From: an uncultured archaeon
GTDB lineage: Archaea > Thermoproteota > EX4484-205 > JAAOZP01
Assembly (NCBI GenBank): GCA_938045545.1
Contig: CALIBN010000017.1
Coordinates: forward strand, 112-64,111
Direction: 5' to 3'
Length of the DNA: 64,000 bases
In this document: positions 1 through 64,000 of the stretch, piece after piece
How the letters are laid out: each line of letters starts with the position of its first letter
Position numbering within the stretch: position 1 is the first letter of the stretch
Notes under the pieces: model-generated
What the model was told of the DNA's origin: nothing
Databases searched by the model: none
What the model saw: only the letters and a program-made list of their open reading frames with translations
Translations under genes and position numbers: made by a program

Positions 1-279
1 TTCGGTCGTGGAGAGTGTCAAAAACTTACGGTTAAAACTTTTATCCCCCGGCTTCCCGTTAGGTTCAATGGGTATCGAAGAAGGTTTTGAGGATAGGCTG
101 CGTAGAAAGATTGAAGCAAAGCGTAGGGCTAGGCTCAGGAGAAGAGGCCCTTATAGAAAGGTTGCTCTAGCCTTCAGACAAAAATCCCCAAGCTAGAAAC
201 GCGGTAGATTAATGTTGGCCAGTATCCTTGAGGACCATTGTAAAGATTTAAGTTTTACGGTGTAAAGCGGTTAGCTGGT

Positions 280-1092
280 TTGGATGCTCAGCTGACCTGC
301 GAAATAATCTCCGTTGGGAACGAGCTTTTAATAGGCAAGGTTGTTAACACAAACGCCTCCTGGCTTGCTGAAAGGCTAACCAGGCTGGGTGTAGCCGTCA
401 AGAGGATCACTGTCGTCGGAGACAGCCTGAGCGAAATCGCATCCTGCGTCACTGAGGCTCTTTTAAGAAAGCCCAGGTACATCATAACGACGGGTGGGCT
501 GGGGCCCACTTACGACGACATTACTCTCGAAGGTTTAGCGAGGGCTCTCGGAAAACCCTTGATTCTGAACCCGGAGGCTCTTGAAATGGTTCGTAGAAAA
601 TACGAGAAAATGGGTGAAGGACTGACTGAAGCACGCGTAAAGATGGCTAAGATGCCTGAAGGGGCTGAGCCTCTGCCCAACCCTGTTGGAACGGCCCCCG
701 CAGCCAAGCTGCTTCTCGAGGAAACCGTCGTCTATGCTCTGCCTGGTGTCCCAAGGGAGATGGAGGCAATATTCAACGAGACTATTTCTAGAGACGTTTC
801 AAGGGAATCCGGGTTAAGGGTTGCTGAGCTTTCCCTCCGAGTTACCGGTGTCAAGGAGTCGGCTTTAGCGCCTCTCATCAGCAAGGTTAAGGAGCTTTAT
901 CCCGATCTCTATATTAAGTCGCATCCCAAGAGCGTGGAGGAAAGGCCTTGGATAGAAGTATACTTCAGCGTGTTCCACAGGGATGAGGCAGAAGCCAAGA
1001 GGATCGTTTCAGAGGCTGCTGAAAAGCTTACCCGTCTCATCGAGGAGGCTTACGGTAAAGTCGTGAGCTTTCCTGAAGGTCCCAATACTTAG
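280..1092 (+). CDS. CinA-like / molybdopterin-binding (MoCF-binding) domain protein
   Basis: 270-aa ORF. MoaB/MogA/CinA-type fold motifs are visible: 'IITTGGLGPTYDDIT' and 'ALPGVP'. ATG start. Confidence 0.65.
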   Translation: MDAQLTCEIISVGNELLIGKVVNTNASWLAERLTRLGVAVKRITVVGDSLSEIASCVTEALLRKPRYIITTGGLGPTYDDITLEGLARALGKPLILNPEALEMVRRKYEKMGEGLTEARVKMAKMPEGAEPLPNPVGTAPAAKLLLEETVVYALPGVPREMEAIFNETISRDVSRESGLRVAELSLRVTGVKESALAPLISKVKELYPDLYIKSHPKSVEERPWIEVYFSVFHRDEAEAKRIVSEAAEKLTRLIEEAYGKVVSFPEGPNT

Positions 1093-1535
1093 TTTTTCCC
1101 AGTTTTCAGCTCAAGCCGTCTGAAAACCTCTTCTAAAAACAAGTTTCTTTTACGATGAAGGCGATAATAGTTTTCATAAATTATTATGGTTGCAATAAGC
1201 CCCACGAGTGCTGCGGCTCCAATTTCACTTATGAAAACGCCGATTGTGAAGAGGATTAGTAGTGCGATTATTAATCGAGTGATAATACTGATGGGTATTG
1301 GAAAGATTATCGACAAGGAGCCGACGATTCTGGTTCTCGTAGAATCGGGGAAAAGGTAAAAGCTTACCTTCTTCCACGTGTCTTTTGGAGACATGCTGGA
1401 AGGGTAACCGTGCTCAACAATAATGCTTTTCAAAGGTTCCTCCATTATTATCCTACAATTGTTTTCAAGCAAGATGCTTCTCAACTCTTCATAAGCCTTC
1501 TGAACATCTAAGGCAACGGTTTTCTCAATCAACAC
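1089..1535 (-). CDS. hypothetical protein with C-terminal transmembrane helices
   Basis: 148-aa ORF with a hydrophobic C-terminal segment 'IIALLILFTIGVFISEIGAAALVGLIATIII'. Its 4-bp overlap with the convergent neighbour at 1089-1092 only marks convergent ends. No recognisable domain. Confidence 0.35.
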   Translation of the reverse strand: MLIEKTVALDVQKAYEELRSILLENNCRIIMEEPLKSIIVEHGYPSSMSPKDTWKKVSFYLFPDSTRTRIVGSLSIIFPIPISIITRLIIALLILFTIGVFISEIGAAALVGLIATIIIYENYYRLHRKRNLFLEEVFRRLELKTGKN

Positions 1536-1597
1536 TATTCCCCGCCTTCTTAATAATGCTGATTAGCGTTTATTAAAGCCTTTCTTCAAGAAATATG

Positions 1598-2482
1598 CTA
1601 GCGCGACTTAGAGACCAGGATATCCCTGACTCTTTTCCGCAGGTCTACGAGTATCTTTCTGTCTTTCTCCAAGTGCTCCCTGTTATAGAATGATTCAGGG
1701 CCGATGAGAATCGGAGTGCTCACCTCCAGGCTTATGGGTGATATCGATACTGCTTTCTGAACCGTGAGTGCGTAGAGGTCAGTTCCCTCGTGAGACTTGT
1801 CAACGTTTATCTCAGAGCTCCCTATCCAATAATACGGGAGGCCCCTGGGATCCTTCCTCTCCAGAATATAGTTTTCAAACTTTATCTTTGCCAGGGAAGT
1901 TAGCTCCACACTCGTGTCCCTACCCATGTGAAACGGGAAGTTCACGTTTAAAACATGCGGGGTTGAAAGAGGATTCTCAACCATAAACCTAGTGATCTCG
2001 GCTGCAAGCTCACCGTGATGCTGAAAGCTACCTACCTTAACCTCCCTACGCTCAACGCTAGGCGGTATTTCAACGCTGAAAGCTATTGCCGGAACCCCGC
2101 TTAGCAACGATTGTATCGCAGCAGCAATCGTCCCGCTCGTGAAAAGATTGTCCAGCGTTATGTTATCACCCATGTTTATCCCGCTCACAGTTATGCACGG
2201 CTTCTCACCAATAATCAGATTTAACGCAACCACCACAGCGTCGGCCGGCGTCCCGGAGACAAGGTGTACATAGCCATATTTATCCCCATGGATCTTGCTT
2301 GAAACCCGGTTAACCCTTAAAGGCTTGTGAAGAGTTATGGATTTACCCGCGGCACTCATCTCGTGCTCCGGAGTAACCGCGACAACCTCGCCTAGCTTAA
2401 GGTCGACAAGCCTTCTCCAAAATGCTTTGAAAGCCGGAGAATGCACCCCATCATCGTTAGTCAACAGTATTGTTCTACCCAA
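1598..2482 (-). CDS. surE: 5'/3'-nucleotidase SurE
   Basis: N-terminal 'ILLTNDDGVHSPAFKA' is the SurE hallmark motif DDG. Length of 294 aa is typical. Confidence 0.85.
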   Translation of the reverse strand: MGRTILLTNDDGVHSPAFKAFWRRLVDLKLGEVVAVTPEHEMSAAGKSITLHKPLRVNRVSSKIHGDKYGYVHLVSGTPADAVVVALNLIIGEKPCITVSGINMGDNITLDNLFTSGTIAAAIQSLLSGVPAIAFSVEIPPSVERREVKVGSFQHHGELAAEITRFMVENPLSTPHVLNVNFPFHMGRDTSVELTSLAKIKFENYILERKDPRGLPYYWIGSSEINVDKSHEGTDLYALTVQKAVSISPISLEVSTPILIGPESFYNREHLEKDRKILVDLRKRVRDILVSKSR

Positions 2483-2636
2483 TTCGTTTAAAACATTTTA
2501 AAACGCCTTTTAACCATTTATTTTACCGCATGAGAAACGCTCCACGAGCATGGCAGCACTAAACAGTCACCTGAGCTTGCCAGTTGTCTTAGAAAACTTT
2601 TTATTGAAGCAATTTACGGATGGGGCGGAGGAAACA

Positions 2637-2879
2637 ATGACCAAATACAGAGTTAAAGTGGATAAGGACACCTGCATAGCGTGCGGAGTTTGCTACTCAA
2701 CCTGCCCCGACGTTTTCGAGCCTGACGAGGAAAATAAGAGTCAGGTTGTCTCCAAGTACAGGGTTTCAGCCAGCCAGAGCGCGTCTGAAGGCATTATTGA
2801 CGATAGCGTTGCTGACTGTGCTCAGTCGGCTAAAGATACTTGTCCAGTTCAGGCGATAACTGTAGAGACTATAGGGTAG
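2637..2879 (+). CDS. 4Fe-4S ferredoxin (single-cluster type)
   Basis: 'DKDTCIACGVCYSTCPDVFEPDE' cluster-binding motif. The 80-aa product starts at the internal ATG at 2637, preceded by GGAGG. The ORF-track start at 2550 is probably too far upstream. Confidence 0.7.
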   Translation: MTKYRVKVDKDTCIACGVCYSTCPDVFEPDEENKSQVVSKYRVSASQSASEGIIDDSVADCAQSAKDTCPVQAITVETIG

Positions 2880-3510
2880 CCTTAAACTAAGCAATTTTTT
2901 CTTTGTCTCTAAACTTAAAACGCCAGTTAAAAAGGGCAAAAAGTAGTTTATTTGACGCGTATTAGGGTTCGCTTAGCACGCGTTCTTCTTGGCTAGAGGC
3001 TAACCCTACTTGCTTTCTACTCTGAGAAACCTGTAGCAGTGCACGCTGAGGGAACAGTTGAAAAGGCTATAGATGCGTTGAGTCATGGAGACAAGTATAG
3101 GGATTTAAATACTGCTTTGTTATATTGACGGTAAGGGTCTAATCCTCCCTTAAGGAATCAGCCTATAAACGAGAAGCAGAAGTAACGGATAATAAAATGA
3201 AAGGACAAGTGTTTACTCCAACTCGTATCGTAGATCGCACACGCGTTATGGTAAACAAACTTTCTAAATAGAAAGAGCCTAGGCAAAGGACCTTATTTTA
3301 GATCCAGGATGTGACGATGTAGCATTATCGATGGAATTCTTCGTTGGTGTGATAAGAAGAATGTTGAATATCTCAGAATTATAGGTATTGAATCAGACCC
3401 AAAACTTCTAATAAGCTGTTTTTTCCTATTAGAAGTAATACACATGGTTCTTAGTATTACTTTTCTTCGAAAAAGTAATACTTATTAAGTCTTGAAATGT
3501 TCAAAGATGA

Positions 3511-3837
3511 ATGGTGAAAGAAATGTGGCTAATAGTCTCTTGGTGGGCCGCGATATTGGCGACAGCTGCGTACATTTACTCTAAAAATCCCAAGGCATAC
3601 CGCTTGGACTGGCTCTGCCTGATGCTCTGGGGACTGGCAGTGATGGTGCTTATCGACCACGTTATCGGCTTCGCCACTGAGGGAGGGGAATTCATAGAAA
3701 TATCCACGGAGGGATACATCGAGAACGGGGCGTTGCTTGGAATTACGATGTTGATACCGATATTCCTAGCCTGGGAGATAGGCGTACTTATCTTCAGGAG
3801 GAAAACGTTGGCCTCAGAAAGCTCGGGAGGGAGGTGA
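3511..3837 (+). CDS. small integral membrane protein (paralog A)
   Basis: 108 aa with 3 predicted TM helices. It shares a 'LWG..LAV...DH/EH' pattern with the adjacent ORF. A palindromic operator-like site lies upstream. Confidence 0.45.
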   Translation: MVKEMWLIVSWWAAILATAAYIYSKNPKAYRLDWLCLMLWGLAVMVLIDHVIGFATEGGEFIEISTEGYIENGALLGITMLIPIFLAWEIGVLIFRRKTLASESSGGR

Positions 3838-3843
3838 ACGGCC

Positions 3844-4188
3844 ATGGCATGTTTCTTGGCACCGATGGCATTAGCCGTTCTAACGAGCCTCTTTAGAAAG
3901 AAGGTTCCCAACATCCTGATGATCGATGTTCTAAACCTTCTACTGTGGGGCGGAGTGTTGGGGCTGGCTGTTGAACACTTCTCCCACGGAGAAGTAGTGC
4001 CCTATCCCCCGTTCCTGACGAAAGGGCTTGAATACGTTATTCCTGAAGTGATAACCATCGGTTTCCCCATGGTGATGTCCGTATCGGGAGTCTGGGCATT
4101 CACCGTTTTAATGGTAAATGGTCCCCTCAGCAAGCTCCTTAAACCAAGCAGGCTCGGTATAGCGGGTGTTTCCCAGGCTCAAAAATAA
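3844..4188 (+). CDS. small integral membrane protein (paralog B)
   Basis: 114 aa, starts 7 nt after the previous ORF. Same TM organisation and shared motif, so a tandem duplicate. Confidence 0.45.
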   Translation: MACFLAPMALAVLTSLFRKKVPNILMIDVLNLLLWGGVLGLAVEHFSHGEVVPYPPFLTKGLEYVIPEVITIGFPMVMSVSGVWAFTVLMVNGPLSKLLKPSRLGIAGVSQAQK

Positions 4189-4218
4189 CCCCTTTTTAAT
4201 CCTTTTTTAATTGTTAAT

Positions 4219-5247
4219 TCATATCCCTTTCAGGTGCCACGAGAAGTCCGGCGGATTTATTCTCTTCTCGATCCTTTCAGCCAACGCGTGGACCACTATG
4301 GGCAAAGCTATCGTAGCATCGCAATAACAGGCCACATTCTTTCCCGTGGGAGATTCTTTGCCCCAGCTTACAGCCTCCTCGAAAGTAGCTCCCGACAGCC
4401 CTCCCCATTGTGGACTGTCCGTAGTTATCTGAATGGCATACTCATGTGACCGATCCTCGCCCTTGACAAACTCCAATGCGACCGCTATTAACTGTATGAA
4501 GTCTTTAGGTACTCCTCCACCAACGTAAATAACCCCTGTCCTCTTGCTTTCAGCACCTATTTTGACGATTTCCTCAAAATCCTTCATCTGGTCTACGATT
4601 ATCTTCTTGTTCTTCTTATAGCGGAGTATCACGTTGGCTATTCCGTAACCGCTGTCGACAAGCCCTGGGCTGAAAACCGGTACATTATTCCTATAAGCTG
4701 CTGCGACGATGCTGTTTATGTTCCTTTCGTTGAGAAATTTTCCGAATAGGTAAAGGTATTCCCTCGAGGAATAGACATGGTTTGGATCCAGGGTTTCGCT
4801 GAACTCGGCTATGAGGCCCTCCATTTTCCTATACTCCATCTCGTCGGCGTAAACATCGTAAAACCTGTCTATCCTAAGCCGGTAAAGCTCCTCATCGTCA
4901 ACGAGGTGGCTTCCCTGCCAGTAACTGAAACCCATCGCCTCAAGGATGTCCTCGGAAATGTTTGCCCCTGTGGATACGAGCACATCTATGAATCTTTTCT
5001 CAATAAGCCATCTTATTATCTTCCATTGTCCAGTTGTGCTCATGGAACCTGCGAAGCCCATGAAGATTGTGACCTCCTCATCTTTCAGCATTTCCTCCCA
5101 TACTTGGAAAACTTCGCCGAGCTTCCTGCCCTGGAAGCCTGTTTTCGCCATTTCAGAGAGAAGATTCGAAATGCTTTTCCCCCTCTCAACTTCTATAGAT
5201 TCAAGCTTTCTCTTTAAATATTGATCCTTCATGGTTAAAGGTATCAA
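4219..5247 (-). CDS. dys: deoxyhypusine synthase
   Basis: Segments align to eukaryotic/archaeal deoxyhypusine synthase: 'IDVLVSTGAN' (cf. VDVLVTTAGG), 'NVPVFSPGLVDSGYG' (cf. HIPVFSPALTDGSLG) and 'FEEAVSWGK' (cf. PDEAVSWGK). Confidence 0.85.
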   Translation of the reverse strand: MIPLTMKDQYLKRKLESIEVERGKSISNLLSEMAKTGFQGRKLGEVFQVWEEMLKDEEVTIFMGFAGSMSTTGQWKIIRWLIEKRFIDVLVSTGANISEDILEAMGFSYWQGSHLVDDEELYRLRIDRFYDVYADEMEYRKMEGLIAEFSETLDPNHVYSSREYLYLFGKFLNERNINSIVAAAYRNNVPVFSPGLVDSGYGIANVILRYKKNKKIIVDQMKDFEEIVKIGAESKRTGVIYVGGGVPKDFIQLIAVALEFVKGEDRSHEYAIQITTDSPQWGGLSGATFEEAVSWGKESPTGKNVACYCDATIALPIVVHALAERIEKRINPPDFSWHLKGI

Positions 5248-5476
5248 GCATACTATTACTTAAAAATTTCCTATTCTTCCAACATTTAAGGTTTAATCAA
5301 ATTTCTACTCAAAGCCTTTCGCGACTACAACAATCTACTAAAAAGGTGATAAAGAGTGATGTTTAAGTGCATCATATAAGGAAAGAACTTTTCTTCGGAT
5401 TCGGCGACAGATATCCACGCTACGAAGGTCTCAAAGAGGATGCATATAGCTTTTTACGCTTTTGAAAAGCATTTTG

Positions 5477-6460
5477 TCACACGTGGCCGAAAACAGGTTT
5501 AGGCCTGTAGGGTTCCTCTAAATACTTGATCTCGTCATCCCGAAGCCTGACTTCCAGTGCTTCAACAGCCTCATCAACATGCTCAGGCTTAGTCGTCCCT
5601 ATTATCGGAGAAGTAGCCCCCTTATAGTAAAGCCAGGATAATGCTACCTGTGCTGGTTTCACTCCCTTGTTTCGAGCTAACTCTATCACTCTGCCAACTA
5701 TCTCGGCGTTTTCAGGAGGCTCTATGTATGTTCTGTATTCAGGAGTATTAGGCTGTAGCCTGCTGATGTCTGTTTCAGCGACCACCAGCTTACCATTCTT
5801 AAAGTACTTTCCTGAAAGGACGCCTGCCGCCGTAGGGCTCCACGGTATTAACCCAATGTTCTCGCTCCTGCACAAAGGAATCATCTCCCTCTCCTCCTCC
5901 CTGTAAAGGAGATTGTAAACGTTCTGCATGCTCACAAATCTTTCATAGCCCAGCTTATCACTGACGTAAAGCGATTTAGCGAATTGCCATGCCCACATGC
6001 TCGAGGCCCCTATATACCTGACCTTTCCCTGCCTAACTAGTTCTGTAAGAGTCGACAATGTTTCCTCGATAGGAGTCTCGTAATCCCACCTGTGTATCTG
6101 GTACAGGTCTATATAGTCGGTGCCCAGCCTTCTCGCGGATTCCCTGAATTGATGCATAATGTGCTTCCTGGAAAGCCCTCTCTGATTAGGTTTATCTCCC
6201 ATCGCTCCGAAAACCTTGGTCGCAATAACAACGTCTTCCCTGACTTCTTTTAATGCTTCTCCTAAAATCTCCTCAGACCTTCCGCGTGAGTAAACATTGG
6301 CGGTGTCAAAGAAGTTAACACCTAGGTCTAAAGACCTGTTGATTACTTTTTTTGCTTCCTCCGACTCAACCATCCACTCGCGAGCGTTTCCGAAGGACAT
6401 GCATCCGAGGCATACTCTAGACACTTTTAATCCGGATGAACCCAGTCTAACGTACTCCAT
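5477..6460 (-). CDS. aldo/keto reductase family oxidoreductase
   Basis: 'MEYVRLGSSGLKVSRVCLGCMSFG...GVNFFDTANVYSRGRSEEILGEAL' is a typical aldo/keto-reductase N-terminus, and 327 aa fits. Confidence 0.85.
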   Translation of the reverse strand: MEYVRLGSSGLKVSRVCLGCMSFGNAREWMVESEEAKKVINRSLDLGVNFFDTANVYSRGRSEEILGEALKEVREDVVIATKVFGAMGDKPNQRGLSRKHIMHQFRESARRLGTDYIDLYQIHRWDYETPIEETLSTLTELVRQGKVRYIGASSMWAWQFAKSLYVSDKLGYERFVSMQNVYNLLYREEEREMIPLCRSENIGLIPWSPTAAGVLSGKYFKNGKLVVAETDISRLQPNTPEYRTYIEPPENAEIVGRVIELARNKGVKPAQVALSWLYYKGATSPIIGTTKPEHVDEAVEALEVRLRDDEIKYLEEPYRPKPVFGHV

Positions 6461-6770
6461 ATGGGATTGAAGACTGGAACTTTACTTAAGTCTTTGCCGA
6501 ACTTGCATTAACATTAAACAAACCCTACTTAAGGCGCTTTTTAAAAAACTTAAAGAGTTGGAGGCTTTGGGGAGTTGAAGCGGATTCCGACTGGTAACCC
6601 TAACTTATGGTTGACAGTCTTCTTGAAACTGTTTCCTCGAATAATGGAAACCATAAGTCTAAACAGGAGGCTATGTATGAATACCTGTTAGGCTAGCGAA
6701 CTATTCACCCGAGTTTTTTTGTGACCTTTTAATAGTCTAAAGTATGGTTTTTAAGCCTTTTCTCAAGTTT

Positions 6771-7631
6771 TTAAACGCTGACTAAGAATTTCAACGCGAT
6801 CCAGCCTAAGGCTGCTCCAAGACCTATGTACGGTAATCCTGGCTGAGGCCGTTTGAAGCGCCGCACCGCGTACAGGACTATTATGAGCCCTGCTACGCTG
6901 CAGCTTAAAACCATGAGGGCGGCAATGGGGTTTCCTGTCTCCAGGAAGGTTGATACTGTAAGCATGTTTGGAAACGCTAGGTCTCCTAATCCGAGGAATG
7001 CCCCCCTCCTCTCCCCGTTACTAGTCTTGAAATCCCTAGGCACTTCTTTCACCGGTGACATCACCATTGTAGGTAGGTTCATCTTCAAAGTTTTCTCAGC
7101 GAGGCTCACCATTCCCCCGGATCTCACTGCGAAATAATCGTACACAGCCATTAACAGTAAGAGTATTGTGAGGACTGGCGGTGCGAGCGATGCTCCAAAC
7201 CAGGCTGCTATGCTAGCGCTTAGAAAAACGCCTACAGCGTCAGCAACATACCACTTGTAGAACCTGTTTAAAAGTACGAGTATTGACGCGGATGCTAAGA
7301 TTGATACTCCAAGCCAGACCGTGGAGTCTGGGAGAATAACGCTGATTGTTATCGTTAGAACCGTGAAGGCGCTGAAGTAGAAAAGCCCTTTAAACAATAT
7401 TTCTAAGCGCAGCCTAACGATGATGAGGATTATGATGAAAACAGCAACTACCGTGAGCATTAAGTACAGGATGTTAACCGGGTTCTCAGGGTTTTCAAAA
7501 AGGGTTAGCTGATTAACCACGTATAGCGGCGCCAATAGGAGTGCAAGTAGGCCTGTTGCCACGTAGAGCAGCATTATGGTTACTGCCGCCGTGTTCAACG
7601 CTATTTCTGCTGAGTAAGCTGGAAGCGGCAC
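6771..7631 (-). CDS. presenilin/signal-peptide-peptidase-like intramembrane aspartyl protease (A22 family homolog)
   Basis: Polytopic membrane protein with catalytic-type motifs in consecutive TM helices: 'YD' in 'MAVYDYFAV', 'GLGD' in 'AFLGLGDLAFP', and a PAL-like 'PIAAL'. Confidence 0.55.
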   Translation of the reverse strand: MPLPAYSAEIALNTAAVTIMLLYVATGLLALLLAPLYVVNQLTLFENPENPVNILYLMLTVVAVFIIILIIVRLRLEILFKGLFYFSAFTVLTITISVILPDSTVWLGVSILASASILVLLNRFYKWYVADAVGVFLSASIAAWFGASLAPPVLTILLLLMAVYDYFAVRSGGMVSLAEKTLKMNLPTMVMSPVKEVPRDFKTSNGERRGAFLGLGDLAFPNMLTVSTFLETGNPIAALMVLSCSVAGLIIVLYAVRRFKRPQPGLPYIGLGAALGWIALKFLVSV

Positions 7632-7673
7632 GGATAAACTTTCTCCTTCTACCCCGAGTCAAACTAGCCTTCT

Positions 7674-7898
7674 ATGTTTAGTAATAGATTAACTGGTTTT
7701 GCCCCATCGCCGCCAAAGTTTGATTATCAAAAAATCTTTAGAGAAAATTTATATTCTGAAGAGTTGGAAACTCGACTATTGTTGACGTTGGAAGAAAAAA
7801 GAGTTGAGCAAAAGATCCCTGACCCGTGCGGGGTCAACCATTATCTCTTTTCTAACGATTCTGAAAGTATTCTCGACTGGCTAGTTAAGGAGGGTTAG
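7674..7898 (+). CDS. hypothetical small protein immediately upstream of nrdD
   Basis: 74-aa ORF ending 2 nt before the NrdD start. No recognisable motif. May be a leader ORF or a spurious call. Confidence 0.2.
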   Translation: MFSNRLTGFAPSPPKFDYQKIFRENLYSEELETRLLLTLEEKRVEQKIPDPCGVNHYLFSNDSESILDWLVKEG

Positions 7899-7900
7899 GG

Positions 7901-10900
7901 TTGCAGCAGACAGATTCGAAACAAACTATAAGCAGGATAATTAAGAGAGATGGTAGAGTAGTGGATTTCGACAAGAGCAAGATTACTGAGGCAATATGGA
8001 AAGCGATAAAGTCTGTCGGCGGCAATGACAGGGCCCTAGCGGAGAGGCTTTCAAACCGGGTTGTTGAACGCTTAGAGAGGCAGCTGAAGCCCGGCGAGAT
8101 TCCTCACGTTGAGCAGGTTCAAGACCTGGTTGAGAAAGTGCTTGTTGAGAACAATCTTTACAATGTCGCTAAAGCATACATTCTTTACAGGGCGCTTCAC
8201 GCCCAGATAAGAGAGTTCGTCGACAGCTATCTTGAGAACAAGAGCTGGCTGGTGAAGGAGAATGCTAACACAACATACTCGCTACAGGCTTTAAACTTCC
8301 ACATTTCATCTCAAGTTATCTCACAATACTGGCTTCACAGGATTTTCAACAAGGGTAGGACTGAAATAAGGGAGGCGCATTTAAACGGGGATTTCCACAT
8401 CCACAACCTCGGGATACTTGGGGCGTACTGCGTGGGGTGGGATCTAAAGGACTTGTTAACTACCGGCTTCAAGGGCGTCAGGGGAAAGGTTTCAGCCAAG
8501 CCGGCAAGGCATTTTCGAGTTGCTCTTGGCCACGTCGTCAACTTCATCTTCACATTACAAGGAGAGGCTGCTGGTGCCCAAGCCTTCTCGAACTTCGACA
8601 CTTACCTAGCCCCGTTCATAAGGTATGATAGCCTTGACTATAAGTCGGTTAAGCAGGCTCTTCAAGAATTCATGTTCAACATGAACATACCCACTAGGGT
8701 TGGCTTTCAAAGCTTATGCGGGGATGAGCCGATAATTGTAAAGGAAAAGGGTAAAATCAAAGTTATAGAAATCGGCAAGCTGGTTGACCGTGAATTTGAG
8801 AAATATCCTCACAAGGTGATTGAGCAAAATCCCCATAGCTATGCCTTAGAGAATCATGATGATTACCAAGTTTTATCCTTCAATCCCGATGGGAAGGCTG
8901 TTTGGACCAGGGTTAAGGCGTTCATAAGACATAGAGTTCCTAAGAACTCGGAATTCGTAAGAATTAGAACTAATCGCGGCGAGGCGAAAGTTTCAAAAGC
9001 TCATTCCCTCTTCGCCTTCTCAAAATTCAACGGTAAGTTTAATCCAGTGCCAAAGTCAGCTGAGGATGTTAAGATAGCTGATGATTACCGTCACTTAAAC
9101 GAGGAAAACCACTTCATCGCATTAAGGTCCTTGGACAATCAGGGTGAGAAAGAGGAAATAGACTTGGTTGAGATTATAGATGAGCTCCCCGGTCTTCAAA
9201 AGAATGTTTTCGTCAAGATAAACCCAACGCATACATTGAGGAAAATCAAACAAAGGGCCATTTTAGAGGAGCAGAGCCTTATCCCATTCTACAAGGAGTT
9301 TGGGCTTAAGGACAGGGGTGTGTGGGAAAGTTGGTTGGAGAGTAAATCGATTAGATACGATATCTGGAGGAAATACGGAGGGCTTAACATGAAAGCCGAA
9401 TTTAGGCTCAAGAACAGTGACGTATGGTATCCTAGATTTCTAAAAGGGAAACTGTTAGAGAACTTCGTAAAACTTTGCGCATGGTATATTTCCGAAGGTC
9501 ATACAGCCATTTCTACCCCGCTCTATATTTCCCGATTGCCTTCCGGAAACGCTAGGGAGATCGTCAAGCTCTTAAAGGCTTTAAACGCCTTGGGTCAAGT
9601 AGCCCGCAACAAAGGGTATTCTAGGAATGGAGGAAAGACTAAGACAGTTCTAAAGATAACTGGAAAAGGTCTTTTAGCTGAAATCGTTAGTAAAACCTGC
9701 GGCTATTTGTCTTTCAATAAAGTAGTCCCATGGTTTATCTTTGATCTTTCTCCAAAATATCAGAGGATCTTCATTGAAACAGTCTTGAAAGGCGATGGGG
9801 CAGAATATCAAAAGTATTGGGATTATTCAACTACTTCTGGAAAACTATGTGCAGGACTATGTCTGCTTTTAAGTCAAAACAAATTTAGATTCGCCGTTTA
9901 TACTGAAAAAACCAGTAGGAATAATGAAAAATGGCGAGATGGATTCGTAATTCGAATCTTCAAAGAAAATTCGATACCGAAGAAAACATACTCCGTTAAC
10001 GACTTCGAGGCTAGGGTTTGCCTAGGGGTTGAAAAATTCAACTACGAGAGGGAATACGAATACGATATTTCAGTCAATCTGCCCCAGGAAAACTTTGTTG
10101 GAGGAGCTGGACTCTTGGTCTTCCACAACACGCCTTTCTCGAATGTGACGCTCGACCTTAAGGTTCCAAGCTTCATGGAAGACGAGCCGGTTGTAGTGGG
10201 TGGGGAGATTTTAGACGCTACCTACGGCGAATTCCAAGAAGAGATGAATATTTTCAACAGGGCTCTGGCTGAAGTGATGCTCGAGGGAGACGCTAGCGCA
10301 CGCGTTTTCACTTTTCCAATCCCAACGATAAACATAACTAGGGATTTCAACTGGGATGATGAGATCGTTAGGAAGGTTCTAGAGACTTCTGCGAAGTATG
10401 GTATCCCGTATTTCGCGAACTTCATTAACTCCGACATGAATCCTGAGGATGTTCGCTCAATGTGTTGCCATTTGAGGCTTGACAAAAGGGAATTGAAGAA
10501 GAGAGGTGGAGGGCTTTTTGGAGCAAACCCGCTGACAGGCTGTTATGACGAAAATACGGAAATTTTGACGGAGAAGGGTTGGAAGTTATTTAAAGATTTG
10601 TCTATGAATGATAGGGTGTTTACCTTGAATGAGAATAACGAGATCGAATTGCATCACCCCACGAGACTTTTCGAGTACGAATATGACGGCGAAATGATTC
10701 ATTTCAAGTCAAGGTCTCTGGACTTGTTGGTTACGCCGAACCATCGCATGGTAGTCGACACAGCTAATGGAAAGAGGGCGTTCGTCGAGGCAAGAGATTT
10801 CATACCCAATACTCACCGCATTCCTAAGGGAGGGATCTGGAAAGGCGAAGAAAAAGAATATTTTGTCCTGCCTCCAGTGCCAATATTGCAGGGCAGCGGT

Positions 10901-12631
10901 CCTGAATCAAAGTTATCAGCTGAGCAGCTCGCTCTCATCAGAAAACTGAGAAATGAAGGAAAGGGTATTTATCAATTGGCAAAGGACTTCGATTGTAATC
11001 CGGTAACGATTCTCAACGTTTGCAATGATGGAGGATACGGTAATCGAGAAAGGGTAAGAGTAATATCAGTGGCTCCTCCTTTGAAAGTGAAAATGGACGA
11101 TTGGTTAAAATTCTTCGGCTTTTGGCTGGCTGAGGGTTCAACCGATAATGAAAAAATAGCTAAGAGACATGGCTATAGAGTGGTGATTTCTCAAGTTGAC
11201 AGAAAGAAGAGAGAGGAAATCGAGAACGTCTTGAGGAGGCTACCGTTCCACTATCGTGAGGAAAACTTCAATTTAGTGATTTACAACAAACAGTTGTGGA
11301 ACTATCTTAGGCAATTCGGAAACGAGTTCACAAAATTCATCCCGGAAGAAATAAAGAGATTGGATAGAAAACAGTTGAAGATCCTGTTCGACTGGATGAT
11401 AAAGGGAGACGGCCACGTGAGAAAGGCCACAGGCCAGATAAGCTATTGGACGTCTTCTAAGAAGTTAGCGGACGATTTGCAGGAAATAGCCCTAAAATTG
11501 GGATATATGGCGACCATCTCTACCGTGAAGAAAAAAGCCTCGGAGATGAACGGAAGGCGATTGGTCTCAAACGCCGTCTATGTGATCGGGATTCAAAAGT
11601 TGAGACACTACAGGCTACGGGAACAAAATATAAGGAGGGTTCGCTATCGCGGAAAGGTATACTGCTGTGAGGTAGAAAATCATACGGTGTTCGTGAGGAG
11701 GAACGGAAAGGTCAGTTGGTGCGGAAACTCGATAGGTGTTACCACGATAAACATGCCTAGGATAGGGTTTTTGTCGAAGAGCGAGGGAGATTTCTTCGCC
11801 AGGCTTGACAGGATGATGGTTCTCGCAAAAGACGTGCTAGAGATTAAAAGGAAATGGCTTGAGAAGTTTACTGAGGCCGGTTTATACCCGTATTCCAGGT
11901 TCTACCTGAGGCATGTTAAGGAGGCTTTCGGCTCCTACTGGAAGAACCATTTCAGCACGATAGGCTTAATCGGCATGAACGAGGCCTGTTTAAACTTCCT
12001 AGGATACACTATCGGTGACCCCGAGGGCCTCAGCTTCTCCATTAAAGTTTTAGACTTCATGAGGAAGAGGCTCCAAGATTTCCAGGAGGAAACAGGCAAT
12101 ATTTTCAACCTTGAGGCTACTCCTGCCGAGGGGACCTCTCATCGGCTCGCTAGGCTAGATAAGAAAACCTACCCTAGTATAATAGTTGCGAACGAGGAGG
12201 AGGTCAAGAGGGGCGCCGCGCCGTACTACACGAACTCTACTCACCTCCCAGTTTACTACACCGACGACCTATGGGAATACCTTCGACTCCAAGACCCCCT
12301 CCAGACGAGATACACGGGCGGAACGGTTGCACATATCTGGCTCGGCGAGAGCAACCCGCCGGTCGAGTCGGTCGCAGCGCTCGTGAGGAAGGTCTGCGAA
12401 AACTTCAGGCTCCCCTACTTCACGCTTACACCGACGTTCAGCATCTGCCCAGAAGACGGGTACCTCAGTGGGGAGCAGCCCACGTGTCCGAAGTGCGGAA
12501 GGACCACGGAGGTCTACTCGAGAGTTGTAGGATATCTAAGACCTATAGACCAATGGAACTTGGGTAAGCAGGAGGAGTTTAAGCAGAGGAAGACTTTCGA
12601 CAAAGCCCTCAGCAGGAAACTCGTTGTTTAA
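7901..12631 (+). CDS. nrdD: anaerobic ribonucleoside-triphosphate reductase (class III, NrdD) with N-terminal ATP-cone; host of two inteins
   Basis: TTG start preceded by aGGAGGg. The N-terminal ATP-cone is 'ISRIIKRDGRVVDFDKSKITEAI'. The C-terminus has a zinc ribbon (CPEDG...CPKCG) and the glycyl-radical motif 'SRVVGYLRP'. With both inteins removed the extein is about 700 aa. Confidence 0.8.
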   Translation: MQQTDSKQTISRIIKRDGRVVDFDKSKITEAIWKAIKSVGGNDRALAERLSNRVVERLERQLKPGEIPHVEQVQDLVEKVLVENNLYNVAKAYILYRALHAQIREFVDSYLENKSWLVKENANTTYSLQALNFHISSQVISQYWLHRIFNKGRTEIREAHLNGDFHIHNLGILGAYCVGWDLKDLLTTGFKGVRGKVSAKPARHFRVALGHVVNFIFTLQGEAAGAQAFSNFDTYLAPFIRYDSLDYKSVKQALQEFMFNMNIPTRVGFQSLCGDEPIIVKEKGKIKVIEIGKLVDREFEKYPHKVIEQNPHSYALENHDDYQVLSFNPDGKAVWTRVKAFIRHRVPKNSEFVRIRTNRGEAKVSKAHSLFAFSKFNGKFNPVPKSAEDVKIADDYRHLNEENHFIALRSLDNQGEKEEIDLVEIIDELPGLQKNVFVKINPTHTLRKIKQRAILEEQSLIPFYKEFGLKDRGVWESWLESKSIRYDIWRKYGGLNMKAEFRLKNSDVWYPRFLKGKLLENFVKLCAWYISEGHTAISTPLYISRLPSGNAREIVKLLKALNALGQVARNKGYSRNGGKTKTVLKITGKGLLAEIVSKTCGYLSFNKVVPWFIFDLSPKYQRIFIETVLKGDGAEYQKYWDYSTTSGKLCAGLCLLLSQNKFRFAVYTEKTSRNNEKWRDGFVIRIFKENSIPKKTYSVNDFEARVCLGVEKFNYEREYEYDISVNLPQENFVGGAGLLVFHNTPFSNVTLDLKVPSFMEDEPVVVGGEILDATYGEFQEEMNIFNRALAEVMLEGDASARVFTFPIPTINITRDFNWDDEIVRKVLETSAKYGIPYFANFINSDMNPEDVRSMCCHLRLDKRELKKRGGGLFGANPLTGCYDENTEILTEKGWKLFKDLSMNDRVFTLNENNEIELHHPTRLFEYEYDGEMIHFKSRSLDLLVTPNHRMVVDTANGKRAFVEARDFIPNTHRIPKGGIWKGEEKEYFVLPPVPILQGSGPESKLSAEQLALIRKLRNEGKGIYQLAKDFDCNPVTILNVCNDGGYGNRERVRVISVAPPLKVKMDDWLKFFGFWLAEGSTDNEKIAKRHGYRVVISQVDRKKREEIENVLRRLPFHYREENFNLVIYNKQLWNYLRQFGNEFTKFIPEEIKRLDRKQLKILFDWMIKGDGHVRKATGQISYWTSSKKLADDLQEIALKLGYMATISTVKKKASEMNGRRLVSNAVYVIGIQKLRHYRLREQNIRRVRYRGKVYCCEVENHTVFVRRNGKVSWCGNSIGVTTINMPRIGFLSKSEGDFFARLDRMMVLAKDVLEIKRKWLEKFTEAGLYPYSRFYLRHVKEAFGSYWKNHFSTIGLIGMNEACLNFLGYTIGDPEGLSFSIKVLDFMRKRLQDFQEETGNIFNLEATPAEGTSHRLARLDKKTYPSIIVANEEEVKRGAAPYYTNSTHLPVYYTDDLWEYLRLQDPLQTRYTGGTVAHIWLGESNPPVESVAALVRKVCENFRLPYFTLTPTFSICPEDGYLSGEQPTCPKCGRTTEVYSRVVGYLRPIDQWNLGKQEEFKQRKTFDKALSRKLVV
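8711..10129 (+). mobile_element. intein 1 in NrdD (473 aa, LAGLIDADG homing-endonuclease type)
   Basis: Block A 'SLCGDEPIIVKEKGKIKVIEIG' begins with Ser. The C-terminal 'LLVFHN' is followed by +1 Thr. Internal LAGLIDADG-like motifs are 'KLCAWYISEGHT' and 'IETVLKGDGAE'. The flanks rejoin as 'RVGFQ|TPFSNVT'. Confidence 0.75.
10541..11728 (+). mobile_element. intein 2 in NrdD (396 aa, homing-endonuclease type with HTH)
   Basis: Block A 'CYDENTEILTEKGWKLF'. LAGLIDADG-like 'FFGFWLAEGST' and 'LFDWMIKGDGH'. The C-terminus 'ENHTVFVRRNGKVSWCGN' is followed by +1 Ser. The penultimate residue is Gly rather than His, so the C-terminal boundary is approximate. Confidence 0.6.
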
Positions 12632-12801
12632 ACAACTGGGTGAGACTCCTCTTTTTTACTTTCGCTCCTTAAGCTCTTATTTTTCTGAGATAGTACTGCG
12701 AACCACTCGATATTTCTTGTAATTATCTTTCCTTCCTCTTCACGTACAACTTCACAGTCCTCAGTTAGGGATCTCGGACGGCTGCTATTACCTCAACGTC
12801 A

Positions 12802-13077
12802 TTACTTGGAGCAACTATCTTGAAGCTCAAGGGTATCTTCGTTCATCGAGATGGGACCAGTAATAATCTCGATGAAGTCGATAGCTTCTTCTCCCTCAAC
12901 CCTTATCATTGCGTGTCCTCCTTTCCAACCCCTTGCCTCCTGCTTGTAGCAGTCAACCAGGAAGCATCTGTCCGGAGTGGTATCGTTATCCATGACGATC
13001 CAGCGTTGCGTACCGCTGAAATCAAGCATGGGATAGACCCAGATGTAGAAATCACCTTCTACGATCACATTAGGCAA
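12802..13077 (-). CDS. hypothetical protein (possibly a remnant of a disrupted gene)
   Basis: 91-aa ORF with balanced composition in an 800-bp gap. Fragmentary ORFs continue upstream on the same strand. The + strand ORF 12820-13131 is probably its antisense shadow. Confidence 0.2.
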   Translation of the reverse strand: MPNVIVEGDFYIWVYPMLDFSGTQRWIVMDNDTTPDRCFLVDCYKQEARGWKGGHAMIRVEGEEAIDFIEIITGPISMNEDTLELQDSCSK

Positions 13078-13447
13078 CCGTACTTTAGCCCAATGGAGGG
13101 TAGCATTCTTGAAATACTCGGAAATAGGTAGGGAAGCCCTAAGGATTGCGTTTAGGTCTTTACCCCTTATCTCAACTATGAAGGGCTTTTCGCCCTATCT
13201 ATCATGAAGCCGTAGACCAGTATAGCGGTTATCCCCACCTTGAAGCGGGAGGGCTAAACTTCACAGCTATGTCATTGGGATAGTAGTCGATCCAGAATCC
13301 TTCGGCTCCGCAGTCGTCGTAAGCCAGCCCGATGGTCGCCGCGGACGCATTAATGAATGGAACAGCTGAAAGGATTGTAATGAGATTAGCCCAGTTCCCT
13401 TGGCGAAACCATGGACTGAAGGAAGGCTGCTCAAGACACCATCCCCC

Positions 13448-14311
13448 TCATTCCTTTAGGATTTTCTTCTTAATCATCTCGGCGACTGGCGCTGGACTGA
13501 TATCCTTGTAGGGCTCTATACCCGCCTCCGTGATCCTGACTAGACAGCAGGCCATGGATGGTTTTGAAAGCGATTTCTCCAGAATCACTGCCTTAACTTC
13601 CTCGCCTAGGCTTGTGGAAACCATCCTGAGGATGTTCTTGCTCATGTAAACGAGGTGCTGTCCCCCGATCACGTCGAACTCCCTGGCGCCGAAGCCAGCC
13701 TCCGGGTCTATTGGGAAACTCTTCTTATCTATGCTTTCCGCCATCTCCCTCCTAGACTTCTCTTGAAAACTCCTGGCGGCTTCACTCCTCCGCCAGCTCG
13801 TTATTAAGAGAAGCGACTCGTAGCCCGTCGCCATTCCCACGAGAGTGTTAACTTCCAACGATAGCTTGCCTTGAAGGATCCTTGCTGTGGAGGCCAGATG
13901 TTGAGTAGGCGTGTTCAAGAGCTGTGCGTGATAGTGGGGAACCAGTGAGTCGACGATGATAAGCACCGGGGCCCAGTCGTTCTTATCCACCTCTCTAGGT
14001 ATTGTCTCGACTATCGCCTTGTGTTGCTCGAAGAGGCCACTAGCCTGGTACATCTTAATTCTGGACAGAGCTTCCTCCCTAATGCCCCTCTTCAAGCATA
14101 TCGTCTTTAAGCGGTCGGGGTCCCATTCCTCTGTTTTTACAACTATTATCACATCCCTCTCTCTGCAGCCCTTTAAAGCCTCAGCCACCAGGGTCAGGGA
14201 AATGGTGGTCTTACCGGTTCCAGGGCTCCCGTAGACCAGGTTTGAAACACCAGTTGGAAGGCCTCCGGTTAGCTCGTCCAGTGGCTTAATACCTGTGCTT
14301 AACTTCCTCAT
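13448..14311 (-). CDS. KaiC/RadA-like RecA-superfamily ATPase
   Basis: 'GIKPLDELTGGLPTGVSNLVYGSPGTGKTT' is the KaiC/RadB-type N-terminus with Walker A. Walker B is 'VLIIVDSL'. 287 aa. Confidence 0.75.
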   Translation of the reverse strand: MRKLSTGIKPLDELTGGLPTGVSNLVYGSPGTGKTTISLTLVAEALKGCRERDVIIVVKTEEWDPDRLKTICLKRGIREEALSRIKMYQASGLFEQHKAIVETIPREVDKNDWAPVLIIVDSLVPHYHAQLLNTPTQHLASTARILQGKLSLEVNTLVGMATGYESLLLITSWRRSEAARSFQEKSRREMAESIDKKSFPIDPEAGFGAREFDVIGGQHLVYMSKNILRMVSTSLGEEVKAVILEKSLSKPSMACCLVRITEAGIEPYKDISPAPVAEMIKKKILKE

Positions 14312-15537
14312 TCCGATCTGCCCTCCGTAAGAACCAAGAGTTGTCTCTCCCCCTCCTGAACCTGTCTTAGATAACCCTGCCTCATGAGCGCAGCAAGGGC
14401 CCTGAGACCTTCTGCACCCAACGAGGCCCTTACCTCTTCTGTGAACTCGTTCAAGCTCGCTTTTCCACCCGACTCCTCTAGCTTCCCGATTATCTTAGAT
14501 CCAGCCTCGTAGAACTCGCCAAGCCTCTCCCTCAGCTCGTCATCAGAGCTTAAGACTTTCATGACTGGTTTACGGGCTTCCCTCTCCTTCTCGCTAAGGG
14601 GCTTAAGGAGAATGTTCACAGGAGCCTCTGCGAAGCCATACTCCCCATTCTTAATGAGGATAAGCATGAAGTAGTTTGAAGCATCCCTCTCGGGCATGTG
14701 GCCCATCCTCCATGGGTTAACGGCTTCAGAGGGAGGCGAGAAGACTACAGAGTCAAGGTTCTCCAAAATCCTTTCGGAGACCTGTGATAGGTTTTTCTCC
14801 GCGAATATTATCGAATAGCCTTTCCTCTCCAGCTCTCCGATTAAAGACTCTTCAACGAAGAGTTTAGCATTGTCAAGCCTCCTGTTTCTCGGCCATATCA
14901 AGCTTGGATAGGTTATGATTATAAGCGTCCTGCGTTTAGGTTCAAGCTGAGCGAGCTTCGCCAGCATCAAAAGCGTTGCGAAGACCTTGTGCGAAGCTAT
15001 TGTAAACCCGGAGAGGTCGAGGACCATCCCCAGCTTCAAAACATCACTGAACTCCGTTGCTTCTTTTCTGCCGAAGGCATGCCTCAGGGTTCCGAAGGTG
15101 AATGGTTCGAAAGGCGTGTAAATCGATAACCCGCCCTCCGGGGTCTCGAAGTCAAGCCTTGAAGCGATCTCAGGTATCGTGGTTTCCGAAAACCTTAGTA
15201 CATCATCCAAGAGCGCTTTCGCCACAATGGCCTTCACGTTGAAAGCTCCAAAGCAATAGTCAAGTATCTCAACAACCGATTCGATGTATTGCTCAACCTT
15301 TTCACGGTTCGGAGGTTTAATTGGATTTAAGCCATATTTGACAACATCATAGTATCTCGTCGTACCCATCCTTGCCACGCAGCTAAACTCATCGTTTAAA
15401 TCGAGCAGGATTATCTTCGCGTCCTTAAACACGTCTTTAAGTAGGTACACGAGAGCAGCTTTGAAGTTGCTCCCGGCTATGCCTATCCTCACAGATGCCT
15501 GCAGCAATCCTAGGCTCTGCTCACGCACAACCCTCAT
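14308..15537 (-). CDS. hypothetical protein, possibly a degenerate P-loop-like domain; operon partner of the KaiC-like ATPase
   Basis: 409 aa. Overlaps its neighbours on both sides by 4 bp. 'RIGIAGSNFKAAL' resembles a Walker A that lacks the GK[ST]. Confidence 0.45.
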   Translation of the reverse strand: MRVVREQSLGLLQASVRIGIAGSNFKAALVYLLKDVFKDAKIILLDLNDEFSCVARMGTTRYYDVVKYGLNPIKPPNREKVEQYIESVVEILDYCFGAFNVKAIVAKALLDDVLRFSETTIPEIASRLDFETPEGGLSIYTPFEPFTFGTLRHAFGRKEATEFSDVLKLGMVLDLSGFTIASHKVFATLLMLAKLAQLEPKRRTLIIITYPSLIWPRNRRLDNAKLFVEESLIGELERKGYSIIFAEKNLSQVSERILENLDSVVFSPPSEAVNPWRMGHMPERDASNYFMLILIKNGEYGFAEAPVNILLKPLSEKEREARKPVMKVLSSDDELRERLGEFYEAGSKIIGKLEESGGKASLNEFTEEVRASLGAEGLRALAALMRQGYLRQVQEGERQLLVLTEGRSE

Positions 15538-16898
15538 TTCAGCACCCTCACCCCCCGTTGGGAGACCAGGATAGTCCTCCGCTCCAGTGCAAACCCTCTG
15601 GACGGTAGGAGCGACTCGATCAACTCCTTTTTGCAGTCCATTAGGATGATGTTGTCCGCTTCAAAGCTTGAGCGTATCCATGGTTTTTTCAGCGTCAGTA
15701 TCTTAATTGGGGCCTTCACGTCAAGGTTTTCAGCAAAGCCTCTAAACCAGATAGCGGCCAGGGGTTTAGATGATGTTTTCTTAAGCAAGGCTTCATCAGA
15801 GGGTTCGTTGGCGTAGACTACTTCCATCCCATCGTGGTGCCTATAAGTCTTAACGGGCTTCTTACGCAGCCTGTTCTTGCTAAGCTTGAAACCCCTCTCA
15901 ACAAGCTTCCTTTTTATCTCGTCCCCGGCATCCTCAGATGTCCCCTTAACGTCCACTACGATGGCCATCGAGTTCCTCCTCAACTGCGAGAGACATAGCC
16001 GGAGGGCAAGGTCCTCTGCATCCCTTCTCTCACCAACTATTAGTAGCCTCCCCGCTAGCCGACTAGTGTTTAGATCGAGTAGCTCGGGGACCGGTATTAC
16101 GTAGGGCTTCAGGGAGAGCCACTCTTCCAAAGCTTTCCGTAAACCCTGCCCAGAGCCCGGTCCTGCTCCCTTCAGGATCTTTTTGAACTCCTCCAGGGCC
16201 TGCGGATTATCCGAAGCAACTTCAACCTTCATTAATTGCCTGCTGGGTTTAGCCTCACAGAGAATAGCAATATTGCCTGTTACGCTCTTTCCGACAGCTT
16301 CTACGAAAGAAGACAGACTCCCCTTGAGTTTAAGTGTCTGACGATGCTCAAAGGACTCCATAAAGGCATCTTCAGGGAGCTTCCGATGGAACCTTGCCTT
16401 CCCCATTAAGACTTTTAGTAAACCTCCTAGGCCAAACCCGTGAAGGAAAGCAACTTTAGGAACCGGTGCAAGCGACAGAAGAATCGTGTGGTCTTCAGGT
16501 TGGACAGCCTCTTCCTTGCATACTATCCTTAGCTCACTCAGCCTAATCTTAGCGTTCAGAGACTTGCGAGTGACGAAGACAACGCAGAGGAATGTTGCTA
16601 TGAATCCTATTTGAGTATAGTGCTTGATACGGAAGAAAGCTAAGAAGAGCGCTGACATCAACCAGATTAGCAGGAAGGAGAATGCCCTTTTAAAGACCCT
16701 TCTCACGTTGTCCTTAAAGTACTTTCTCGGAAATAACAGGGACATAGTCAAGAACGCCATCACCGCTATAGAGATCAGGCTCGTCAGGCCTCCTAGGTCT
16801 AAGCCGAAGGGGTACACGATGGAATCTAAAAGCCTCTTAACCAGGCTCCCCAACAGAAGTACTGCAGCGAGCTTCAGGACGGTCTTAATGATGCTCAT
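15534..16898 (-). CDS. membrane-anchored protein (4-5 N-terminal TM helices plus a cytoplasmic domain)
   Basis: 454 aa. N-terminal hydrophobic helices, then a soluble domain with 'GRLLIVGERRDAEDLALRL...MAIVVDVKG'. First gene of a three-gene overlapping operon. Confidence 0.5.
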   Translation of the reverse strand: MSIIKTVLKLAAVLLLGSLVKRLLDSIVYPFGLDLGGLTSLISIAVMAFLTMSLLFPRKYFKDNVRRVFKRAFSFLLIWLMSALFLAFFRIKHYTQIGFIATFLCVVFVTRKSLNAKIRLSELRIVCKEEAVQPEDHTILLSLAPVPKVAFLHGFGLGGLLKVLMGKARFHRKLPEDAFMESFEHRQTLKLKGSLSSFVEAVGKSVTGNIAILCEAKPSRQLMKVEVASDNPQALEEFKKILKGAGPGSGQGLRKALEEWLSLKPYVIPVPELLDLNTSRLAGRLLIVGERRDAEDLALRLCLSQLRRNSMAIVVDVKGTSEDAGDEIKRKLVERGFKLSKNRLRKKPVKTYRHHDGMEVVYANEPSDEALLKKTSSKPLAAIWFRGFAENLDVKAPIKILTLKKPWIRSSFEADNIILMDCKKELIESLLPSRGFALERRTILVSQRGVRVLK

Positions 16899-17212
16899 TC
16901 TCCATCACGTATAGAAGCATTGTGAAACGTATATTTATAGCATGAGGTAAGCGAAAATTTCCGCTGACAGTCAGCGAGAATTTACCAACGGAAGATTTAT
17001 ATCGCCGTTATCAGCCGGCCAGGGAAAGCGATATTCGAAGCGAATTCTTGGAGAATCAGGCGGATAAAGGCTACTGCAGACGCCAGGGGAAGGAAATGCC
17101 TCGCTGGGATTCTTCACTTGACAGCAGGTAAACATCTGCTTACCATATTTTGGCGGCTCACACCGATCAGGTTTCAAACCTTGAAGCCTATCTCTTAAAT
17201 CCTTAAAAGGTA

Positions 17213-17767
17213 TTGGACGCTTTTTTAAAGACGTTGCCAAACGAAGGCGAGAAACTGGAACTGGAGCCGGAGAAACTCAACATGATAAAGGCTGCAGCTG
17301 AGCCTCACAGGATGAGAATATTGGTAAAACTGCTAGAGAAAGAGGGCACTATTACATCGCTATCCAAATCCCTCAGTTGTTCCAAACAGCTTTTAATCCA
17401 CCACCTTGAGGTTCTCGAGAAGAACGGGCTCGTCTCGAAGAGAAGGGTTGAGAACGCTGAGGTCTATAGTATTAGTGAAGCCGCCAAGACTATAGTCTCG
17501 GAGGTCTTGAAAATGCATTTAAGAATCGGAGAGGCTGAGGGCCCTGAGGCGGGCGCTGAGAGACGCATGGTTACTGCACCGGCTCTAAGAAGGCCAGCAT
17601 CCCTTCTGAAACTCATACCCCTGATCATTGGAATATCCGTAGCACTCTTCGCATCAGCCAGAGGGATCCTAGAAGGACAACCCCTGTGGATCCTCAGCGG
17701 AACATTGGTCGGCATCTGCCTCTACGCGATCGTTTCAAAGCTAATCCGGTATGCGCTAACCTCATAG
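17213..17767 (+). CDS. ArsR-family winged-helix transcriptional regulator with C-terminal TM segment
   Basis: 'HRMRILVKLLEKEGTITSLSKSLSCSKQLLIHHLEVLEKNGLV' is an ArsR/SmtB-type HTH. The C-terminal hydrophobic stretch is 'LIPLIIGISVALFASA...LWILSGTLVGICLYAIV'. Confidence 0.6.
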   Translation: MDAFLKTLPNEGEKLELEPEKLNMIKAAAEPHRMRILVKLLEKEGTITSLSKSLSCSKQLLIHHLEVLEKNGLVSKRRVENAEVYSISEAAKTIVSEVLKMHLRIGEAEGPEAGAERRMVTAPALRRPASLLKLIPLIIGISVALFASARGILEGQPLWILSGTLVGICLYAIVSKLIRYALTS

Positions 17768-17917
17768 CATGGATAATGAGGTGGGAACAGACTCGCGCGC
17801 TGTATAGTTGAATATCCCTTTTAAAAATGCTGAGAAAAGCGAGGGTTTAAAGCGTTTGAAGGAACTTGATAATTTATTCCGGTCAACTTTTTAAACATGT
17901 CAGCAGTGTGGTAAACC

Positions 17918-19387
17918 ATGCGTCTACTTGAGCAGAAGAATCTGGAGAAGATAGGCATAGTGGCCAGTGATTCGAGTGAAACCAGGGCTAAGCTCCTCCT
18001 AGAGGAGGAGAAGGAGCTTAAGGTTAGGGCTGAGGAGATCATCGTTATCGACACGCCCATGGGGGAGGTTCTTGGCGTTCTTAGAAGCGGCAGCGGGGTT
18101 AACGAGGCTCTCAGGGCAAATGCTTACAGGCCGAGCGTTGCTTACGCTAAGAAGGGTGGAGTCCCCTCAGGAGCCAGGGAGATATATACTTTCGAAATAA
18201 TGGTGATAGGGGTTTTGACTGAGAACGGGGTTGAGCAGAACCGCATGATAATACCTCCTAGAAGCAACGTCTACATTTTTAAGCCAGGCGTCTCCAATCC
18301 TCTTGAACACGTTGCGAGAAACAAGCCGGTTGTCTGGAACGCTTGTCTCGAGGGCCATGAGGATTGGAGAATACCTTTCGACAGCTCCTTCCTACCGTAC
18401 CATATCGGCGTGTTCGGCGCAACGGGAAGCGGAAAGTCTTGGCTGACAAGATTTGTCCTGGTCCCAGTCCTCTTGGAGTCAGGCTTCAAGGTTCTGGTTC
18501 TAGACTGGAGTGGCGAAGATTATGCTCCATACTACAAGGATAAGGCGGTTCCCATCTCCTACCTTAGGCTAGACGAGGAGGCGATAGTGAGATACATTCT
18601 GGAGAAGGCTGAGCACTTCGGCTACACTGGCCAGGCTAGAGATTCCAACCCTGTGAGGGAGGCTCTGGAGGACTATGTTTCGAGAAGATGGGAGGAGATA
18701 AGCCAGAAATCGTCTGAGGAAATGTTCCTAGACATGAAGAACCATTTGGAAAACGGTGTTAGACAGTCTTCAACAAGAGAGGATTTTAAGAGGATTGCTC
18801 TACGCCGGCTGGAGTACGGTTTCAAGAAGCTTAGGCCGATCGACCTGGAGGCCGTCAGGGGCTCGTTAAGCATCGAGGAGCTAGTGGAGGATTTGAGGAT
18901 GGAGGAGAAGGGTCTTAGAGTTGTCGACATGAGCCTGGTTGGGAGTGACGAGAAGCTCTCCTTCTTCAACTCTCTCGCAAGGTTTCTCGAGGAGGGGATG
19001 GAGCTGGGGGAGTCGCTCGGCGTCGCGCTGGTGATAGATGAAGGACCACAGTACGCCCCATGGGAGCCCAAGGGAATACAGTACGAGTCCACTGAGCACA
19101 TTAAGAACCTCTGCGCCCTCGGGAGGAAACACAGGCTTTGCATCGTCTTAATATCGCAGGGGATCGCTGGAGACATAGGTATAAACGCTGCCGTAAGAAG
19201 GAATCTTAACACGCAGTTCTTCGGAGCCCTTCACCCGCTCGACATGCAGGAGGCTGACAACTGGCTTAAGCCCTACGGGATTCAGAGGGAGTATCTTCTT
19301 TCACTGAAGCCGGGCCAGTTCTACTTCGTGGGGAAAGCAAATCCGTCGCCGATACCTCTCCTGATATCTTTCAAGCCGGTGAAATGA
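17918..19387 (+). CDS. HerA-like ATPase (FtsK/HerA superfamily, HAS-barrel plus P-loop)
   Basis: Walker A 'HIGVFGATGSGKSWLT', Walker B 'ALVIDEGPQY', and 'LCIVLISQ'. The N-terminus is HAS-barrel-like. 489 aa. Confidence 0.75.
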   Translation: MRLLEQKNLEKIGIVASDSSETRAKLLLEEEKELKVRAEEIIVIDTPMGEVLGVLRSGSGVNEALRANAYRPSVAYAKKGGVPSGAREIYTFEIMVIGVLTENGVEQNRMIIPPRSNVYIFKPGVSNPLEHVARNKPVVWNACLEGHEDWRIPFDSSFLPYHIGVFGATGSGKSWLTRFVLVPVLLESGFKVLVLDWSGEDYAPYYKDKAVPISYLRLDEEAIVRYILEKAEHFGYTGQARDSNPVREALEDYVSRRWEEISQKSSEEMFLDMKNHLENGVRQSSTREDFKRIALRRLEYGFKKLRPIDLEAVRGSLSIEELVEDLRMEEKGLRVVDMSLVGSDEKLSFFNSLARFLEEGMELGESLGVALVIDEGPQYAPWEPKGIQYESTEHIKNLCALGRKHRLCIVLISQGIAGDIGINAAVRRNLNTQFFGALHPLDMQEADNWLKPYGIQREYLLSLKPGQFYFVGKANPSPIPLLISFKPVK

Positions 19388-19393
19388 TACGCG

Positions 19394-20581
19394 ATGGCTT
19401 CTGAAACAGCGTGGAGCAAGCTTCCCATAGATCTTCAGGAGCAGTTCTACGAGAGGGCGGAGAGGGAGGCGCGTAGGCTTACAACCGTCATACGGGATTT
19501 AAGGTCTAAGATAGAGCTGGCTAAGAATAAGTTGGAACCGTACGTGCGTCGGTTGGAGTTCAAGGCTTCCGGGGATTTCTCGATAGCTGCCGTCGACGGT
19601 TCCTTCTCGCCTAGGCCTGCTGAAACTATTGGCGCAAGGTTCACAGTATACTCTGCAGGCTTCATGATGGTGAAGGGTAGGGAAATAGTTAAGGAAGGTT
19701 TTTTCTCAGGAGGTGTGCGTCATGATCATGCTCACAGCAGGGATTTTTCCAGCGCTGTCCTACACGTGCAGGGATCCTATTTGGAGAGGAGAGCCGCCTT
19801 GGAAGCCTTAAAGGAGGATCCGGACCTGCTGCTTCTAGACGGAAGCTTCCTTGGTTTTGCATACTCTCTCTTCAGAGTTAGAAGAATAGTCCCAGTGCCC
19901 CAGTGGATAGTCGACACAGCTAGAGAAACCTTGGAGGCGACGGAGAAGCTTCTGGACTCGGGGAAGTGCGCTGGAGTGGTTAAGAGAGGGAGGAGCAGGG
20001 CCATAGGAGGCTGGTTGTCAATCGAGGAGGGCGGTAAAAGCCCTTTAACAGACTGCCTAGACAAGCAGATTTTACACTACCTTATGAAGCCTCCTTCAAT
20101 CCTTAACTATAGGGAGCTTCTGAAGCAGCCGGGCCTCCAGAGAGCCTACAGCAGGGTTAGCGAGCTGCTGGGCCGAGGCGGTTTAAGCCCTAAAGATGCT
20201 TTTGAGCAGGCTATGAAGTGGGTTGTTGAAAGCCTGACGAAGGCTCTAGACGTGTCCGATGAAACAGCCTTAAGGCTTGAATCCAGAATAAACAGGGTTC
20301 AAATAAAGGTTAGCGCTGAGAATCCTCCTTTCGAGCTTGAAGTACCGGTTGAATCTGAAGATAAAGTGTTAAGCGTTCTCTTCTCGAGCGTCGACAATTT
20401 TAACATGGCGACGGGCCTGCCTCTCGCAATAGATCTTGTTGATGAAAGCGTCACGCTGCCCGCTGAATTTACGGGGGAATTCGTAAGGGAGGTTGAGGCC
20501 AGGATCGTTGACTCCTACGATGGGGATCTTGAGGAAGTTAAAGGGTTTTTCACAGCTATGAATCCTCAGAAAGAATTTTAG
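19394..20581 (+). CDS. NurA-like 5'-3' nuclease
   Basis: Sits immediately downstream of the HerA-like gene, separated by 6 nt. 'FSIAAVDGSFSP' matches the NurA catalytic 'DGS' motif region. 395 aa. Confidence 0.5.
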   Translation: MASETAWSKLPIDLQEQFYERAEREARRLTTVIRDLRSKIELAKNKLEPYVRRLEFKASGDFSIAAVDGSFSPRPAETIGARFTVYSAGFMMVKGREIVKEGFFSGGVRHDHAHSRDFSSAVLHVQGSYLERRAALEALKEDPDLLLLDGSFLGFAYSLFRVRRIVPVPQWIVDTARETLEATEKLLDSGKCAGVVKRGRSRAIGGWLSIEEGGKSPLTDCLDKQILHYLMKPPSILNYRELLKQPGLQRAYSRVSELLGRGGLSPKDAFEQAMKWVVESLTKALDVSDETALRLESRINRVQIKVSAENPPFELEVPVESEDKVLSVLFSSVDNFNMATGLPLAIDLVDESVTLPAEFTGEFVREVEARIVDSYDGDLEEVKGFFTAMNPQKEF

Positions 20582-20613
20582 CCTTTTATACTTAGGTTTT
20601 ATACGTCTATGCG

Positions 20614-21564
20614 TTGGAAAGCATTATTCTTGCCCATGGGGATTGCGACGGGGTCTGTGCGGCCTCAATAGTTCTAGCTGCAAGGAGAAATGCTAAAGTG
20701 GTGTTCACAAACCCTGCTGGTCTTCTGTCAGAGCTTAGGTCTATCGAAGCCGGGAGCATCATAATACTGGATGTAGCGTTAACTTCGAAACATAAGGATG
20801 GGATAGCCTCAGAGTTTAAGAGGCTTGGTTCGAGAAACGAGGTTGTCTACTTGGATCACCATCCTCTTCCTCAAGGACTAGGCTTGAGTAAGCTGCCTGT
20901 TAAGACGCTTAAACGAGTTAGGGGTGCGTGCTCCTCTGAGCTTGCCTACACTTATTTTAAGGATTGGCTGGAGCCTGAGATGAGCAGGGTTGCAATCTAC
21001 GGCGCGATAGGAGACTATAGTGATGACACGCCCGGGGTTAGAAGGATGTTGGAGAAATGGGATAAGAGGGAGCTCTACTTGGAAGCCGGGATCCTGGTGG
21101 CCGCGCTGGAGGGTGTTAGAAGGAGGGATTTCGATTTCAAGAGGAGCCTCGTCAACTATCTTTCTGAAAACAGGCTTCCAAGCGCTGATAGAAGCCTGGT
21201 TGAAATGGCTTTACGCGAGTCAGAGAGGGATGAGGAGATGCGCCGCCTGGTGAAGAGCATGGTGAAGACTCATGGCAACGTATCGTACGTTACGAACCTG
21301 GAATGGTCTCTTGGGAAGGCTGCGACCTACGCTAGGGCTTACGGCGGCACAATAGTCGGGGTGGCGGCTGAAGAACAGGGTGAGAACATTGATCTGAGCA
21401 TCAGGTCCGTGGGCTTGAAAAATCTCTACAGTGTTGTGTCTAGGGTTGCCGGAGAGCTCGGAGGGATCGGTGGTGGGCACGCTAACGCGGCTGGAGCAAG
21501 GATTCCAAGGGGGAAACTCTTAGAATTCGTAGAAATGCTCGACGAAGGGCTTGCAAAAATTTAG
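20614..21564 (+). CDS. DHH-DHHA1 family phosphoesterase (NrnA/RecJ-like)
   Basis: DHH motif I 'AHGDCDGVCAAS', motif III 'YLDHHP', and the DHHA1 'GGIGGGHANAAG' motif. 316 aa. Confidence 0.75.
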   Translation: MESIILAHGDCDGVCAASIVLAARRNAKVVFTNPAGLLSELRSIEAGSIIILDVALTSKHKDGIASEFKRLGSRNEVVYLDHHPLPQGLGLSKLPVKTLKRVRGACSSELAYTYFKDWLEPEMSRVAIYGAIGDYSDDTPGVRRMLEKWDKRELYLEAGILVAALEGVRRRDFDFKRSLVNYLSENRLPSADRSLVEMALRESERDEEMRRLVKSMVKTHGNVSYVTNLEWSLGKAATYARAYGGTIVGVAAEEQGENIDLSIRSVGLKNLYSVVSRVAGELGGIGGGHANAAGARIPRGKLLEFVEMLDEGLAKI

Positions 21565-21621
21565 CTCGCCAGTGTAATAAGCAGCCTGGACTAAAAGTTA
21601 TATTTCTGACCCTCCAAAATA

Positions 21622-24177
21622 TTGGGAGAATTGAATAGGATAGTGTTGCTCATGGTTACGGGTGCACTGCTGTTTTACACCGCTATCCCCGGCTTCACAC
21701 TTCCCGCTTCAGCGCAAGCACCTCAGTCTACCAGAGTATTCTACCCTTTAAAGGACGCTGTGGTCTACGAGGGTGATCCCGACCGTAATTTCGGCTTCAA
21801 TTGGGAGATAGGGGTTAATTACAGGGAGGGTTTCCGAGACCGTTCCTTCATAATGTTCGATTTAAGCAGCATACCTCCGGGGTCCATCGTTGTTTCAGCC
21901 ATCCTAAACATATACATGTATGATCCTCCTGACCTGAACCGGAGTCTAGCATGCTACCAGGTTGATGAGGGGGACTGGGGAGAGGACAGTATTACTTGGA
22001 GAAACCAGCCGGGTGCAAGCCTATTCGTAGCGTCGGTTTCAACAGGCGATAAGCCGAAGTGGCTTAAGCTGGATGTTAAGAGCTCCCTCGTAAAATTCGT
22101 CTCCGGAAGCCGCGCTGTCTACGAGCCTAACTTCGGCTGGATGCTGAGGGATTATGCTGAGGGCCTGGGTTCAGCCAGCTACCCGTTCTGGATGTGTTCC
22201 AGGGAGCATAAGGATTCGAGCAAGCATCCTTATCTTGAAGTCAAATACTCTCCTCCCCGTCTAGACCTCGTTCCCTCCGGAGACTCGATGCAGGCCGGGG
22301 GCTGGATTAAAATGAGGGTCTACAGGGAGACTGAGACCGGTGAGAGAATTACGCGCGGCCCCCTCAGGGTTGGGCTTGATTCAAACTCGAACTCGACGAG
22401 TAGAAGATTCTCTTTGACCCAGGGTGGGGATGCGATAACGGAGTTGACAATACGGGAAGGCGCCACTTTCGCAGATTTCTACTATTATGAGGAGAGGGCT
22501 GGAACATGGAGCATAAGTGTTAAGGCGGTGGACTATCCTGACTATGTTGGCGACGCTGAAACCCTCAGGGTTACTCCCGGCCCATTAGAAGGCTTCGAGT
22601 TTGAAACTATAGGTTCTCCAAAGCAGGCTGCAGTGCCCTTCCAGATAACCATAATCGCGCGCGACACGTATGGGAATGTCAAGACTGATTACAATGGGGT
22701 GAACACTCTTTCAGACACGACGGGAACCATCAGCCCTAATAAAACCGGGGCCTTCACCAACGGGAAATGGTCCGGATACGTAACAATTAGCAGGATAAGC
22801 GGAAGCGTAAAGATTACGACTGCAGGCCTGGGGAAAACGGGTGAGAGCAACGAGTTCAAAGTTACAGCCGGCCCTCCCGCGAAGCTTGTAATCGAGCCCT
22901 CGAGCTTCAAGATGGCGGCGGGCGTAGTTTTCCCGCGCCTAAGCTTATCGCTTAGGGACATTAAGGATTTCGAAGCGAATAACACTTTAAACGTGACCGT
23001 GAGCCTTTCAACATCCTCACCCGAGGGTGAGTTCAGGTTTCCCGGAATGGCCGCGAGGATAACGAGCGTGACGATTCCAGCGGGCTCCAGCACTGTTCAA
23101 GTAGACTACTTTGACACCAAGGTTGGAAACCATGCCTTAACAGCTTCAGCCATGGGCTTCAAATTTACAGCGAACGTTACTGTTCTTGTTGACGAGCTTC
23201 CGCCCGTCACTCTGATAATGATTAAGGGGGCGAAACACGAAGCCAATGGGACTCTCTATGTCTCCGGCTCAACGCTCCTCGTTTTCTCGGCTGAGGATGA
23301 TTTGAGCGGTGTTAAAAGTATTTTTTACAGGATTGACGAGAACCCTTGGGAGGCTTACAACGCTGCCTTCGTGCCTTCACCCTATCCTGAAGGCAGGCAT
23401 GAGATAAGGTATTATAGTGTAGACAGGGCTGGTAATGCTGAGGCTGAGAGGAAACTGGAGTTCTTCCTGGATAAGTCTCCTCCCAGCGTCAGGGATGCGT
23501 CTCCGTCTGGAAGATTCTTTTCAAGCTCCAGAACCATTTTTCTGATAGTCAAGGCTGCTGACTCATCGGGAGTAAGGGAGGTTGAGCTGACCATAGACGG
23601 TATTTCACACGGGTTCATGGTTGAAAACGGGGACAGGCATATTAAGACTGTAAGCCTAAGCGAGGGAAGCCACAGCTGGAGCATCAGGCTGACTGACAAT
23701 CTGAACAACTCGGCTGTGTACAGCTATTCGTTCACGCTGATCCTTGACGCTAGGCCGCCAGTAATCACGGGTCTCTCAGGGCCTTCAAACCCTGTTTTCG
23801 GGGAGGCGGCGACAGTAGTATGCACGGTTTCCGACGAGCCTTCAGGCGTTAGAGACGTCTACCTCTGCTACTCGACGGATAAAGGGTCTTCCTGGGTCAG
23901 GACGGTGATGAGTCTTCAAGAGGGCCTCTACAAGGGTTCAATACCTTCTCAATTCTTCTTCACGGAGGTTCAATACTATGTTGAGGCTGTTGATAACGCG
24001 GGAAACAGGTTTCAGACAGGAGTCTCAACATACACCGTTGGCATACCGTTATGGCTCTACCTGTTAGCCCTGTCTCCAATAGCCCTTCTGTTAGCCGTAT
24101 TCTTTTTGAGAAGGATGTTGGCGAGGAGGCGTTCTCCCCAACAAGTATACACCGCTTCTGGAACAATGACGCGATAA
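21622..24177 (+). CDS. large secreted/cell-surface protein with C-terminal membrane anchor
   Basis: The N-terminal signal peptide 'MVTGALLFYTAIPGFTLPASAQA' probably starts at an internal Met. It is beta-rich and Ser/Thr/Asn-rich. The C-terminus is a TM helix plus basic tail 'LALSPIALLLAVFFLRRMLARRRS'. Confidence 0.55.
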   Translation: MGELNRIVLLMVTGALLFYTAIPGFTLPASAQAPQSTRVFYPLKDAVVYEGDPDRNFGFNWEIGVNYREGFRDRSFIMFDLSSIPPGSIVVSAILNIYMYDPPDLNRSLACYQVDEGDWGEDSITWRNQPGASLFVASVSTGDKPKWLKLDVKSSLVKFVSGSRAVYEPNFGWMLRDYAEGLGSASYPFWMCSREHKDSSKHPYLEVKYSPPRLDLVPSGDSMQAGGWIKMRVYRETETGERITRGPLRVGLDSNSNSTSRRFSLTQGGDAITELTIREGATFADFYYYEERAGTWSISVKAVDYPDYVGDAETLRVTPGPLEGFEFETIGSPKQAAVPFQITIIARDTYGNVKTDYNGVNTLSDTTGTISPNKTGAFTNGKWSGYVTISRISGSVKITTAGLGKTGESNEFKVTAGPPAKLVIEPSSFKMAAGVVFPRLSLSLRDIKDFEANNTLNVTVSLSTSSPEGEFRFPGMAARITSVTIPAGSSTVQVDYFDTKVGNHALTASAMGFKFTANVTVLVDELPPVTLIMIKGAKHEANGTLYVSGSTLLVFSAEDDLSGVKSIFYRIDENPWEAYNAAFVPSPYPEGRHEIRYYSVDRAGNAEAERKLEFFLDKSPPSVRDASPSGRFFSSSRTIFLIVKAADSSGVREVELTIDGISHGFMVENGDRHIKTVSLSEGSHSWSIRLTDNLNNSAVYSYSFTLILDARPPVITGLSGPSNPVFGEAATVVCTVSDEPSGVRDVYLCYSTDKGSSWVRTVMSLQEGLYKGSIPSQFFFTEVQYYVEAVDNAGNRFQTGVSTYTVGIPLWLYLLALSPIALLLAVFFLRRMLARRRSPQQVYTASGTMTR

Positions 24178-24352
24178 ATCCGGCATGCTTGCTAAGCCAC
24201 GCTTTTCATCCTTGACGCGCATGCTTTAACAGGCGTCGTCTCAACGATTAACAGTTTTCAACCTGGTCTAGGAATCCTGTTTGAAAGCAGCTTGCCAAAG
24301 GCTGGAAACAGCTCTGCCTCCGAAGCGTTACATGAGAAAAAAGGAATACTCT

Positions 24353-24742
24353 CTAAAGCAGGTTTCTTATCAGCTCTTTCTCCGTCACTATTCCTACGGT
24401 TCTGCCTCCCTTTACTACAACGATCCTCCTTACCTCCTTCTCCTTCATCAGCGTTATCGCCTTAAGAATAGATGCCTCTGGGTCGATCGTGATAAGCGGC
24501 TTGCTCATTATCTCTCTGCAAGCAACCTTCTTAGGATCCTTACCCTCCATTAAAACCCTCTTTATCAGGTCCCTTTCAGTCACTATTCCCTCGGGTCTTC
24601 CTCCAGACTCGATCACAACAGCCCCTATCCCATAGCTCATCATCTTGCTTGCCGCTTCAAACACTGAATCCGTAGGAAGAACGCTGACGACGGGAGAAGA
24701 CATGACGTCCCTGACTTTTTTCTCCTCCTTCTCCGAGGACAA
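24353..24742 (-). CDS. CBS-domain pair protein
   Basis: Two CBS repeats: 'VRDVMSSPVVSVLPTDSVFEAASKM' and 'CREIMSKPLITIDPEASILKAITLM'. Confidence 0.8.
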   Translation of the reverse strand: MSSEKEEKKVRDVMSSPVVSVLPTDSVFEAASKMMSYGIGAVVIESGGRPEGIVTERDLIKRVLMEGKDPKKVACREIMSKPLITIDPEASILKAITLMKEKEVRRIVVVKGGRTVGIVTEKELIRNLL

Positions 24743-24892
24743 GCATCCTCCCCTCGCAGATTTACTACGCGCCTAGGGTTAATAACTTTTTAATCCCCAG
24801 CTAAATCGCTTAAATGTTAACTGTAAAGCTCTTCTGAAGGTTTTGAAAAGCAACAGTAGGTTTATATATATGAGGATCGTTTTCCCGAAAGG

Positions 24893-26191
24893 TTGAAGGG
24901 CCCTAAGATAGCTTTCATTGGAGCAGGCAGCGTGGTTTTCGCGAGGACTCTGATCTCAGACATTCTCTCCTACCCGGCGCTTAGAGAATCGGAATTATGT
25001 CTGATGGATATTGATGCGGAGCGGCTTAAAATGGTTGCTGAGCTAGCGAAAACAATGACTTCAAAGCATGCTCCAAGCGTAAGGGTCAGCAGCACGCTTA
25101 ACCGACGGGAAGCACTCGACGGCGCTGACTACGTCATAATCATGATACAGGTGGGTGGGCTTAAAGCGTTTGAGAAGGATATCTACATACCTCTTAAATA
25201 CGGTGTGAACCAAGAGGTTGGAGACACCCTGGGGCCAGGTGGTGTCTTCAGGGGCCTGAGAACAGTGCCCGTTCTCATCGACATATGCAGAGACATGGAG
25301 GGCCTCTGTCCAGACGCCTTACTGATAAACTACGCGAACCCGATGGCGATAAACTGCTGGGCTATGAACAGGGCGACGAGAATAAGAAACGTTGGGCTCT
25401 GCCACAGTGTTCAGGGGACTGCGATGCAGCTTTCAAGCTACATAGGGGTTCCATACGAGGAGGTTTACTACTGGGTGGCGGGAATAAACCATCAAGCCTT
25501 CTTCCTAGAGTTTAAGCATCTTGGGAAAGATGCTTACCCGATGCTGTGGGAAGCCATGAAGAAACCGGATGTCTATGAGAAGGATAAGGTTAGGTTCGAA
25601 ATGATGAAGGCACTCGGATATTTCATAACTGAGTCCAGCCACCATCTTGGAGAATACGTTCCCTATTTCAGGGTGAATGAGGAGAGGCGTAGGAAGTACT
25701 GTGAGCCAAGATGGTTCTACTACCAGATATGTCAGGAAGCATGGAAGCCTCATTACGAGCAGATAAGGAGGCAGATCTCGGGTGTGGAGCCGGTTGAAAT
25801 AAGGCGTTCCCATGAGTACGGGGTTATGATAATAGACTCTATGGAAACAGGAACAATCCGGAGGATAAACGGTAATGTTGAAAACACAGGTATTATAACG
25901 AACCTGCCCTACGGGTGCTGCGTGGAGGTTCCTTGCTTCGTCGACAAAGGTGGGCTGCATCCCTGCTATGTTGGTGATCTACCACCTCAGTGCGCCGCGT
26001 TGAACAGGACCAATATAAATGTTCAGGAACTGGCGGTGAAAGCTGCTCTCGAGGCCGACAGGGAGTTGGCTTACCAAGCGGTCCTGTTCGACCCGTTGAC
26101 AGCCGCAGTGTTGACGCCTGAAGAGATCAGGAAAATGGTTGACGAAATGTTTGAGGCTGAGAGGGAGTGGCTTCCACAATTCTACAAGTAG
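24893..26191 (+). CDS. glycoside hydrolase family 4 (NAD+/Mn2+-dependent alpha-glucosidase/galactosidase-type)
   Basis: Rossmann 'KIAFIGAGSVVF', the GH4 'NYANP' and 'GLCHS' motifs, and 432 aa. Confidence 0.8.
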   Translation: MKGPKIAFIGAGSVVFARTLISDILSYPALRESELCLMDIDAERLKMVAELAKTMTSKHAPSVRVSSTLNRREALDGADYVIIMIQVGGLKAFEKDIYIPLKYGVNQEVGDTLGPGGVFRGLRTVPVLIDICRDMEGLCPDALLINYANPMAINCWAMNRATRIRNVGLCHSVQGTAMQLSSYIGVPYEEVYYWVAGINHQAFFLEFKHLGKDAYPMLWEAMKKPDVYEKDKVRFEMMKALGYFITESSHHLGEYVPYFRVNEERRRKYCEPRWFYYQICQEAWKPHYEQIRRQISGVEPVEIRRSHEYGVMIIDSMETGTIRRINGNVENTGIITNLPYGCCVEVPCFVDKGGLHPCYVGDLPPQCAALNRTNINVQELAVKAALEADRELAYQAVLFDPLTAAVLTPEEIRKMVDEMFEAEREWLPQFYK

Positions 26192-26245
26192 GGTTTACAT
26201 TAAACATTAATCCAGTTCAGATTATTCCCACCGTTCTTGAAAAGC

Positions 26246-27277
26246 CTACAGTTTTTCAAGCACGAAAATATGAGGGTATAGCCCGCCTGTTTCGACAACT
26301 CTTTCATGCACCAGCTTGAACTTCTTCGTCTTGAAAACAATGCTTCGGAAAGCAGTTGCCTTAAGGCTTATCACCGTGATACTGCCATCGGGCTTAACTA
26401 TTTTTGAAGCTGAGTTGAGGAAGCGGAAATAAGTTTCTCTAAGGTTCTTCTCCCTGCTCATTCGAACCCCGTAGGGAGGGTTCGTCACCACTCTATCTAT
26501 GGTTGAATCATAATAGTCTTCAAGCCTCCGGGCGTCAGCAATCCTGAGCGAAACGTGTTTCTCAACCCCGGCTGCTTCAGCGTTTCTCCTAGCCCCCTCT
26601 AAAAATCTGCTGTTAACATCGCTGCCGTAAATCGTTATCCTGCCGTCCCAAACCTGAGCCGCCTCTATAGGGATCGTGCCGCCTCCGCAGAAAGGATCAA
26701 GCAGAACATCCCCGTCTTCAACACCCGCTATCCTCAGCATTCCGTAGGCTAGCGGCGCCTTTATCGCGGCAGGATGGTTAAAAGGCCTTTCAAACCTCTT
26801 ATGTAAAGACTCCCTTGTCAACTGAACCCCGACGTAACACTTGCTTCCTATCACGTCGCAGACAATGTTCACGTCGAAGCTTTTCAAGCTGACCTTCCTG
26901 CCGTATTTCTCAACTATGGCTTGCCCCGCATACTTCTGAACCTGGACAGAGGTGAAGGCATGCTCGCCTATTCTCTGACACGTAACCCTGAAGGTTTCAG
27001 CGCTCTTCAAATCCTCTATTTCAATACTTTTCAACCCGTTGTAAACGTCGAGCAGGCCTTCCTCCCCCGTCCTTATTTCGAAAACGGATACGTGTTTCAC
27101 AGCGTGGTATATTGAGCGCAAAGAGAAAACCCTGGCCAGTTTCTCCCCGTCGATTTCAACGCTAATCCTGCCCGGTAGACCGTGAAACCTTGATGCCCGT
27201 GCTTCTAAAACCTCTTCAACCTCTTTCTCAACGATGTCCTCAATGCCGGGGTTTGTAGTGAGCAGAATAATCAACAC
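26246..27277 (-). CDS. THUMP-domain tRNA (guanine-N2)-methyltransferase (Trm11/Trm14 family)
   Basis: SAM-MTase motif I 'LLDPFCGGGTIPIEAA' and motif IV 'VVTNPPYG'. The N-terminal half is THUMP-like. Confidence 0.8.
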   Translation of the reverse strand: MLIILLTTNPGIEDIVEKEVEEVLEARASRFHGLPGRISVEIDGEKLARVFSLRSIYHAVKHVSVFEIRTGEEGLLDVYNGLKSIEIEDLKSAETFRVTCQRIGEHAFTSVQVQKYAGQAIVEKYGRKVSLKSFDVNIVCDVIGSKCYVGVQLTRESLHKRFERPFNHPAAIKAPLAYGMLRIAGVEDGDVLLDPFCGGGTIPIEAAQVWDGRITIYGSDVNSRFLEGARRNAEAAGVEKHVSLRIADARRLEDYYDSTIDRVVTNPPYGVRMSREKNLRETYFRFLNSASKIVKPDGSITVISLKATAFRSIVFKTKKFKLVHERVVETGGLYPHIFVLEKL

Positions 27278-27357
27278 TTTAACATTGTTTTTGTTCCATC
27301 GCCTTAAAAGCTTTACCTATATGTGGAAACCGTCCGGCTGTGGAGCATCCTCGAAAA

Positions 27358-28254
27358 CTAGACTTCAGGCGTGCTGATTTTCTCCGCGAGTTTAAACGCG
27401 TCATGGAACCTGGAGGGGCCTCTAAGCGATTCCTCAGCGATGTGGAACACGTTTATACTTGACTCTTTCAGAAGAATATGCCATCCTGAGGGTTCAGCCT
27501 TCTCCCATTTGCCGCCTAGGTTCCTGACGAGCACTTCTCCCAGGTAGCTGCCAGTCATTAGCACCAGCCTCAGCAGTATCGTGCTGTACGTGTTCTCCCC
27601 ATCCTCCATCTCCACGTCCTTGAAAAGCTCCTTAGGCCAGTACGCGTCAATAACCCTGTCCAGCTCAACAAGCGAGCCCGGAGTGTAGTCTATCGGCTTA
27701 AGCATCATGCTGTAGAACCATTCAACGCATTCCGCTGAGCAGTGTCTGAAGAAGGCTGGTCCAGCCTCAGCAACCCTACTTTCGTCAGCCACTATCTTCC
27801 CCTCCTCGCCCCGCTTATAATAGGTGATTTCAAACTCCTCCCTACTGGAGGCCTCAGCCCAGTGTTCCAGATACTTGTCCACCAGCTCCCAGTCTGTTTC
27901 CCCGGTGTCAAGCCCACAGTCTTCGAAAAGCTGCAGCTTCAAGTATTCTGCGGTGAACAAGGCGTCCCTAGAGTCTTGCCGCGACCTCAGGTTGCTTATT
28001 ATCAAGCCTATCCTTGAAAGCCTGTCGCCGCCAAGCCTGGAGTCAAGCAGTCTCTTGGCCATCGCGAAAATAGAGCGGAACATGAATGCTCTTTCAGCAG
28101 CATCCTCTGTTTCCTTCATGGAGTCGTTAATCCAGTCGTAGAAAACCGCAGCCAGCCTTATTCTATCCTCGTCTCCCGACTCCATTACTCTTGCGAAAAA
28201 CTCTCTATACTCCTTCATGATCCCGGTTGAAACTGGTTCCCCCTCCTCCACCAT
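27358..28254 (-). CDS. hypothetical protein
   Basis: 298-aa soluble acidic protein with no recognisable motif. Confidence 0.4.
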   Translation of the reverse strand: MVEEGEPVSTGIMKEYREFFARVMESGDEDRIRLAAVFYDWINDSMKETEDAAERAFMFRSIFAMAKRLLDSRLGGDRLSRIGLIISNLRSRQDSRDALFTAEYLKLQLFEDCGLDTGETDWELVDKYLEHWAEASSREEFEITYYKRGEEGKIVADESRVAEAGPAFFRHCSAECVEWFYSMMLKPIDYTPGSLVELDRVIDAYWPKELFKDVEMEDGENTYSTILLRLVLMTGSYLGEVLVRNLGGKWEKAEPSGWHILLKESSINVFHIAEESLRGPSRFHDAFKLAEKISTPEV

Positions 28255-28327
28255 TAGCTAAGAGGGCTGGCTTAAGCTTAAAAACCTTAGCCTAAGATTC
28301 CGGAATGCGAGGGGTCTGACGCTTATT

Positions 28328-28534
28328 CTAAAGAGGTGTTTTAACCTTAGCCGTCTGCTGTGCAACCTGACGCCGAGCGTAAAGCTTTGAAATCTCCTCC
28401 ATCAAGGTCCTCTCCTTCTTGCAAAGTAGCGTGTAGGCGTCCTGCCCTATGACAACATCCTTCTTCTCCCTTATCTTCTTAAGCTCGGCCTTCAGGTACC
28501 TGAGCAGCTCCTCCTCGCTCTCGCTCCAGCTCAA
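28328..28534 (-). CDS. small hypothetical coiled-coil protein
   Basis: 68-aa charged helical ORF. Confidence 0.3.
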   Translation of the reverse strand: MSWSESEEELLRYLKAELKKIREKKDVVIGQDAYTLLCKKERTLMEEISKLYARRQVAQQTAKVKTPL

Positions 28535-28837
28535 CCAGGAAACACCTCCCTGAAAACAAGGGGTATGGGGCTGGACGAGTCTCTACCATCTATGCATCTT
28601 TTTACACTCGTCGCTGTCACCTTTTCGACCCCTCCCCCCACCCCTCTGTCTTTTCTTATCCATCCCAAATATTTAAGCTTTTTCCCTTGTTTAAAAACCC
28701 TTAAACCCTTTTAAACTGAAATGAACTGAAATAAACTGATTTAAACCGAATTTAAAGAGCAATCAAGCTGTTCTCGCAGAGCCGGCTGTGAGAAGGGTTT
28801 AAAGACCACCGTAGAACATCGTTTTAGCGAAAACTTT

Positions 28838-29827
28838 TTAATACAACGCTGAAAGCGCCAGAAGGATTAACCCGTATAAAGTCAGCGTCACCACTATCTC
28901 TATTGTTTTCTCAGGATAGTCTTTTTTGAAAAACAGCTTAACCGGTGTCCTCAGCATCCTTCCAACCAGCCGGGTTAAGGGGAGCATGAAGGGGGTTCTA
29001 TAACGGTAGTCAGCGTATTCCGAGCCGTGTTTCCCAAGCATGTCCCTCTCCTCTCGTAGAGCTATCCCGACGAGGACCAGGGCTGCGGCTACCCAGAATA
29101 ATGGTGGCGGCGCGAAATACCCTCCCCTGGGTGGTGTGAAAACATACTTGTCGTAAACCAGTAGCCCGTAGCTCCAAACCAGGAAGCTCAAGTACTGAGG
29201 GTGCCTCGAATACTTGTAGACCAGCATGTCTGCGAAACCCTTTCCCTGAAACCTGGCGTAGAACCATGTTGCGCAGCCTGCGAAAAACAGGATTGACGCT
29301 GCGAACACTATTGTTTTGAAAAGCGTTTCATCGAGGCTCCTCCCGTCGGCAGGGCTTAACAGTATTCTTAAAGCATCGTAAGGCAGGTAGGCGATGTCTC
29401 CAAGCTCGAGAATACTCTTCGCCGTACTTATCTTCTCGTAGATCGAAGAACCTGGTGAAAGCTCTATGAAGGGGAGCCACATGATCCTTAAAAAGCCTAT
29501 TCCCGAGAGGAAGAACATTGCTGAGGCGAAATAGCTGAACGTTGGGAGGATGAGGCTGGCCGAGCCTAGGAAGCTCAGCTTGTATCTCCCAAGCGCGAAC
29601 CCGAGGATTATCAGGGTTAAAGTGGCCCCCAGGCAAAGATAGCCTAAGGGTCTGACAGAGTCTACGAATTGTTCAGCCTCCTTCCATTCGCCAGCACCGT
29701 AGTGTGGAGTAGCCTCCATCAGCAGACCGTTTAGAAAAATCGGGAGCTCAAGCGTGGAGTAGAGCAACGCGTATGAAAAGACTGCTGAAAGAATTATTGA
29801 GAGGAGGACCGCCCGAGTTTTACGCAT
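28838..29827 (-). CDS. polytopic membrane protein with C-terminal ICMT/phospholipid-methyltransferase-like domain
   Basis: The C-terminal 'SRHPQYLSFLVW...ALREERDMLGKHGSEYADYRYRTPFMLP' resembles the isoprenylcysteine carboxyl methyltransferase signature RHPxY...EE..L...G..Y..Y. Confidence 0.5.
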   Translation of the reverse strand: MRKTRAVLLSIILSAVFSYALLYSTLELPIFLNGLLMEATPHYGAGEWKEAEQFVDSVRPLGYLCLGATLTLIILGFALGRYKLSFLGSASLILPTFSYFASAMFFLSGIGFLRIMWLPFIELSPGSSIYEKISTAKSILELGDIAYLPYDALRILLSPADGRSLDETLFKTIVFAASILFFAGCATWFYARFQGKGFADMLVYKYSRHPQYLSFLVWSYGLLVYDKYVFTPPRGGYFAPPPLFWVAAALVLVGIALREERDMLGKHGSEYADYRYRTPFMLPLTRLVGRMLRTPVKLFFKKDYPEKTIEIVVTLTLYGLILLALSALY

Positions 29828-29851
29828 TGCCGTCAGGCCTTGCCGGGTTGT

Positions 29852-30808
29852 TTAAAACCCGTAGTTCTTTCTCACCCAGGCCCCGACTTCTCTAAGCCTC
29901 TTAACCTGCTCCGGGTCAAGTTCACCGCTCGGCAGCGGTCCAACGTTTAAAAGCAGGTTTGCACCGAGCCCGTTAGCCTTCTTCAAAACGCCTATTAGTT
30001 CTTCGCTAGACTTATAGTTCTTATCATCCTTGTTGTAGCCCCAGCTGTTATTGATAGTCATGCAGGTTTCCAACGGTAGTTTTGAAACCTTGGCCTTGTT
30101 GAACCCAGCCGTGTTCTCGCCGGGAACATCCTGCTCAAATATTTGGAAATCCTCTCCGGGGAAAGGGTCGACGTGATGATTATTGCCTATGAGGGCTGAA
30201 GGCCGGAGCGAACGTATGGTTTCGTAAAGATCTGTTAAACGCCAGTCGGCGTCAGGCTTGTCCCACCATCCGTCAAACCAGAATCCTCCGGCTTCATAGT
30301 TCTCGCAAAGCTCCCTGACCTGACCAATATAGTAATCCAGATACTTTTCCCAGTTTCCACCCGGCTTCCTGCCAGCGTACTGCCCGGTTACGCCCAATGG
30401 ATAGTAATCCGGATGATGCCAGTCTAGCAGGGAGTAGTAGAAGAACACTTTAAGACCCGCCCTCCCGGCAGCCTCAACCAGCTCCCTTAAAACATCCCTG
30501 CGGAAGGGTGTTCTAGTAACCTTGTAGTCTGTGAGCCTAGAATCATACATGCAGAAGCCGTCGTGGTGCTTAGTGGTGAAAGTTATGTATTTGGCGCCAG
30601 CCTCCTTGAAAACGCTCACCCATTCGTCAGCGTTGAATCCCACGGGGTTGAAACGGTTTGCAAGCTTCTCATACTCCTGAATGCTCATTTTCTCGTTCTG
30701 CATAACCCATTCTCCCCTTCCAAGGATAGAGTATATCCCCCAGTGTATGAATATTCCGAGCCTAGCATTCCTGAACCATTCTACTGATGACTCCCTGCTG
30801 CTCATCAT
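29852..30808 (-). CDS. alpha-L-fucosidase (GH29)
   Basis: 'ARLGIFIHWGIYS' and 'TTKHHDGFCMYDS' are GH29 hallmarks. Confidence 0.85.
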   Translation of the reverse strand: MMSSRESSVEWFRNARLGIFIHWGIYSILGRGEWVMQNEKMSIQEYEKLANRFNPVGFNADEWVSVFKEAGAKYITFTTKHHDGFCMYDSRLTDYKVTRTPFRRDVLRELVEAAGRAGLKVFFYYSLLDWHHPDYYPLGVTGQYAGRKPGGNWEKYLDYYIGQVRELCENYEAGGFWFDGWWDKPDADWRLTDLYETIRSLRPSALIGNNHHVDPFPGEDFQIFEQDVPGENTAGFNKAKVSKLPLETCMTINNSWGYNKDDKNYKSSEELIGVLKKANGLGANLLLNVGPLPSGELDPEQVKRLREVGAWVRKNYGF

Positions 30809-30877
30809 GGCCTAACGCTCCCTGCTTATTTTTAAAAGTTTGCTTGAAACGTTTACGGCAACTTTAAACAGGGTGAA

Positions 30878-31885
30878 ATGTTTTTATCCCGCTACCCGTT
30901 CGGAGCGCTGATGGACTCTCGGAGACTACTCTACCTGTCCCGTTCAGACGTTGAGAAAGTGGCCCTCGACTTGAAAACCATAATTCGCCTCCTGGAGGAA
31001 GCCTTCAGGCTTAAGGGTCAGGGCCTCGTGGAAATGCCGCCTAAACCCGGTATCCACACGAAGCCAGATGCCTTCATCCACGCGATGCCTGCCTACATCC
31101 CTGGTATGAGGTACGCCGGAATAAAATGGGTGAGTGGTTATCCGGAGAACTATAAGCATGGCCTCCCCTACATAAGTGGGCTTCTCATATTGAACGACGT
31201 TGAGACGGGGCTACCCTACGCAGTCATGGACTGCACCTGGATAACTGCTTACCGGACTGGTGCCGCAACAGCCCTGTCAGCCAAATACTTAGCCAGACGG
31301 GATAGTGACACCGTCGGAATACTGGCTTGTGGCGTGCAGGGGCGTACAAACCTGGAGGCCTTAGCATCCCTGTTTAAAATAAGACGCGTCTACGCTTACG
31401 ATATTTCTAGGGAGGCGCAGGAAAAATACGTGAAGGAAATGTCTGATAAGCTTGGCGTCGAGATAATCGGGGTTAACGAGCCTAGGGAAGCCGTGGCTAA
31501 AAGCGACATCGTAGTGACCTCCGGCCCCATTTTGAAAAACCCTAGGCCGACGATCGACAGGGACTGGCTTCAACCAGGCGGTTTCGCGAGCGCAGTGGAC
31601 TTCGACAGCTACTGGAAGCCGGAGGCGCTTGCTCAATTCGACAAGATAAGCACGGATGACCATGCGCAGTTCCAATACTATAAGAGTATCGGGTATTTCT
31701 GTTCAACACCCTACCCTTACGCGGACCTGGGGGAGATAGTTAACGGGTTTAAGCCTGGAAGAGAAAGGGATGATGAGAGAACAATGGCCATGAACCTCGG
31801 ACTAGCTTTGGAGGACATGGCGGTGGCCCCTGAAATATATGGGAGGGCTTTGGAGAAAGGAGTGGGAACATGGCTGGAGCTTTGA
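30878..31885 (+). CDS. ornithine cyclodeaminase/mu-crystallin family dehydrogenase
   Basis: The N-terminal fold pattern and Rossmann 'VGILACGVQGRTNLEAL' match the OCD/mu-crystallin family. Confidence 0.75.
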   Translation: MFLSRYPFGALMDSRRLLYLSRSDVEKVALDLKTIIRLLEEAFRLKGQGLVEMPPKPGIHTKPDAFIHAMPAYIPGMRYAGIKWVSGYPENYKHGLPYISGLLILNDVETGLPYAVMDCTWITAYRTGAATALSAKYLARRDSDTVGILACGVQGRTNLEALASLFKIRRVYAYDISREAQEKYVKEMSDKLGVEIIGVNEPREAVAKSDIVVTSGPILKNPRPTIDRDWLQPGGFASAVDFDSYWKPEALAQFDKISTDDHAQFQYYKSIGYFCSTPYPYADLGEIVNGFKPGRERDDERTMAMNLGLALEDMAVAPEIYGRALEKGVGTWLEL

Positions 31886-32473
31886 AACGCGTTTAAAGTT
31901 TTTGATTATCTGAGTGTCCTCGGGATTATACGACTGGTGTTTGAGCACACTGCTATTTAGAATAAGTCTCCGTTTCTTTCATTTTGCCACAAGATGGTTT
32001 AATCATAGCCACAGCGTCGTGTAGCGCTCATCAACAAGTAGCAAAGTATGAATCTAAATCCTGGTTGAAAACAGGCATGTAGAAGCAATTCGCGCCCAGT
32101 CTTAAGCATGCTTAGCCATCAGATTCATGCTCAGGCATCTCTCAGCAGTATAGCATGTTAACCACGTGTCATTAATTGGCTGGGCTTCAGGTTGAAAACT
32201 AGTCGGCGAAGATAGATGACTTCTCCTCTTTTTTCCAGGGTGTAGGCGTCAATTGCATAAGGCTTCGAATCCGGTTGGGGGCTTCTGGTTCCTCAAAGCT
32301 GAGTTTCGACGCCTTTATTCAGCGAGTAAGGCAAACCAAAGCAGGCCTTAAGTTCTCTAAAACATGCCTATTCTCTTTCCCGGTTGCATAGCAAAATGTT
32401 TTTATTTAAAGAATTGGCTGCAACATTAGGATTGCAGTTTAAAACTGCTCCGTCTGAGGAAGAGCTTAGGAAA

Positions 32474-33136
32474 ATGCTCAGCGACTACTCTCACGCCATA
32501 TACGTCGCTAAGCTGGCCACTGGACCAGGTGGAACGTTAAGCGCAAAGCTGAACCATGGAGGAACAATACTCGTTAAGCCGAGCGGCTTCAACCTTGGGG
32601 AGCTTAAGCCTGAGGACTTTGTAGAAGTAGAATTGAAGACGCTTAGGGTGGTGAAAGGAGTTTTAAAGCCCTCCATGGAGGTGGGGGTTCTAGCAAGCTG
32701 CCACCTGGCTAGAGACGATGTTAACGCTGTCATACATGCCCACCCGCCTTTCTGCATAGCCCTGACAACTGTTGGGCTCAACCTGAATACCCCCCTCTAC
32801 CCTGATCACGCGGTTTTCCTGGAGAAGGTTGCAAACCTACCGTTCTACCCGCCGGGCTCAGAGGAGCTGGCTGAAGCAGCCGGGGAGGCTGCGAGAAAGC
32901 ATGACTGCATGCTTTTGAAGAACCACGGGGTAATCACTCTCGGCTCGTCGCTCAGAGAAGCATACTACAGGCTGGAGATAATGGAGGAGAGCGCTAAGAT
33001 AACTGTTTTCTCCTGGATTCTGGCTGGGCTGCTTAAACCAGGAGGGAGGCCTGAATCCCTTTCAGCTGAGCAGGCTGAAGCCATCCGGAGGCTTCAAGCA
33101 GAGGCGTATAGGAGGAGCCTAGCGAAAAACTGGTGA
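32474..33136 (+). CDS. class II aldolase/adducin-family protein (L-fuculose/L-rhamnulose-1-phosphate aldolase-like)
   Basis: 'TLSAKLNHGGTILVKPSGFNLGELKPEDFVEV' and the His-rich 'VIHAHPPFCIAL'. Start placed at the internal ATG at 32474. The ORF track begins at 32384. Confidence 0.7.
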   Translation: MLSDYSHAIYVAKLATGPGGTLSAKLNHGGTILVKPSGFNLGELKPEDFVEVELKTLRVVKGVLKPSMEVGVLASCHLARDDVNAVIHAHPPFCIALTTVGLNLNTPLYPDHAVFLEKVANLPFYPPGSEELAEAAGEAARKHDCMLLKNHGVITLGSSLREAYYRLEIMEESAKITVFSWILAGLLKPGGRPESLSAEQAEAIRRLQAEAYRRSLAKNW

Positions 33137-33197
33137 CCTTAATTAAAGCACAAGGCTCTGCGATGGTCTCGATTACTCGGCCTGGTTAGTCGGAGTG

Positions 33198-34751
33198 CTA
33201 CTGGGCCTCAAGACTCTTTAGTTCCTTGAAATCCTCCCTAAGAGCTTCGTAGAGGCTCCTGTAGACCCTGTATAGCTGCCCGTATTTCAAAGCCGCCTCT
33301 TGAACCGGCTTAATCGTCTCGCTGCTAGTCAACCATTCGTTTATAACCTCATACCCCTTAAGAGCCCCGGTTCCAACCCCTGCGAGCAGAGCGTCACCGT
33401 AGGGCGCGCCTATGCTTGCAGCCAAGTACTCCACATCCCTGTTTAAAACGTCTGTTATAATCCTCCTCCAGACTCTTGACTTTGCCCCACCGTTGACGAG
33501 TATCGCTCTCCTCAAAGGAATCCCGGTTTCTACAGCTGTTTCAACGCAGTATCTTATGGCGTACGCAATGCCCTCTAGAATAGCCCTATACATGTGGGCT
33601 TTAGTATGGTTCAGCGTTAAGCCGAAGAAAACCCCCCTGACATACTCGTCCCACCACGGGGCTCTCTCGCCAACCATCATGTGGGGGAGAAATATCAGCC
33701 CATCGGACCCAGCCGGAACCCTTTCAGCCTCCATGTCCAGTATGCTGTAGGCGCTTAAACCAGTCTCTCTCGCAAGCATGCTTTCAACGCTTCCAAGATT
33801 GTCCCTGAACCACCTGATCGCGTAGCCCGCGGTTATGATTCCCGCGAAAGAATAGAACTTCCTGTCGTCATACGCCACGTGGGAATAGTTTATGAGCTTC
33901 GGGGAGAACCTAGGCTCATCCTGGATAAAACCGTTGCAGACTGAGGTGCCCAGCATCATCGCGAGCTCGCCGTCGCCGAGCGCGCCGACCCCTAGAGCAG
34001 ACATAGGCGCGTCTATCCCCCCGGCGCAGACAGGAGTACCCTTAGCAAGGCCGCTTAGCTCAGCACCCTGCGAAGAAACCTCGCCTACAACATCCTTAGA
34101 CATGCTTACCTTCTCAGGGAAAAAGCTCCTAGGTATTCCCAGGTCTCTCATCAGTTCCTCGGCGAACCTTCTCTCCTTCGGGTTGAAAATCCCACCGTAG
34201 TTGCCTATTGAAGAATAGTCAACCGATACTTCTCCGGTGAGCCTGTATACACAGTAGGCGTTAGGTGTTACCAGCTGATGGATCCTGCTCCAAACCTGCG
34301 GCTCATTCCTCTTTATCCAGAGCATCTTAGTATACCCGTAGTATGGGTCTATCGTGTTGCAGGTTTCTTTGAAAACCCTTTCCTCCCCTATGTTCTCCCT
34401 GATCCACCTGCACTCCTCAGTCGCCCTCCTGTCAGCCCATATTAAGCATGGTCTAAGAGGCTTCATCTCCCTGTCGCACGGTATTCCTGAGCCGCCGTAG
34501 AGGCTGCTTACGCAGTATCCCGCTATGTCACGCGGATCGATCGTTGCCTTCTTAATAACGTCTTTAATAGTATGGCATAATGCTTGAAACCATACGTCGG
34601 GCCACTGTTCAGCCCAGCCTGTTTTAAGAGTTATCACGCCGTACTCGGCTGTTGAGCTAGCCACCTCCCTGCCCTCCGCGTCGACAAGAATTGTTTTCGT
34701 CGCAGAAGTCCCTATGTCTGAACCTAGGAGAAACCCTCCCAACTTTAACAC
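33198..34751 (-). CDS. FGGY-family sugar kinase (xylulo-/rhamnulo-/fuculokinase-like)
   Basis: N-terminal 'LGSDIGTSATKTILVD' and overall FGGY architecture. 517 aa. Confidence 0.8.
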   Translation of the reverse strand: MLKLGGFLLGSDIGTSATKTILVDAEGREVASSTAEYGVITLKTGWAEQWPDVWFQALCHTIKDVIKKATIDPRDIAGYCVSSLYGGSGIPCDREMKPLRPCLIWADRRATEECRWIRENIGEERVFKETCNTIDPYYGYTKMLWIKRNEPQVWSRIHQLVTPNAYCVYRLTGEVSVDYSSIGNYGGIFNPKERRFAEELMRDLGIPRSFFPEKVSMSKDVVGEVSSQGAELSGLAKGTPVCAGGIDAPMSALGVGALGDGELAMMLGTSVCNGFIQDEPRFSPKLINYSHVAYDDRKFYSFAGIITAGYAIRWFRDNLGSVESMLARETGLSAYSILDMEAERVPAGSDGLIFLPHMMVGERAPWWDEYVRGVFFGLTLNHTKAHMYRAILEGIAYAIRYCVETAVETGIPLRRAILVNGGAKSRVWRRIITDVLNRDVEYLAASIGAPYGDALLAGVGTGALKGYEVINEWLTSSETIKPVQEAALKYGQLYRVYRSLYEALREDFKELKSLEAQ

Positions 34752-34905
34752 CTTAACTGGAATGCAATAACAACTTTTAAATTTATCGTGGCTAGGAATG
34801 TTGCTTTATTCATCCTCGAGAGTAATGCTATTGCCAACGCAGCCTTAGTTTTTGAAGCTTTAAGGCTGTCTCCCGCTGAGACAGCGTGCTGAATTATTTC
34901 AGAAG

Positions 34906-36078
34906 TCAAGACGTTAAAATTATTTTCTTAACGAAGCTAATTATTTCAGCCTGGTCCCCGTTTTCCCTAACCTTCTCGAACTCTTCTCTCCTACTGTATA
35001 TCAATAGGGCTTTTTTCGCCAGGTTTGCGAAAAGCTCCTTAGATAGGCGCATGGCTTTCACAGGATTCATCCTGTATGTGAACTGGTCCTCGCCGAACCA
35101 GCCCTCGTAACCAGTGTCAACCGCAGCATATATGAAGTCAACCATCCTCCAGATGTCTCCAGTGCCGAAAACGCGGTCTTCATCGTTGCTGTGCAACTTG
35201 GCCGTGTTGATGTGGAAGTTGACGAGCGGAACTCCGAAGGCCTTCAAAGCGTAAACCGTGGCGGCGGGCTCAACAGCATACATGGCCTCATGCCCGTAGT
35301 CGACGCATACACCCATGTTAGTCCCCCCGCTCCTCTCGTTAACGGTCTTCGCCACTAGGGCTGCCAGATGGGTCGTCGGAATCACCATGTTCCCCTCCCT
35401 GGGCTCATGCAGCTTAGCCTCGACGCCGAACACTAGGCCCGCCTTCTTAGCCTCCCTGTTTATCATCTCGCAGCCATCTATGAAAAGCTCAAGCTGCCTT
35501 CCATAGTTAACCTCGAAATTATAATCCCAGCCGTCGGCTCCAGGCCAAAGAGAGACGCTGCCGCATCCAATCTCCTTAGCCAGTTCAACAGCTTGGAAGG
35601 CTATTTGAAGAGCATCCTCCCTGACCCTCCTAGAGGGGTTCGTTATGCCGCCTAGCTTCCACTTAGGGTCCGTCCAAAGATTAGTGTTCATGTTCGTAGG
35701 CGTCAACTCCAGTTTCTCAAGTTCAGCCTTAACCTCGCTAACAATGCTTTCAACCTTCCTGTAGTTTGAATCTATGAACAGCACGTCGTGAAACTCAACG
35801 CCCTGGATCCCCGCCTCCTTAACCCTTTTGAGCTGGGAAATAATGTCGCTCTTGAAATCAGGATCGTCACTGTTATACCCTCTGGTGGCGAACCTGTCCA
35901 GGAAATCGCCAGCAGCCCAGTGGCCGGCTGCAAACTTTATTCCAAAGTCTTTTAAAAAACTGTCCACCGTCTCGCCCTCAAGATACCCTGAGTACTCTTC
36001 CCCGAGCTTCCTGAAAACTTCTCCACCCGCCTTCATTTGTCTTAAAAAAAGTTTTGAAACTAAATAAGTTTTTCTCAA
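34906..36078 (-). CDS. xylose-isomerase-like TIM-barrel sugar isomerase (possibly L-rhamnose isomerase type)
   Basis: Metal-ligand pattern E..D..H..E across 'GVEFHD', 'FGVEAKLHEP', 'VCVDYGHE' and 'GEDQF'. 390 aa. Confidence 0.55.
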   Translation of the reverse strand: MRKTYLVSKLFLRQMKAGGEVFRKLGEEYSGYLEGETVDSFLKDFGIKFAAGHWAAGDFLDRFATRGYNSDDPDFKSDIISQLKRVKEAGIQGVEFHDVLFIDSNYRKVESIVSEVKAELEKLELTPTNMNTNLWTDPKWKLGGITNPSRRVREDALQIAFQAVELAKEIGCGSVSLWPGADGWDYNFEVNYGRQLELFIDGCEMINREAKKAGLVFGVEAKLHEPREGNMVIPTTHLAALVAKTVNERSGGTNMGVCVDYGHEAMYAVEPAATVYALKAFGVPLVNFHINTAKLHSNDEDRVFGTGDIWRMVDFIYAAVDTGYEGWFGEDQFTYRMNPVKAMRLSKELFANLAKKALLIYSRREEFEKVRENGDQAEIISFVKKIILTS

Positions 36079-36234
36079 GTCTCCCCCACGTTAATCCTCA
36101 ACCTGCGGGAATTAGAGTGCAGAGCCTCAAGCTTCCTCAAACTACTTAACTCAGCCCCTGCTTAGGCTGATGCACATGCTTTTTCCACAATGTTTCTCTA
36201 CAAGTTTAAAAACCGTTCCCCAAACCCCTTTCCC

Positions 36235-36894
36235 ATGCGTCTTAAGGTTAGGGCGGTGCTGTTCGACCTGGACGGAACCCTGGTCGAAACATTCGAAGCA
36301 TTCCACATCATGGTTAACGATATTTTGAGGAGGTTCAACATGCCTGAGAGAAGCTTCACTGAGAACGCTAGGCTAGTCGGGAAGACTTCTAGAACAATAG
36401 CTGAGACGATTGCTAGGGAAACAGGGTTAAACATGAGCCTGGAGGAGCTTTCAAAAATGATGATTAGAGAATGGATCTACACGTACATGCCTAAATACGG
36501 CAAGCTCTATCCTGATGCTCAGGAGACGCTTAGAGAGCTGAAGAGGAGGGGCTACCTGCTTGGAGTAGTGTCGAACACGAGCAGGGAGGAGTTGCCGAAC
36601 TACTTGGAAAGCTTCAAAATAGGAGGCTTCTTCGACGTGACTGTTTCCGCCGGAGATGCGGAGAAGCCTAAGCCTGCGCCTGAGCCTGTTCTAAAGGCTG
36701 CTGAAGCACTGGGCGTGAAGCCGGGGGAGGCTGTGATGATCGGGGACAGGCCGGAGGACATTGAATCCGGGAAGGCTGCGGGCACATACACGGTGGCAGT
36801 GTTAAGAAGCATTAGGCCGAGAGCCGAGATTGAAGCCGCTCAACCAGATTTTATGATAACCTGCTTATCCGAAGTACTTTCAATACTCTCTTGA
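36235..36894 (+). CDS. HAD-superfamily hydrolase (phosphoglycolate phosphatase-like)
   Basis: HAD motif I 'VRAVLFDLDGTLVE'. Motifs II-IV are recognisable ('VVSNTS', 'MIGDRPEDI'). Start placed at the internal ATG at 36235. Confidence 0.75.
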   Translation: MRLKVRAVLFDLDGTLVETFEAFHIMVNDILRRFNMPERSFTENARLVGKTSRTIAETIARETGLNMSLEELSKMMIREWIYTYMPKYGKLYPDAQETLRELKRRGYLLGVVSNTSREELPNYLESFKIGGFFDVTVSAGDAEKPKPAPEPVLKAAEALGVKPGEAVMIGDRPEDIESGKAAGTYTVAVLRSIRPRAEIEAAQPDFMITCLSEVLSILS

Positions 36895-36998
36895 AATAAA
36901 TTTTTAGAGAAGTCAACGAGTTTTTCCTTGGGAAAGAGCATATGCGGGTTTAGCTGGCCTCAGAAAATTTTCACGGTAGGAATGCATGATAAAAAATC

Positions 36999-37598
36999 TT
37001 ACTTTAAAGCTTCTTTCGAAACATAAATGTTAAAAGACATGGTCTCTGCACCATGCTTCCTTAAAATACTTAGAATAACATTGGAATTCTCCTCGGGCAA
37101 GAGTACACACCCATCGGCGATCCTGACACCTCCAAGCTTCTCGACAAGACCCTTACTACGCCTCCTGCCGTAAAGCCTGTAGATAAGCCTCATCTTATCA
37201 CTCTGACCAAGCCTACTCATGCTGTACGCTATGAGCACCATGCGCTTGAAGTTAGGAGGAGCAAGAAAAGACTGAAACGGGTACTTAGAGTAAAGCAGGA
37301 CACCGTGTCCCAGAACCTCGTTCAAGAAAGTAGGCTCGCTCCCGGCAAACTCGTTAAGGCTCTTCGGAATGAGATGGACAAGCAGGTTAAGCCCGCCCAC
37401 CTTCTGGAAAAGCTCGTCCCACCTGCGCCACATGCTCTCCTTATCGCTGAAAACCACAAGCAGGTCGAGGTCGGAATACTCGTCGAAGTCGCCCCTGGCA
37501 ACGCTGCCGAAAAGTATTATCGCGATAACCTCCTTGATGGAGGAAACAACCTCGGTTAAACTACTTAAATCGGATTCCAGCTTTTCTCTCGAAAGCAT
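36999..37598 (-). CDS. nucleotidyltransferase-domain protein (MNT-like, putative antitoxin/toxin partner)
   Basis: 'ILFGSVARGDFDEYSDLDLLVVF' is a minimal-nucleotidyltransferase signature. 199 aa with an extra C-terminal domain. Confidence 0.6.
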   Translation of the reverse strand: MLSREKLESDLSSLTEVVSSIKEVIAIILFGSVARGDFDEYSDLDLLVVFSDKESMWRRWDELFQKVGGLNLLVHLIPKSLNEFAGSEPTFLNEVLGHGVLLYSKYPFQSFLAPPNFKRMVLIAYSMSRLGQSDKMRLIYRLYGRRRSKGLVEKLGGVRIADGCVLLPEENSNVILSILRKHGAETMSFNIYVSKEALK

Positions 37599-37929
37599 CT
37601 AGAATCACCTCCATGGCCTCCAAAACCTTCTTAGCCCTCTCGCCATCCACCCCCTCATAGCCGAGCACCCCGTAAGCTCCCCAGAGCATATCCACATAAC
37701 CGGAAAGCTCAGGGAACCTCTTCTTAACCCACATCATCCTTTTAGCATGCGCACTCCTGGGACTGGCATGGAAATGCAGGTTCTCGAGAGAAGCCAACGC
37801 TTCTATGGCCTGCTCCACGGCTTTAATGGCCAAATCCCCTACTACTGTGTACCTCTTCTTTTCATACTCTTCAACGGCTGCAGCCCTCTTCTCCGCCGAC
37901 AACCCACGATGGTGCTCCATGTTGCCCAT
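37561..37929 (-). CDS. HEPN-domain protein (partner of the adjacent nucleotidyltransferase)
   Basis: 122-aa helical protein next to the MNT gene. HEPN-like 'AIKAVEQAIEALASL...HASPRSAHAKR'. Overlaps the MNT start by 38 nt. Confidence 0.45.
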   Translation of the reverse strand: MGNMEHHRGLSAEKRAAAVEEYEKKRYTVVGDLAIKAVEQAIEALASLENLHFHASPRSAHAKRMMWVKKRFPELSGYVDMLWGAYGVLGYEGVDGERAKKVLEAMEVILDAFERKAGIRFK

Positions 37930-38329
37930 ATCGCTAGTCTTATAAATAAGATAAAAACTTACTTATAAACCTTGGTACAGCGCCTATGATTGCAGTTGGA
38001 GAAGCCTAGAACCCTTTTAATCTCGAATAGTGCATTTGTCTCTTGCCATGGAACCGAAAATGTAAGCCTGCTTTCCAAGCTAGTTAAAATCGGATGTGGA
38101 GAAGTAAAACGCGGCGGCAAATAGCCGACCCTGTATACCGGCATGCGTTAAGAATAAAGCAAAAACCATAATCCTAAAAGGCATAGCAGTACTTAATGTT
38201 AATTCAATAGTTTGTAGGGAGAAGCCTATTCATTAGACTGAGACTGGCTGCAAATCAATAATTCGTCCTCAAGGCCTAATTAAACTTCTGTTAGCGTGCT
38301 TGTTTAGGATTTAAGTATTAGGAAAAGGT

Positions 38330-38974
38330 ATGCTTAAATACTTTCTGGGGAAATTCATTTTTAGAGGGATGAGTAAGCTGAAAGAAGAGTTTCTAGAACT
38401 GCTTGATAAGGATAAGGAGTTCCGTTACACCGTGGCAGGTTATTTAGGGTTATCAGATGTTTTGAAAAGCCTAGATAGGCTGGGAGAAGGCCAGAACAAG
38501 CTTTGGGAGGAGGTTAGGCTATTGAGAGAAGGCCAGAACAAGCTTTGGGAGGAGGTTAGGGAGTTACGTACAACTCAAAACAGGATTGCAATAACTCTCG
38601 ACAGATTAACGATATCGGTTGAAGAAGAGGGGCTTGACGTTATTAAACATAGGTTGAAAAACGAGCTAGGTTTAGAAGTTGAACTAGCCAGGATATTCAT
38701 AGGCGATAAAGAGATAAATATCTACGGTGCTAAAGGCGACACCTGTATAATCGGCGAGGCGACGGTAAGGCTTGGAATAAGCCTGATACGCGAATTGGAG
38801 GAGAAAATAGAAGTCTTAAAAAGAATGAGACCTGAATTGATCAAACCCAAGATGATTAAAGTTATTTACACAGATTATGCTGTCCCAAGCGCCCTAGACC
38901 TGGCGAGGGAGCATGACATATGGGTTTTAAACTGGAGAGGGGACTTAACTCCACGAAAGACGCTCTACTCCTGA
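38330..38974 (+). CDS. hypothetical coiled-coil protein with in-frame 14-aa tandem duplication; the C-terminal half may be nuclease-like
   Basis: 'EGQNKLWEEVRLLR' is repeated directly as 'EGQNKLWEEVRELR'. C-terminal 'GDTCIIGEATVRLG' vaguely resembles the PD-(D/E)xK fold. Confidence 0.4.
   Translation: MLKYFLGKFIFRGMSKLKEEFLELLDKDKEFRYTVAGYLGLSDVLKSLDRLGEGQNKLWEEVRLLREGQNKLWEEVRELRTTQNRIAITLDRLTISVEEEGLDVIKHRLKNELGLEVELARIFIGDKEINIYGAKGDTCIIGEATVRLGISLIRELEEKIEVLKRMRPELIKPKMIKVIYTDYAVPSALDLAREHDIWVLNWRGDLTPRKTLYS
38489..38560 (+). repeat. 42-nt period in-frame tandem duplication inside CDS 38330-38974
   Basis: 'ggccagaacaagctttgggaggaggttagg' occurs at 38489-38518 and again at 38531-38560, identical over 30 nt. 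Confidence 0.8.
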
Positions 38975-39048
38975 ACCATAACGTAGCCAAATATAAGCTA
39001 TTTCTATCTCCAATATTCCATAATCTCAGATTCTCAGGTAACGCGCTG

Positions 39049-39474
39049 CTACTTGTATTCTCTCGGGTCTATTCTTCTGGTGAACTTAATTTTGTCTAAT
39101 TCTTTATCGGCTGAAATAACTTCCCAAACGATGTTTGTCTCCATTGTTGCAGCATGAACATAGTCTACGCCAGTAACCGGATAAGTATATTCTGAAGCCC
39201 TTTTAATGATTAAGAAGTTTAAGTCAAACCAAACGATTGGAAGCGATAGGATTGCGTCAACATTTTTCCTTACATCCAAAGGCCTCTTGCCTCTTTCCTC
39301 AATCATTTTATTTATTTTCGTAAGGACATTGATTATCTCTACCAAAACTAAAATGGATGCACATGCTTTAAGTCTACCTTTCTCTATATCTAAAAGTATT
39401 CTTTTACAGGCCTCTCCGTATTCTGGATGATTTTCTATAGCGTAAATGAAAACATTCGCATCGATATAAATCAT
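39049..39474 (-). CDS. vapC: PIN-domain ribonuclease VapC (toxin)
   Basis: 'MIYIDANVFIYAIENHPEYGEACKRIL' is a typical PIN N-terminus. 141 aa. Overlaps the upstream antitoxin by 4 bp. Confidence 0.8.
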   Translation of the reverse strand: MIYIDANVFIYAIENHPEYGEACKRILLDIEKGRLKACASILVLVEIINVLTKINKMIEERGKRPLDVRKNVDAILSLPIVWFDLNFLIIKRASEYTYPVTGVDYVHAATMETNIVWEVISADKELDKIKFTRRIDPREYK

Positions 39475-39707
39475 TTGAATTCCTCTCTAGCTTCCCTTAC
39501 GAGTTTTACGGCATCTAGATCAAGCTTTATCTGGGAAGTCAGAAATTCTACAGGATTTTTCACCTTTCTCGGCACATCTACAACAACCATCCCCCTAACC
39601 ACATGCCATTCAACCTTCTCCCCAGGCCTTACTCCAAGATGCTTTCTTATTTTTCGCGGTATGGTTGTCTGATACTTAATAGTCACCTTACTTTCCTCTC
39701 TATTCAT
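39471..39707 (-). CDS. vapB: AbrB/SpoVT-type antitoxin VapB
   Basis: 'VTIKYQTTIPRKIRKHLGVRPGEKVEW' is a swapped-hairpin AbrB/MazE-type domain. 78 aa. Confidence 0.7.
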   Translation of the reverse strand: MNREESKVTIKYQTTIPRKIRKHLGVRPGEKVEWHVVRGMVVVDVPRKVKNPVEFLTSQIKLDLDAVKLVREAREEFK

Positions 39708-39806
39708 GTCAAAGTATTACAGGTAATACTATTTAAATTTTCCCTTAGCACCTAGTTTCAGCTGGATAGGCGGAAAGAAGAGTGGAATAAGCGCGCTAGA
39801 TTTCTC

Positions 39807-40025
39807 TTAATTCCCTGATGAGCTTGCGTAAAAACTGAACATTTTTTCATCCGTTACATGGAATTCGAAGGGCTCGTCAAACCCTTCCTTCCTCAGCTTT
39901 GCAATAACTTCACAAGGCTTCAATTTCGTTAAGATTAGTATGTCTATGTCGCTGGTTAACACGTACTCTTCTCTTGCTACGGAACCGAAAAGAAAAACCC
40001 TAGGCTCTTCGTCTGCCTTGCTCAT
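39807..40025 (-). CDS. minimal nucleotidyltransferase (MNT), orphan
   Basis: 'VFLFGSVAREEYVLTSDIDILILT'. 72 aa. Confidence 0.65.
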   Translation of the reverse strand: MSKADEEPRVFLFGSVAREEYVLTSDIDILILTKLKPCEVIAKLRKEGFDEPFEFHVTDEKMFSFYASSSGN

Positions 40026-40398
40026 TATCTTTTTAATTCTCTTTGAGTTCCGGCAGGTTTTTGAAAACTTCTTCCCTTCCGGCTGCTTCCCTAATTAAAA
40101 GCCCTTCCAACCAGTTCCTCAACCTCCTTCGCGAAATCAACTAGCCTTTTTGCGCGCAACTTCTTAGATCTATCCAGTAGCTTTCCAATCTCTTCCCTTC
40201 CCATGAATCTTTAATGCCCTGATGAGATATAAGCGTTCACAGAACACGTTTCAACGCTTTAAACAATTCCTTCGTTAAGGATGGTGCACGTGCAGTGTAC
40301 GTTCTTCCCAGAGTTTAGAAGGCGGCTAACCCCTACCTTTTTCGAAATTCTTTAAACAGCCCACCGTCACATCGACCTTAAACTGAAATTCGCTGGGC

Positions 40399-43300
40399 TC
40401 AGTACACGGGTCCAACGGAAACTATTGAAGGTGCATACTGGTTTAGAAACATCCTGTAATACATGAGGCATTCTTCAACAGCATTCTTAACGGATCCGAC
40501 TACCGTACGCTTGTAAACATCACCGCCTACGACAACGCTGAAGGACTTGTAAAGGATGAGAGTGGCTCCAGAATATATTTCAAGCCTAGCGTTCCTAACT
40601 ATGGGCTTAGTGATCACGTTCAGGCTGGCGACGCCTCTAGAGTTAGCCGTGGCGCTGGCTACAGTGACGTTGCTTCCATCCTTAAGGACGACGGTCCAAC
40701 CCGGCGTGAGTCCTGTTATGTTCACAAACCTAGGGTCAGCGTCAATTGATGCGACGAAATCGTCAAACCTTGCCTCCAGAGAACCGTAACCGGTTTTCTC
40801 ATCGTATACACTGAGGCCGAATTGGCTGGTCCAGATGGATGCGTTGGTGTTAGCAGTTAAAGGATTCCCTACGCGTGTCCCGCCAGTATTATACACGGTC
40901 AGTGTCATTACCCCAGTGTTAACATTCCTGCTTCCAAGAGAGATGAACCAGGTTCCAGTTGATAAACTGCTTGAAACACGGTTAGCGTAGTTCCAATTTG
41001 TCCCATCATAATACCATACTCCAAGGCGTTTACTCGGGTCGTGGTAAAATTCTAAAGTGTAGAAACTGTTTTCCGAGTTGATCATCGTTAAGCCAGCTCC
41101 CTGCCTGCCTGACTGTCCGCCGCTGGAAATCCTGTTGTACCATTCTTTCGAAAGCACGTAAATTGTTCCGGCTGTAGGCGGCGTGTTGTTAGAGTAATAC
41201 GCGACATGCGCTCCTCCCCAGCTTCCGGAGGGGCCGTCGGCGGTAACCCGTATGTAGCCAGCCGGGTCCCAGCTCCAAGCGTTCGTGTTTGTGGTGAGCC
41301 TCCCAGATAACGGGTCAGTGGAGAAATCATCGTATATTAAAGCGTTCCTCTTCACCAGCTCAAGCTCTCCTGCAACTGTGCCGCTTGTGCTCTCCACGGT
41401 GGCGAATGGGAGTGCGTTACGGTCAGTCCCATTATACCATAGGCTCGCGTTGACAAACGGGTTTGCTGCCCTAGCACCCTCAGTCAGGAAACCAGCCACT
41501 TTGAACATTATCCTGTTCGCTGGATCAGTGTAATACACGTCGTTTGTAGCTCCTCTCCTCCAATAGATAGCGTCATACTCCATCACCCTTCTCTGATAGT
41601 CGGCGGTCGTCCAGACCCAGAGCTGGTCCCTTCTAATGCCGCCTATGAAGTAGCTTCTAAGCTCGTCGATGAAGTCTTCAGATGCGAAAATCGCCATGCC
41701 CGCGTACTCATTGTAAACCACGGTCCAATTCCCGTACGCCTGCGCGGAAGGCCTGTTGGCAGGGCTATTATTCCTGTCCCTATGCATGATGTTTCTTATG
41801 TTTGAGTACGTGCCGTTGACGATGCTCGGGTTTGCCACGGAGGTTGCGAGTGAACCCCATTGGACTCTCAAGGGGCTTCCTGCATCAGTATCGGTCCCTC
41901 CTATCATCCCCATTAGAGACATGTAGGCATAATCCATGCGGACGCTTCTAAGCCATGTCGCGTTAGCCACGTATAGGAAGTATGAAACATTGTAAGGAAT
42001 ATAGAGAAGAGTCTCGTAATGCATCTCGTCAAAGCTCACCGGCCCAATCGGAGGAGTTTCCTGCGTCCTGTTAGACTTTCTAAACGCCACCAGCCTAACA
42101 GGGGCCTCAGCCACCAGACTACCGCCCTTGTCCACCGGCTTAGGAAGTATAGTCCAGTCGTCAGCTGGAACCTTCCTCGGGAACCACCATCCACCACCCA
42201 TCCGGTAAACATCGTAGCCTAGAAGGACGTATTCAACATGCGTCCCGCTCCTTGGGTCGAGGAGGCTTATCGACCAGTCCACCCAGTAGCTCGTCGGCCT
42301 AGCCACCAGTGTTAAAACGTATTTCCCGTTGTGGACGGTGGCGAACGTGGCGTTAAGAGTCATGTGGAGACGGTACTCCGGCGGTGTGGCGTCAGCATCC
42401 TCAAGCCATGTCAGCCTAACCCTCTGCAGCCTGCATCCCGGCGGATAGTTCAGCTCGAAAACAAGCTTGGAGCCATTCATAATCCTCCTCCTCCAGTCTA
42501 GGAACTGCTCGCTGTTTGGCCAGAGATACCTCTCGTCCCAAACCTCAGTCTGATAGGGTACTTCTTCGAAGGCAGGATCGTAACCTGTGCTGGAAGGATC
42601 CCCGTTTTTCGTCGCCATAACCCTCACCTGTTTAACTGGCGGAAGCGGGATCGGGGGATTCTCGGTTTGAGACGAGAGCCTAGTGTTATACCAGTACATC
42701 GTCCCGTTGGGGATGAGCTCGAAAACATAAGTCTCCTTAATCTTAGACGGGTCCCCAGGGTAAAACGGCTCGACAGCGTTCTCACGTATAGCGTACTCTA
42801 TGCCTGAGTAGCTGTATGATTCGACGATTATCCCCCTGTTGTCCTGAACCCTGACGAGGACAAACTGGTAGTAGCCGGGCTGGTGCGGCGGGTTACCCTG
42901 CTCGGGCTCCCACCTCCAGAAGAGCCTGACGTTGCTACTGGTAGGGTCGTGGAAGCTCGGCGTTACTCTTATCGTGTAGTTTCCCCCGCCGTTGTAAGTC
43001 AGAGTCATTGAATCGGCGCTCATCCTCCTCCAGCAGTATACTCCCGGCGGCACAGTCGGGTCGAACAAGTATATTTCGAAGTTTCCAAGCTTAAGGTCGT
43101 TCACGGGGACCCCGTTTTCTCTAAGCACCGTCACGTATAGCTCAACGTAATTATTTCTCTCGTAGGGAACTATCGAGGTTATCGTGAGGTTTAGGAGGAC
43201 GATGTGCGTAGCCCTCCAGCCGACAACTCCCTGGAAAGTTGCGTCTACGCTTATTTCCGCGCCTATGGCTGAAATACTGTTAGGCCTGTACCAGAAGAGT

Positions 43301-43773
43301 TTGAAAAGCCTGTCCTGTAGCCTTCTCTCAGCGTAGTTGAACACGCGGTCAATAGGGTTGCTCGGATACCCCCGGTGATCCAGCCCGTAGACGGTGAGGG
43401 TAATGCTTTTAGCCTCCTGAATAGGCTCGTCAACCCATTCGGTCTGAATGTTCAAACCCTTACCTGTGTACGCTGCCTGAGTTGAAACAACCCAGTATGA
43501 GAAAGTCAGGTTCGCAACCCTCCTCGGGAAATCCATCTCGGAAGTCATGTTGTAGGTCGACGTGGCGTTAGCAAGAATCCTCGTAAGAACCCTGTTGAAG
43601 TCGGAGTCTATGCTCATCACTATCTCCCTGCTCGGGTTATAGTTGAAGAATAAGTGTTGAGTCGAGGTCAAGTATATCACTGTTGAAACAAGCAGGATGA
43701 TCGTTAACAGAGTGATGCTCATCACAAGTATGACCTGCCCACTCCTCCAGCCATGGGTTTTCATCATCACCAC
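40399..43773 (-). CDS. giant (1124 aa) pilin-like/adhesin protein with putative class III signal peptide
   Basis: The N-terminus 'KTHGWRSG|QVILVMSITLLTIILLV' looks like a prepilin-peptidase site followed by a hydrophobic helix. The rest is beta-rich with N-x-S/T sequons. Last gene of the minus-strand pilus operon, 7-nt overlap with the upstream gene. Confidence 0.5.
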   Translation of the reverse strand: MVMMKTHGWRSGQVILVMSITLLTIILLVSTVIYLTSTQHLFFNYNPSREIVMSIDSDFNRVLTRILANATSTYNMTSEMDFPRRVANLTFSYWVVSTQAAYTGKGLNIQTEWVDEPIQEAKSITLTVYGLDHRGYPSNPIDRVFNYAERRLQDRLFKLFWYRPNSISAIGAEISVDATFQGVVGWRATHIVLLNLTITSIVPYERNNYVELYVTVLRENGVPVNDLKLGNFEIYLFDPTVPPGVYCWRRMSADSMTLTYNGGGNYTIRVTPSFHDPTSSNVRLFWRWEPEQGNPPHQPGYYQFVLVRVQDNRGIIVESYSYSGIEYAIRENAVEPFYPGDPSKIKETYVFELIPNGTMYWYNTRLSSQTENPPIPLPPVKQVRVMATKNGDPSSTGYDPAFEEVPYQTEVWDERYLWPNSEQFLDWRRRIMNGSKLVFELNYPPGCRLQRVRLTWLEDADATPPEYRLHMTLNATFATVHNGKYVLTLVARPTSYWVDWSISLLDPRSGTHVEYVLLGYDVYRMGGGWWFPRKVPADDWTILPKPVDKGGSLVAEAPVRLVAFRKSNRTQETPPIGPVSFDEMHYETLLYIPYNVSYFLYVANATWLRSVRMDYAYMSLMGMIGGTDTDAGSPLRVQWGSLATSVANPSIVNGTYSNIRNIMHRDRNNSPANRPSAQAYGNWTVVYNEYAGMAIFASEDFIDELRSYFIGGIRRDQLWVWTTADYQRRVMEYDAIYWRRGATNDVYYTDPANRIMFKVAGFLTEGARAANPFVNASLWYNGTDRNALPFATVESTSGTVAGELELVKRNALIYDDFSTDPLSGRLTTNTNAWSWDPAGYIRVTADGPSGSWGGAHVAYYSNNTPPTAGTIYVLSKEWYNRISSGGQSGRQGAGLTMINSENSFYTLEFYHDPSKRLGVWYYDGTNWNYANRVSSSLSTGTWFISLGSRNVNTGVMTLTVYNTGGTRVGNPLTANTNASIWTSQFGLSVYDEKTGYGSLEARFDDFVASIDADPRFVNITGLTPGWTVVLKDGSNVTVASATANSRGVASLNVITKPIVRNARLEIYSGATLILYKSFSVVVGGDVYKRTVVGSVKNAVEECLMYYRMFLNQYAPSIVSVGPVY

Positions 43774-44252
43774 CTCTTAGCCAGCTCCAGGTGAATCTTC
43801 AAAACCCACCTCCTCCTTGTCGTGTAGGTTATGTCTGCTCCAGCAGCATCCTTGGCAAGCTTGAAGTCATCCGGCGAAGCGTTGGAGATGCTTTCTCCAA
43901 GCGGCTCAACCTCAACGATATCACCCTTCTGACTCATGTTGTAGACAGTCATGTTATATAGGGTGTTCGCCGGTAGAAGAGCGTTTAAAACGTTCTTCAT
44001 CAAACCCTCCCATCCTTGCCTAACTCCGGTGGAGTTGAAAATCACCTCGTCGTAAACCTCCCTGTCAGCCAGGCTCATCAGAAAATCGTAGCAGTATTTC
44101 TCAGCCTCGCTCTTAACCTTGGCGCTGTATGGGTCTGGGCTCTTAGTCAGGTTTATCATGCTCCACATCGCGACTGCGATTATCCCGCTCGCGAGAAGCG
44201 CCTCGACAATCCTCATCTGACCCCTGGAGTCGATCATTCTCCCCACCTCCAA
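43767..44252 (-). CDS. pilin-like protein (class III signal peptide)
   Basis: 'MIDSRG|QMRIVEALLASGIIAVAMW'. 161 aa. Confidence 0.5.
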   Translation of the reverse strand: MEVGRMIDSRGQMRIVEALLASGIIAVAMWSMINLTKSPDPYSAKVKSEAEKYCYDFLMSLADREVYDEVIFNSTGVRQGWEGLMKNVLNALLPANTLYNMTVYNMSQKGDIVEVEPLGESISNASPDDFKLAKDAAGADITYTTRRRWVLKIHLELAKRW

Positions 44253-45406
44253 ACCCTGACTTCGAAAACATAGTGGAAGGAGCCTATCTTAACCATCCTT
44301 CTCAGCACGCTAGTCTTAATATTACCCTGAACTTTGCCGAGTTGGCAGCCAGCATCAAGCGGAGGCCTGTAGAAAGCAACTATCCGGGCATGGGGCCACC
44401 CTTCCTTCTTAACCGGAAGCAATATGAATACAACATCGTCGTCAATCGGCCCAGTAACATTAAAAACCCTGTGGTTGAAAGCACCTCTGTTAATCACCCA
44501 GCCTGCTTCTCCCGGATTATAGCCTGCTTCTACAACCGGGCTAAAGTAAACATAGTATGGAGGGTCCGCCATGCCAACTATACGCAGCAAATGCGGTGCA
44601 CCCATGACCTCAGCTGCCTCTAAATCATAATCCACTATGAGATGGTTGCCTATGATCGTACCCTTCAACGCATCAGTATCATCACCTAATACTGTTGAGT
44701 TTATAGCTCTTATTCCATAGTATTCAGCATACACTACTGCTGCAGGAATAGGTTTAAAACCAGCTTCAACTGGCTTCTCGAAAACTATTGTTGGTGTCTT
44801 ACCATCCCAACCGGTAATGGTAGTCACACAGGTGTAGTTTGGCGAATAAACAGTTTGTTTTTTGACCATCATGAAAATATAGAGAACGGTCACATTGGCA
44901 CCTATCGCTGGTCTTCCATCTGAAGTCTTTACAGACACATCTACAGTACTGATGAATTTATTTCCCTGCGTATTTTGAGTTGCATGAATACTTACATTGA
45001 GTGCCGGTCTTATTCTCATACTGAAGCCATATGTGCTTCCTAACCCGAGCAGTTCAGCTATCCGAAAATAGTTTATTCTAACCGTTGAGGGAAGTTGGTA
45101 ATTCCCCACATTAACTATTCTCAAAATCTTATTTATGTCAAGCTCGTACATGAAGCCTCCTGCTTTCTGAAGCCCGAAGCCGTAAAGCTGACTGCTGTTC
45201 TCCACCACAAGTATGTCGCCCCAGTCCTCAGGTATTCCAGGGCTGAGTAGAACCTTATCCATGATTGCTTGAGCAACCTCCTCAAGCTGGTGCTCCCTGA
45301 CCATTGTGAAAGAGAGGTATGCGGTTGGAATAATGTATCCCATGAAGGTTACTAGTATCAGCAGGAGGACGAGGAAGGCGAACATGTTGTCCAGCGTGAC
45401 GTGCAT
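44234..45406 (-). CDS. pilus-associated protein with N-terminal hydrophobic anchor
   Basis: 390 aa with N-terminal 'MFAFLVLLLILVTFMGYIIP'. Belongs to the operon through overlaps and abutting ends. Confidence 0.4.
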   Translation of the reverse strand: MHVTLDNMFAFLVLLLILVTFMGYIIPTAYLSFTMVREHQLEEVAQAIMDKVLLSPGIPEDWGDILVVENSSQLYGFGLQKAGGFMYELDINKILRIVNVGNYQLPSTVRINYFRIAELLGLGSTYGFSMRIRPALNVSIHATQNTQGNKFISTVDVSVKTSDGRPAIGANVTVLYIFMMVKKQTVYSPNYTCVTTITGWDGKTPTIVFEKPVEAGFKPIPAAVVYAEYYGIRAINSTVLGDDTDALKGTIIGNHLIVDYDLEAAEVMGAPHLLRIVGMADPPYYVYFSPVVEAGYNPGEAGWVINRGAFNHRVFNVTGPIDDDVVFILLPVKKEGWPHARIVAFYRPPLDAGCQLGKVQGNIKTSVLRRMVKIGSFHYVFEVRVWRWGE

Positions 45407-45409
45407 TAA

Positions 45410-45934
45410 TCACCCTCCTCCACTGTTCCCAACCCAGCCTAGTCCAACCGTTATTGAACCATCTATCCTCCTAGCCCAGACGACAGCGTTCCTCTTGCCG
45501 GAGTGGAGGACACCGTTGTAATTCACCGTGTAGGATCCTACTGAGAAGGAGCCCGAGCCTGTTTCGACGAAGACTTCGCCGCCAGGCTCTCTCCACAATG
45601 GTGAGGAGGCGTTTACCGCCCTGTTGCTCTCGAGATACGCGACGACATGCCAAACCCCTTGAATCTGTCTAAACTCTATCGCGTAGCCCTGCTCCGACAC
45701 TGAGGCGGGGATGCTTATCGGCTTGAAAAGGTCAACGTTGTTCCTCGGCTTCTGACACATCGCGTAGAGACCGGTTACCTCTGAAGCAACCTGGTTAGCT
45801 ATCTCGCCAAGCCTAACCCTGAGGGAGTCCACCATTACCCACTGGTAAAGTACTGAAAGCATCAACAGGGATATCAGCAGGACGCCGTAGAAGGCTGTCG
45901 TCAGGATAACTGTTTCAAAAGGCGTGGAAGGCAT
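45410..45934 (-). CDS. pilus-associated small protein with N-terminal hydrophobic helix
   Basis: 174 aa with N-terminal 'FETVILTTAFYGVLLISLLMLSV'. Confidence 0.4.
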   Translation of the reverse strand: MPSTPFETVILTTAFYGVLLISLLMLSVLYQWVMVDSLRVRLGEIANQVASEVTGLYAMCQKPRNNVDLFKPISIPASVSEQGYAIEFRQIQGVWHVVAYLESNRAVNASSPLWREPGGEVFVETGSGSFSVGSYTVNYNGVLHSGKRNAVVWARRIDGSITVGLGWVGNSGGG

Positions 45935-45936
45935 CT

Positions 45937-46827
45937 TTAACCACCTATTGACAGCTCTACGTCGACGATGTTCAGGAATATTATCGTTCCGTTACCCCCC
46001 TGGTCTGGAACACTGTAGTTCTTTAAATAGGGGCCTCTTTCAACACTCACCGTGATGCTCGTCGAATCGGGAAGCCTTATTACCCTGGTGGTCACGTTAG
46101 TAACTCTGGCGCAAACATTGTAAACATTGGTTCCGCTGAAAGTCCCGTAGACAATCCTGACGTAGGTTACCTCAACAACGTTAACAGGCTCCCAGTTCAG
46201 CCCATTGTCCCTCGTAACTCTTATTGTGCCTGAGGGCACAACCCTGACCCTTCCGAAATCCATTATGACCCACGCCCCCTGTTCACGCTTCAAGTACACC
46301 CATCCGAGTGGAGCCGATTCATCCGGGCTGACTATAAGGTGGTCCGTCGGAAGAGCATTGGGAATCCCTTTGAGAACCTGGTAGTCGAGCGAGGATACGC
46401 CACCCCCTCCCCTGAACTTAGGCAGGTTAACAATGTCCTCGAAGACCTCCAAGGAAGCCCCGCTCTCGTCGCTAATAGTTATCTTCAGCCGCTCAGCGCC
46501 GCGTGTGAGAGAGAGCCCCCCGCTGCTCACTGCAAACCTCACGTATCCCGCTTCACCCTTAACAAGGCTCATGCCCTCTATCATCTGCGCGAGGCTGATC
46601 ATGCTCGCCTTACCGTTTTCAAACTCCGTTGCCTGAGCCTGCATCGAAAGGTTGAGCTGGGCGAAGAAGACTCCTCCCACAATCATTCCTAGCGTCACGG
46701 TGACGAGCATGACTGTCGCCACAACCTCTGAGACACCCTTATCGTCCAGCCTGACCCTAGCCAATGGTGCCACCGCCCGTGGGAACTGGGGTGAAAGAAT
46801 AGTATGGGGCGAGCAGTATGGTGGCAA
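45937..46827 (-). CDS. pilin-like protein (class III signal peptide)
   Basis: 'RLDDKG|VSEVVATVMLVTVTLGMIVGGVFFA' is an archaeal pilin-type N-terminus. The annotated ATG overlaps the upstream TadC-like ORF by 71 nt in another frame. Confidence 0.5.
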   Translation of the reverse strand: MPPYCSPHTILSPQFPRAVAPLARVRLDDKGVSEVVATVMLVTVTLGMIVGGVFFAQLNLSMQAQATEFENGKASMISLAQMIEGMSLVKGEAGYVRFAVSSGGLSLTRGAERLKITISDESGASLEVFEDIVNLPKFRGGGGVSSLDYQVLKGIPNALPTDHLIVSPDESAPLGWVYLKREQGAWVIMDFGRVRVVPSGTIRVTRDNGLNWEPVNVVEVTYVRIVYGTFSGTNVYNVCARVTNVTTRVIRLPDSTSITVSVERGPYLKNYSVPDQGGNGTIIFLNIVDVELSIGG

Positions 46828-48589
46828 AGGTGAATATTAAGAGCATTAGAGCGTGGAAGAAGCCTGAGGAAACCTCCCCGTATGCAATCTTACCCCCGAC
46901 CAGGCCCATCATGTAGACGTGTAGGATGACGGGTGGGAGAAGTAGTTGAACCATGTCTGCGAAAGCCATTGACCGCCCAGCCATGAGAAGCATCGACCTG
47001 AAGAATGTTAAGAGCGCTATGACTGTTACAACCAGCACTCCGGTCCCGATGTACGGTATCATGAGCAGCGGCCTGAGCTCAGACCTCTTCTCCTTCTCCA
47101 TCAGTATTATCGACTCGTTGAACCTCGCAAGCGTCTCAAGAGTCTCAGGAGTGCCTCCGCCAACCTCTATGGCGTCGAGAAGGAGGAACATGCTTATCTT
47201 CGTAAGCCATGTCCTAACCTTCTTTGAAAACGTCTTATATATTTCAGCGTGGCTTATCCCCCATGAGATCTGCGTGGCCATCGTCTTAATATGCCTGGAG
47301 AGATTCCCGTAGTTCCTCTCAGAGAGGGATATTATGCATTTCTCAGGGCTTAGCCCAGACTTCCTAATCTCCACAAGATCCCTGAGGAAGCCTGCGAAAC
47401 CAACATCCATGCCCCTCTCCTTGAAACTGATGTACATCCTGTAGGCTACCACGGGGATTGAAGAGATAGCCAAGGTTAGGATGAGCCCAATAGTGGGCTC
47501 GTAGCCACGCTCAAGCTGCAAATACTCTCTCAGCCAGACGATGAAGTTGCTTAGGAGGTTGAAAGGCGGAATATCTCTCAAGCCCGGGGCTAGGAAGGAG
47601 ACGCAGAACCCGGGTATGAGCAACGCCATTATGGGAGTAGCCGTGGCGGCGAAAACAATGTAGGGCGAGTTGTCCTCCATCGGGTACTTCGGCTGAACAA
47701 TGTCTATGAGCCAGAGGAACATGAGGGAGAAGAAGGGTAGGAAAGCGTAGCTGAACAATACGAATGACAGAATGTTCCCGAATATGCCGCCGCCGGCGCC
47801 GGCTACAAGCTCCCCGATAGACATTTGAACAGCGTAAATAGTGTATATGCCGAGCAGGAGAAGTATCGCGAAGACGATGTAAACCTCCATCAGTTGCCCA
47901 AGCCTCCCGCCGATGAGCTTAAGGTTCTCAAGCCTCTCCTGGAATAATAGCTCAGTCCTTCGGAGAAGATAGTGGACAACGTCCCCACCAGTCTTAAGGG
48001 TTGAAGCATAGCCTAGGAGAAGCTCCCTGAACTCCTTGGAGGGAAGCTTCTTCCCAATCTCCTCCAGAGCCGTGACAGGGTCGTAGCCCAGGCCCCTAAC
48101 CATGATGTCGAGAAGCTTAGCCGTCTCTGAGAAAGTTGGGAGGAGGGGTACGCGTGAAAGCCTCATTATGCTCACGTACGGCGAAATACCTCCCGTAGAC
48201 ATAACCGCGGTGTAGGCTGCAGCATAGGGGACCTCTGAGGAGAGGGAAGCCTTAATGCTTGAAATCTTCATCCTGGGCCAAGCTATGCCGAGTAGGAAGA
48301 CTATGACTGGGAGACAAAGGAGCAAGATGGGTATGAGGTAGACTTCGCGGAAGCCGAGGTTGACGACGATAATGTCGTAGCTTAGAAACAGCACGCTTGA
48401 CAACGCTACTGAGACGATTGCGGTTATGAACGTTGCCAGGAGAACAGTGGCGCCGTAGGCCCTCGGGTACACTCTTATCCCGGAGGCTTCAAGGTCGCCG
48501 CACATCTTCGCAACACTGTCTCCAAGCGGGCCGAACAGCCATGCGGCGAAGCTCGATATGGACAATACTAAGTATTTTAACCATAACAT
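46757..48589 (-). CDS. type IV pilus assembly membrane protein (TadC/FlaJ/T2SS-F family)
   Basis: 610-aa polytopic protein with two T2SSF-like cytoplasmic repeats ('LLDIMVRGLGYDPVTALEEIGKKL', 'LSRHIKTMATQISWGISHAEIYKTF'). Confidence 0.8.
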   Translation of the reverse strand: MLWLKYLVLSISSFAAWLFGPLGDSVAKMCGDLEASGIRVYPRAYGATVLLATFITAIVSVALSSVLFLSYDIIVVNLGFREVYLIPILLLCLPVIVFLLGIAWPRMKISSIKASLSSEVPYAAAYTAVMSTGGISPYVSIMRLSRVPLLPTFSETAKLLDIMVRGLGYDPVTALEEIGKKLPSKEFRELLLGYASTLKTGGDVVHYLLRRTELLFQERLENLKLIGGRLGQLMEVYIVFAILLLLGIYTIYAVQMSIGELVAGAGGGIFGNILSFVLFSYAFLPFFSLMFLWLIDIVQPKYPMEDNSPYIVFAATATPIMALLIPGFCVSFLAPGLRDIPPFNLLSNFIVWLREYLQLERGYEPTIGLILTLAISSIPVVAYRMYISFKERGMDVGFAGFLRDLVEIRKSGLSPEKCIISLSERNYGNLSRHIKTMATQISWGISHAEIYKTFSKKVRTWLTKISMFLLLDAIEVGGGTPETLETLARFNESIILMEKEKRSELRPLLMIPYIGTGVLVVTVIALLTFFRSMLLMAGRSMAFADMVQLLLPPVILHVYMMGLVGGKIAYGEVSSGFFHALMLLIFTFATILLAPYYSFTPVPTGGGTIG

Positions 48590-48753
48590 GTTTCTTATAT
48601 TCTTTTTCCAGAATTTAAATACCGGTATGAGTGTCTGAAACGTGACAACCAGGGGTGTCGCTTGAATGACGAAAATCGCACTCCGTCAATCTAGAGTATA
48701 AAGACAAGTCTTTTAAAGCAATGTTATCAAGAGGTTTTTCCAGAGGGTTTTCA

Positions 48754-48805
48754 CAGTTCAGCAGGGTTTAAAACAGTTTAAAACCGTTCAGCACGGTTTA
48801 ACACG
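48754..48805 (+). promoter_or_regulatory. imperfect direct repeats in the divergent pilus promoter region
   Basis: 'agTTCAGCAgGGTTTAAaACa' at 48754-48774 and 'cgTTCAGCAcGGTTTAA-CACg' at 48785-48805, separated by 'gtttaaaac'. They lie between the divergently transcribed TadC-like and pilin genes. Confidence 0.4.
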
Positions 48806-48850
48806 CCTAATCCGTTAAGCGCTGTAAGTCCTATTTTAACGTTAAAAAAA

Positions 48851-48858
48851 TTTAAATA
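48851..48858 (+). promoter_or_regulatory. archaeal TATA box (with A-rich BRE) for the pilin gene
   Basis: 'aaaaaaaTTTAAATAct' sits about 45 nt upstream of the ATG at 48902. A GGTGA Shine-Dalgarno lies 7 nt before the start. Confidence 0.5.
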
Positions 48859-48901
48859 CTATCTTTCATACAAGCATAATACGGTAAGAGGTGAAACAGG
48901 C

Positions 48902-49369
48902 ATGAGAATGCTGAACGACAAAAGGGGCGTAAGCCCAGTGATAACGACAGTAATCATCGTCGCAGTAGGCATAACGATCGCGATAGCGGTAGCACTGTGG
49001 ATGACAGGACTCGTCGGTGCTTTCATGGGGTACGAGAAGATTGAGATAAGAAGCACCTTCGCAAACCCGTTACAGGGTGGCGGTTGGGATGTAGTAATTA
49101 CCTACGTGAACACGGGTTCTTCTCCAGCGAAGATAGATAATGTTTTCGTGAACAACATTCCCTACGACCAATGGCAAACCATAGTATGCAAGCCAGATGT
49201 TAAGTCGAATCCGGCTCCAGCTAACATCGGAGAAGAAGGAACAATAACTTTAACTATATCCGACGGTGCTAAATACAGTAATCAAAAGCTTGTGAGCGGC
49301 GTCACTGTGACGATTAAGCTCCACTCGACAGGCGGCAAGGAGTACTTCACGAGCGTGGTCCTCCCTTAA
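48902..49369 (+). CDS. type IV pilin (archaeal, class III signal peptide)
   Basis: 'MRMLNDKRG|VSPVITTVIIVAVGITIAIAVALWMTGLV' is a canonical prepilin N-terminus. 155 aa. Confidence 0.8.
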   Translation: MRMLNDKRGVSPVITTVIIVAVGITIAIAVALWMTGLVGAFMGYEKIEIRSTFANPLQGGGWDVVITYVNTGSSPAKIDNVFVNNIPYDQWQTIVCKPDVKSNPAPANIGEEGTITLTISDGAKYSNQKLVSGVTVTIKLHSTGGKEYFTSVVLP

Positions 49370-49428
49370 GATAGCCCCTCTCCCCCCTACCCCCCGATTT
49401 TTTCTCGTGTTGTTAAGCCGGTGACCTA

Positions 49429-52400
49429 GTGTTGGATGTTAAAGGTGGAAACATCTGGGTGTTGCTCCCCGGTTTCTCAGCGGGGGGTTTGAAAGCTAAA
49501 GTGTTTAACAAACTTTATAAAACTCTCCCCCCGTCTAACAATGGTCAAATGGGCTTCGAGAAGCCTGGGGAAGGGAAGGAGGGTAATCCTGCTGTGGCTG
49601 AGGCCAGGGCTGAGGCTAAGCCTACGGTGGCTGAGAAGAGGGAGGAGAGGCCTAAGCCCGCTAAGGAGGAGAAGAAGAAAAAGAAGAAGGAGGAAGAGGA
49701 GGAGGTCGTCGAGTATGTTTTCGACCCCATCCCGGTTAACGCTAAGCCTGTGGACGAGTACTGGATTGAAGAGCCTTTCGTCAGGATCCTGATCATACCC
49801 ATCCCGGGGAGGGGTGGCGAGAAAGGATACTTCGTCGACGAGGTTTCCCTGGACAGGACTGAGAGGAATGCTTTCAACAGGCTTAAGGATATTCTGAGCA
49901 GGGAGCTCAGGCCCCCGGAGGACATGTCTGTCGAGGCGAGGAGCTACGTTATGGAGGAGGCCCGGAGGCTGATGAAGAAGTATAGGAGCATACTTGGCTC
50001 TCTGAACGAGGAGTCCATGAGGAAGGTTGAGTACTACATTAGGAGGGACCTCATAGGCTACGGGCCGATAAACCCGATCGTGGAGGATAAGAATGTTGAG
50101 GACATTTCCTGCGACGGCATCGACAAGCCTGTCTACGTCTGGCACAGGAGGTATGAGAGCCTCCCCTCGAACCTGAGGATCGCGGACAAGGGTTATTTCA
50201 ACGACTTCATAATTAAGCTTGCGCACTTCGCTGGGAAGCATATTAGCGCAGCCTTCCCCATCGTGGACGCTATGCTCCCAGGCAGGCATAGGCTTGCAGC
50301 CACATACGGGGACGAGGTTTCAACCTTCGGCTCAACCTTCACCATAAGGAAGTTCAGGGAGGAGCCTTTCAGCATCGTCGACCTTATTAAGCTGGGCACG
50401 ATAAGCCCGTCTCTCGCAGCCTACTTCTGGTTCATCCTCGACAACAGGCTAACCGTCATGGTGATAGGTGGAACGGGCGCGGGTAAAACTTCTTTCCTGA
50501 ACGCTTTAACAAACCTTTTCAAGCCTGGCCTTAAGATCGTCACGGTTGAGGAGACGGCTGAGCTGAACATTCCGCACGACAACTGGGTCCAGTTCGTAAC
50601 CAGGGAGAGCTACGGTCTTGGAACCTCCAAGATAGGCGAGATAACCATGTTCGACCTCGTCAAGACCTCTCTAAGATATAGGCCTGACTACCTGATCGTC
50701 GGAGAGATAAGGGGCGCCGAAGCGTTCGTGCTCTTCCAAGCCATGGCCAGCGTTTCACGCGACACCCCGGTCCTGGTGAAGAATAGGGAGGGACATGTTT
50801 CGCTGGTCAGAGTGGGTGATTTCGTAGACGGGTTTTACGGGGAAGGGGAGGAGCGCATCCCGAAGCATGTTGAAGGATACTGGGTGCTTTCTCACGCTGG
50901 TTTCAAACCGGTCTGGAAACCAGTGCGATACGTGCTGAGGCACAGTGCCGGGGAGGTTTACGAGGTTGAGTATGAAGGCGGCGGGAGACTACTGGCCACC
51001 GGCAGCCACAGCGTCTTCACCCTTGATCCTGAGACTCTTGATGTCAGGGAGAAGCCTGTTGAACGGCTTAAGCCTGGGGATTACTTGGTTACGTTCACAG
51101 GGGGAGGCGGGGACGATTATAGCGTCGTCAACGGGGTTGAGATGCTCAGCGGGCTTGAAGATGTTTACGCCGACAACCTGCCGGCAGGTCTGAAGCAGCT
51201 TACTGGAGGAAGGAACCCCGTGCTGCTAAGCGTTCTCGCCAAGCTGGGCGCTGAAGAAGAGGAGCTGGAGGAAGCTGTCCTGCATCATCCACATGGGCAT
51301 GCACTGCCCGCTCTGATCCGTCTAGACGAGAATCTGGCATTCGTGTTCGGCGCCTACTTGGCGGAAGGATTCGTTAAGCGGGGCAGGGGTAAGAGACTAT
51401 GCTTCACGTTCGGCAAGGGTGAAACAGATATAGCTAATAGGGTTGTGGAGATCCTGGCTGAGAGGTTCGGCGCCAAACCCTCGGTAGACGACCGTGGAAC
51501 ACACCTTATCTACGATTTTAACCACACGCTTCTCGCGGAGCTGTTTGAAAAGCTGCTGGGGGCACGCTTAAGGGAGAGACGAATACCTTCGCAGCTCTGG
51601 TCTTCTCCAAGCAGTGTTGTGCAAGCGTTCTTCGAAGGGTTGCGTGCAGACGCCCGGAGAACCGTTAGGAAACGGGGAATCCAGTACTTGACGGCAAACG
51701 AGTGGCTGGCATACCAGCTTACGTGGCTCGCCAGGCTGGCCGGCTTCTACTCGAGCCTACGGTGCGAACGCGGTACGGGTAGGAACTCCGGCAGGACGTA
51801 TTGGAACGTGATCGTCTACCTTGACCATAAGTATAGGAAGCCGAACCCGGCTGAGAGAATTCCCGTGAAACCCCTCTTGAAGCTTATCGAGGTTGCGAAG
51901 CCAACATCGATGCCGTTCAGGCTGACATACGTCAGGAAGAGGGAATTCGTAACGAGGAGAAAGGCGCTGGAGATACTGGAGTGGGTTAGGGAGAAGGGCC
52001 GCCTTAATCCTGAGGCGCTCAAGTACTTGAGAACTCTGGAGAAGCTGATTCAGGGCCAGCTCGCCGTCGTGAAAGTGAGGAGAATACGGCGTAGAAACTA
52101 TAATGGTTACGTCTACGATCTTTCTGTTCCCGAGACTGAGTCCTTCCTCGGGGGCGGGGCACCCGTCCTCCTGCACAACACCGGCCACGGTGGTCTCAGC
52201 ACTGTTCACGCTGAGAACATTGACTACGCTATTAAGAGGATGACGAGCCCGCCTATGAACATCGCCGAATCCTATATTCCGCTCATGAACGTAGCATGCT
52301 TGGTTGAGAGGGTTGTCCTCCCCAAGAAGGCTGGAGTACCCTTCGGGAGAAGGGTTAGACACGTTTGGGAGCTTGACCCCGAGGGCAACAGGATTACGAT

Positions 52401-52638
52401 TTCACACTGGGACCCGATGGAGGATTTCCACGATGTTGACTTCAGCAGGTCTGTGCATCTCCCCAACGTGTGCAGGAAGATAGGCATGCCTCCAGACTGG
52501 TACATAAGGGAGCTGCAGGTGAGGGAGAGCGTCATAAGATGGATGATGGATAACAATGTGACTCACTTCAGGGATGTTGCCAGGGTTGTGACCGAGTTCC
52601 ACGTTAAGAGGGCTGAGGTGCTTTCAAGACTAAGGTGA
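49429..52638 (+). CDS. type IV pilus assembly ATPase (FlaI/TadA/VirB11/KlbA family) with Lys/Glu-rich N-terminal extension; intein host
   Basis: Walker A 'VIGGTGAGKTSFLNA', 'DYLIVGEIRGAEAFVLFQAMA' then the intein then 'TGHGGLSTVHAEN'. N-terminal low-complexity 'EKREERPKPAKEEKKKKKKEEEEEVVEY'. The extein is about 592 aa. Confidence 0.85.
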   Translation: MLDVKGGNIWVLLPGFSAGGLKAKVFNKLYKTLPPSNNGQMGFEKPGEGKEGNPAVAEARAEAKPTVAEKREERPKPAKEEKKKKKKEEEEEVVEYVFDPIPVNAKPVDEYWIEEPFVRILIIPIPGRGGEKGYFVDEVSLDRTERNAFNRLKDILSRELRPPEDMSVEARSYVMEEARRLMKKYRSILGSLNEESMRKVEYYIRRDLIGYGPINPIVEDKNVEDISCDGIDKPVYVWHRRYESLPSNLRIADKGYFNDFIIKLAHFAGKHISAAFPIVDAMLPGRHRLAATYGDEVSTFGSTFTIRKFREEPFSIVDLIKLGTISPSLAAYFWFILDNRLTVMVIGGTGAGKTSFLNALTNLFKPGLKIVTVEETAELNIPHDNWVQFVTRESYGLGTSKIGEITMFDLVKTSLRYRPDYLIVGEIRGAEAFVLFQAMASVSRDTPVLVKNREGHVSLVRVGDFVDGFYGEGEERIPKHVEGYWVLSHAGFKPVWKPVRYVLRHSAGEVYEVEYEGGGRLLATGSHSVFTLDPETLDVREKPVERLKPGDYLVTFTGGGGDDYSVVNGVEMLSGLEDVYADNLPAGLKQLTGGRNPVLLSVLAKLGAEEEELEEAVLHHPHGHALPALIRLDENLAFVFGAYLAEGFVKRGRGKRLCFTFGKGETDIANRVVEILAERFGAKPSVDDRGTHLIYDFNHTLLAELFEKLLGARLRERRIPSQLWSSPSSVVQAFFEGLRADARRTVRKRGIQYLTANEWLAYQLTWLARLAGFYSSLRCERGTGRNSGRTYWNVIVYLDHKYRKPNPAERIPVKPLLKLIEVAKPTSMPFRLTYVRKREFVTRRKALEILEWVREKGRLNPEALKYLRTLEKLIQGQLAVVKVRRIRRRNYNGYVYDLSVPETESFLGGGAPVLLHNTGHGGLSTVHAENIDYAIKRMTSPPMNIAESYIPLMNVACLVERVVLPKKAGVPFGRRVRHVWELDPEGNRITISHWDPMEDFHDVDFSRSVHLPNVCRKIGMPPDWYIRELQVRESVIRWMMDNNVTHFRDVARVVTEFHVKRAEVLSRLR
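50749..52179 (+). mobile_element. intein in pilus ATPase (477 aa, KlbA-type insertion site, LAGLIDADG endonuclease)
   Basis: Block A 'SVSRDTPVLVKNREGHVSLVRVG'. 'LAFVFGAYLAEGFV' and 'FFEGLRADA' are LAGLIDADG-like. The C-terminal 'APVLLHN' is followed by +1 Thr. The flanks rejoin to the conserved 'LFQAMA|TGHGG'. Confidence 0.8.
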
Positions 52639-52639
52639 A

Positions 52640-53407
52640 TTGTCCTACTGGCCCTGGCTTGAGAATGCTCGCAGCATAGTCTCCATAATACTCCTATCCT
52701 TAGGCTCAATCCAGGATTTTAAGAGCAGGGAGATAGATGACCGCATATGGGTGGTTTTCCTCGCCTCAGCGGTAATCCTAAACCTTCCGGGTGTTTTCAA
52801 CGGCTCCGTTGAGCCAGCCTGGTGGCTTCTCTTCGCAGGCCTCCAGTCATGCCTCTTCATCCTCCTGTACTACGCTGGTGTCTACGGGGGTGCTGACGCT
52901 AAGGGGCTTATGTGCCTGAGCCTAATGTACCCCTCCACGCCGACGGGTTTCCTGATAGACCTGAGCACGGGGAGGCTTCCAGTAGCTTTCTCAACGATGA
53001 ACAATGCTCTAATGCTCACCGTACTCTACCTGCCAATCAACCTTTTCTGGAACATCTCTGTTAAGCTCAGGGGGGTTGAGCTTTTCAAAGGCTTGGAGAA
53101 GGAAAACTTGTTGAGAAGGGCTGCTGCGCTTCTCCTCCTAAGGAAGGTAAGGTTCTCGCAATACTGTGCTGAGAACAGCAGGTTCCTGCTAGCTGAAAGA
53201 AGGAGCAGGAGCGGTGTTAGAAGAATCGTTTTCTCGAGAAAGATGGATGAGAAGGCTGAGCAGGGTTTCAAGCCTGACGAGCATGTTTTCACAAGCTTCC
53301 TCATGCCCCTGCAAGTCCTACTGCTCCTAGGCCTAGTCGTAAGGCTTTTCTACGGTGATATTCTGCTAGCGCTCTCGCTCTTGGTGGCTAGCCGCCTCGC
53401 AAAGTAA
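52640..53407 (+). CDS. prepilin peptidase (A24 family, PibD/FlaK/EppA-like)
   Basis: First Asp motif 'IQDFKSREIDD'. Second motif 'VYGGADAKGLMCL', which is GxxDxK. 255-aa polytopic membrane protein starting 2 nt after the ATPase stop. Confidence 0.75.
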   Translation: MSYWPWLENARSIVSIILLSLGSIQDFKSREIDDRIWVVFLASAVILNLPGVFNGSVEPAWWLLFAGLQSCLFILLYYAGVYGGADAKGLMCLSLMYPSTPTGFLIDLSTGRLPVAFSTMNNALMLTVLYLPINLFWNISVKLRGVELFKGLEKENLLRRAAALLLLRKVRFSQYCAENSRFLLAERRSRSGVRRIVFSRKMDEKAEQGFKPDEHVFTSFLMPLQVLLLLGLVVRLFYGDILLALSLLVASRLAK

Positions 53408-53440
53408 CTTTTTTGAAAAGCATAAAAACTTCCAAATCCT

Positions 53441-54052
53441 ATGGGACTCGGGTTGAGGCTGTTCGCGTGCTGCGATGTTCACCTGAGGCTCAAACTGCTT
53501 GAGGAGGCTTTGAAAACCTCTAGGGATGCTGACCTAGCCGTCTTCCTCGGCGACCTCACGGTTTACAGCAAGGGTTTAGACGCTGCCCTGGAGAAGCTCC
53601 GGGCTTTAAACGAGCACGTTCTCGTAATACCTGGCAACAACGAGGCTCCGGGGGAGCTGGAGGAGAAGGCCTCTGCCAGGGGCATTGTTTTCCTTCACGC
53701 CAGGAAGACGGTTTTCAAAGGCTTCACCCTCGCCGGCATAGGGGGGAGCCTTCCGACACCCTTCAACACTCCTTTCGAAATCGGCGAGCAGGAGTTTAAA
53801 CGTGTCCTCTCAGGCTTCAAGGGGATTGACAGGCTTGTCCTGCTCTCTCACACACCTCCCTTCAACACCTCCCTGGACTATACTTCCATGGGTGAGCACA
53901 TCGGATCAGTTGAGCTGAGAAGATTCATAGAGGAGGAGTCTCCGCTAGCATGCTTATGCGGCCATGTTCACGAGAGGGCCGGCTTGTCTGAAAGGATCGG
54001 CGGAACCCTTGTCCTCAACCCTGGGCCCAGGGGGATGCTTATAGAGCTATGA
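53441..54052 (+). CDS. calcineurin-like metallophosphoesterase
   Basis: 'CCDVH', 'FLGDL', 'IPGNNE' and 'GHVHE' motifs. 203 aa. Confidence 0.75.
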   Translation: MGLGLRLFACCDVHLRLKLLEEALKTSRDADLAVFLGDLTVYSKGLDAALEKLRALNEHVLVIPGNNEAPGELEEKASARGIVFLHARKTVFKGFTLAGIGGSLPTPFNTPFEIGEQEFKRVLSGFKGIDRLVLLSHTPPFNTSLDYTSMGEHIGSVELRRFIEEESPLACLCGHVHERAGLSERIGGTLVLNPGPRGMLIEL

Positions 54053-54615
54053 AGATCCTAGTGACGGGGAGGCCGGGGATCGGTAAGACGACGCTTGTCT
54101 CAAAGCTTGCCGAGATGCTTAAGGACAGGGGTGTGAGCGTGGGAGGCATGATAACCTTCGAGACTAGGGAGAAGGGGGTTAGAACAGGCTTCCTGGTTGA
54201 GGATTTGAAAACCGGCTTGAAGGGCCTAATGGCAAGCGTCAACTACAGCTCTGGCCCCAGGGTCGGGAAATACGTTGTCAACCTCGCTGAGATTGAGAGG
54301 GTCGGCGTCAAGGCTATTACGGATGCTGTTGAAGGGGATGAGGTTGTCATCATAGATGAGATAGGCCCGATGGAGCTGTACTCAGAATCCTTCAGGAAAG
54401 CCGTTTCAGAGGCTTTCGCCTCGGCGAGAAGCGTTGTCGCAACCATCCACTACAGGGCTTCGCAAAACCCTTTCTGTAGAACCATACTTTCCAGGGAGGA
54501 TGTTTCAACATTCGTCGTAAACGTGGAGAACAGGGATGTTCTTCCGAAAACCATTCTCGATAAGCTGTACCATGCTCTTAGAAACCATAGCCTCCTGGTT
54601 AAAAATGACGTTTAA
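54049..54615 (+). CDS. nucleoside-triphosphatase THEP1 family (AAA NTPase)
   Basis: 'MKILVTGRPGIGKTTLVSKL' is the Walker A, and 'VVIIDEIGPMEL' is the Walker B. 188 aa. Confidence 0.75.
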   Translation: MKILVTGRPGIGKTTLVSKLAEMLKDRGVSVGGMITFETREKGVRTGFLVEDLKTGLKGLMASVNYSSGPRVGKYVVNLAEIERVGVKAITDAVEGDEVVIIDEIGPMELYSESFRKAVSEAFASARSVVATIHYRASQNPFCRTILSREDVSTFVVNVENRDVLPKTILDKLYHALRNHSLLVKNDV

Positions 54616-54820
54616 ACAGGGTTTAACCAGTTTAATCCGGGTTTTAGACGTAGAAGTTGAAACGTTGGAAGGTCCGCAATCTATGCTATCTGTGTTAAAA
54701 TGGCTTAAACCCCGCTTGAAAAAGCTTTTCCGCTCCTCTCGACTCGAGTCGACGCTTAACCATGAGGCTGGAAACGGGAAACTTTTATAATCTTCTTATC
54801 CAGCCTTCTGGTGAAGCCTG

Positions 54821-57226
54821 ATGGTTCAGCAGGATGCTGAGGAGCTTAAAGAGAGGATGATGCAGGTGGCTGGCCGCAGGATACTCGCAGGCGGTCCGAA
54901 GCCCGTTCTAAAGGAGGGTGAGGAGCACGTTAGGGACACGCTTTCAGTCTGCCCAGAGTGCTACAGGCTTCTCCCCGCGCTTGTCTACGAGAAGGATGGT
55001 AAAATCTGGATTAGGAAGAAGTGCCCGGAGCACGGTGAGGTCGAGGACCTTTACTGGGGTGATGCCGCGATGTACAGGAGGGCGATGAGGTATGAGGCTC
55101 CTCGGGCAAATGTTAAGTATGCTTACAGGCAGCTTGAAAACCCCTGCCCCTTCTCATGCGGCATATGCTCCATCCACACTACTCAGACGGCTCTTGCCAA
55201 CGTTGTCGTGACGAACAGGTGTAACTTCTCATGCTGGTACTGCCTACCGGGAGACGAGAAGGTTCTTTTTAAGACCGGTGAAGAAATTTTGTTGGAAAGT
55301 TTTGAGGAGGCTTCGAAGAACCTTGCCTTCAACCATAAAGCTAAGGTGGAAGGCTTCTCCGGTGAATACGCTGTTCCCGAAAATCTGAACGTTCTAACTT
55401 TTAATGGGGGTAAGGCTGAATGGACTAGGGTTACAAAAATATTCAGAAGAAGATATGAGGGAAAGATTTTGAGGATTAAGACGCGGACAGGGCGTGAAGT
55501 CAGGGTGACGCCGGAACACATGTTTTTCGTTAATGAGAACGGAGAAATAAACAAAAAGCGAGCTGACCAGCTTGATGGGAAAAGCGAGCTCATCTTACTC
55601 TGGAGTTTCAATGCCATCAGCAGCCTCGGGGAGATCAACCTCTTAGAAAGGTTTAAAACACCTCCGGGGGGAGACGAGGAGAAAGTCTACGTCAGAAGCG
55701 TGGACGACATCAACGTCCTCCTGTTGAGGAGGAAATACGGGTTGCCTAAGCTCAGGAATGGCCATTTAGTGAATCTTGGCGATATTGGTGAAAGGAAGGA
55801 GGCTAGGGTAGTGAGGCTTGGAGACTTTTACCTAGATAAGGTGGAGTCTATAGTAGAAGAGCACTACGCTGGCTACGTGTATGATTTAGAGGTTGAGAAC
55901 GAGGGCCATTCATTCGTAGCGTCAGACGGTTTTCTGCTTAGCAACTGCTTCTTCTTCGCCGAGAGGTCTGGCTACGTGTATGAGCCAACGCTGGAGCAGT
56001 ACAGGATGATGATGAAGCATTTGAGGAAGCAGTATCCTTACGGTGCTAAGGCTATTCAGCTCACGGGCGGCGAGCCTTTGATGAGGGACGACCTTGTCGA
56101 CGTCATCAGGATAACGAGGGAGGAGGGCTTCACCCATATTCAGCTCAATACTCACGGTGTTTTCTTCGCGCTTGAAGGTGGTGTCGAGCTCGCCAGGAGG
56201 CTTAGGCAAGCAGGGGTTAACACCGTCTACCTGAGCTTCGACGGACTCGACCCGAGGATAAACGTGAAGAACCATTGGGAGATCCCCTATATTTTTGAAA
56301 ACTTCCGTAAGGCCGGTATGACTAGCGTCGTCCTCGTCCCCACCGTGATAAACGGCTGGAACACTCATGAGCTTGGAAAGATAGTGAGGTTCGCCGCAGT
56401 TAACAGCGATATAGTTAGGGGTGTTAACTTTCAACCCGTCTCGTTGGTAGGCCAGATGCCTAGGAGCGAGAGGGATAAGCATAGGATAACCATCCCGGAT
56501 GTGATAAGGCTACTGGAGGAGCAGACGAACGGGGAGATAGGTAAAGAAGCCTGGTACCCCGTCCCGTTCACACTCGTGTTGACAACGTTCCTAGAGAAGC
56601 TGACTAAGGGTAAGGAAAGGTGGCACATGCCTATTCACCCTGCCTGCGGAATGGCGACCTACGTTTATCTCGACAGGTCTAAGAATGGCATCCATTTCGT
56701 GCCGATAACGAGCTTCGTTGACGTAGAGGGACTCTCGGAATACTTGAGGGAGAAAACTGTTGAGATGGAGAAAGGGAGAAGCAGATACATGGTGATGCTT
56801 GAACTAGTCCGTAGACTTGGTCGCTTCATAGATAAGGAGAAACAGCCCAAAGACCTCAACCTAGGAAAAATACTGACAAATATAATCCTCAGAAGAAGCT
56901 ACGGTGCGTTAAGCATATTTCATTATAAATTTAATTATTTAGGTATGATGCATTTTATGGATCCGTATAACTACGATGTCGAGAGGGTTATGCGTTGCGG
57001 TGTTCACTACGTCACCCCAGACATGAACGTCGTCCCCTTCTGCACGTTCAACGTCCTCCCGGAGCTCTACAGGGATAATGTTCAGAAGGAGTTCTCGGTG
57101 AGCCTTGAGGAGTGGAACAAACTTAAGCCCGGGACCGTTGGTGATAAGGCTAAGTATAAGAGGGACGTTAGGAAGCTCGCATCCGGAGAGACATATAAAA
57201 AGACGTATGAGGGTTTCCTCGAGTAG
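54821..57226 (+). CDS. radical-SAM protein with N-terminal rubredoxin-like zinc ribbon (possibly tetraether lipid synthase Tes/GDGT-MAS family); intein host
   Basis: Zinc ribbon 'CPECYRL...CPEHG'. A second Cys cluster 'CPFSCGIC'. The radical-SAM CxxxCxxC, 'NRCNFSCWY[intein]C', is reconstituted only after splicing. 'LTGGEPLM' is the SAM-binding motif. The extein is about 566 aa. Assignment to the Tes family is tentative. Confidence 0.75.
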   Translation: MVQQDAEELKERMMQVAGRRILAGGPKPVLKEGEEHVRDTLSVCPECYRLLPALVYEKDGKIWIRKKCPEHGEVEDLYWGDAAMYRRAMRYEAPRANVKYAYRQLENPCPFSCGICSIHTTQTALANVVVTNRCNFSCWYCLPGDEKVLFKTGEEILLESFEEASKNLAFNHKAKVEGFSGEYAVPENLNVLTFNGGKAEWTRVTKIFRRRYEGKILRIKTRTGREVRVTPEHMFFVNENGEINKKRADQLDGKSELILLWSFNAISSLGEINLLERFKTPPGGDEEKVYVRSVDDINVLLLRRKYGLPKLRNGHLVNLGDIGERKEARVVRLGDFYLDKVESIVEEHYAGYVYDLEVENEGHSFVASDGFLLSNCFFFAERSGYVYEPTLEQYRMMMKHLRKQYPYGAKAIQLTGGEPLMRDDLVDVIRITREEGFTHIQLNTHGVFFALEGGVELARRLRQAGVNTVYLSFDGLDPRINVKNHWEIPYIFENFRKAGMTSVVLVPTVINGWNTHELGKIVRFAAVNSDIVRGVNFQPVSLVGQMPRSERDKHRITIPDVIRLLEEQTNGEIGKEAWYPVPFTLVLTTFLEKLTKGKERWHMPIHPACGMATYVYLDRSKNGIHFVPITSFVDVEGLSEYLREKTVEMEKGRSRYMVMLELVRRLGRFIDKEKQPKDLNLGKILTNIILRRSYGALSIFHYKFNYLGMMHFMDPYNYDVERVMRCGVHYVTPDMNVVPFCTFNVLPELYRDNVQKEFSVSLEEWNKLKPGTVGDKAKYKRDVRKLASGETYKKTYEGFLE
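55241..55945 (+). mobile_element. mini-intein (235 aa) inserted inside the radical-SAM cysteine motif
   Basis: Block A 'CLPGDEKVLFKTG'. The C-terminal 'EGHSFVASDGFLLSN' is followed by +1 Cys, which is the third Cys of CxxxCxxC. No full LAGLIDADG domain is recognisable. Confidence 0.7.
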
Positions 57227-57843
57227 ATCCTGGAACCATTAGGATAAATTGTAATGAAATGCTTTATATTTTTAAAAAGATCACATTACTTACTTGAAAT
57301 CGCCAAAAAATATTTCTATCCATATGCAGTGTACTCGTTCTTGTTTTAGCGACGCGATATCCTATCCCTATAGAGCTTCCTCTTATCTTCAGCCAAAATT
57401 CATAGCGAGGAAAGTTGCTTCTGCTCTCTTCTTTATTTCCTCCATCTTCTGCCGTCGTCATATCGATCTCATCGAAAACTGAGTAGAAATGACATATTTG
57501 AACTAGAGACTAGGAGGGATGAAAGGAGCAACCTTAACCCTCGTCTTTTTTAGTTACAAGCTTGGTTATTTCTCTTCAAAAACTAGAGTCTCGGCATTGG
57601 TCCTCTGTACTTCTTTACTTTCTCCAATTCCTCTTATTCTGCAGACCTTTAAGAAGGATTAGAGCTGAGAAGAATCGATGTGACGGTCCTTCTCTCCAAA
57701 ACACTCATGAACGTAGCATTATGACGCAGATATGAGGCGTATAGCCTTGATATGCTGAACAATTAGGGGAAGCCTACAGGAAGGCTGCAGGGCTTCCTCA
57801 AACCTAAAAGTTTAAAACTGTTGGACCATAGGTTTTTTCAAGA

Positions 57844-58449
57844 ATGGTTCTGGTCGGTGAGCAGGCTCCTGACTTCGAGGTTCAAACCACAAGGGGCAGG
57901 ATCAGGCTTTCCGAGCTCAGGGGCAGATGGGTTCTTCTCCTAACTCATCCCTCGAGCTTCAACCCTGTCTGCACGACTGAGATGATCGCCCTGTCCCAGA
58001 GGATTGACGACTTCAGGAAGAGCGGGGTTGAGGTTTTCTCAATATGCCCCGAGAGCCTCATGAGCGTAATATCTTGGGTTAGGGATGTTGAGGAGAAATA
58101 CGGGTTGAAAATAATGTTCCCTGTTGCAGCCGACCCGGATAAGAGGACGGTGAGCCTCTACGGTGCTGCGGACGCTAGGGGAAGCGTTGCGAGAAGCGTT
58201 TTCCTCATAGACCCGGAGGGGGTTTTGAGGTTCACAGCCCAGTATCCTGTTGAAACCGGGAGGAACGTGAAGGAGCTCGCCAGGGTTACCAGGGCTGTTC
58301 AAACCTCTGTTAAATCAGGCCTCTTGGCTCCGGCGAACTGGGAGCCGGGTGAGCCGATGATTATCCCCCCGCCCTCAACCGTCGAAGAGGCTGACAAGAG
58401 GGTTAGGGACGGGGCTGAACGCTGGTATATTCAGAGGAAACAGGTTTAG
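57844..58449 (+). CDS. peroxiredoxin (AhpC/TSA family)
   Basis: 'LTHPSSFNPVCTTE' is the peroxidatic Cys motif. 201 aa. Confidence 0.85.
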   Translation: MVLVGEQAPDFEVQTTRGRIRLSELRGRWVLLLTHPSSFNPVCTTEMIALSQRIDDFRKSGVEVFSICPESLMSVISWVRDVEEKYGLKIMFPVAADPDKRTVSLYGAADARGSVARSVFLIDPEGVLRFTAQYPVETGRNVKELARVTRAVQTSVKSGLLAPANWEPGEPMIIPPPSTVEEADKRVRDGAERWYIQRKQV

Positions 58450-59330
58450 ACAAGCCTCTTTCTCCTAGCCGTGTTCGAAAGAGCCTCGAACAGTATTCTT
58501 ACTGCTGCTGCAGCCGATGCGCCCCCGGGGTCGAGCAGCGGGTTAAGCTCAACAAGGTCGAGCCCCACGAGTTTCTCGCTTACAGTGTTCTCCAGAAGGT
58601 CGAGCAGGATGTTCGTCGGTATCCCGCAGGCCTCCGGATTAGCCACCCCAGGCGCGTAGGCGGGGTCAAGGACGTCAAGGTCTATGCTAACATAAATGCT
58701 TCCAGCGTTATCAACAATACTTCTCAGCCCCACGCATGCTTCCTCAGGATTCCTTAGTAATTGTCTCGATGAAAAGAAGGCTTCGCTTTTCGCATACTCA
58801 ACCTCCTCCCTGCACGCCGCCCTGACGCCCACGTGCACAACCCTGCAAGCCTCCTCCCTTATCCTCCTCATCACTGTCGCGTGGCTAATCCTGACGCCCT
58901 CTGGATACTCGTCCCTGTAGTCGAAGTGAGCGTCGAAGGAGACTATTGTCTCCGGCCTAAGGCCTCTCGCAGCCCCCAAGGTTATCGTGTGCTCCCCCCC
59001 AAGTATTACGGGGATCTTGGAATCCGCATGGATCTCCCTGCATACTTTCTCAACCCTTTTCAAAACCTCGTCGACGTTGAACGTCACTGAAACATCCCCA
59101 AGGTCTGAAACCCTAACGTCCTCGAGGTTAACACCGCCTCCAAGGCTTATGGTTTCAACCTCGGCTGAGAAATGCCTTATGCTGGCGGGCCCGAATCTCG
59201 AGCCGGGCCTGAAGCTCGTCGTCCCGTCGAAGGGCACTCCCACGACTGCGAGCCAAGACTCCTCGTAGCTGCGCCTTATCCCTGAGAAGAAATACGGGTT
59301 TTCAACCAGGTATAGCCTAGCCTCGTCCAA
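58446..59330 (-). CDS. speB: agmatinase (arginase/ureohydrolase family)
   Basis: Ureohydrolase Mn-binding motifs 'ILGGEHTIT', 'SFDAHFDY' and 'SIDLDVLDPAYAPG'. 294 aa. Confidence 0.8.
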   Translation of the reverse strand: MDEARLYLVENPYFFSGIRRSYEESWLAVVGVPFDGTTSFRPGSRFGPASIRHFSAEVETISLGGGVNLEDVRVSDLGDVSVTFNVDEVLKRVEKVCREIHADSKIPVILGGEHTITLGAARGLRPETIVSFDAHFDYRDEYPEGVRISHATVMRRIREEACRVVHVGVRAACREEVEYAKSEAFFSSRQLLRNPEEACVGLRSIVDNAGSIYVSIDLDVLDPAYAPGVANPEACGIPTNILLDLLENTVSEKLVGLDLVELNPLLDPGGASAAAAVRILFEALSNTARRKRLV

Positions 59331-59421
59331 GCCTGCTTGCAGAAGCCTTTGAAATAGATAAAGGTTCCCCCGTCTCCTAGCCGCTTAAAAACCTTGGCAA
59401 CACTGTTCAAACGGGTTAAAA

Positions 59422-60075
59422 ATGTGTTTAAACCAGTGTCCACAGGCGTTCCCATTCTTGACGATTTTAGAAATGCTCCTTCTCTGCCACGCTGCTTTCC
59501 AAGACCTGGAGAAGAGGGAGCTCAATGCCTCCGCATGGCTTCCAATCCTCCTGCTCGGCCTCTCGGCTTTCACCTTTGAGCTGGCTTCAAACACGCTTCT
59601 CGAAGCCTTTTTCAAGCTTGTTCAAACCATAAGCCTCCTAGGATTGCTGCTCCTCCTAGGCCTCTATGGGCCTGGGGACGCGTTGATACTGGTAGGCATA
59701 TGCTTAACCCATGTTTCAACAACTATGCCCCTGCTGCATGGCGGCCTACTGAGGGTTTTCTACCCGGATTTCAGCCTGACTGTTCTTTTGAACGCTGAAA
59801 TCCTTTCTTCAACAATCGTTGCTTCAAACCTTGTTCACAACCTGCGCTCCGGAGCCTGGGGCTCTTACCCCAGCGAGCCTTTTAAAAAGAGGATTATCCG
59901 CATGCTGCTGCTCAGGGCTGTGGGGAACGGTGAGTCTTCTCTGAAGGAGCTTGACATCGGCAGCACCGGGAAAGGAATAGTATTCGTTAAAAAGACTGTT
60001 CCACTCGCATTCTTCATTCTTCCAAGCTATTTGGCGACTCTTCTCTTCGGAAGCCTCCTCCCCCTACCGGCTTAG
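59422..60075 (+). CDS. second A24-like aspartyl peptidase-like membrane protein (divergent prepilin-peptidase paralog)
   Basis: 'HAAFQDLEKRELN' parallels the first catalytic-Asp motif 'D(L/F)xxRE(I/L)'. 'LYGPGDALIL' is a GxGD-type second motif. 217-aa polytopic protein. Confidence 0.4.
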   Translation: MCLNQCPQAFPFLTILEMLLLCHAAFQDLEKRELNASAWLPILLLGLSAFTFELASNTLLEAFFKLVQTISLLGLLLLLGLYGPGDALILVGICLTHVSTTMPLLHGGLLRVFYPDFSLTVLLNAEILSSTIVASNLVHNLRSGAWGSYPSEPFKKRIIRMLLLRAVGNGESSLKELDIGSTGKGIVFVKKTVPLAFFILPSYLATLLFGSLLPLPA

Positions 60076-60120
60076 GGAGACAGTTTTCCAAGCAGCCTGG
60101 GGATTGAAAACATCCGAAGC

Positions 60121-60678
60121 TTAAGGTATGAATACTGCTGCCGCCACGACGGTCGTCCACATGCCGTCCTTATTGCCAACTGCGGACTGGGTTATGCTCA
60201 TCGTTTTAACCCTGCGGCCGCTTATCTTCCATATCTCCTTCTGCTCATCCCAGCTCTTATCTATGTCGAACGGAACCCCGAGCGTGGAGGCGAGCATGAA
60301 TGCTGCAAGGTCCTCAGCGTAGTCCCCAGCCTTCTTCTCAGTCTGGCCGAAAGAATGGTGCTCGCTCAAATAGCCGTAGCTCTCGTCGTCAAGAGGCTTA
60401 GCCATGCCTATTGAAGCCGCTATGAGCCTGTTAGGCTCGTTAGTCTCGTTCTTAGCCAGCACTACGAAGATTATCTGCCCCGGCTTAAGCTTGCTCAACC
60501 CCTCTTCTCTGCCTATAACCCTGCATCCCGGCGGTATGATGCTTGAGATCGGGACAAGGTTGAACTGGGCTATGCCAGCGTCCCTGAGAGCTATTTCGAA
60601 GGATGCGAGCCTCTCCCTGTGTACGCCTACTCCTTTAGTGAAGAACACTTCCCTCGGCACGAAACCGTATCCTTCCAT
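60121..60678 (-). CDS. pdaD: pyruvoyl-dependent arginine decarboxylase (PdaD family)
   Basis: 'VFFTKGVGVHRERLASFEIALRDAGIAQFNLVPISSIIPPG' contains the Ser-Ser self-cleavage site. 185 aa. Confidence 0.8.
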   Translation of the reverse strand: MEGYGFVPREVFFTKGVGVHRERLASFEIALRDAGIAQFNLVPISSIIPPGCRVIGREEGLSKLKPGQIIFVVLAKNETNEPNRLIAASIGMAKPLDDESYGYLSEHHSFGQTEKKAGDYAEDLAAFMLASTLGVPFDIDKSWDEQKEIWKISGRRVKTMSITQSAVGNKDGMWTTVVAAAVFIP

Positions 60679-60874
60679 CCTTTAACTGTTGAAAGAGAAA
60701 TCGTTAGAAAGGTTTAAGATAAAGTTTTCCCCCGTGCGTACCCGCAGAGTCTCGCCGGCTCGGAATGTGGACGAAGGCTGCAGGGCAAGGCGGGCTCTGT
60801 GAAGACAGGGCTGGTGAGCCTAGGGTTGACCGCTGAATACTTAGGGCGGCGGGCTGTTGGAAGTGTTGCTTAAA

Positions 60875-61549
60875 ATGGCTGGCGGTAGGATGGAAATGGG
60901 GAGGTTCGATCTCCACATTCATACTTTCTTCTCTAGGGATTCGCTTCTAGACCCGAGGCTGCTTCCTAAGGCGGCTGCTTCAAGGGGGCTCGCTGGCTTT
61001 GCTGTGACCGACCATGATTTTTTCGGAGCCCATAGGATGCTGGGGTCAAGCAGCCTCATAGTCGTGCCCGGGATGGAGATAAGGACTTCAGCGGGGGACA
61101 TGATCGTTCTTTTCATACAGGAGCCCATCCAATCTAGAGACCCCTTCGAGGTTTACGACCTTGCTAGGGAGCAGGACGGCGTACTTATAGCGGCACACCC
61201 CTTCGGCTTCCCGAGGCTTGGCGGCAGCATGGGTGAGGAGGTTACGCGGCTTCTAGACGGCGTTGAAGTAGTTAACTCTAGGAATATTTTCAGGGGACAG
61301 AATGAGAAGGCTCTTAAGCTAGCCAGGAGGCTTGGGAAGGCTGAGACAGGGGGGAGTGACGCCCATACTTTGCGCGAGGTCGGTAAAGCCTATACTCTTG
61401 CAGCCGCCTCCAGCCTCGAGGAGTTGCGTACGGCGATCAGAAGCAGGATGACTAGGGGTGCAGGAGGCTTGAGCAGCCCCATTGTACACTTAGCTAGCTT
61501 CTCAGCGAGCATTGTTCGCAAGCTAGCCCGCCAGCCTCGGTTTCTCTAA
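60875..61549 (+). CDS. PHP-domain metal-dependent phosphoesterase
   Basis: 'FDLHIHTFFSRDS', 'AVTDHD', 'AAHPF' and 'GGSDAHT' are PHP motifs. Start placed at the ATG at 60875. The ORF track begins at the TTG at 60857. Confidence 0.75.
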   Translation: MAGGRMEMGRFDLHIHTFFSRDSLLDPRLLPKAAASRGLAGFAVTDHDFFGAHRMLGSSSLIVVPGMEIRTSAGDMIVLFIQEPIQSRDPFEVYDLAREQDGVLIAAHPFGFPRLGGSMGEEVTRLLDGVEVVNSRNIFRGQNEKALKLARRLGKAETGGSDAHTLREVGKAYTLAAASSLEELRTAIRSRMTRGAGGLSSPIVHLASFSASIVRKLARQPRFL

Positions 61550-61810
61550 GCATCGTTCCTGAATATGCCCCTGGGTGTGAGGTCTCTCAAGGATGCGCAG
61601 GCCTAGAGGTGAAGCTTGTTAAAGGGTTCCTATCATTAATTGAAAAATAATAAAAAAAGAGGAGGGGATTTTAAAAGTCGCGTCAACACTTCTTAGTTGT
61701 CTTCTTAGTTGTCTTCTTCTTAGCCTTTTTCTTAGCGGCCATCTTCAGTAAAATATTATGCAAGCATACACTTAAACTTTTTGTTTTTTAACTTTTTTAC
61801 CAGCCGCGGC

Positions 61811-62977
61811 TCAGCCAGCTAAGCCGTCAAGGGTTTCCAGAAACTTCTCCTTCACCCCGACGGGTAGCACTCCTGATGCTGCAACACTGTGCCCGTCTCC
61901 AAAACCCCCGTGCTCAGCACAGGCTTCCGGAAGAATTTTTGACAACGGTGGTTTAACACCCTCCTCTATCATCCTCCTAAGTCTCGAAGGCGCTCTCGCC
62001 GACACTTTCACATAGTTACTCGCAAGCAGGCCGTAGCCAGGTATCTCCCTCGGAATCTCCATGAACCCGATCAAGTATTTACTTTCGTCGACAATCCTCT
62101 GATAGCTTAAGAAGGATGTGAAGCTTCCGAGAACCTTGCTGCCCATTCCCTTGAAAAAGCTGCCGGAGTCGAACCATTGCAGGCTCCTCTTCTCCCCCAG
62201 CCCCCTCCTGATTATCGTGGCTAGGAGAGCCTTGTTAGCCCTCCTCCTCTCCTCCTCGAGTTTTTCCGAGAGGCTCAGGGCCTCCGGTGTGAAGCCCTTT
62301 AAACAGGCTTCGAGAGCCTTCTGCACGCCTCCCCTGTAGTATCCCACTGAGGCGAGTATGGTGAGGATCTGGGAGGCATTAACCCTTGAGGTGCCGAAGC
62401 CCTTTGCGACTATCTTAAAGTCTTTCCCCCACTTTTTAACAACACCCGCTTTTAAAGAGTCTTCCAGCGCAATCCTGTTGAAGCCTGCTGGTTCACCAGG
62501 TGTTTCAACCGAGCCTATCACCGCCAGGTGGGAAATCCTGATTAAACCCTTGTCAACCTTCCTGGCGAAAAGATAGGCTACTGTCGAGGCTGAAGCGTCT
62601 CTCTCACCCCGGTACCCGTAGAGCTCAGGGTTCAGGTTTAGAACATTGCTTCTCCGAGAAGGCTGAGTATCATGGTGGTCAAGGACGACCGCTAGGCAAT
62701 CCTTCCCGATGTTCTCCTCTATCTTCCCAACGTGCGCTGAGCCGATGTCGCTGAACACCGTCACACGGTGCTCGGAGAGGATTTTCACAAGAACCTCTGG
62801 GAAAAGCTTGTCTAGGCAGAGGGTTTTAACGTTGAAACCCATTTTCTCAAGCGCTGTTTCAACTATCGCCGCTGAGCAAACCCCGTCGGCCTCGTCGTGG
62901 TGGATTAAAACGGCCTCTCCCACTCTGCGCCTAAGCTCCTCAACAGCCTTCGCAAGGCTTGCTTCAAACTGTTCCAA
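61811..62977 (-). CDS. DHH-family phosphoesterase (RecJ-like/GAN-like, second copy)
   Basis: DHH motif I 'LIHHDEADGVCSAAIV', motif III 'AVVLDHHD', and a DHHA1-like 'HGGFGDGHSVAASG'. 388 aa. Confidence 0.7.
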   Translation of the reverse strand: MEQFEASLAKAVEELRRRVGEAVLIHHDEADGVCSAAIVETALEKMGFNVKTLCLDKLFPEVLVKILSEHRVTVFSDIGSAHVGKIEENIGKDCLAVVLDHHDTQPSRRSNVLNLNPELYGYRGERDASASTVAYLFARKVDKGLIRISHLAVIGSVETPGEPAGFNRIALEDSLKAGVVKKWGKDFKIVAKGFGTSRVNASQILTILASVGYYRGGVQKALEACLKGFTPEALSLSEKLEEERRRANKALLATIIRRGLGEKRSLQWFDSGSFFKGMGSKVLGSFTSFLSYQRIVDESKYLIGFMEIPREIPGYGLLASNYVKVSARAPSRLRRMIEEGVKPPLSKILPEACAEHGGFGDGHSVAASGVLPVGVKEKFLETLDGLAG

Positions 62978-63637
62978 GCCTGCTTATTGAGAAGCAGGAG
63001 GGAGAAATAAACATTAGAAACGGATATGACACTCACCACGACCGAAGTCGGGGGATTTCCGGTTCGTCGCCCTTAGGAGCTCATCCTACCGGGTTCAGGG
63101 CTGTGTCAATTCAGCCCCTGCCGTACGCATGTAACACATGGCTCGCTTCATAGTGTTCACCGAACCGTCGTGATTCCGGATGAGACATTCTAGCACCGCC
63201 TCCCGCGAGCTCTGAGCGATAGCCTTGCTAATGCTAGTGGTTTTCCTGTTGCGCGCTACTATGACCTGGCCCGTTTCACATATCTTCAGGAGGATGTCTT
63301 GAGATACGTTAAAGAGATTAACCCCTCGGGGTTCGTTGAGTTCATCCAGAAAAGCTTGGAGCGCATGCTACTAGCGCGATGTCGAAAAGGTCGCGGATAC
63401 GATCATCTCAATGAAGAACGAAGTTGCAGGAGCCTAAGAGGGAGAGGCGATAGCATTACTGCCAAGAGTTAGTAGGGCAATACCGGTTATTGTTACAAAT
63501 ATAACTGCTTCTCCGGGAAAGGGAAACGGATATAAGCATACGCGTAGCACTGTTAACGAGGATTCTTGCTGAGCGAGGAGATTGTTAAGGCTGTTGAAAA
63601 GGTTAAGCCCAGCATTGTTAACGTGAGCACTGTTAAA

Positions 63638-64000
63638 ATGGTTTACGAGTTTTTCTTCTATGCTTTTCCTGTTCACGGCGTGGGTTCAGGCATAGTTGTC
63701 GACGAGGACGGCCTGTTCCTGACTAATCATCACGTTATAAGGGGTTCAGACCGTATTCAAGCATCCTTCTACGACGGGCTTATGACGGAGGGCCGGGTTG
63801 TAGGAGCCGACCCAAGCCTTGACATAGCCTTGATCAAGGTTGACGATGTGGGCCTTAAGCCTGCTGAGCTGGGCGACTCAGACACGCTTAGGGTCGGCGA
63901 GATAGTTATCGCAGTTGGGAACCCGCTCGGCCTCGCTGGCGAGCCGACCGTAACAATGGGTGTTGTAAGCGCTTTAGACAGGCAGATAGTTTCAAGGGAT
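63638..64000 (+). CDS. HtrA/DegP-family trypsin-like serine protease (5' partial, continues beyond the window)
   Basis: 'GSGIVVDEDGLFLTNHHVI' (His), 'DIALIKVD' (Asp) and 'GNPLGL'. The start is uncertain, either the GTG at 63623 or the ATG at 63638. Confidence 0.6.
   Translation, partial: MVYEFFFYAFPVHGVGSGIVVDEDGLFLTNHHVIRGSDRIQASFYDGLMTEGRVVGADPSLDIALIKVDDVGLKPAELGDSDTLRVGEIVIAVGNPLGLAGEPTVTMGVVSALDRQIVSRD

Follow-up and report, generated by a model that had tools for sequence, protein, structure and literature searches.

The herA-nurA gene pair described here most likely represents a divergent yet widely conserved HerA-NurA lineage devoted to DNA-end processing, and not a new defense system. 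It comes from an uncultured hot-spring archaeon of the Brockarchaeota and lies in a stretch of 64,000 nucleotides that was analyzed as a whole (the window). Archaeal DNA-end resection is known almost wholly from the Mre11-Rad50-linked HerA-NurA pairs of Sulfolobales and Thermococcales. The present locus is the version found in Brockarchaeota, Bathyarchaeia, many Nitrososphaeria, and Korarchaeia, several of which are uncultured or little-studied groups; learning whether these archaea resect DNA ends chiefly with this pair or keep it as an ancient paralog for another task would shed light on the initiation of homologous recombination in much of Thermoproteota.

The herA-nurA pair and its products

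A sequence-only reading of the stretch had placed four open reading frames, encoding an ArsR-like regulator, a HerA-type ATPase, a NurA-type nuclease, and a DHH-DHHA1 protein, at the following coordinates. All four are present there, and the identities proposed for the last three hold up in Pfam and, for HerA and NurA, in the predicted folds.

13448-16898, minus strand: divergent accessory block next to the ArsR gene
17213..17767, plus strand: ArsR-type HTH regulator with two C-terminal TM segments (184 aa; HTH_5, 1.3e-7)
17889..17896, plus strand: TTTTTAAA, a TATA-box-like element found by eye about 22-29 nt 5' of the herA ATG
17918..19387, plus strand: herA-like gene (489 aa; PF01935, HerA central domain, 4.1e-17)
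19394..20581, plus strand: nurA-like gene (395 aa; PF09376, 27.2 bits against a gathering score of 21 bits)
20614..21564, plus strand: small DHH-DHHA1 phosphoesterase gene (316 aa; DHHA1, 3.1e-11; DHH, 7.2e-6)

Read off the sequence, the spacing between herA and nurA is 6 nt, as had been claimed, and 32 nt separate the nurA stop from the DHH start. To the eye alone, TTTTTAAA may be the herA-nurA promoter. The Pfam scan of the window was confined to ORFs of about 286 aa and longer: all five of at least 800 aa and most of those of 286-610 aa, two of 318-343 aa excepted. None of the scanned ORFs encodes a Metallophos, SMC_N, or AAA_23 protein, in agreement with the earlier statement that Mre11 and Rad50 are absent; as far as these ORFs go, the locus does not fit a canonical herA-mre11-rad50-nurA operon.

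The RecA-like core of the HerA protein, the region recognized by PF01935, carries an arginine finger besides Walker A (GATGSGKS, residues 167-174) and Walker B (D374 E375); T169 G170 G172 K173 S174, D374 E375, and R427 R428 are invariant columns across 24 sequences. The AlphaFold2 (AF2) model (pLDDT 88) displays the three-domain HerA fold, namely, an N-terminal HAS-type beta-barrel (~9-121), the RecA-like core, and a helical-bundle insertion (~220-328). The barrel is seen in the model despite the lack of a match between the window HerA and the Pfam HAS-barrel model, and a conserved loop within it (62-86) falls in a low-confidence region. The top Foldseek match, over the full length, is T. kodakarensis HerA (9x1m_A, 8e-22), and S. 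solfataricus HerA (4d2i) is likewise matched over the full length (3e-21, TM 0.68-0.72). By analogy with these proteins, from which the ring and the translocation are borrowed, the window HerA is a predicted hexameric FtsK/HerA-type dsDNA translocase.

The fold of the 395-aa protein had been singled out earlier as the point to check, and a NurA fold is indeed present according to AF2, Foldseek, and PF09376 alike. The model (pLDDT 91) adopts an RNase H-like fold, with S. solfataricus NurA as the top Foldseek match (2ygk, E 1.2e-10, TM 0.68 on target) and T. kodakarensis and P. furiosus NurA as the next best; the best eleven PDB matches are all NurA or NurA-like proteins (2ygk, 9x1m_G, 3taz, 8wfd_G), followed by EndoV. 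Five acidic residues (D68, E131, D149, D347, and D350), candidate metal-binding residues of the active site identified from the alignment and lying in DGS / E / DGS / DxxD contexts, are invariant in 23 sequences, as are the terminal L10 P11 L14 Q15 and N390-K393.

In 76 of 86 related loci, nurA is the next gene after herA; the gaps have a median of 1.5 nt and are no longer than 30 nt in 96% of cases, and the pairing is therefore not due to chance; NurA and HerA are thus genomic partners in the sense of gene adjacency. The related loci span Brockarchaeota, Bathyarchaeia, Nitrososphaeria, and Korarchaeia, between which HerA identity is 44-50%, and the pair is also found in Methanodesulfokora and Caldarchaeum. 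A scan of species-representative genomes yielded 171 confirmed matching stretches, and among 1.84 billion representative proteins the HerA family is sharply delimited (at least 429 bits, followed by a gap). The immediate neighbors across these loci are mostly housekeeping genes, and neighbors at other loci of the family include those for primase, GINS, PolD, ligase, MetRS, ThrRS, and SOD. In the Brockarchaeota clade, the same downstream order recurs (CBM96 surface protein, CBS, GH4, and THUMP methyltransferase) with congruent divergence, and the Bathyarchaeia loci share the THUMP methyltransferase and nitroreductase neighbors with that clade. The herA-nurA pair is thus a tight two-gene unit with core-like conservation in a stable chromosomal setting.

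Gene identities, folds, motif conservation, pairing, and distribution are established here; that the two proteins form a complex, what they act on, what they do in the cell, and whether the DHH protein is coupled to them are inferred. The pair is probably a two-gene DNA-end processing operon, with the DHH gene only a clade-local neighbor and the ArsR gene outside the unit. Such a translationally coupled operon would encode a helicase-nuclease machine shared by archaea throughout the GTDB phylum Thermoproteota, the cultured Thermoprotei excepted. By analogy with S. solfataricus, T. kodakarensis, and D. radiodurans, the HerA hexamer would dock the NurA dimer on its N-terminal barrel face, and ATP-driven HerA would pump duplex DNA ends into NurA, which would digest the strands, presumably in double-strand-break and replication-fork processing. 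The Brockarchaeota pair, like almost all members of the lineage, would be genomically uncoupled from Mre11-Rad50, and the DHH protein, having become a neighbor only in this clade, might at most provide a lineage-specific clean-up of single-stranded products. This account is supported by bona fide archaeal HerA and NurA being the best fold matches, by the invariance of the Walker, arginine, and acidic residues, by the tight pairing, core-like conservation, stable chromosomal setting, and absent defense signal, and by the precedent for stand-alone HerA-NurA resection in D. radiodurans (PMC12977600). It is weakened by the remoteness of the lineage from the biochemically studied pairs, by the defense-like settings of some members, by the occurrence of two copies (L039 and L061, 43% identical) on at least one Nitrososphaeria contig, and by gene-precise allelic replacement of nurA. 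In the latter, two nurA alleles that are ~63% identical have been swapped gene-precisely between genomes with herA more than 90% identical, with the recombination breakpoints at gene boundaries; such replacement would be uncommon for a nuclease with a purely housekeeping role.

Possible paralogy and lineage-specific partners

The suggestion that the pair is a paralog of the Mre11-Rad50-coupled one gains some support from two observations, the sequence distance from the textbook operon and the noncanonical nature of a relative in a Sulfolobales MAG. With the HerA profile, S. solfataricus HerA reaches just 26.7 bits and its T. kodakarensis counterpart 18.5 bits, and a search by sequence with the NurA profile matched no solved NurA. 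Because the sequences are very remote from those of the biochemically studied pairs, it is fold and architecture that carry the transfer of function. The Sulfolobales MAG has a remote HerA relative, accompanied by its own NurA; this HerA scores 142.7 bits to the family but only 49.7 bits against S. solfataricus HerA; it is clearly not a canonical HerA orthologue, and these scores suggest paralogy with the canonical pair. The canonical, essential operon is presumably also present in that MAG, so that the window lineage could be a paralog of ancient origin with another function. Vulcanisaeta, like Sulfolobales, carries remote relatives of the family.

No Mre11-like ORF is found near any of the 86 related loci. 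In 6 Nitrososphaeria loci, a short Rad50-like gene (SMC_N, 51-58 bits, with a CxxC hook) lies directly 5' of herA-nurA; these loci constitute one subclade and were counted as a link to the recombination machinery.

Together, these data leave room for a tentative reading, to which we give appreciably less weight, in which an ancient lineage paralogous to the Mre11-Rad50-coupled pair would supply a general dsDNA-end engine with lineage-specific partners and a RecBCD-like dual role, i.e., repair and the destruction of foreign linear DNA. If this were true, the lineage would be marked by the NurA C-terminal NPQK and the conserved HerA barrel loop, and its recruited partners would be the RecJ-like DHH protein in Brockarchaeota, the short Rad50-like protein in some Nitrososphaeria, Lhr along with an EVE-domain protein in one subclade, and, in a second, a DNA methyltransferase together with a Cas4-like nuclease; in Nezhaarchaeales the partners would be cas and pAgo islands. 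The swapping of ~63%-identical nurA genes as cassettes between near-identical herA backgrounds would then reflect conflict with mobile elements.

Neighboring genes and defense-like settings

The sequence-only reading had grouped herA, nurA, and the DHH gene into one three-gene module. The DHH protein has all the motifs of the DHH/DHHA1 phosphoesterases (RecJ/NrnA superfamily), with motifs I-IV and the DHHA1 GGGH intact and the residues H8 D10 D12, D53, D81 H82 H83, D134, and G286-H289 invariant in 22 sequences, its Pfam DHH score falling just under the cut-off. Against the PDB, the family profile best matches archaeal RecJ 5x4i (1.7e-18), GAN 5ghr (2e-15), and MjaRecJ2 (7e-13), and NrnA weakly (5e-5); the entry 5x4i, which is of the archaeal RecJ type, was deposited as an "uncharacterized protein". 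The archaeal RecJs and GAN (here that of T. kodakarensis) share the DHH and DHHA1 domains and all catalytic motifs with the window protein, which is NrnA-sized (316 aa), without the additional domains found in archaeal RecJs of 430-500 aa. Equivalence to archaeal RecJ/GAN was rejected on this difference in length and on scores below every NCBIfam RecJ cut-off (RecJ_archaeal, 63 bits against 360; GAN, 37.5 against 850). The protein is a predicted minimal RecJ-like phosphoesterase of a widespread housekeeping kind.

A single DNA-processing module of all three genes, which would replace the Mre11-Rad50-dependent steps and in which the DHH protein might, for example, degrade the displaced 5' strand or NurA-released oligonucleotides, would fit the shared strand, the intact catalytic motifs, the closeness to RecJ/GAN nucleases rather than NrnA, and the thematic coherence of the combination with end resection. 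We nevertheless regard it as rather unlikely on account of its distribution. All 15 loci in which the DHH gene adjoins nurA belong to the Brockarchaeota clade, where HerA identity is 80% or higher, and the short gap of 10-63 nt in 14 of these is offset by one of 820 nt in L009. Already in L018 (73% HerA identity), herA-nurA is followed directly by the CBM96 gene, and ~60 other loci of the family have no adjacent DHH gene. Conversely, DHH orthologues (40-50% identity) in Methanomethylicia, Thermofilum, and Methanocellales have no HerA or NurA nearby and instead occur in unrelated housekeeping contexts, after a Vps4-like ATPase gene, after TBP, or before PgpA. TATA-like elements directly upstream of the DHH start and the recombination breakpoints at gene boundaries also speak against a single unit. 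The three-gene context, when followed into other genomes, is confined to one small clade.

A link between the ArsR gene and herA-nurA, which the earlier reading had noted as neighbors, fares no better. The ArsR protein (HTH_5, 31.8 bits, above 22; NCBIfam HTH_metalloreg NF033788, 46.6 bits, below 55) has two hydrophobic segments by hydropathy (~127-153 and 156-178). Its gene co-occurs in 8 loci with divergent genes for RadB-like, 409-aa, and 454-aa proteins and is absent from the remaining loci of the Brockarchaeota clade; in two loci another gene intervenes between it and herA. It would accordingly be a member of the neighboring accessory four-gene block, regulating that block and not herA-nurA. 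The three-gene cluster and its ArsR neighbor are local synteny and no new system.

The earlier reading had further raised the possibility of a defense module. In such a module, an anti-virus or anti-plasmid effector in place of a repair machine, the HerA motor would feed foreign DNA to the nuclease in the manner of TdpAB or of the SIR2-HerA and DUF4297-HerA systems. There are grounds for such a reading: HerA motors recur in defense systems and are close fold matches, and TdpB is among the fold matches of NurA (8wfd_G, 6.6e-7). Some members of the family also occur in suggestive settings: one from Nezhaarchaeales lies in a CRISPR-Cas and pAgo island, between cas6/cas4/cas1/cas2 and a further cas2; that of Korarchaeum is found among HEPN/nucleotidyltransferase genes; a DNA methyltransferase gene and a Cas4-like nuclease gene flank the members of one subclade; and in one subclade EVE-domain genes adjoin the pair. 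The nurA allelic dimorphism could likewise mirror conflict-driven diversification. We nonetheless judge a defense role to be quite improbable, as the repair HerA and NurA outrank the defense proteins as fold matches, a search of 2.9 million viral contigs turned up no relatives, the window contains no CRISPR array, and a slow-evolving HerA in conserved synteny across whole classes, with a stable flank and mostly housekeeping neighbors, contrasts with the patchy distribution typical of defense genes. PADLOC yielded partial, generic matches to HerA only (mad8, 4.9e-13; HerA models matching over the Walker A region alone), none to NurA or DHH, and no system-level match at the locus; the similarities of neighbors in other lineages to mad2/mad3 are confined to catalytic domains. 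The known HerA anti-phage systems (SIR2-HerA, DUF4297-HerA, TdpAB, MADS, and CRISPR type III-associated HerA) were rejected since their cognate partners are absent; the genes next to the window pair encode no SIR2, DUF4297, methyltransferase, or Cas partner.

A role as a CRISPR-adaptation accessory, for which the Nezhaarchaeales member and the CRISPR-linked NurA-HerA paralogs of Pyrobaculum (PMC3396285) might be adduced, is scarcely credible, since only 1 of ~90 loci examined has cas neighbors, the window lacks a CRISPR array, and none of its scanned ORFs has a cas domain.

Comparison with known HerA systems

TdpAB, SIR2-HerA, and DUF4297-HerA combine a HerA hexamer with a nuclease or NADase effector and are good fold matches to the window pair; the HerA profile scores 47 bits against DUF4297-HerA, above its score against S. 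solfataricus HerA. In contrast to these, its effector is a full NurA that best matches repair NurAs, and its conservation and synteny are core-like. Thermoproteales carry several vertically inherited NurA-HerA pairs that resemble the canonical proteins only weakly by Pfam and BLAST score (Bernick et al. 2012, PMC3396285). Pyrobaculum has three such pairs, and those of Thermoproteales include a CRISPR-associated nurA-csm6-herA cluster (PMC3396285); unlike this cluster, the window locus lacks csm6, cas genes, and a CRISPR array.

The HerA-NurA of Deinococcus-Thermus is, like the window locus, a two-gene unit with no adjacent Mre11-Rad50. The D. radiodurans HerA is a clear fold match to the window HerA model (7wrw, 9e-17), yet the bacterial HerA is ~100 residues longer, and no specific sequence relationship was detected. 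This stand-alone unit has been proposed to be a minimal end-resection machine (PMC12977600), but its in vivo role is ambiguous, as T. thermophilus knock-outs are more UV-resistant (PMC7776575).

The best structural matches come from the canonical HerA-NurA of S. solfataricus (SSO2251/SSO2248), T. kodakarensis, and P. furiosus, in which both folds are the same. The canonical HerA shares the N-terminal barrel, RecA-like core, and helical bundle of the window HerA, both pairs have intact Walker motifs and adjacent, co-oriented genes, and the invariant acidic residues of the window NurA may correspond to those of the canonical one. However, mre11 and rad50 lie between herA and nurA in the classical operon, whereas the latter two genes are contiguous in the window locus, and the family is set apart by its own invariant HerA loop (56-88) and by the LPxxLQ and NPQK motifs at the N and C termini of NurA.

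Gene organization and predicted folds of the herA-nurA pair

The tight pairing of a HerA-type gene with a NurA-type gene, 6 nt apart and followed by a small DHH gene, which the sequence-only reading had described, is borne out by both the ORFs and their Pfam matches, as is its statement that neither Mre11 nor Rad50 stands beside the cluster, in that no Mre11- or Rad50-type domain was found among the window ORFs scanned. Together with the upstream regulator, the genes share one orientation:

17213-17767, plus strand: ArsR-type HTH protein, 184 aa (Pfam HTH_5, 1.3e-7)
17918-19387, plus strand: HerA-like protein, 489 aa (PF01935 HerA central domain, 4.1e-17)
19394-20581, plus strand: NurA-like protein, 395 aa (PF09376, 27.2 bits; cut-off, 21 bits)
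20614-21564, plus strand: DHH-DHHA1 protein, 316 aa (DHHA1, 3.1e-11; DHH, 7.2e-6)

The DHH gene begins 32 nt after nurA and is separated by 57 nt from the next gene, which encodes an 851-aa CBM96/Ig-like surface protein. The window DNA is archaeal, and its closest relatives are hot-spring Brockarchaeota/Thermoproteota MAGs. The HerA of "Ca. Brockarchaeota" isolate GD2_1 (locus L006) is 98% identical to that of the window, and the DHH protein has an identical copy, in the same gene order, on a 14-kb Logan contig (L086); no exact match to the window NurA protein is on record. Genes with inteins lie elsewhere in the window and encode an anaerobic ribonucleotide reductase, NrdD (7901-12631, which also has a LAGLIDADG domain), a secretion/pilus ATPase of the T2SSE type (49429-52638), and a radical SAM (HMPTM-type) enzyme (54821-57226). 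The gene for a second DHH-family protein (388 aa; PF01368, 1.7e-7; 61811-62977, minus strand) follows ~40 kb further downstream than the first. The 98%-identical GD2_1 scaffold tracks the window to the last base of herA (L006 11471, window 19388) and then runs into an inverted nrdD region; the break falls precisely on the herA/nurA boundary and reflects either a rearrangement or a mis-joined scaffold.

Single-sequence searches of solved structures with HerA or NurA returned no match, and the NurA family profile (alignment A1) recovered no NurA among them; hence, structure prediction was needed. The HerA family profile (alignment A2) retrieved DUF4297-HerA (1.3e-11), another defense HerA (1.8e-9), and the HerAs of S. 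solfataricus (2.2e-5) and T. kodakarensis (6.6e-3). AlphaFold2 models made from the family alignments reached a pLDDT of 91 for NurA and 88 for HerA. The best fold match of the NurA model is S. solfataricus NurA (2ygk, 1.2e-10), followed by T. kodakarensis NurA from its complex with HerA (2.7e-9), P. furiosus NurA, and TdpB, with EndoV and RNase H far behind. Thus, the assignment of the 395-aa protein to NurA is upheld by its modeled fold. The HerA model matches the HerAs of T. kodakarensis (8e-22) and S. solfataricus (3e-21, TM ~0.7), with anti-phage HerAs, TdpA, and D. radiodurans HerA ranked next. In the family alignments, the Walker A and B motifs and the arginines of HerA are invariant, as are D68, E131, D149, D347, and D350 of NurA. 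Features specific to the family are the invariant termini of NurA, with LPxxLQ at the N-terminus and NPQK at the C-terminus, and a barrel loop of HerA (residues 56-88), which is near-invariant across classes (R56, G58, G60, Y70, P72, G80, E88). This loop, modeled at a pLDDT below 50, may be a lineage-specific element contacting the partner or DNA. The folds, the conserved motifs, and the pairing of the genes suggest a mechanism in which a HerA hexamer would feed duplex DNA ends to a NurA dimer.

Distribution of the family and its changing neighbors

When one genome of each GTDB species was scanned with the family HerA, 171 stretches were confirmed to encode a relative. The best 80 of these, retrieved for context work, come only from Thermoproteota, broadly defined (Brockarchaeota, Bathyarchaeia, Nitrososphaeria, Korarchaeia, Methanodesulfokora, Hecatellales, Caldarchaeum, and Conexivisphaera), with identities across those classes of 44-50% for HerA and 30-38% for NurA. 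The family is sharply bounded in sequence space: among 1.84 billion representative proteins, its profile reached 11 full-length clusters at 429 bits or more and one at 313 bits, with the rest at 179 bits or less, and 807 proteins scored an E value of 1e-3 or better. In 76 of 86 loci whose ORFs were called locally, searched with HMMs, and clustered, NurA comes after HerA, the median gap being 1.5 nt. A motif regex for Mre11 run over these loci returned only two small (~250 aa) phosphoesterases and no Mre11-like ORF. Directly before herA, six Nitrososphaeria loci of a single subclade carry a short Rad50-like gene of 541-585 aa (at ~8.2-10.0 kb in L054, L061, L074, L080, and L082, and at 2.4-4.0 kb in L058); its products score 51-58 bits against SMC_N and have a coiled coil with a CxxC hook, there is no adjacent Mre11, and an HMM built from these genes and run over the related loci matched only the six themselves.

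The neighbors of the pair are mostly housekeeping genes. THUMP-methyltransferase and nitroreductase neighbors are common to the Bathyarchaeia and Brockarchaeota loci, which points to an old, stable chromosomal neighborhood; in other loci the pair is found near primase, GINS, PolD, ligase, and MetRS genes, ThrRS, an Lhr helicase with an EVE-domain gene, or SOD. The commonest of the 113 immediate neighbors counted are THUMP methyltransferases, nitroreductases, SMC_N proteins, ThrRS, and transporters, along with DNA methyltransferases and EVE proteins, four of each. In one subclade (L033, L041, L045, L052), the EVE-domain gene (~150 aa) lies directly upstream of herA, with an Lhr-type helicase downstream of nurA in two of these loci (L041, L045).

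Conservation of the three-gene herA-nurA-DHH context did not extend beyond close relatives. The DHH gene follows nurA in 15 loci, all within the Brockarchaeota clade whose HerA is at least 80% identical to that of the window; in L018 (73% identical), nurA is followed directly by the CBM96 gene with no DHH gene between. DHH orthologs of 40-50% identity are widespread in unrelated contexts, for example, downstream of a Vps4/CdvC-like ATPase (Methanomethylicia) or of TBP (Thermofilum) and upstream of PgpA (Methanocellales), and the adjacency to nurA is thus recent and local. As TATA-like elements precede the DHH start, even cotranscription with nurA is uncertain. All DHH and DHHA1 motifs are invariant in the family alignment, and the family profile matches 5x4i (1.7e-18; archaeal RecJ-type, deposited as an uncharacterized protein), T. 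kodakarensis GAN (2e-15), MjaRecJ2 (7e-13), and, weakly, NrnA (5e-5); the 316-aa protein scores under all RecJ equivalog cut-offs. This RecJ-like phosphoesterase would be a co-located housekeeping gene.

The ArsR protein, which has two C-terminal hydrophobic segments and which the sequence-only reading had placed next to the cluster as a membrane-tethered regulator, tracks a different set of genes. It is always accompanied by three divergently transcribed genes with overlapping stops and starts:

within 13448-16898, minus strand: RadB/KaiC-like ATPase, 287 aa
within 13448-16898, minus strand: 409-aa protein without a Pfam, NCBIfam, or PADLOC match
within 13448-16898, minus strand: 454-aa membrane protein with N-terminal membrane segments, without a Pfam, NCBIfam, or PADLOC match

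The possibility that the 409-aa and 454-aa proteins are degenerate HerA-like ATPases was rejected (hhalign probabilities of 9% and 2%). ArsR and the block occur together in eight Brockarchaeota loci, with a peptide ABC transporter or nothing in their place elsewhere; in two loci a 603-aa membrane protein lies between ArsR and herA. A separate TATA-like element lies 22-29 nt before the herA ATG. ArsR is most plausibly a regulator of the accessory block, and both would be unrelated to the herA-nurA operon.

Defense-like settings and exchange of nurA alleles

Defense-like settings are a minority of the family loci. In Korarchaeum, HEPN/nucleotidyltransferase pairs lie beside a family member. In a Nezhaarchaeales MAG (L092, 2203-16190), the pair is embedded in a CRISPR-Cas locus with csx1, two cas1 genes, cas2, a csm6-like gene, csa1/cas4, and cas6, followed by another cas2 and by a cluster with a short Piwi (pAgo) gene. 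L083, a 5.6-kb contig, holds a second family copy in MAG GD2_1, the same MAG as the closest relative of the window, in the order N6/N4 DNA methyltransferase, HerA, NurA, and 474-aa PD-(D/E)XK Cas4-like nuclease (341-5592). The Cas4-like gene accompanies the pair in L083 only; a DNA methyltransferase adjoins the pair in L065 and is one gene away in L049. The tetranucleotide correlation of L083 with the window is 0.72, versus 0.93-0.95 for same-clade loci, and its GC content is 43.5% versus 49%; such an intermediate composition would fit either a foreign island or mis-binning. PADLOC models of the MADS system matched HerA (mad8), neighboring THUMP methyltransferases (mad2), and the Rad50-like genes (mad3), and one neighbor gene product of the related loci scores 3.5e-55 against mad3. 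The Rad50-like genes score as well against LmuB as against mad3, and a MADS link was rejected upon per-protein inspection, which revealed only generic catalytic-domain or SMC-head similarity. A viral or mobile origin of the pair was rejected, as no family relatives were found in viral contigs, and a CRISPR association at the window locus likewise, as the 64-kb window has no CRISPR-like arrays or Rfam matches (nor any tRNAs). The proposal of a defense module in the window found nothing at the locus in its favor; a defense role is possible for the lineage as a whole.

A distinct pattern concerns nurA itself. Genomes with HerA 90-96% and DHH 66-88% identical carry two types of NurA, one of 395 aa (the window, L009, L011, L012) and one of 403-406 aa (L007, L008, L010, L013), which are 88-93% identical within and 62-64% between types. 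At the DNA level, an identity of ~90% falls to 58-79% over precisely 19394-20581 and is regained within the DHH gene. The 403-aa type is also present in L015, a more distant species with HerA 79-81% identical to that group, and both types keep the catalytic motifs and conserved termini. This is a gene-precise allele exchange, which may stem from balancing or diversifying selection or from simple import by recombination.

Relation to the canonical HerA-NurA systems

We regard it as fairly probable that the window carries a translationally coupled herA-nurA operon for a DNA-end-processing translocase-nuclease, typical of Thermoproteota outside the cultured Thermoprotei, with a housekeeping RecJ-like phosphoesterase after it and an unrelated accessory block with ArsR upstream. 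By sequence comparison, the family is remote from every characterized HerA and NurA. Several observations suggest that it is a separate, old lineage and not a direct ortholog of the S. solfataricus/T. kodakarensis pair. First, a HerA relative from a Sulfolobales MAG (P0335) reaches 142.7 bits with the family profile versus 49.7 bits with S. solfataricus HerA; the NurA after it has the NPQK motif near its C-terminus and matches the family NurA profile at 34.9 bits, and there is no Mre11 or Rad50 nearby. In cultured Sulfolobales, the canonical operon is present and essential, as reported in papers referenced by PMC7776575 and PMC8708640. Second, in six Bathyarchaeia loci (L023 7338-10105; also L034, L037, L042, L051, and L057), a second pair of inverted gene order, NurA2-HerA2, lies one gene downstream of the family pair, and HerA2 (56.7 bits, 1.5e-14 against S. 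solfataricus HerA in a single-sequence search) is nearer in sequence to that protein than the family HerA is. Third, two family copies, 43% identical, are found on one Nitrososphaeria contig. A neighbor-joining tree that lacks support values and has its outgroup on a very long branch is of descriptive use only. Neither Mre11, Rad50, HerA, and NurA nor their KOs are named in the supplements of the Brockarchaeota paper. For Thermoproteales, several NurA-HerA pairs of vertical inheritance are already on record (PMC3396285), and stand-alone herA-nurA units in Deinococcus-Thermus are regarded as minimal resection machinery (PMC12977600).

Follow-up and report, generated by a model that had tools for sequence, protein, structure and literature searches.

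A predicted class 1 intein with a nested LAGLIDADG endonuclease domain at the His box of an archaeal pilus-type ATPase

Introduction

Novikova et al. 2016 (PMC4760082, Table 3) counted 21 archaeal 'VirB11' (COG0630) inteins in Crenarchaeota, Euryarchaeota and other Archaea, the insertion sites of which are not given in the main text of that paper; inteins in such ATPases are thus already on record. The KlbA inteins, as Mja KlbA (MJ0781; PDB 2jmz/2jnq), carry Ala1 and Cys+1 and belong to mechanistic class 2, in which Cys+1 attacks the N-terminal amide directly (PMC2807308). Here we analyzed an insert located in an ATPase gene within a window of 64,000 nucleotides of archaeal DNA, the window being the whole stretch that was analyzed. 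The best match of this insert, both in sequence (6.8e-23) and in structure, is PI-PkoII, the intein-2 of Thermococcus kodakarensis DNA polymerase (PDB 2cw7). Our data indicate that the insert, located at the first His-box residue of a FlaI/GspE2-type ATPase, is very probably a class 1 intein harboring a LAGLIDADG homing endonuclease.

Results

The host gene (positions 49429-52638, plus strand) was recognized from the ORF list and from a Pfam T2SSE match (PF00437, 1e-28; COG0630-type) as encoding a FlaI/GspE2-family ATPase precursor of 1069 aa including the intein, with a reading frame unbroken across 3.2 kb. The start codon is uncertain, GTG preceding a Lys/Glu-rich, low-complexity N-terminus. 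The solved structures nearest to the ATPase are those of A. fulgidus GspE2 (2oap, 3.1e-95) and FlaI (4ii7/4ihq). The NCBIfam FlaI and BasE models matched the protein with scores below their equivalog cut-offs, and the ATPase was therefore not assigned to a specific system. The order of the motifs, named according to the definitions of the Walker motifs, Asp box and His box in structural papers on PilB/CpaF-type ATPases (PMC5424180, PMC11300603), is Walker A, Asp box, atypical Walker B (GEIR) and His box (TGH...H), which fits a PilT/VirB11/FlaI-like secretion ATPase (PF00437). The N-extein (440 aa, 49429-50748, plus strand) ends with LFQAMA and contains Walker A GGTGAGKTS (50467-50493), the putative Asp box VTVEETAEL (50539-50565), which was assigned by position only, and Walker B RPDYLIVGEIRG (50680-50715). 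The C-extein (152 aa and stop, 52180-52638, plus strand), delimited by sequence and extein alignment, opens with the His box TGHGGLSTVHA (52180-52212), whose Thr, His and His match T411/H413/H420 of PilB by spacing, Thr+1 being the counterpart of T411. Since Walker B lies upstream of the intein, the insertion falls between Walker B and the His box, 11 residues past Walker B and at the first His-box residue, and not between Walker A and Walker B as a preliminary description of this DNA had proposed.

The neighboring genes were then considered. Upstream, on the plus strand, a pilin-like protein of 155 aa (48902-49369) bears an N-terminus resembling archaeal class III signal peptides (..KRGVSPVITTVIIVAVG..) and showed only weak UpsA and arch_flag_Nterm matches, under the NCBIfam cut-off. 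A polytopic membrane platform protein of 610 aa (T2SSF / FlaJ-UpsF-like; 46757-48589, minus strand) was identified by Pfam T2SSF (4.1e-21), with UpsF and ArlJ matches under the NCBIfam cut-off, and a prepilin/preflagellin peptidase of the A24 family (255 aa; 52640-53407, plus strand) by Pfam Peptidase_A24 (2.1e-11), with a FlaK_Arch match under the NCBIfam cut-off. The same gene order occurs in the loci L014, L015 and L016. The intein-bearing protein is the ATPase belonging to this type IV pilus-like cluster of archaeal genes, in agreement with the pilus-type ATPase proposed earlier, and removal of the insert is needed to restore its conserved active-site motif. Judged by the relatives of its exteins, the organism falls among Thermoproteota / 'Brockarchaeota', and an identical precursor protein is found on an independent assembly. 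Three further ORFs overlapping the region (51757-52362, minus strand; 49477-50289, minus strand; 50945-51193, plus strand) gave no family matches and were treated as spurious.

The insert spans 477 aa from Ser1 to Asn477 (50749-52179, plus strand), exactly where the preliminary description had located it, and was delimited by sequence, Pfam/NCBIfam models, AF2 and Foldseek. Its junctions, marked here by slashes, read in frame LFQAMA/SVSRDTPVLV…APVLLHN/TGHGG, so that both the Ser-initial block A and the HN/T end previously noticed are present. The protein P0001 (588 aa, 97 % identical over the ATPase core) is devoid of the insert and reads ...VLFQAMATGHGGLSTVHA..., with QAMATGHGG uninterrupted; the flanks thus rejoin to the conserved core and a native-domain reading of the insert is excluded by this ortholog. 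All of the best 120 extein homologues are intein-free. An intein-HMM search, as had been suggested for this locus, returned matches above the cut-off for Pfam Intein_splicing (E = 4.7e-18; 65.9 bits against 35.8) and for NCBIfam intein_Nterm (31.8 bits against 24.5, spanning intein aa 2-91) and intein_Cterm (19.9 bits against 15.6).

The N-terminal splicing (Hint) half, approximately intein aa 1-118 (50749-51102, plus strand), was defined by the family alignment and intein_Nterm, is all-beta in the AF2 model and resembles TFIIB mini-inteins and the N-terminus of PI-PkoII. It contains block A SVSRDTPVLV (50749-50778) and block B LLATGSHSVF with its Thr-x-x-His pair (50989-51018), the ATGSHSVF segment being kept across the family of inteins found at the same site. 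The C-terminal splicing region (52060-52179, plus strand), recognized by sequence comparison, intein_Cterm and the family alignment, comprises block F YVYDLSVPETESFL (52108-52149), whose segment YVYDLSVPETESF retains the Asp, and block G APVLLHN, which ends in His476-Asn477 and is followed by Thr+1. All splicing motifs being present, the insert is, as judged from its sequence, a bona fide class 1 intein that would be expected to splice.

The similarity to PI-PkoII spans both the splicing and the endonuclease parts, further matches being TFIIB mini-inteins and VMA inteins. The AF2 model of the intein (pLDDT 90.9, pTM 0.89) places between the two Hint halves a region made of two alpha-beta-beta-alpha-beta-beta-alpha halves followed by helices 373-435. 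AF2 and Foldseek delimited this endonuclease core and helical C-terminal accessory domain to approximately intein aa 191-437 (51319-52059, plus strand). Foldseek returned PI-PkoII with E = 5.6e-31 (TMq 0.75) together with TliVMA, PhoVMA, PI-PfuI and PI-SceI, all the top matches being intein endonucleases plus the free-standing I-DmoI, and phmmer matched the PI-PkoII endonuclease region at 3e-15. The first LAGLIDADG motif LAFVFGAYLAEGF (51334-51372, plus strand), aligned to LAKLLGYYVSEGY of PI-PkoII, is canonical (..AYLAEG), with intein Glu206 as the putative catalytic acid; this column holds Asp/Glu in most members of the same-site family and is lost in decayed ones. The second motif VVQAFFEGLRADARR (51616-51660, plus strand), aligned to AFLEGYFIGDGD of PI-PkoII, is non-canonical, reading ..GLRADARR instead of ..GDG and missing the terminal Gly. 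Its putative catalytic acid, intein Asp301, stands one position earlier than the PI-PkoII Asp and is conserved in the family consensus xG[LYW]xAD[AGS]RR. Family members missing one LAGLIDADG acid usually miss both. Pfam LAGLIDADG_3 alone remained below its cut-off (19.3 bits against 22.5) and, taken with the atypical second motif, this leaves room for an inactive or altered nuclease. The earlier statement that a LAGLIDADG endonuclease is retained is nevertheless borne out by the PI-PkoII similarity, the family alignment, AF2 and Foldseek, and the predicted model indicates a LAGLIDADG-type endonuclease domain that is nested in the intein and may be active.

The preliminary description had assigned the insert to the KlbA site, and an allele of the known KlbA intein would indeed be consistent with the common ATPase superfamily, with the His box being struck in both cases and with the LAGLIDADG domains that also occur in some KlbA-site inteins (L005, L007-L010). 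The extein comparison with KlbA ATPases suggested in that description was carried out on sequences drawn from the genome collection, which belong to close relatives of M. jannaschii and not to M. jannaschii itself; for MJ0781 and its orthologs, a 5.8-billion-protein index queried with the Mja KlbA intein had returned only one weak match. In the spliced-extein alignment the KlbA inteins of Methanocaldococcus and Methanothermococcus (TGHDG/A...SN/CSGTLHA) lie exactly 5 residues C-terminal of the window site, and the invariant TGH motif excludes shifting the Methanocaldococcus junction upstream; Micrarchaeota KlbA-type hosts, which read TGHRG/A, were left out of this alignment. KlbA-type junctions showed Ala1 in 11/11 complete readings and Cys+1 in the 7/7 read through the C-terminal end, as against Ser1 and Thr+1 in the window intein. 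The Mja KlbA intein (2jmz) matched the window intein with E = 0.11, over block F/G only, against values of 1e-15 to 1e-23 for non-KlbA inteins, and the host ATPase is about 31 % identical to the KlbA host protein. Furthermore, some proteins hold, besides a window-type intein, another one at a position resembling that of KlbA (after TGHGGL/SGHGAI, where the slash separates two variants); occupation of both positions in one protein points to two independent intein sites. On these grounds the assignment to the KlbA site has to be abandoned, an allele of the KlbA intein being extremely improbable.

Homologous inteins were found at the identical site, QAx[AS]/S...HN/[TS]GH, of FlaI/GspE2/TadA-like ATPases from uncultured archaea known from metagenomes; at least 35 cluster representatives carry one, including P0272 from an Acidilobales MAG, P0273 from a Thermoprotei MAG, P0276 from a Thaumarchaeota MAG and P0122-P0152. 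They are 36-55 % identical to the window intein and range in size from 166 to 493 aa, from mini-inteins to endonuclease-bearing forms; the closest full-length one does not exceed 55 % identity, while the partial P0274/L016 allele reaches 80 %. Among close lineages the intein is present in the window and in L016 and is absent from L014, whose empty site reads …GTCTTGTTCCAAGCCATGGCGACGGGTCACGGTGGCCTTAGC…; the empty site in the nearest lineage requires either precise loss or independent gain. This patchy presence, together with forms that extend from full-length down to mini, fits the usual cycle of gain, decay and loss of homing elements.

Substitution rates were calculated against L016. Purifying selection was evident in both the exteins (dN/dS 0.03-0.07) and the intein (0.11-0.16), with a dN/dS of about 0.11 over intein aa 320-437, a part not involved in splicing. 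The dS values of the intein (0.97) and of the C-extein (1.14), both near saturation (about 1), are similar, which argues for long co-residence and against recent invasion. No co-conversion tract or flank variants common to intein-bearing alleles were seen, and no compositional mark of recent transfer was observed, the GC and GC3 of the intein being within the range of the host gene. Taken together, low dN/dS and patchy presence fit a maintained element that may still be mobile, although selection for folding or splicing, instead of nuclease function, could account for the low ratio.

Discussion

The features described above suggest the following pathway. The gene would be translated as the 1069-aa precursor, in which Ser1 would undergo an N-O acyl shift; the ester so formed would be attacked by Thr+1, the residue that doubles as the conserved threonine of the His box. 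Cyclization of Asn477, aided by His476, would release the intein, and an O-N shift would link ...LFQAMA to TGHGG.... The mature ATPase would measure about 592 aa, and its segment from Walker B to the His box would be intact. As the 477-aa domain sits beside residues that contact the gamma-phosphate, the precursor is presumably inactive before splicing. In intein-free alleles, the endonuclease domain would be predicted to cleave the DNA across the junction ...CAAGCCATGGC/AC.GG.CACGG..., after which the intein would be copied in by recombinational repair (homing).

A dead insertion in a non-functional gene remnant, with no splicing and with ATPase activity lost or supplied elsewhere, is very improbable: nothing speaks positively for it, and it is at odds with the intact 3.2-kb frame, the full set of catalytic splicing residues, the strong purifying selection on exteins and intein and the identical protein on an independent assembly. 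A more serious alternative, possible although somewhat doubtful in our opinion, holds that the intein is able to splice but that its endonuclease no longer works; it would then be fixed, vertically inherited and immobile, and kept only because a loss that is imprecise would ruin an essential motif of the active site. The non-canonical second motif, the LAGLIDADG_3 score below the cut-off and the decay or deletion of endonucleases in many same-site relatives are what this alternative would predict; the similar dS of intein and C-extein, suggesting long vertical co-inheritance, and the lack of any compositional anomaly or visible co-conversion tract point in the same direction. On the other hand, both motif acids are kept, while clearly decayed relatives lost theirs, AF2 and Foldseek predict, with high confidence, an intact fold, and the dN/dS of 0.11 was measured in a part dispensable for splicing. 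The empty site in the nearest lineage, with its need for precise loss or independent gain, also weighs against an immobile intein. The same evidence bears on the invasive allele put forward in the preliminary description: the intein-free allele in the closest relative and the intact-looking endonuclease agree with it, while the dS values fit old residence with loss equally well.

The insertion site at the His-box threonine is well populated, separate from the KlbA site 5 residues away and, as far as could be found, apparently undescribed; our survey of the literature on inteins in connection with FlaI, the His box or the type IV pilus yielded nothing relevant, Novikova et al. being covered by their main text. 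We tentatively consider a broader scenario, which on balance seems unlikely, in which two separate intein homing sites lie 5-6 codons apart in the His box of archaeal pilus/archaellum ATPases, the window intein being active and homing-competent at the upstream site and still spreading among Brockarchaeota-like populations. The downstream site would be occupied by the Ala1/Cys+1 KlbA inteins in Methanococcales and by Cys1/Cys+1 inteins in the proteins carrying two inteins. If this were true, the pair would provide a natural system for studying interference between neighboring inteins, because some relatives hold both sites with a 6-residue extein between them; more speculatively, splicing might act as a temperature-dependent gate on pilus assembly.

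In terms of annotation, the locus should be described as one intein-containing ATPase precursor with a mature product of about 592 aa, and not as a fusion or a KlbA homolog. The same-site family spans the full homing cycle, with endonuclease-bearing, decayed, mini and empty states, and an empty-site control is at hand. A Ser1/Thr+1 intein with a cysteine-free junction from a probably thermophilic lineage could also interest protein engineers. The current understanding of inteins is unchanged by the window intein.

As for the known systems, the KlbA inteins share with the window intein the archaeal origin, the host superfamily COG0630 (VirB11/KlbA/FlaI) and the His-box motif, but differ in the site, 5 residues downstream, in the Ala1/Cys+1 pair as opposed to Ser1/Thr+1 and in a negligible similarity between the inteins. 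PI-PkoII, PI-PfuI (1dq3) and TliVMA (7qss) are, like the window intein, of class 1 with a nested two-motif LAGLIDADG domain and extra DNA-binding elements, and this group has in common with it the C-terminal ...HN end and the overall size class. Their hosts are DNA polymerase, RNR or VMA, whereas the window intein resides in a pilus-type ATPase, and with respect to PI-PkoII it shows only about 21 % identity, a Ser start and ..GLRADARR in place of ..IGDGD in the second motif. The same-site inteins (QAx[AS]/S..DTP...LLHN/[TS]GH), whose hosts include a FlaI-like subfamily (FQAMQ/../TGHPV), share the insertion point, the block sequences and the endonuclease motif pattern of the window intein, but many of them (166-360 aa) have no endonuclease, while the window intein keeps it.

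Identification of the intein and its host gene

The ATPase precursor was found to be encoded by an open reading frame of 1069 amino acids (49429-52638, forward strand), whose translation contained a 477-residue segment beginning with SVSRDTPVLV at nt 50749 and ending before TGHGG at nt 52179, flanked by ...YLIVGEIRGAEAFVLFQAMA and TGHGGLSTVHAEN...; the coordinates given for the insert in the preliminary description were therefore exact. The Pfam model Intein_splicing matched the insert with 65.9 bits (cut-off 35.8), and the NCBIfam models intein_Nterm and intein_Cterm each scored above their own cut-offs. These matches and a complete set of splicing residues (Ser1, block B ATGSHSVF, block F YVYDLSVPETESF, His476-Asn477 and Thr+1) supported the original intein call. 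A phmmer search against solved structures returned PI-PkoII as the best match (6.8e-23), covering the N-terminal splicing half and residues 172-477, with further matches to TFIIB mini-inteins (1e-15 to 1e-16), VMA inteins and the RadA intein.

The Pfam T2SSE (PF00437) match extended to residue 440 of the ATPase, and the spliced sequence aligned without a break through the junction with both A. fulgidus GspE2 (2oap, 3.1e-95) and S. acidocaldarius FlaI (about 1e-68), indicating that the two flanks of the insert are parts of one protein. The intein-free ortholog P0001 (588 aa, on a 537-kb JGI contig) was 97% identical to the window ATPase in its core and read ...VLFQAMATGHGGLSTVHA... at the site, with nothing inserted. 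The two genes were about 87-90% identical in DNA, 1431 nt being missing from that of P0001, and both loci shared the order T2SSF platform, pilin-like gene, ATPase, A24 peptidase, metallophosphoesterase and NTPase. All of the 120 best extein homologs were intein-free, those with names being labelled Brockarchaeota, Thermoproteota, Nitrososphaerota/Nitrososphaeria, Thermofilum or Infirmifilum.

The N-terminus of the reading frame (49429-49700, forward strand) has a putative GTG start and is low in complexity, rich in Ala, Glu and Lys (...KKKKKKEEEEE...). It is poorly conserved in P0001 (first 90 nt about 60% identical) and missing from shorter homologs. The GTG at 49429 is therefore annotated as tentative.

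Position of the insertion among the ATPase motifs

Walker A (GGTGAGKTS) and Walker B (RPDYLIVGEIRG) occupy residues 347-355 and 418-429 of the precursor. The intein starts 11 residues past Walker B and the C-extein opens with the His box TGHGGLSTVHA, so that the insertion separates Walker B from the His box and not, as had been proposed, Walker A from Walker B. The same motif order occurs in CpaF, with Walker B residues E357/R359 followed by His-box H382 (PMC11300603). Thr+1, His+3 and His+10 of the window ATPase are equivalent in their spacing to PilB T411, H413 and H420. In the PilB subunit interface T411 lies between both histidines, and H420 contacts the gamma-phosphate (PMC5424180). This correspondence suggests that a conserved functional threonine of the host serves as the +1 nucleophile, as is usual among inteins, which implies that the unspliced precursor would be inactive.

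The nested endonuclease domain

An AlphaFold2 model of the intein, calculated from an alignment of 10 sequences, showed a pLDDT of 90.9 and a pTM of 0.89. Its best PDB matches were the intein endonucleases PI-PkoII (5.6e-31, TMq 0.75), TliVMA, PhoVMA, PI-PfuI and PI-SceI, and the free-standing LAGLIDADG enzyme I-DmoI was also retrieved (TMt about 0.65). LAGLIDADG motif 1, LAFVFGAYLAEGF, is canonical and carries Glu206, while motif 2, FFEGLRADARR, is specific to the family; its conserved acid, Asp301, stands one position ahead of the corresponding acid of PI-PkoII. Most of 20 aligned same-site inteins had an acid at both motif positions; P0131, P0140 and P0145 lacked it at both. The motifs, the predicted fold and the similarity to PI-PkoII established the endonuclease domain and supported the description of a pilus-type ATPase interrupted by an intein that carries a LAGLIDADG endonuclease. 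With the Pfam LAGLIDADG_3 model sub-threshold on its own, activity of the enzyme is graded no higher than likely.

Mobility and selection

An identical precursor protein was found on an independent Logan assembly. A second intein-bearing allele, L016, whose contig begins within the intein, shared 80% identity with the window in the final 158 residues of the intein and 87% in the C-extein. Nei-Gojobori estimates against L016 gave a dN/dS of 0.11 (dS 1.05) for intein residues 320-437, the endonuclease tail plus helical domain, which is dispensable for splicing, 0.16 (dS 0.78) for the C-terminal splicing part and 0.07 (dS 1.14) for the C-extein. The extein core compared with L014, the closest lineage with an empty site, gave 0.03 (dS 0.58).

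By extein divergence L014 is nearer to the window than L016 is, yet empty; the pattern (window with intein, L014 without), L016 with intein therefore requires a single precise loss or else two separate gains, both hallmarks of homing elements. The similarity of intein and extein dS against L016 favours long co-residence over a very recent invasion, with the qualification that dS is near saturation. Neither a co-conversion tract in the flanks of the intein-bearing alleles nor a compositional anomaly of the intein relative to its host gene was seen.

Neighbouring genes and other inteins in the window

The window appears otherwise intein-rich: the ATPase, NrdD and Tes together bring the count in its 64 kb to at least four. 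The anaerobic ribonucleotide reductase NrdD (7889-12628, forward strand) is a 1580-aa open frame with two apparent inteins, at about residues 277-747 (..FQSL↓CGDEPII...LLVFHN↓TPF; arrows mark intein junctions) and 885-1279 (..NPLTG↓CYDENTE...VSWCGN↓SIG), the second with a clear LAGLIDADG_3 match (1e-12). Tes, the radical SAM tetraether lipid (GDGT) synthase (54821-57226, forward strand; NCBIfam rSAM_GDGT_ether, 677 bits), contains a 235-aa mini-intein (about nt 55241-55945, forward strand) within the CxxxCxxC iron-sulfur motif (CNFSCWY↓CLPGDE...FLLSN↓CFFF), its +1 Cys therefore being the third cluster cysteine. The Tes intein is already known, since NCBIfam offers a dedicated 'Tes, intein-containing' model; the L016 ortholog (1022 aa) retains a LAGLIDADG domain.

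Synteny between the window and L014 ends directly past the NTPase_1 gene (window about 54616-54820; L014 9717-9911), where the window continues with the Tes gene and L014 with a peroxiredoxin (AhpC-TSA). L016 carries additional genes ahead of Tes, a 163-aa ORF and a SLFN/AlbA_2 protein. Upstream of the ATPase, a small protein (48902-49369, forward strand) shows a typical archaeal type IV pilin-like N-terminus, MRMLNDKRG/VSPVITTVIIVAVG...; no significant family match was found for it, UpsA and arch_flag_Nterm being below cut-off. The protein probably serves the pilus-like cluster as filament subunit and would represent an undescribed pilin family.

Relatives of the intein and comparison with KlbA inteins

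Searched exhaustively with phmmer, 1.84 billion cluster representatives gave 290 matches to the window intein at E ≤ 1e-10. Among the best 89, at least 35 were inteins at the same place in archaeal PF00437 ATPases (36-55% identity, 166 to 493 aa), sharing the pattern Q-A-x-[AS]↓S-V-[ST]-x-D-T-P ... L-L-H-N↓[TS]-G-H. Their hosts included GspE2-like (TGHGG) and FlaI-like (FQAMQ↓...↓TGHPV) proteins, named examples coming from Acidilobales, Thermoprotei and Thaumarchaeota MAGs. Remoter members of the lineage occurred in AAA+/FtsH-type ATPases (AA↓..↓TNRPD), RFC (LNA↓..↓SDERG), MCM, Top6B and TFIIB, among other hosts.

The KlbA-type loci were retrieved from the genome collection with the Mja KlbA intein sequence, confirmed against PDB 2jmz. 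Their N-terminal junction reads ...AMNTGH(D/R)G↓A... in Methanocaldococcus, Methanothermococcus and Micrarchaeota, and the C-terminal one, covered in Methanocaldococcus, Methanothermococcus and two unclassified archaeal MAGs, reads ...SN↓C(S/M)GT(L/I)H(A/S)NS... In a MAFFT alignment of spliced exteins the window junction (QAMA↓TGHGG·LSTVHA) and the KlbA junction (VAMNTGHDG↓CSGTLHA) were offset by exactly 5 residues, the KlbA junction being the more C-terminal; the host proteins were only about 31% identical. KlbA inteins begin with Ala, have Cys+1 and define mechanistic class 2 (PMC2807308), whereas the window intein has Ser1 and Thr+1 and matched Mja KlbA with an E value of only 0.11. The earlier assignment to the KlbA site is thereby ruled out, and the element is a class-1 intein whose insertion site, in the His box, recurs among archaeal ATPases of the type IV pilus/archaellum type.

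In the ATPases P0148, P0156, P0185 and P0193 a homolog of the window intein is followed by TGHGGL or SGHGAI only and then by a second intein (Cys1/Cys+1) at the KlbA-like position. The occupation of both sites in single proteins shows that the upstream His-box site and the KlbA-like site are independent; with six extein residues between them, the tandem inteins must splice around a hexapeptide and have overlapping homing sites. Beside these two sites, PF00437 ATPases showed at least three more, at Walker A (GK↓S/T), IED↓S/T and GEVRG↓SEA, the last just past Walker B. Single proteins carry up to three or four inteins, e.g., P0130 (2140 aa). The family is an intein hot spot (P0130, P0132, P0157, P0166 and others); a published survey had already listed 21 inteins for archaeal 'VirB11' (COG0630) proteins, Crenarchaeota included (PMC4760082). 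The window intein is a known kind of element, with an apparently intact endonuclease and a nearest relative bearing the empty-site allele, and the most useful by-products of the comparison are its precise separation from the KlbA site and the tandem inteins only six residues apart in its relatives.
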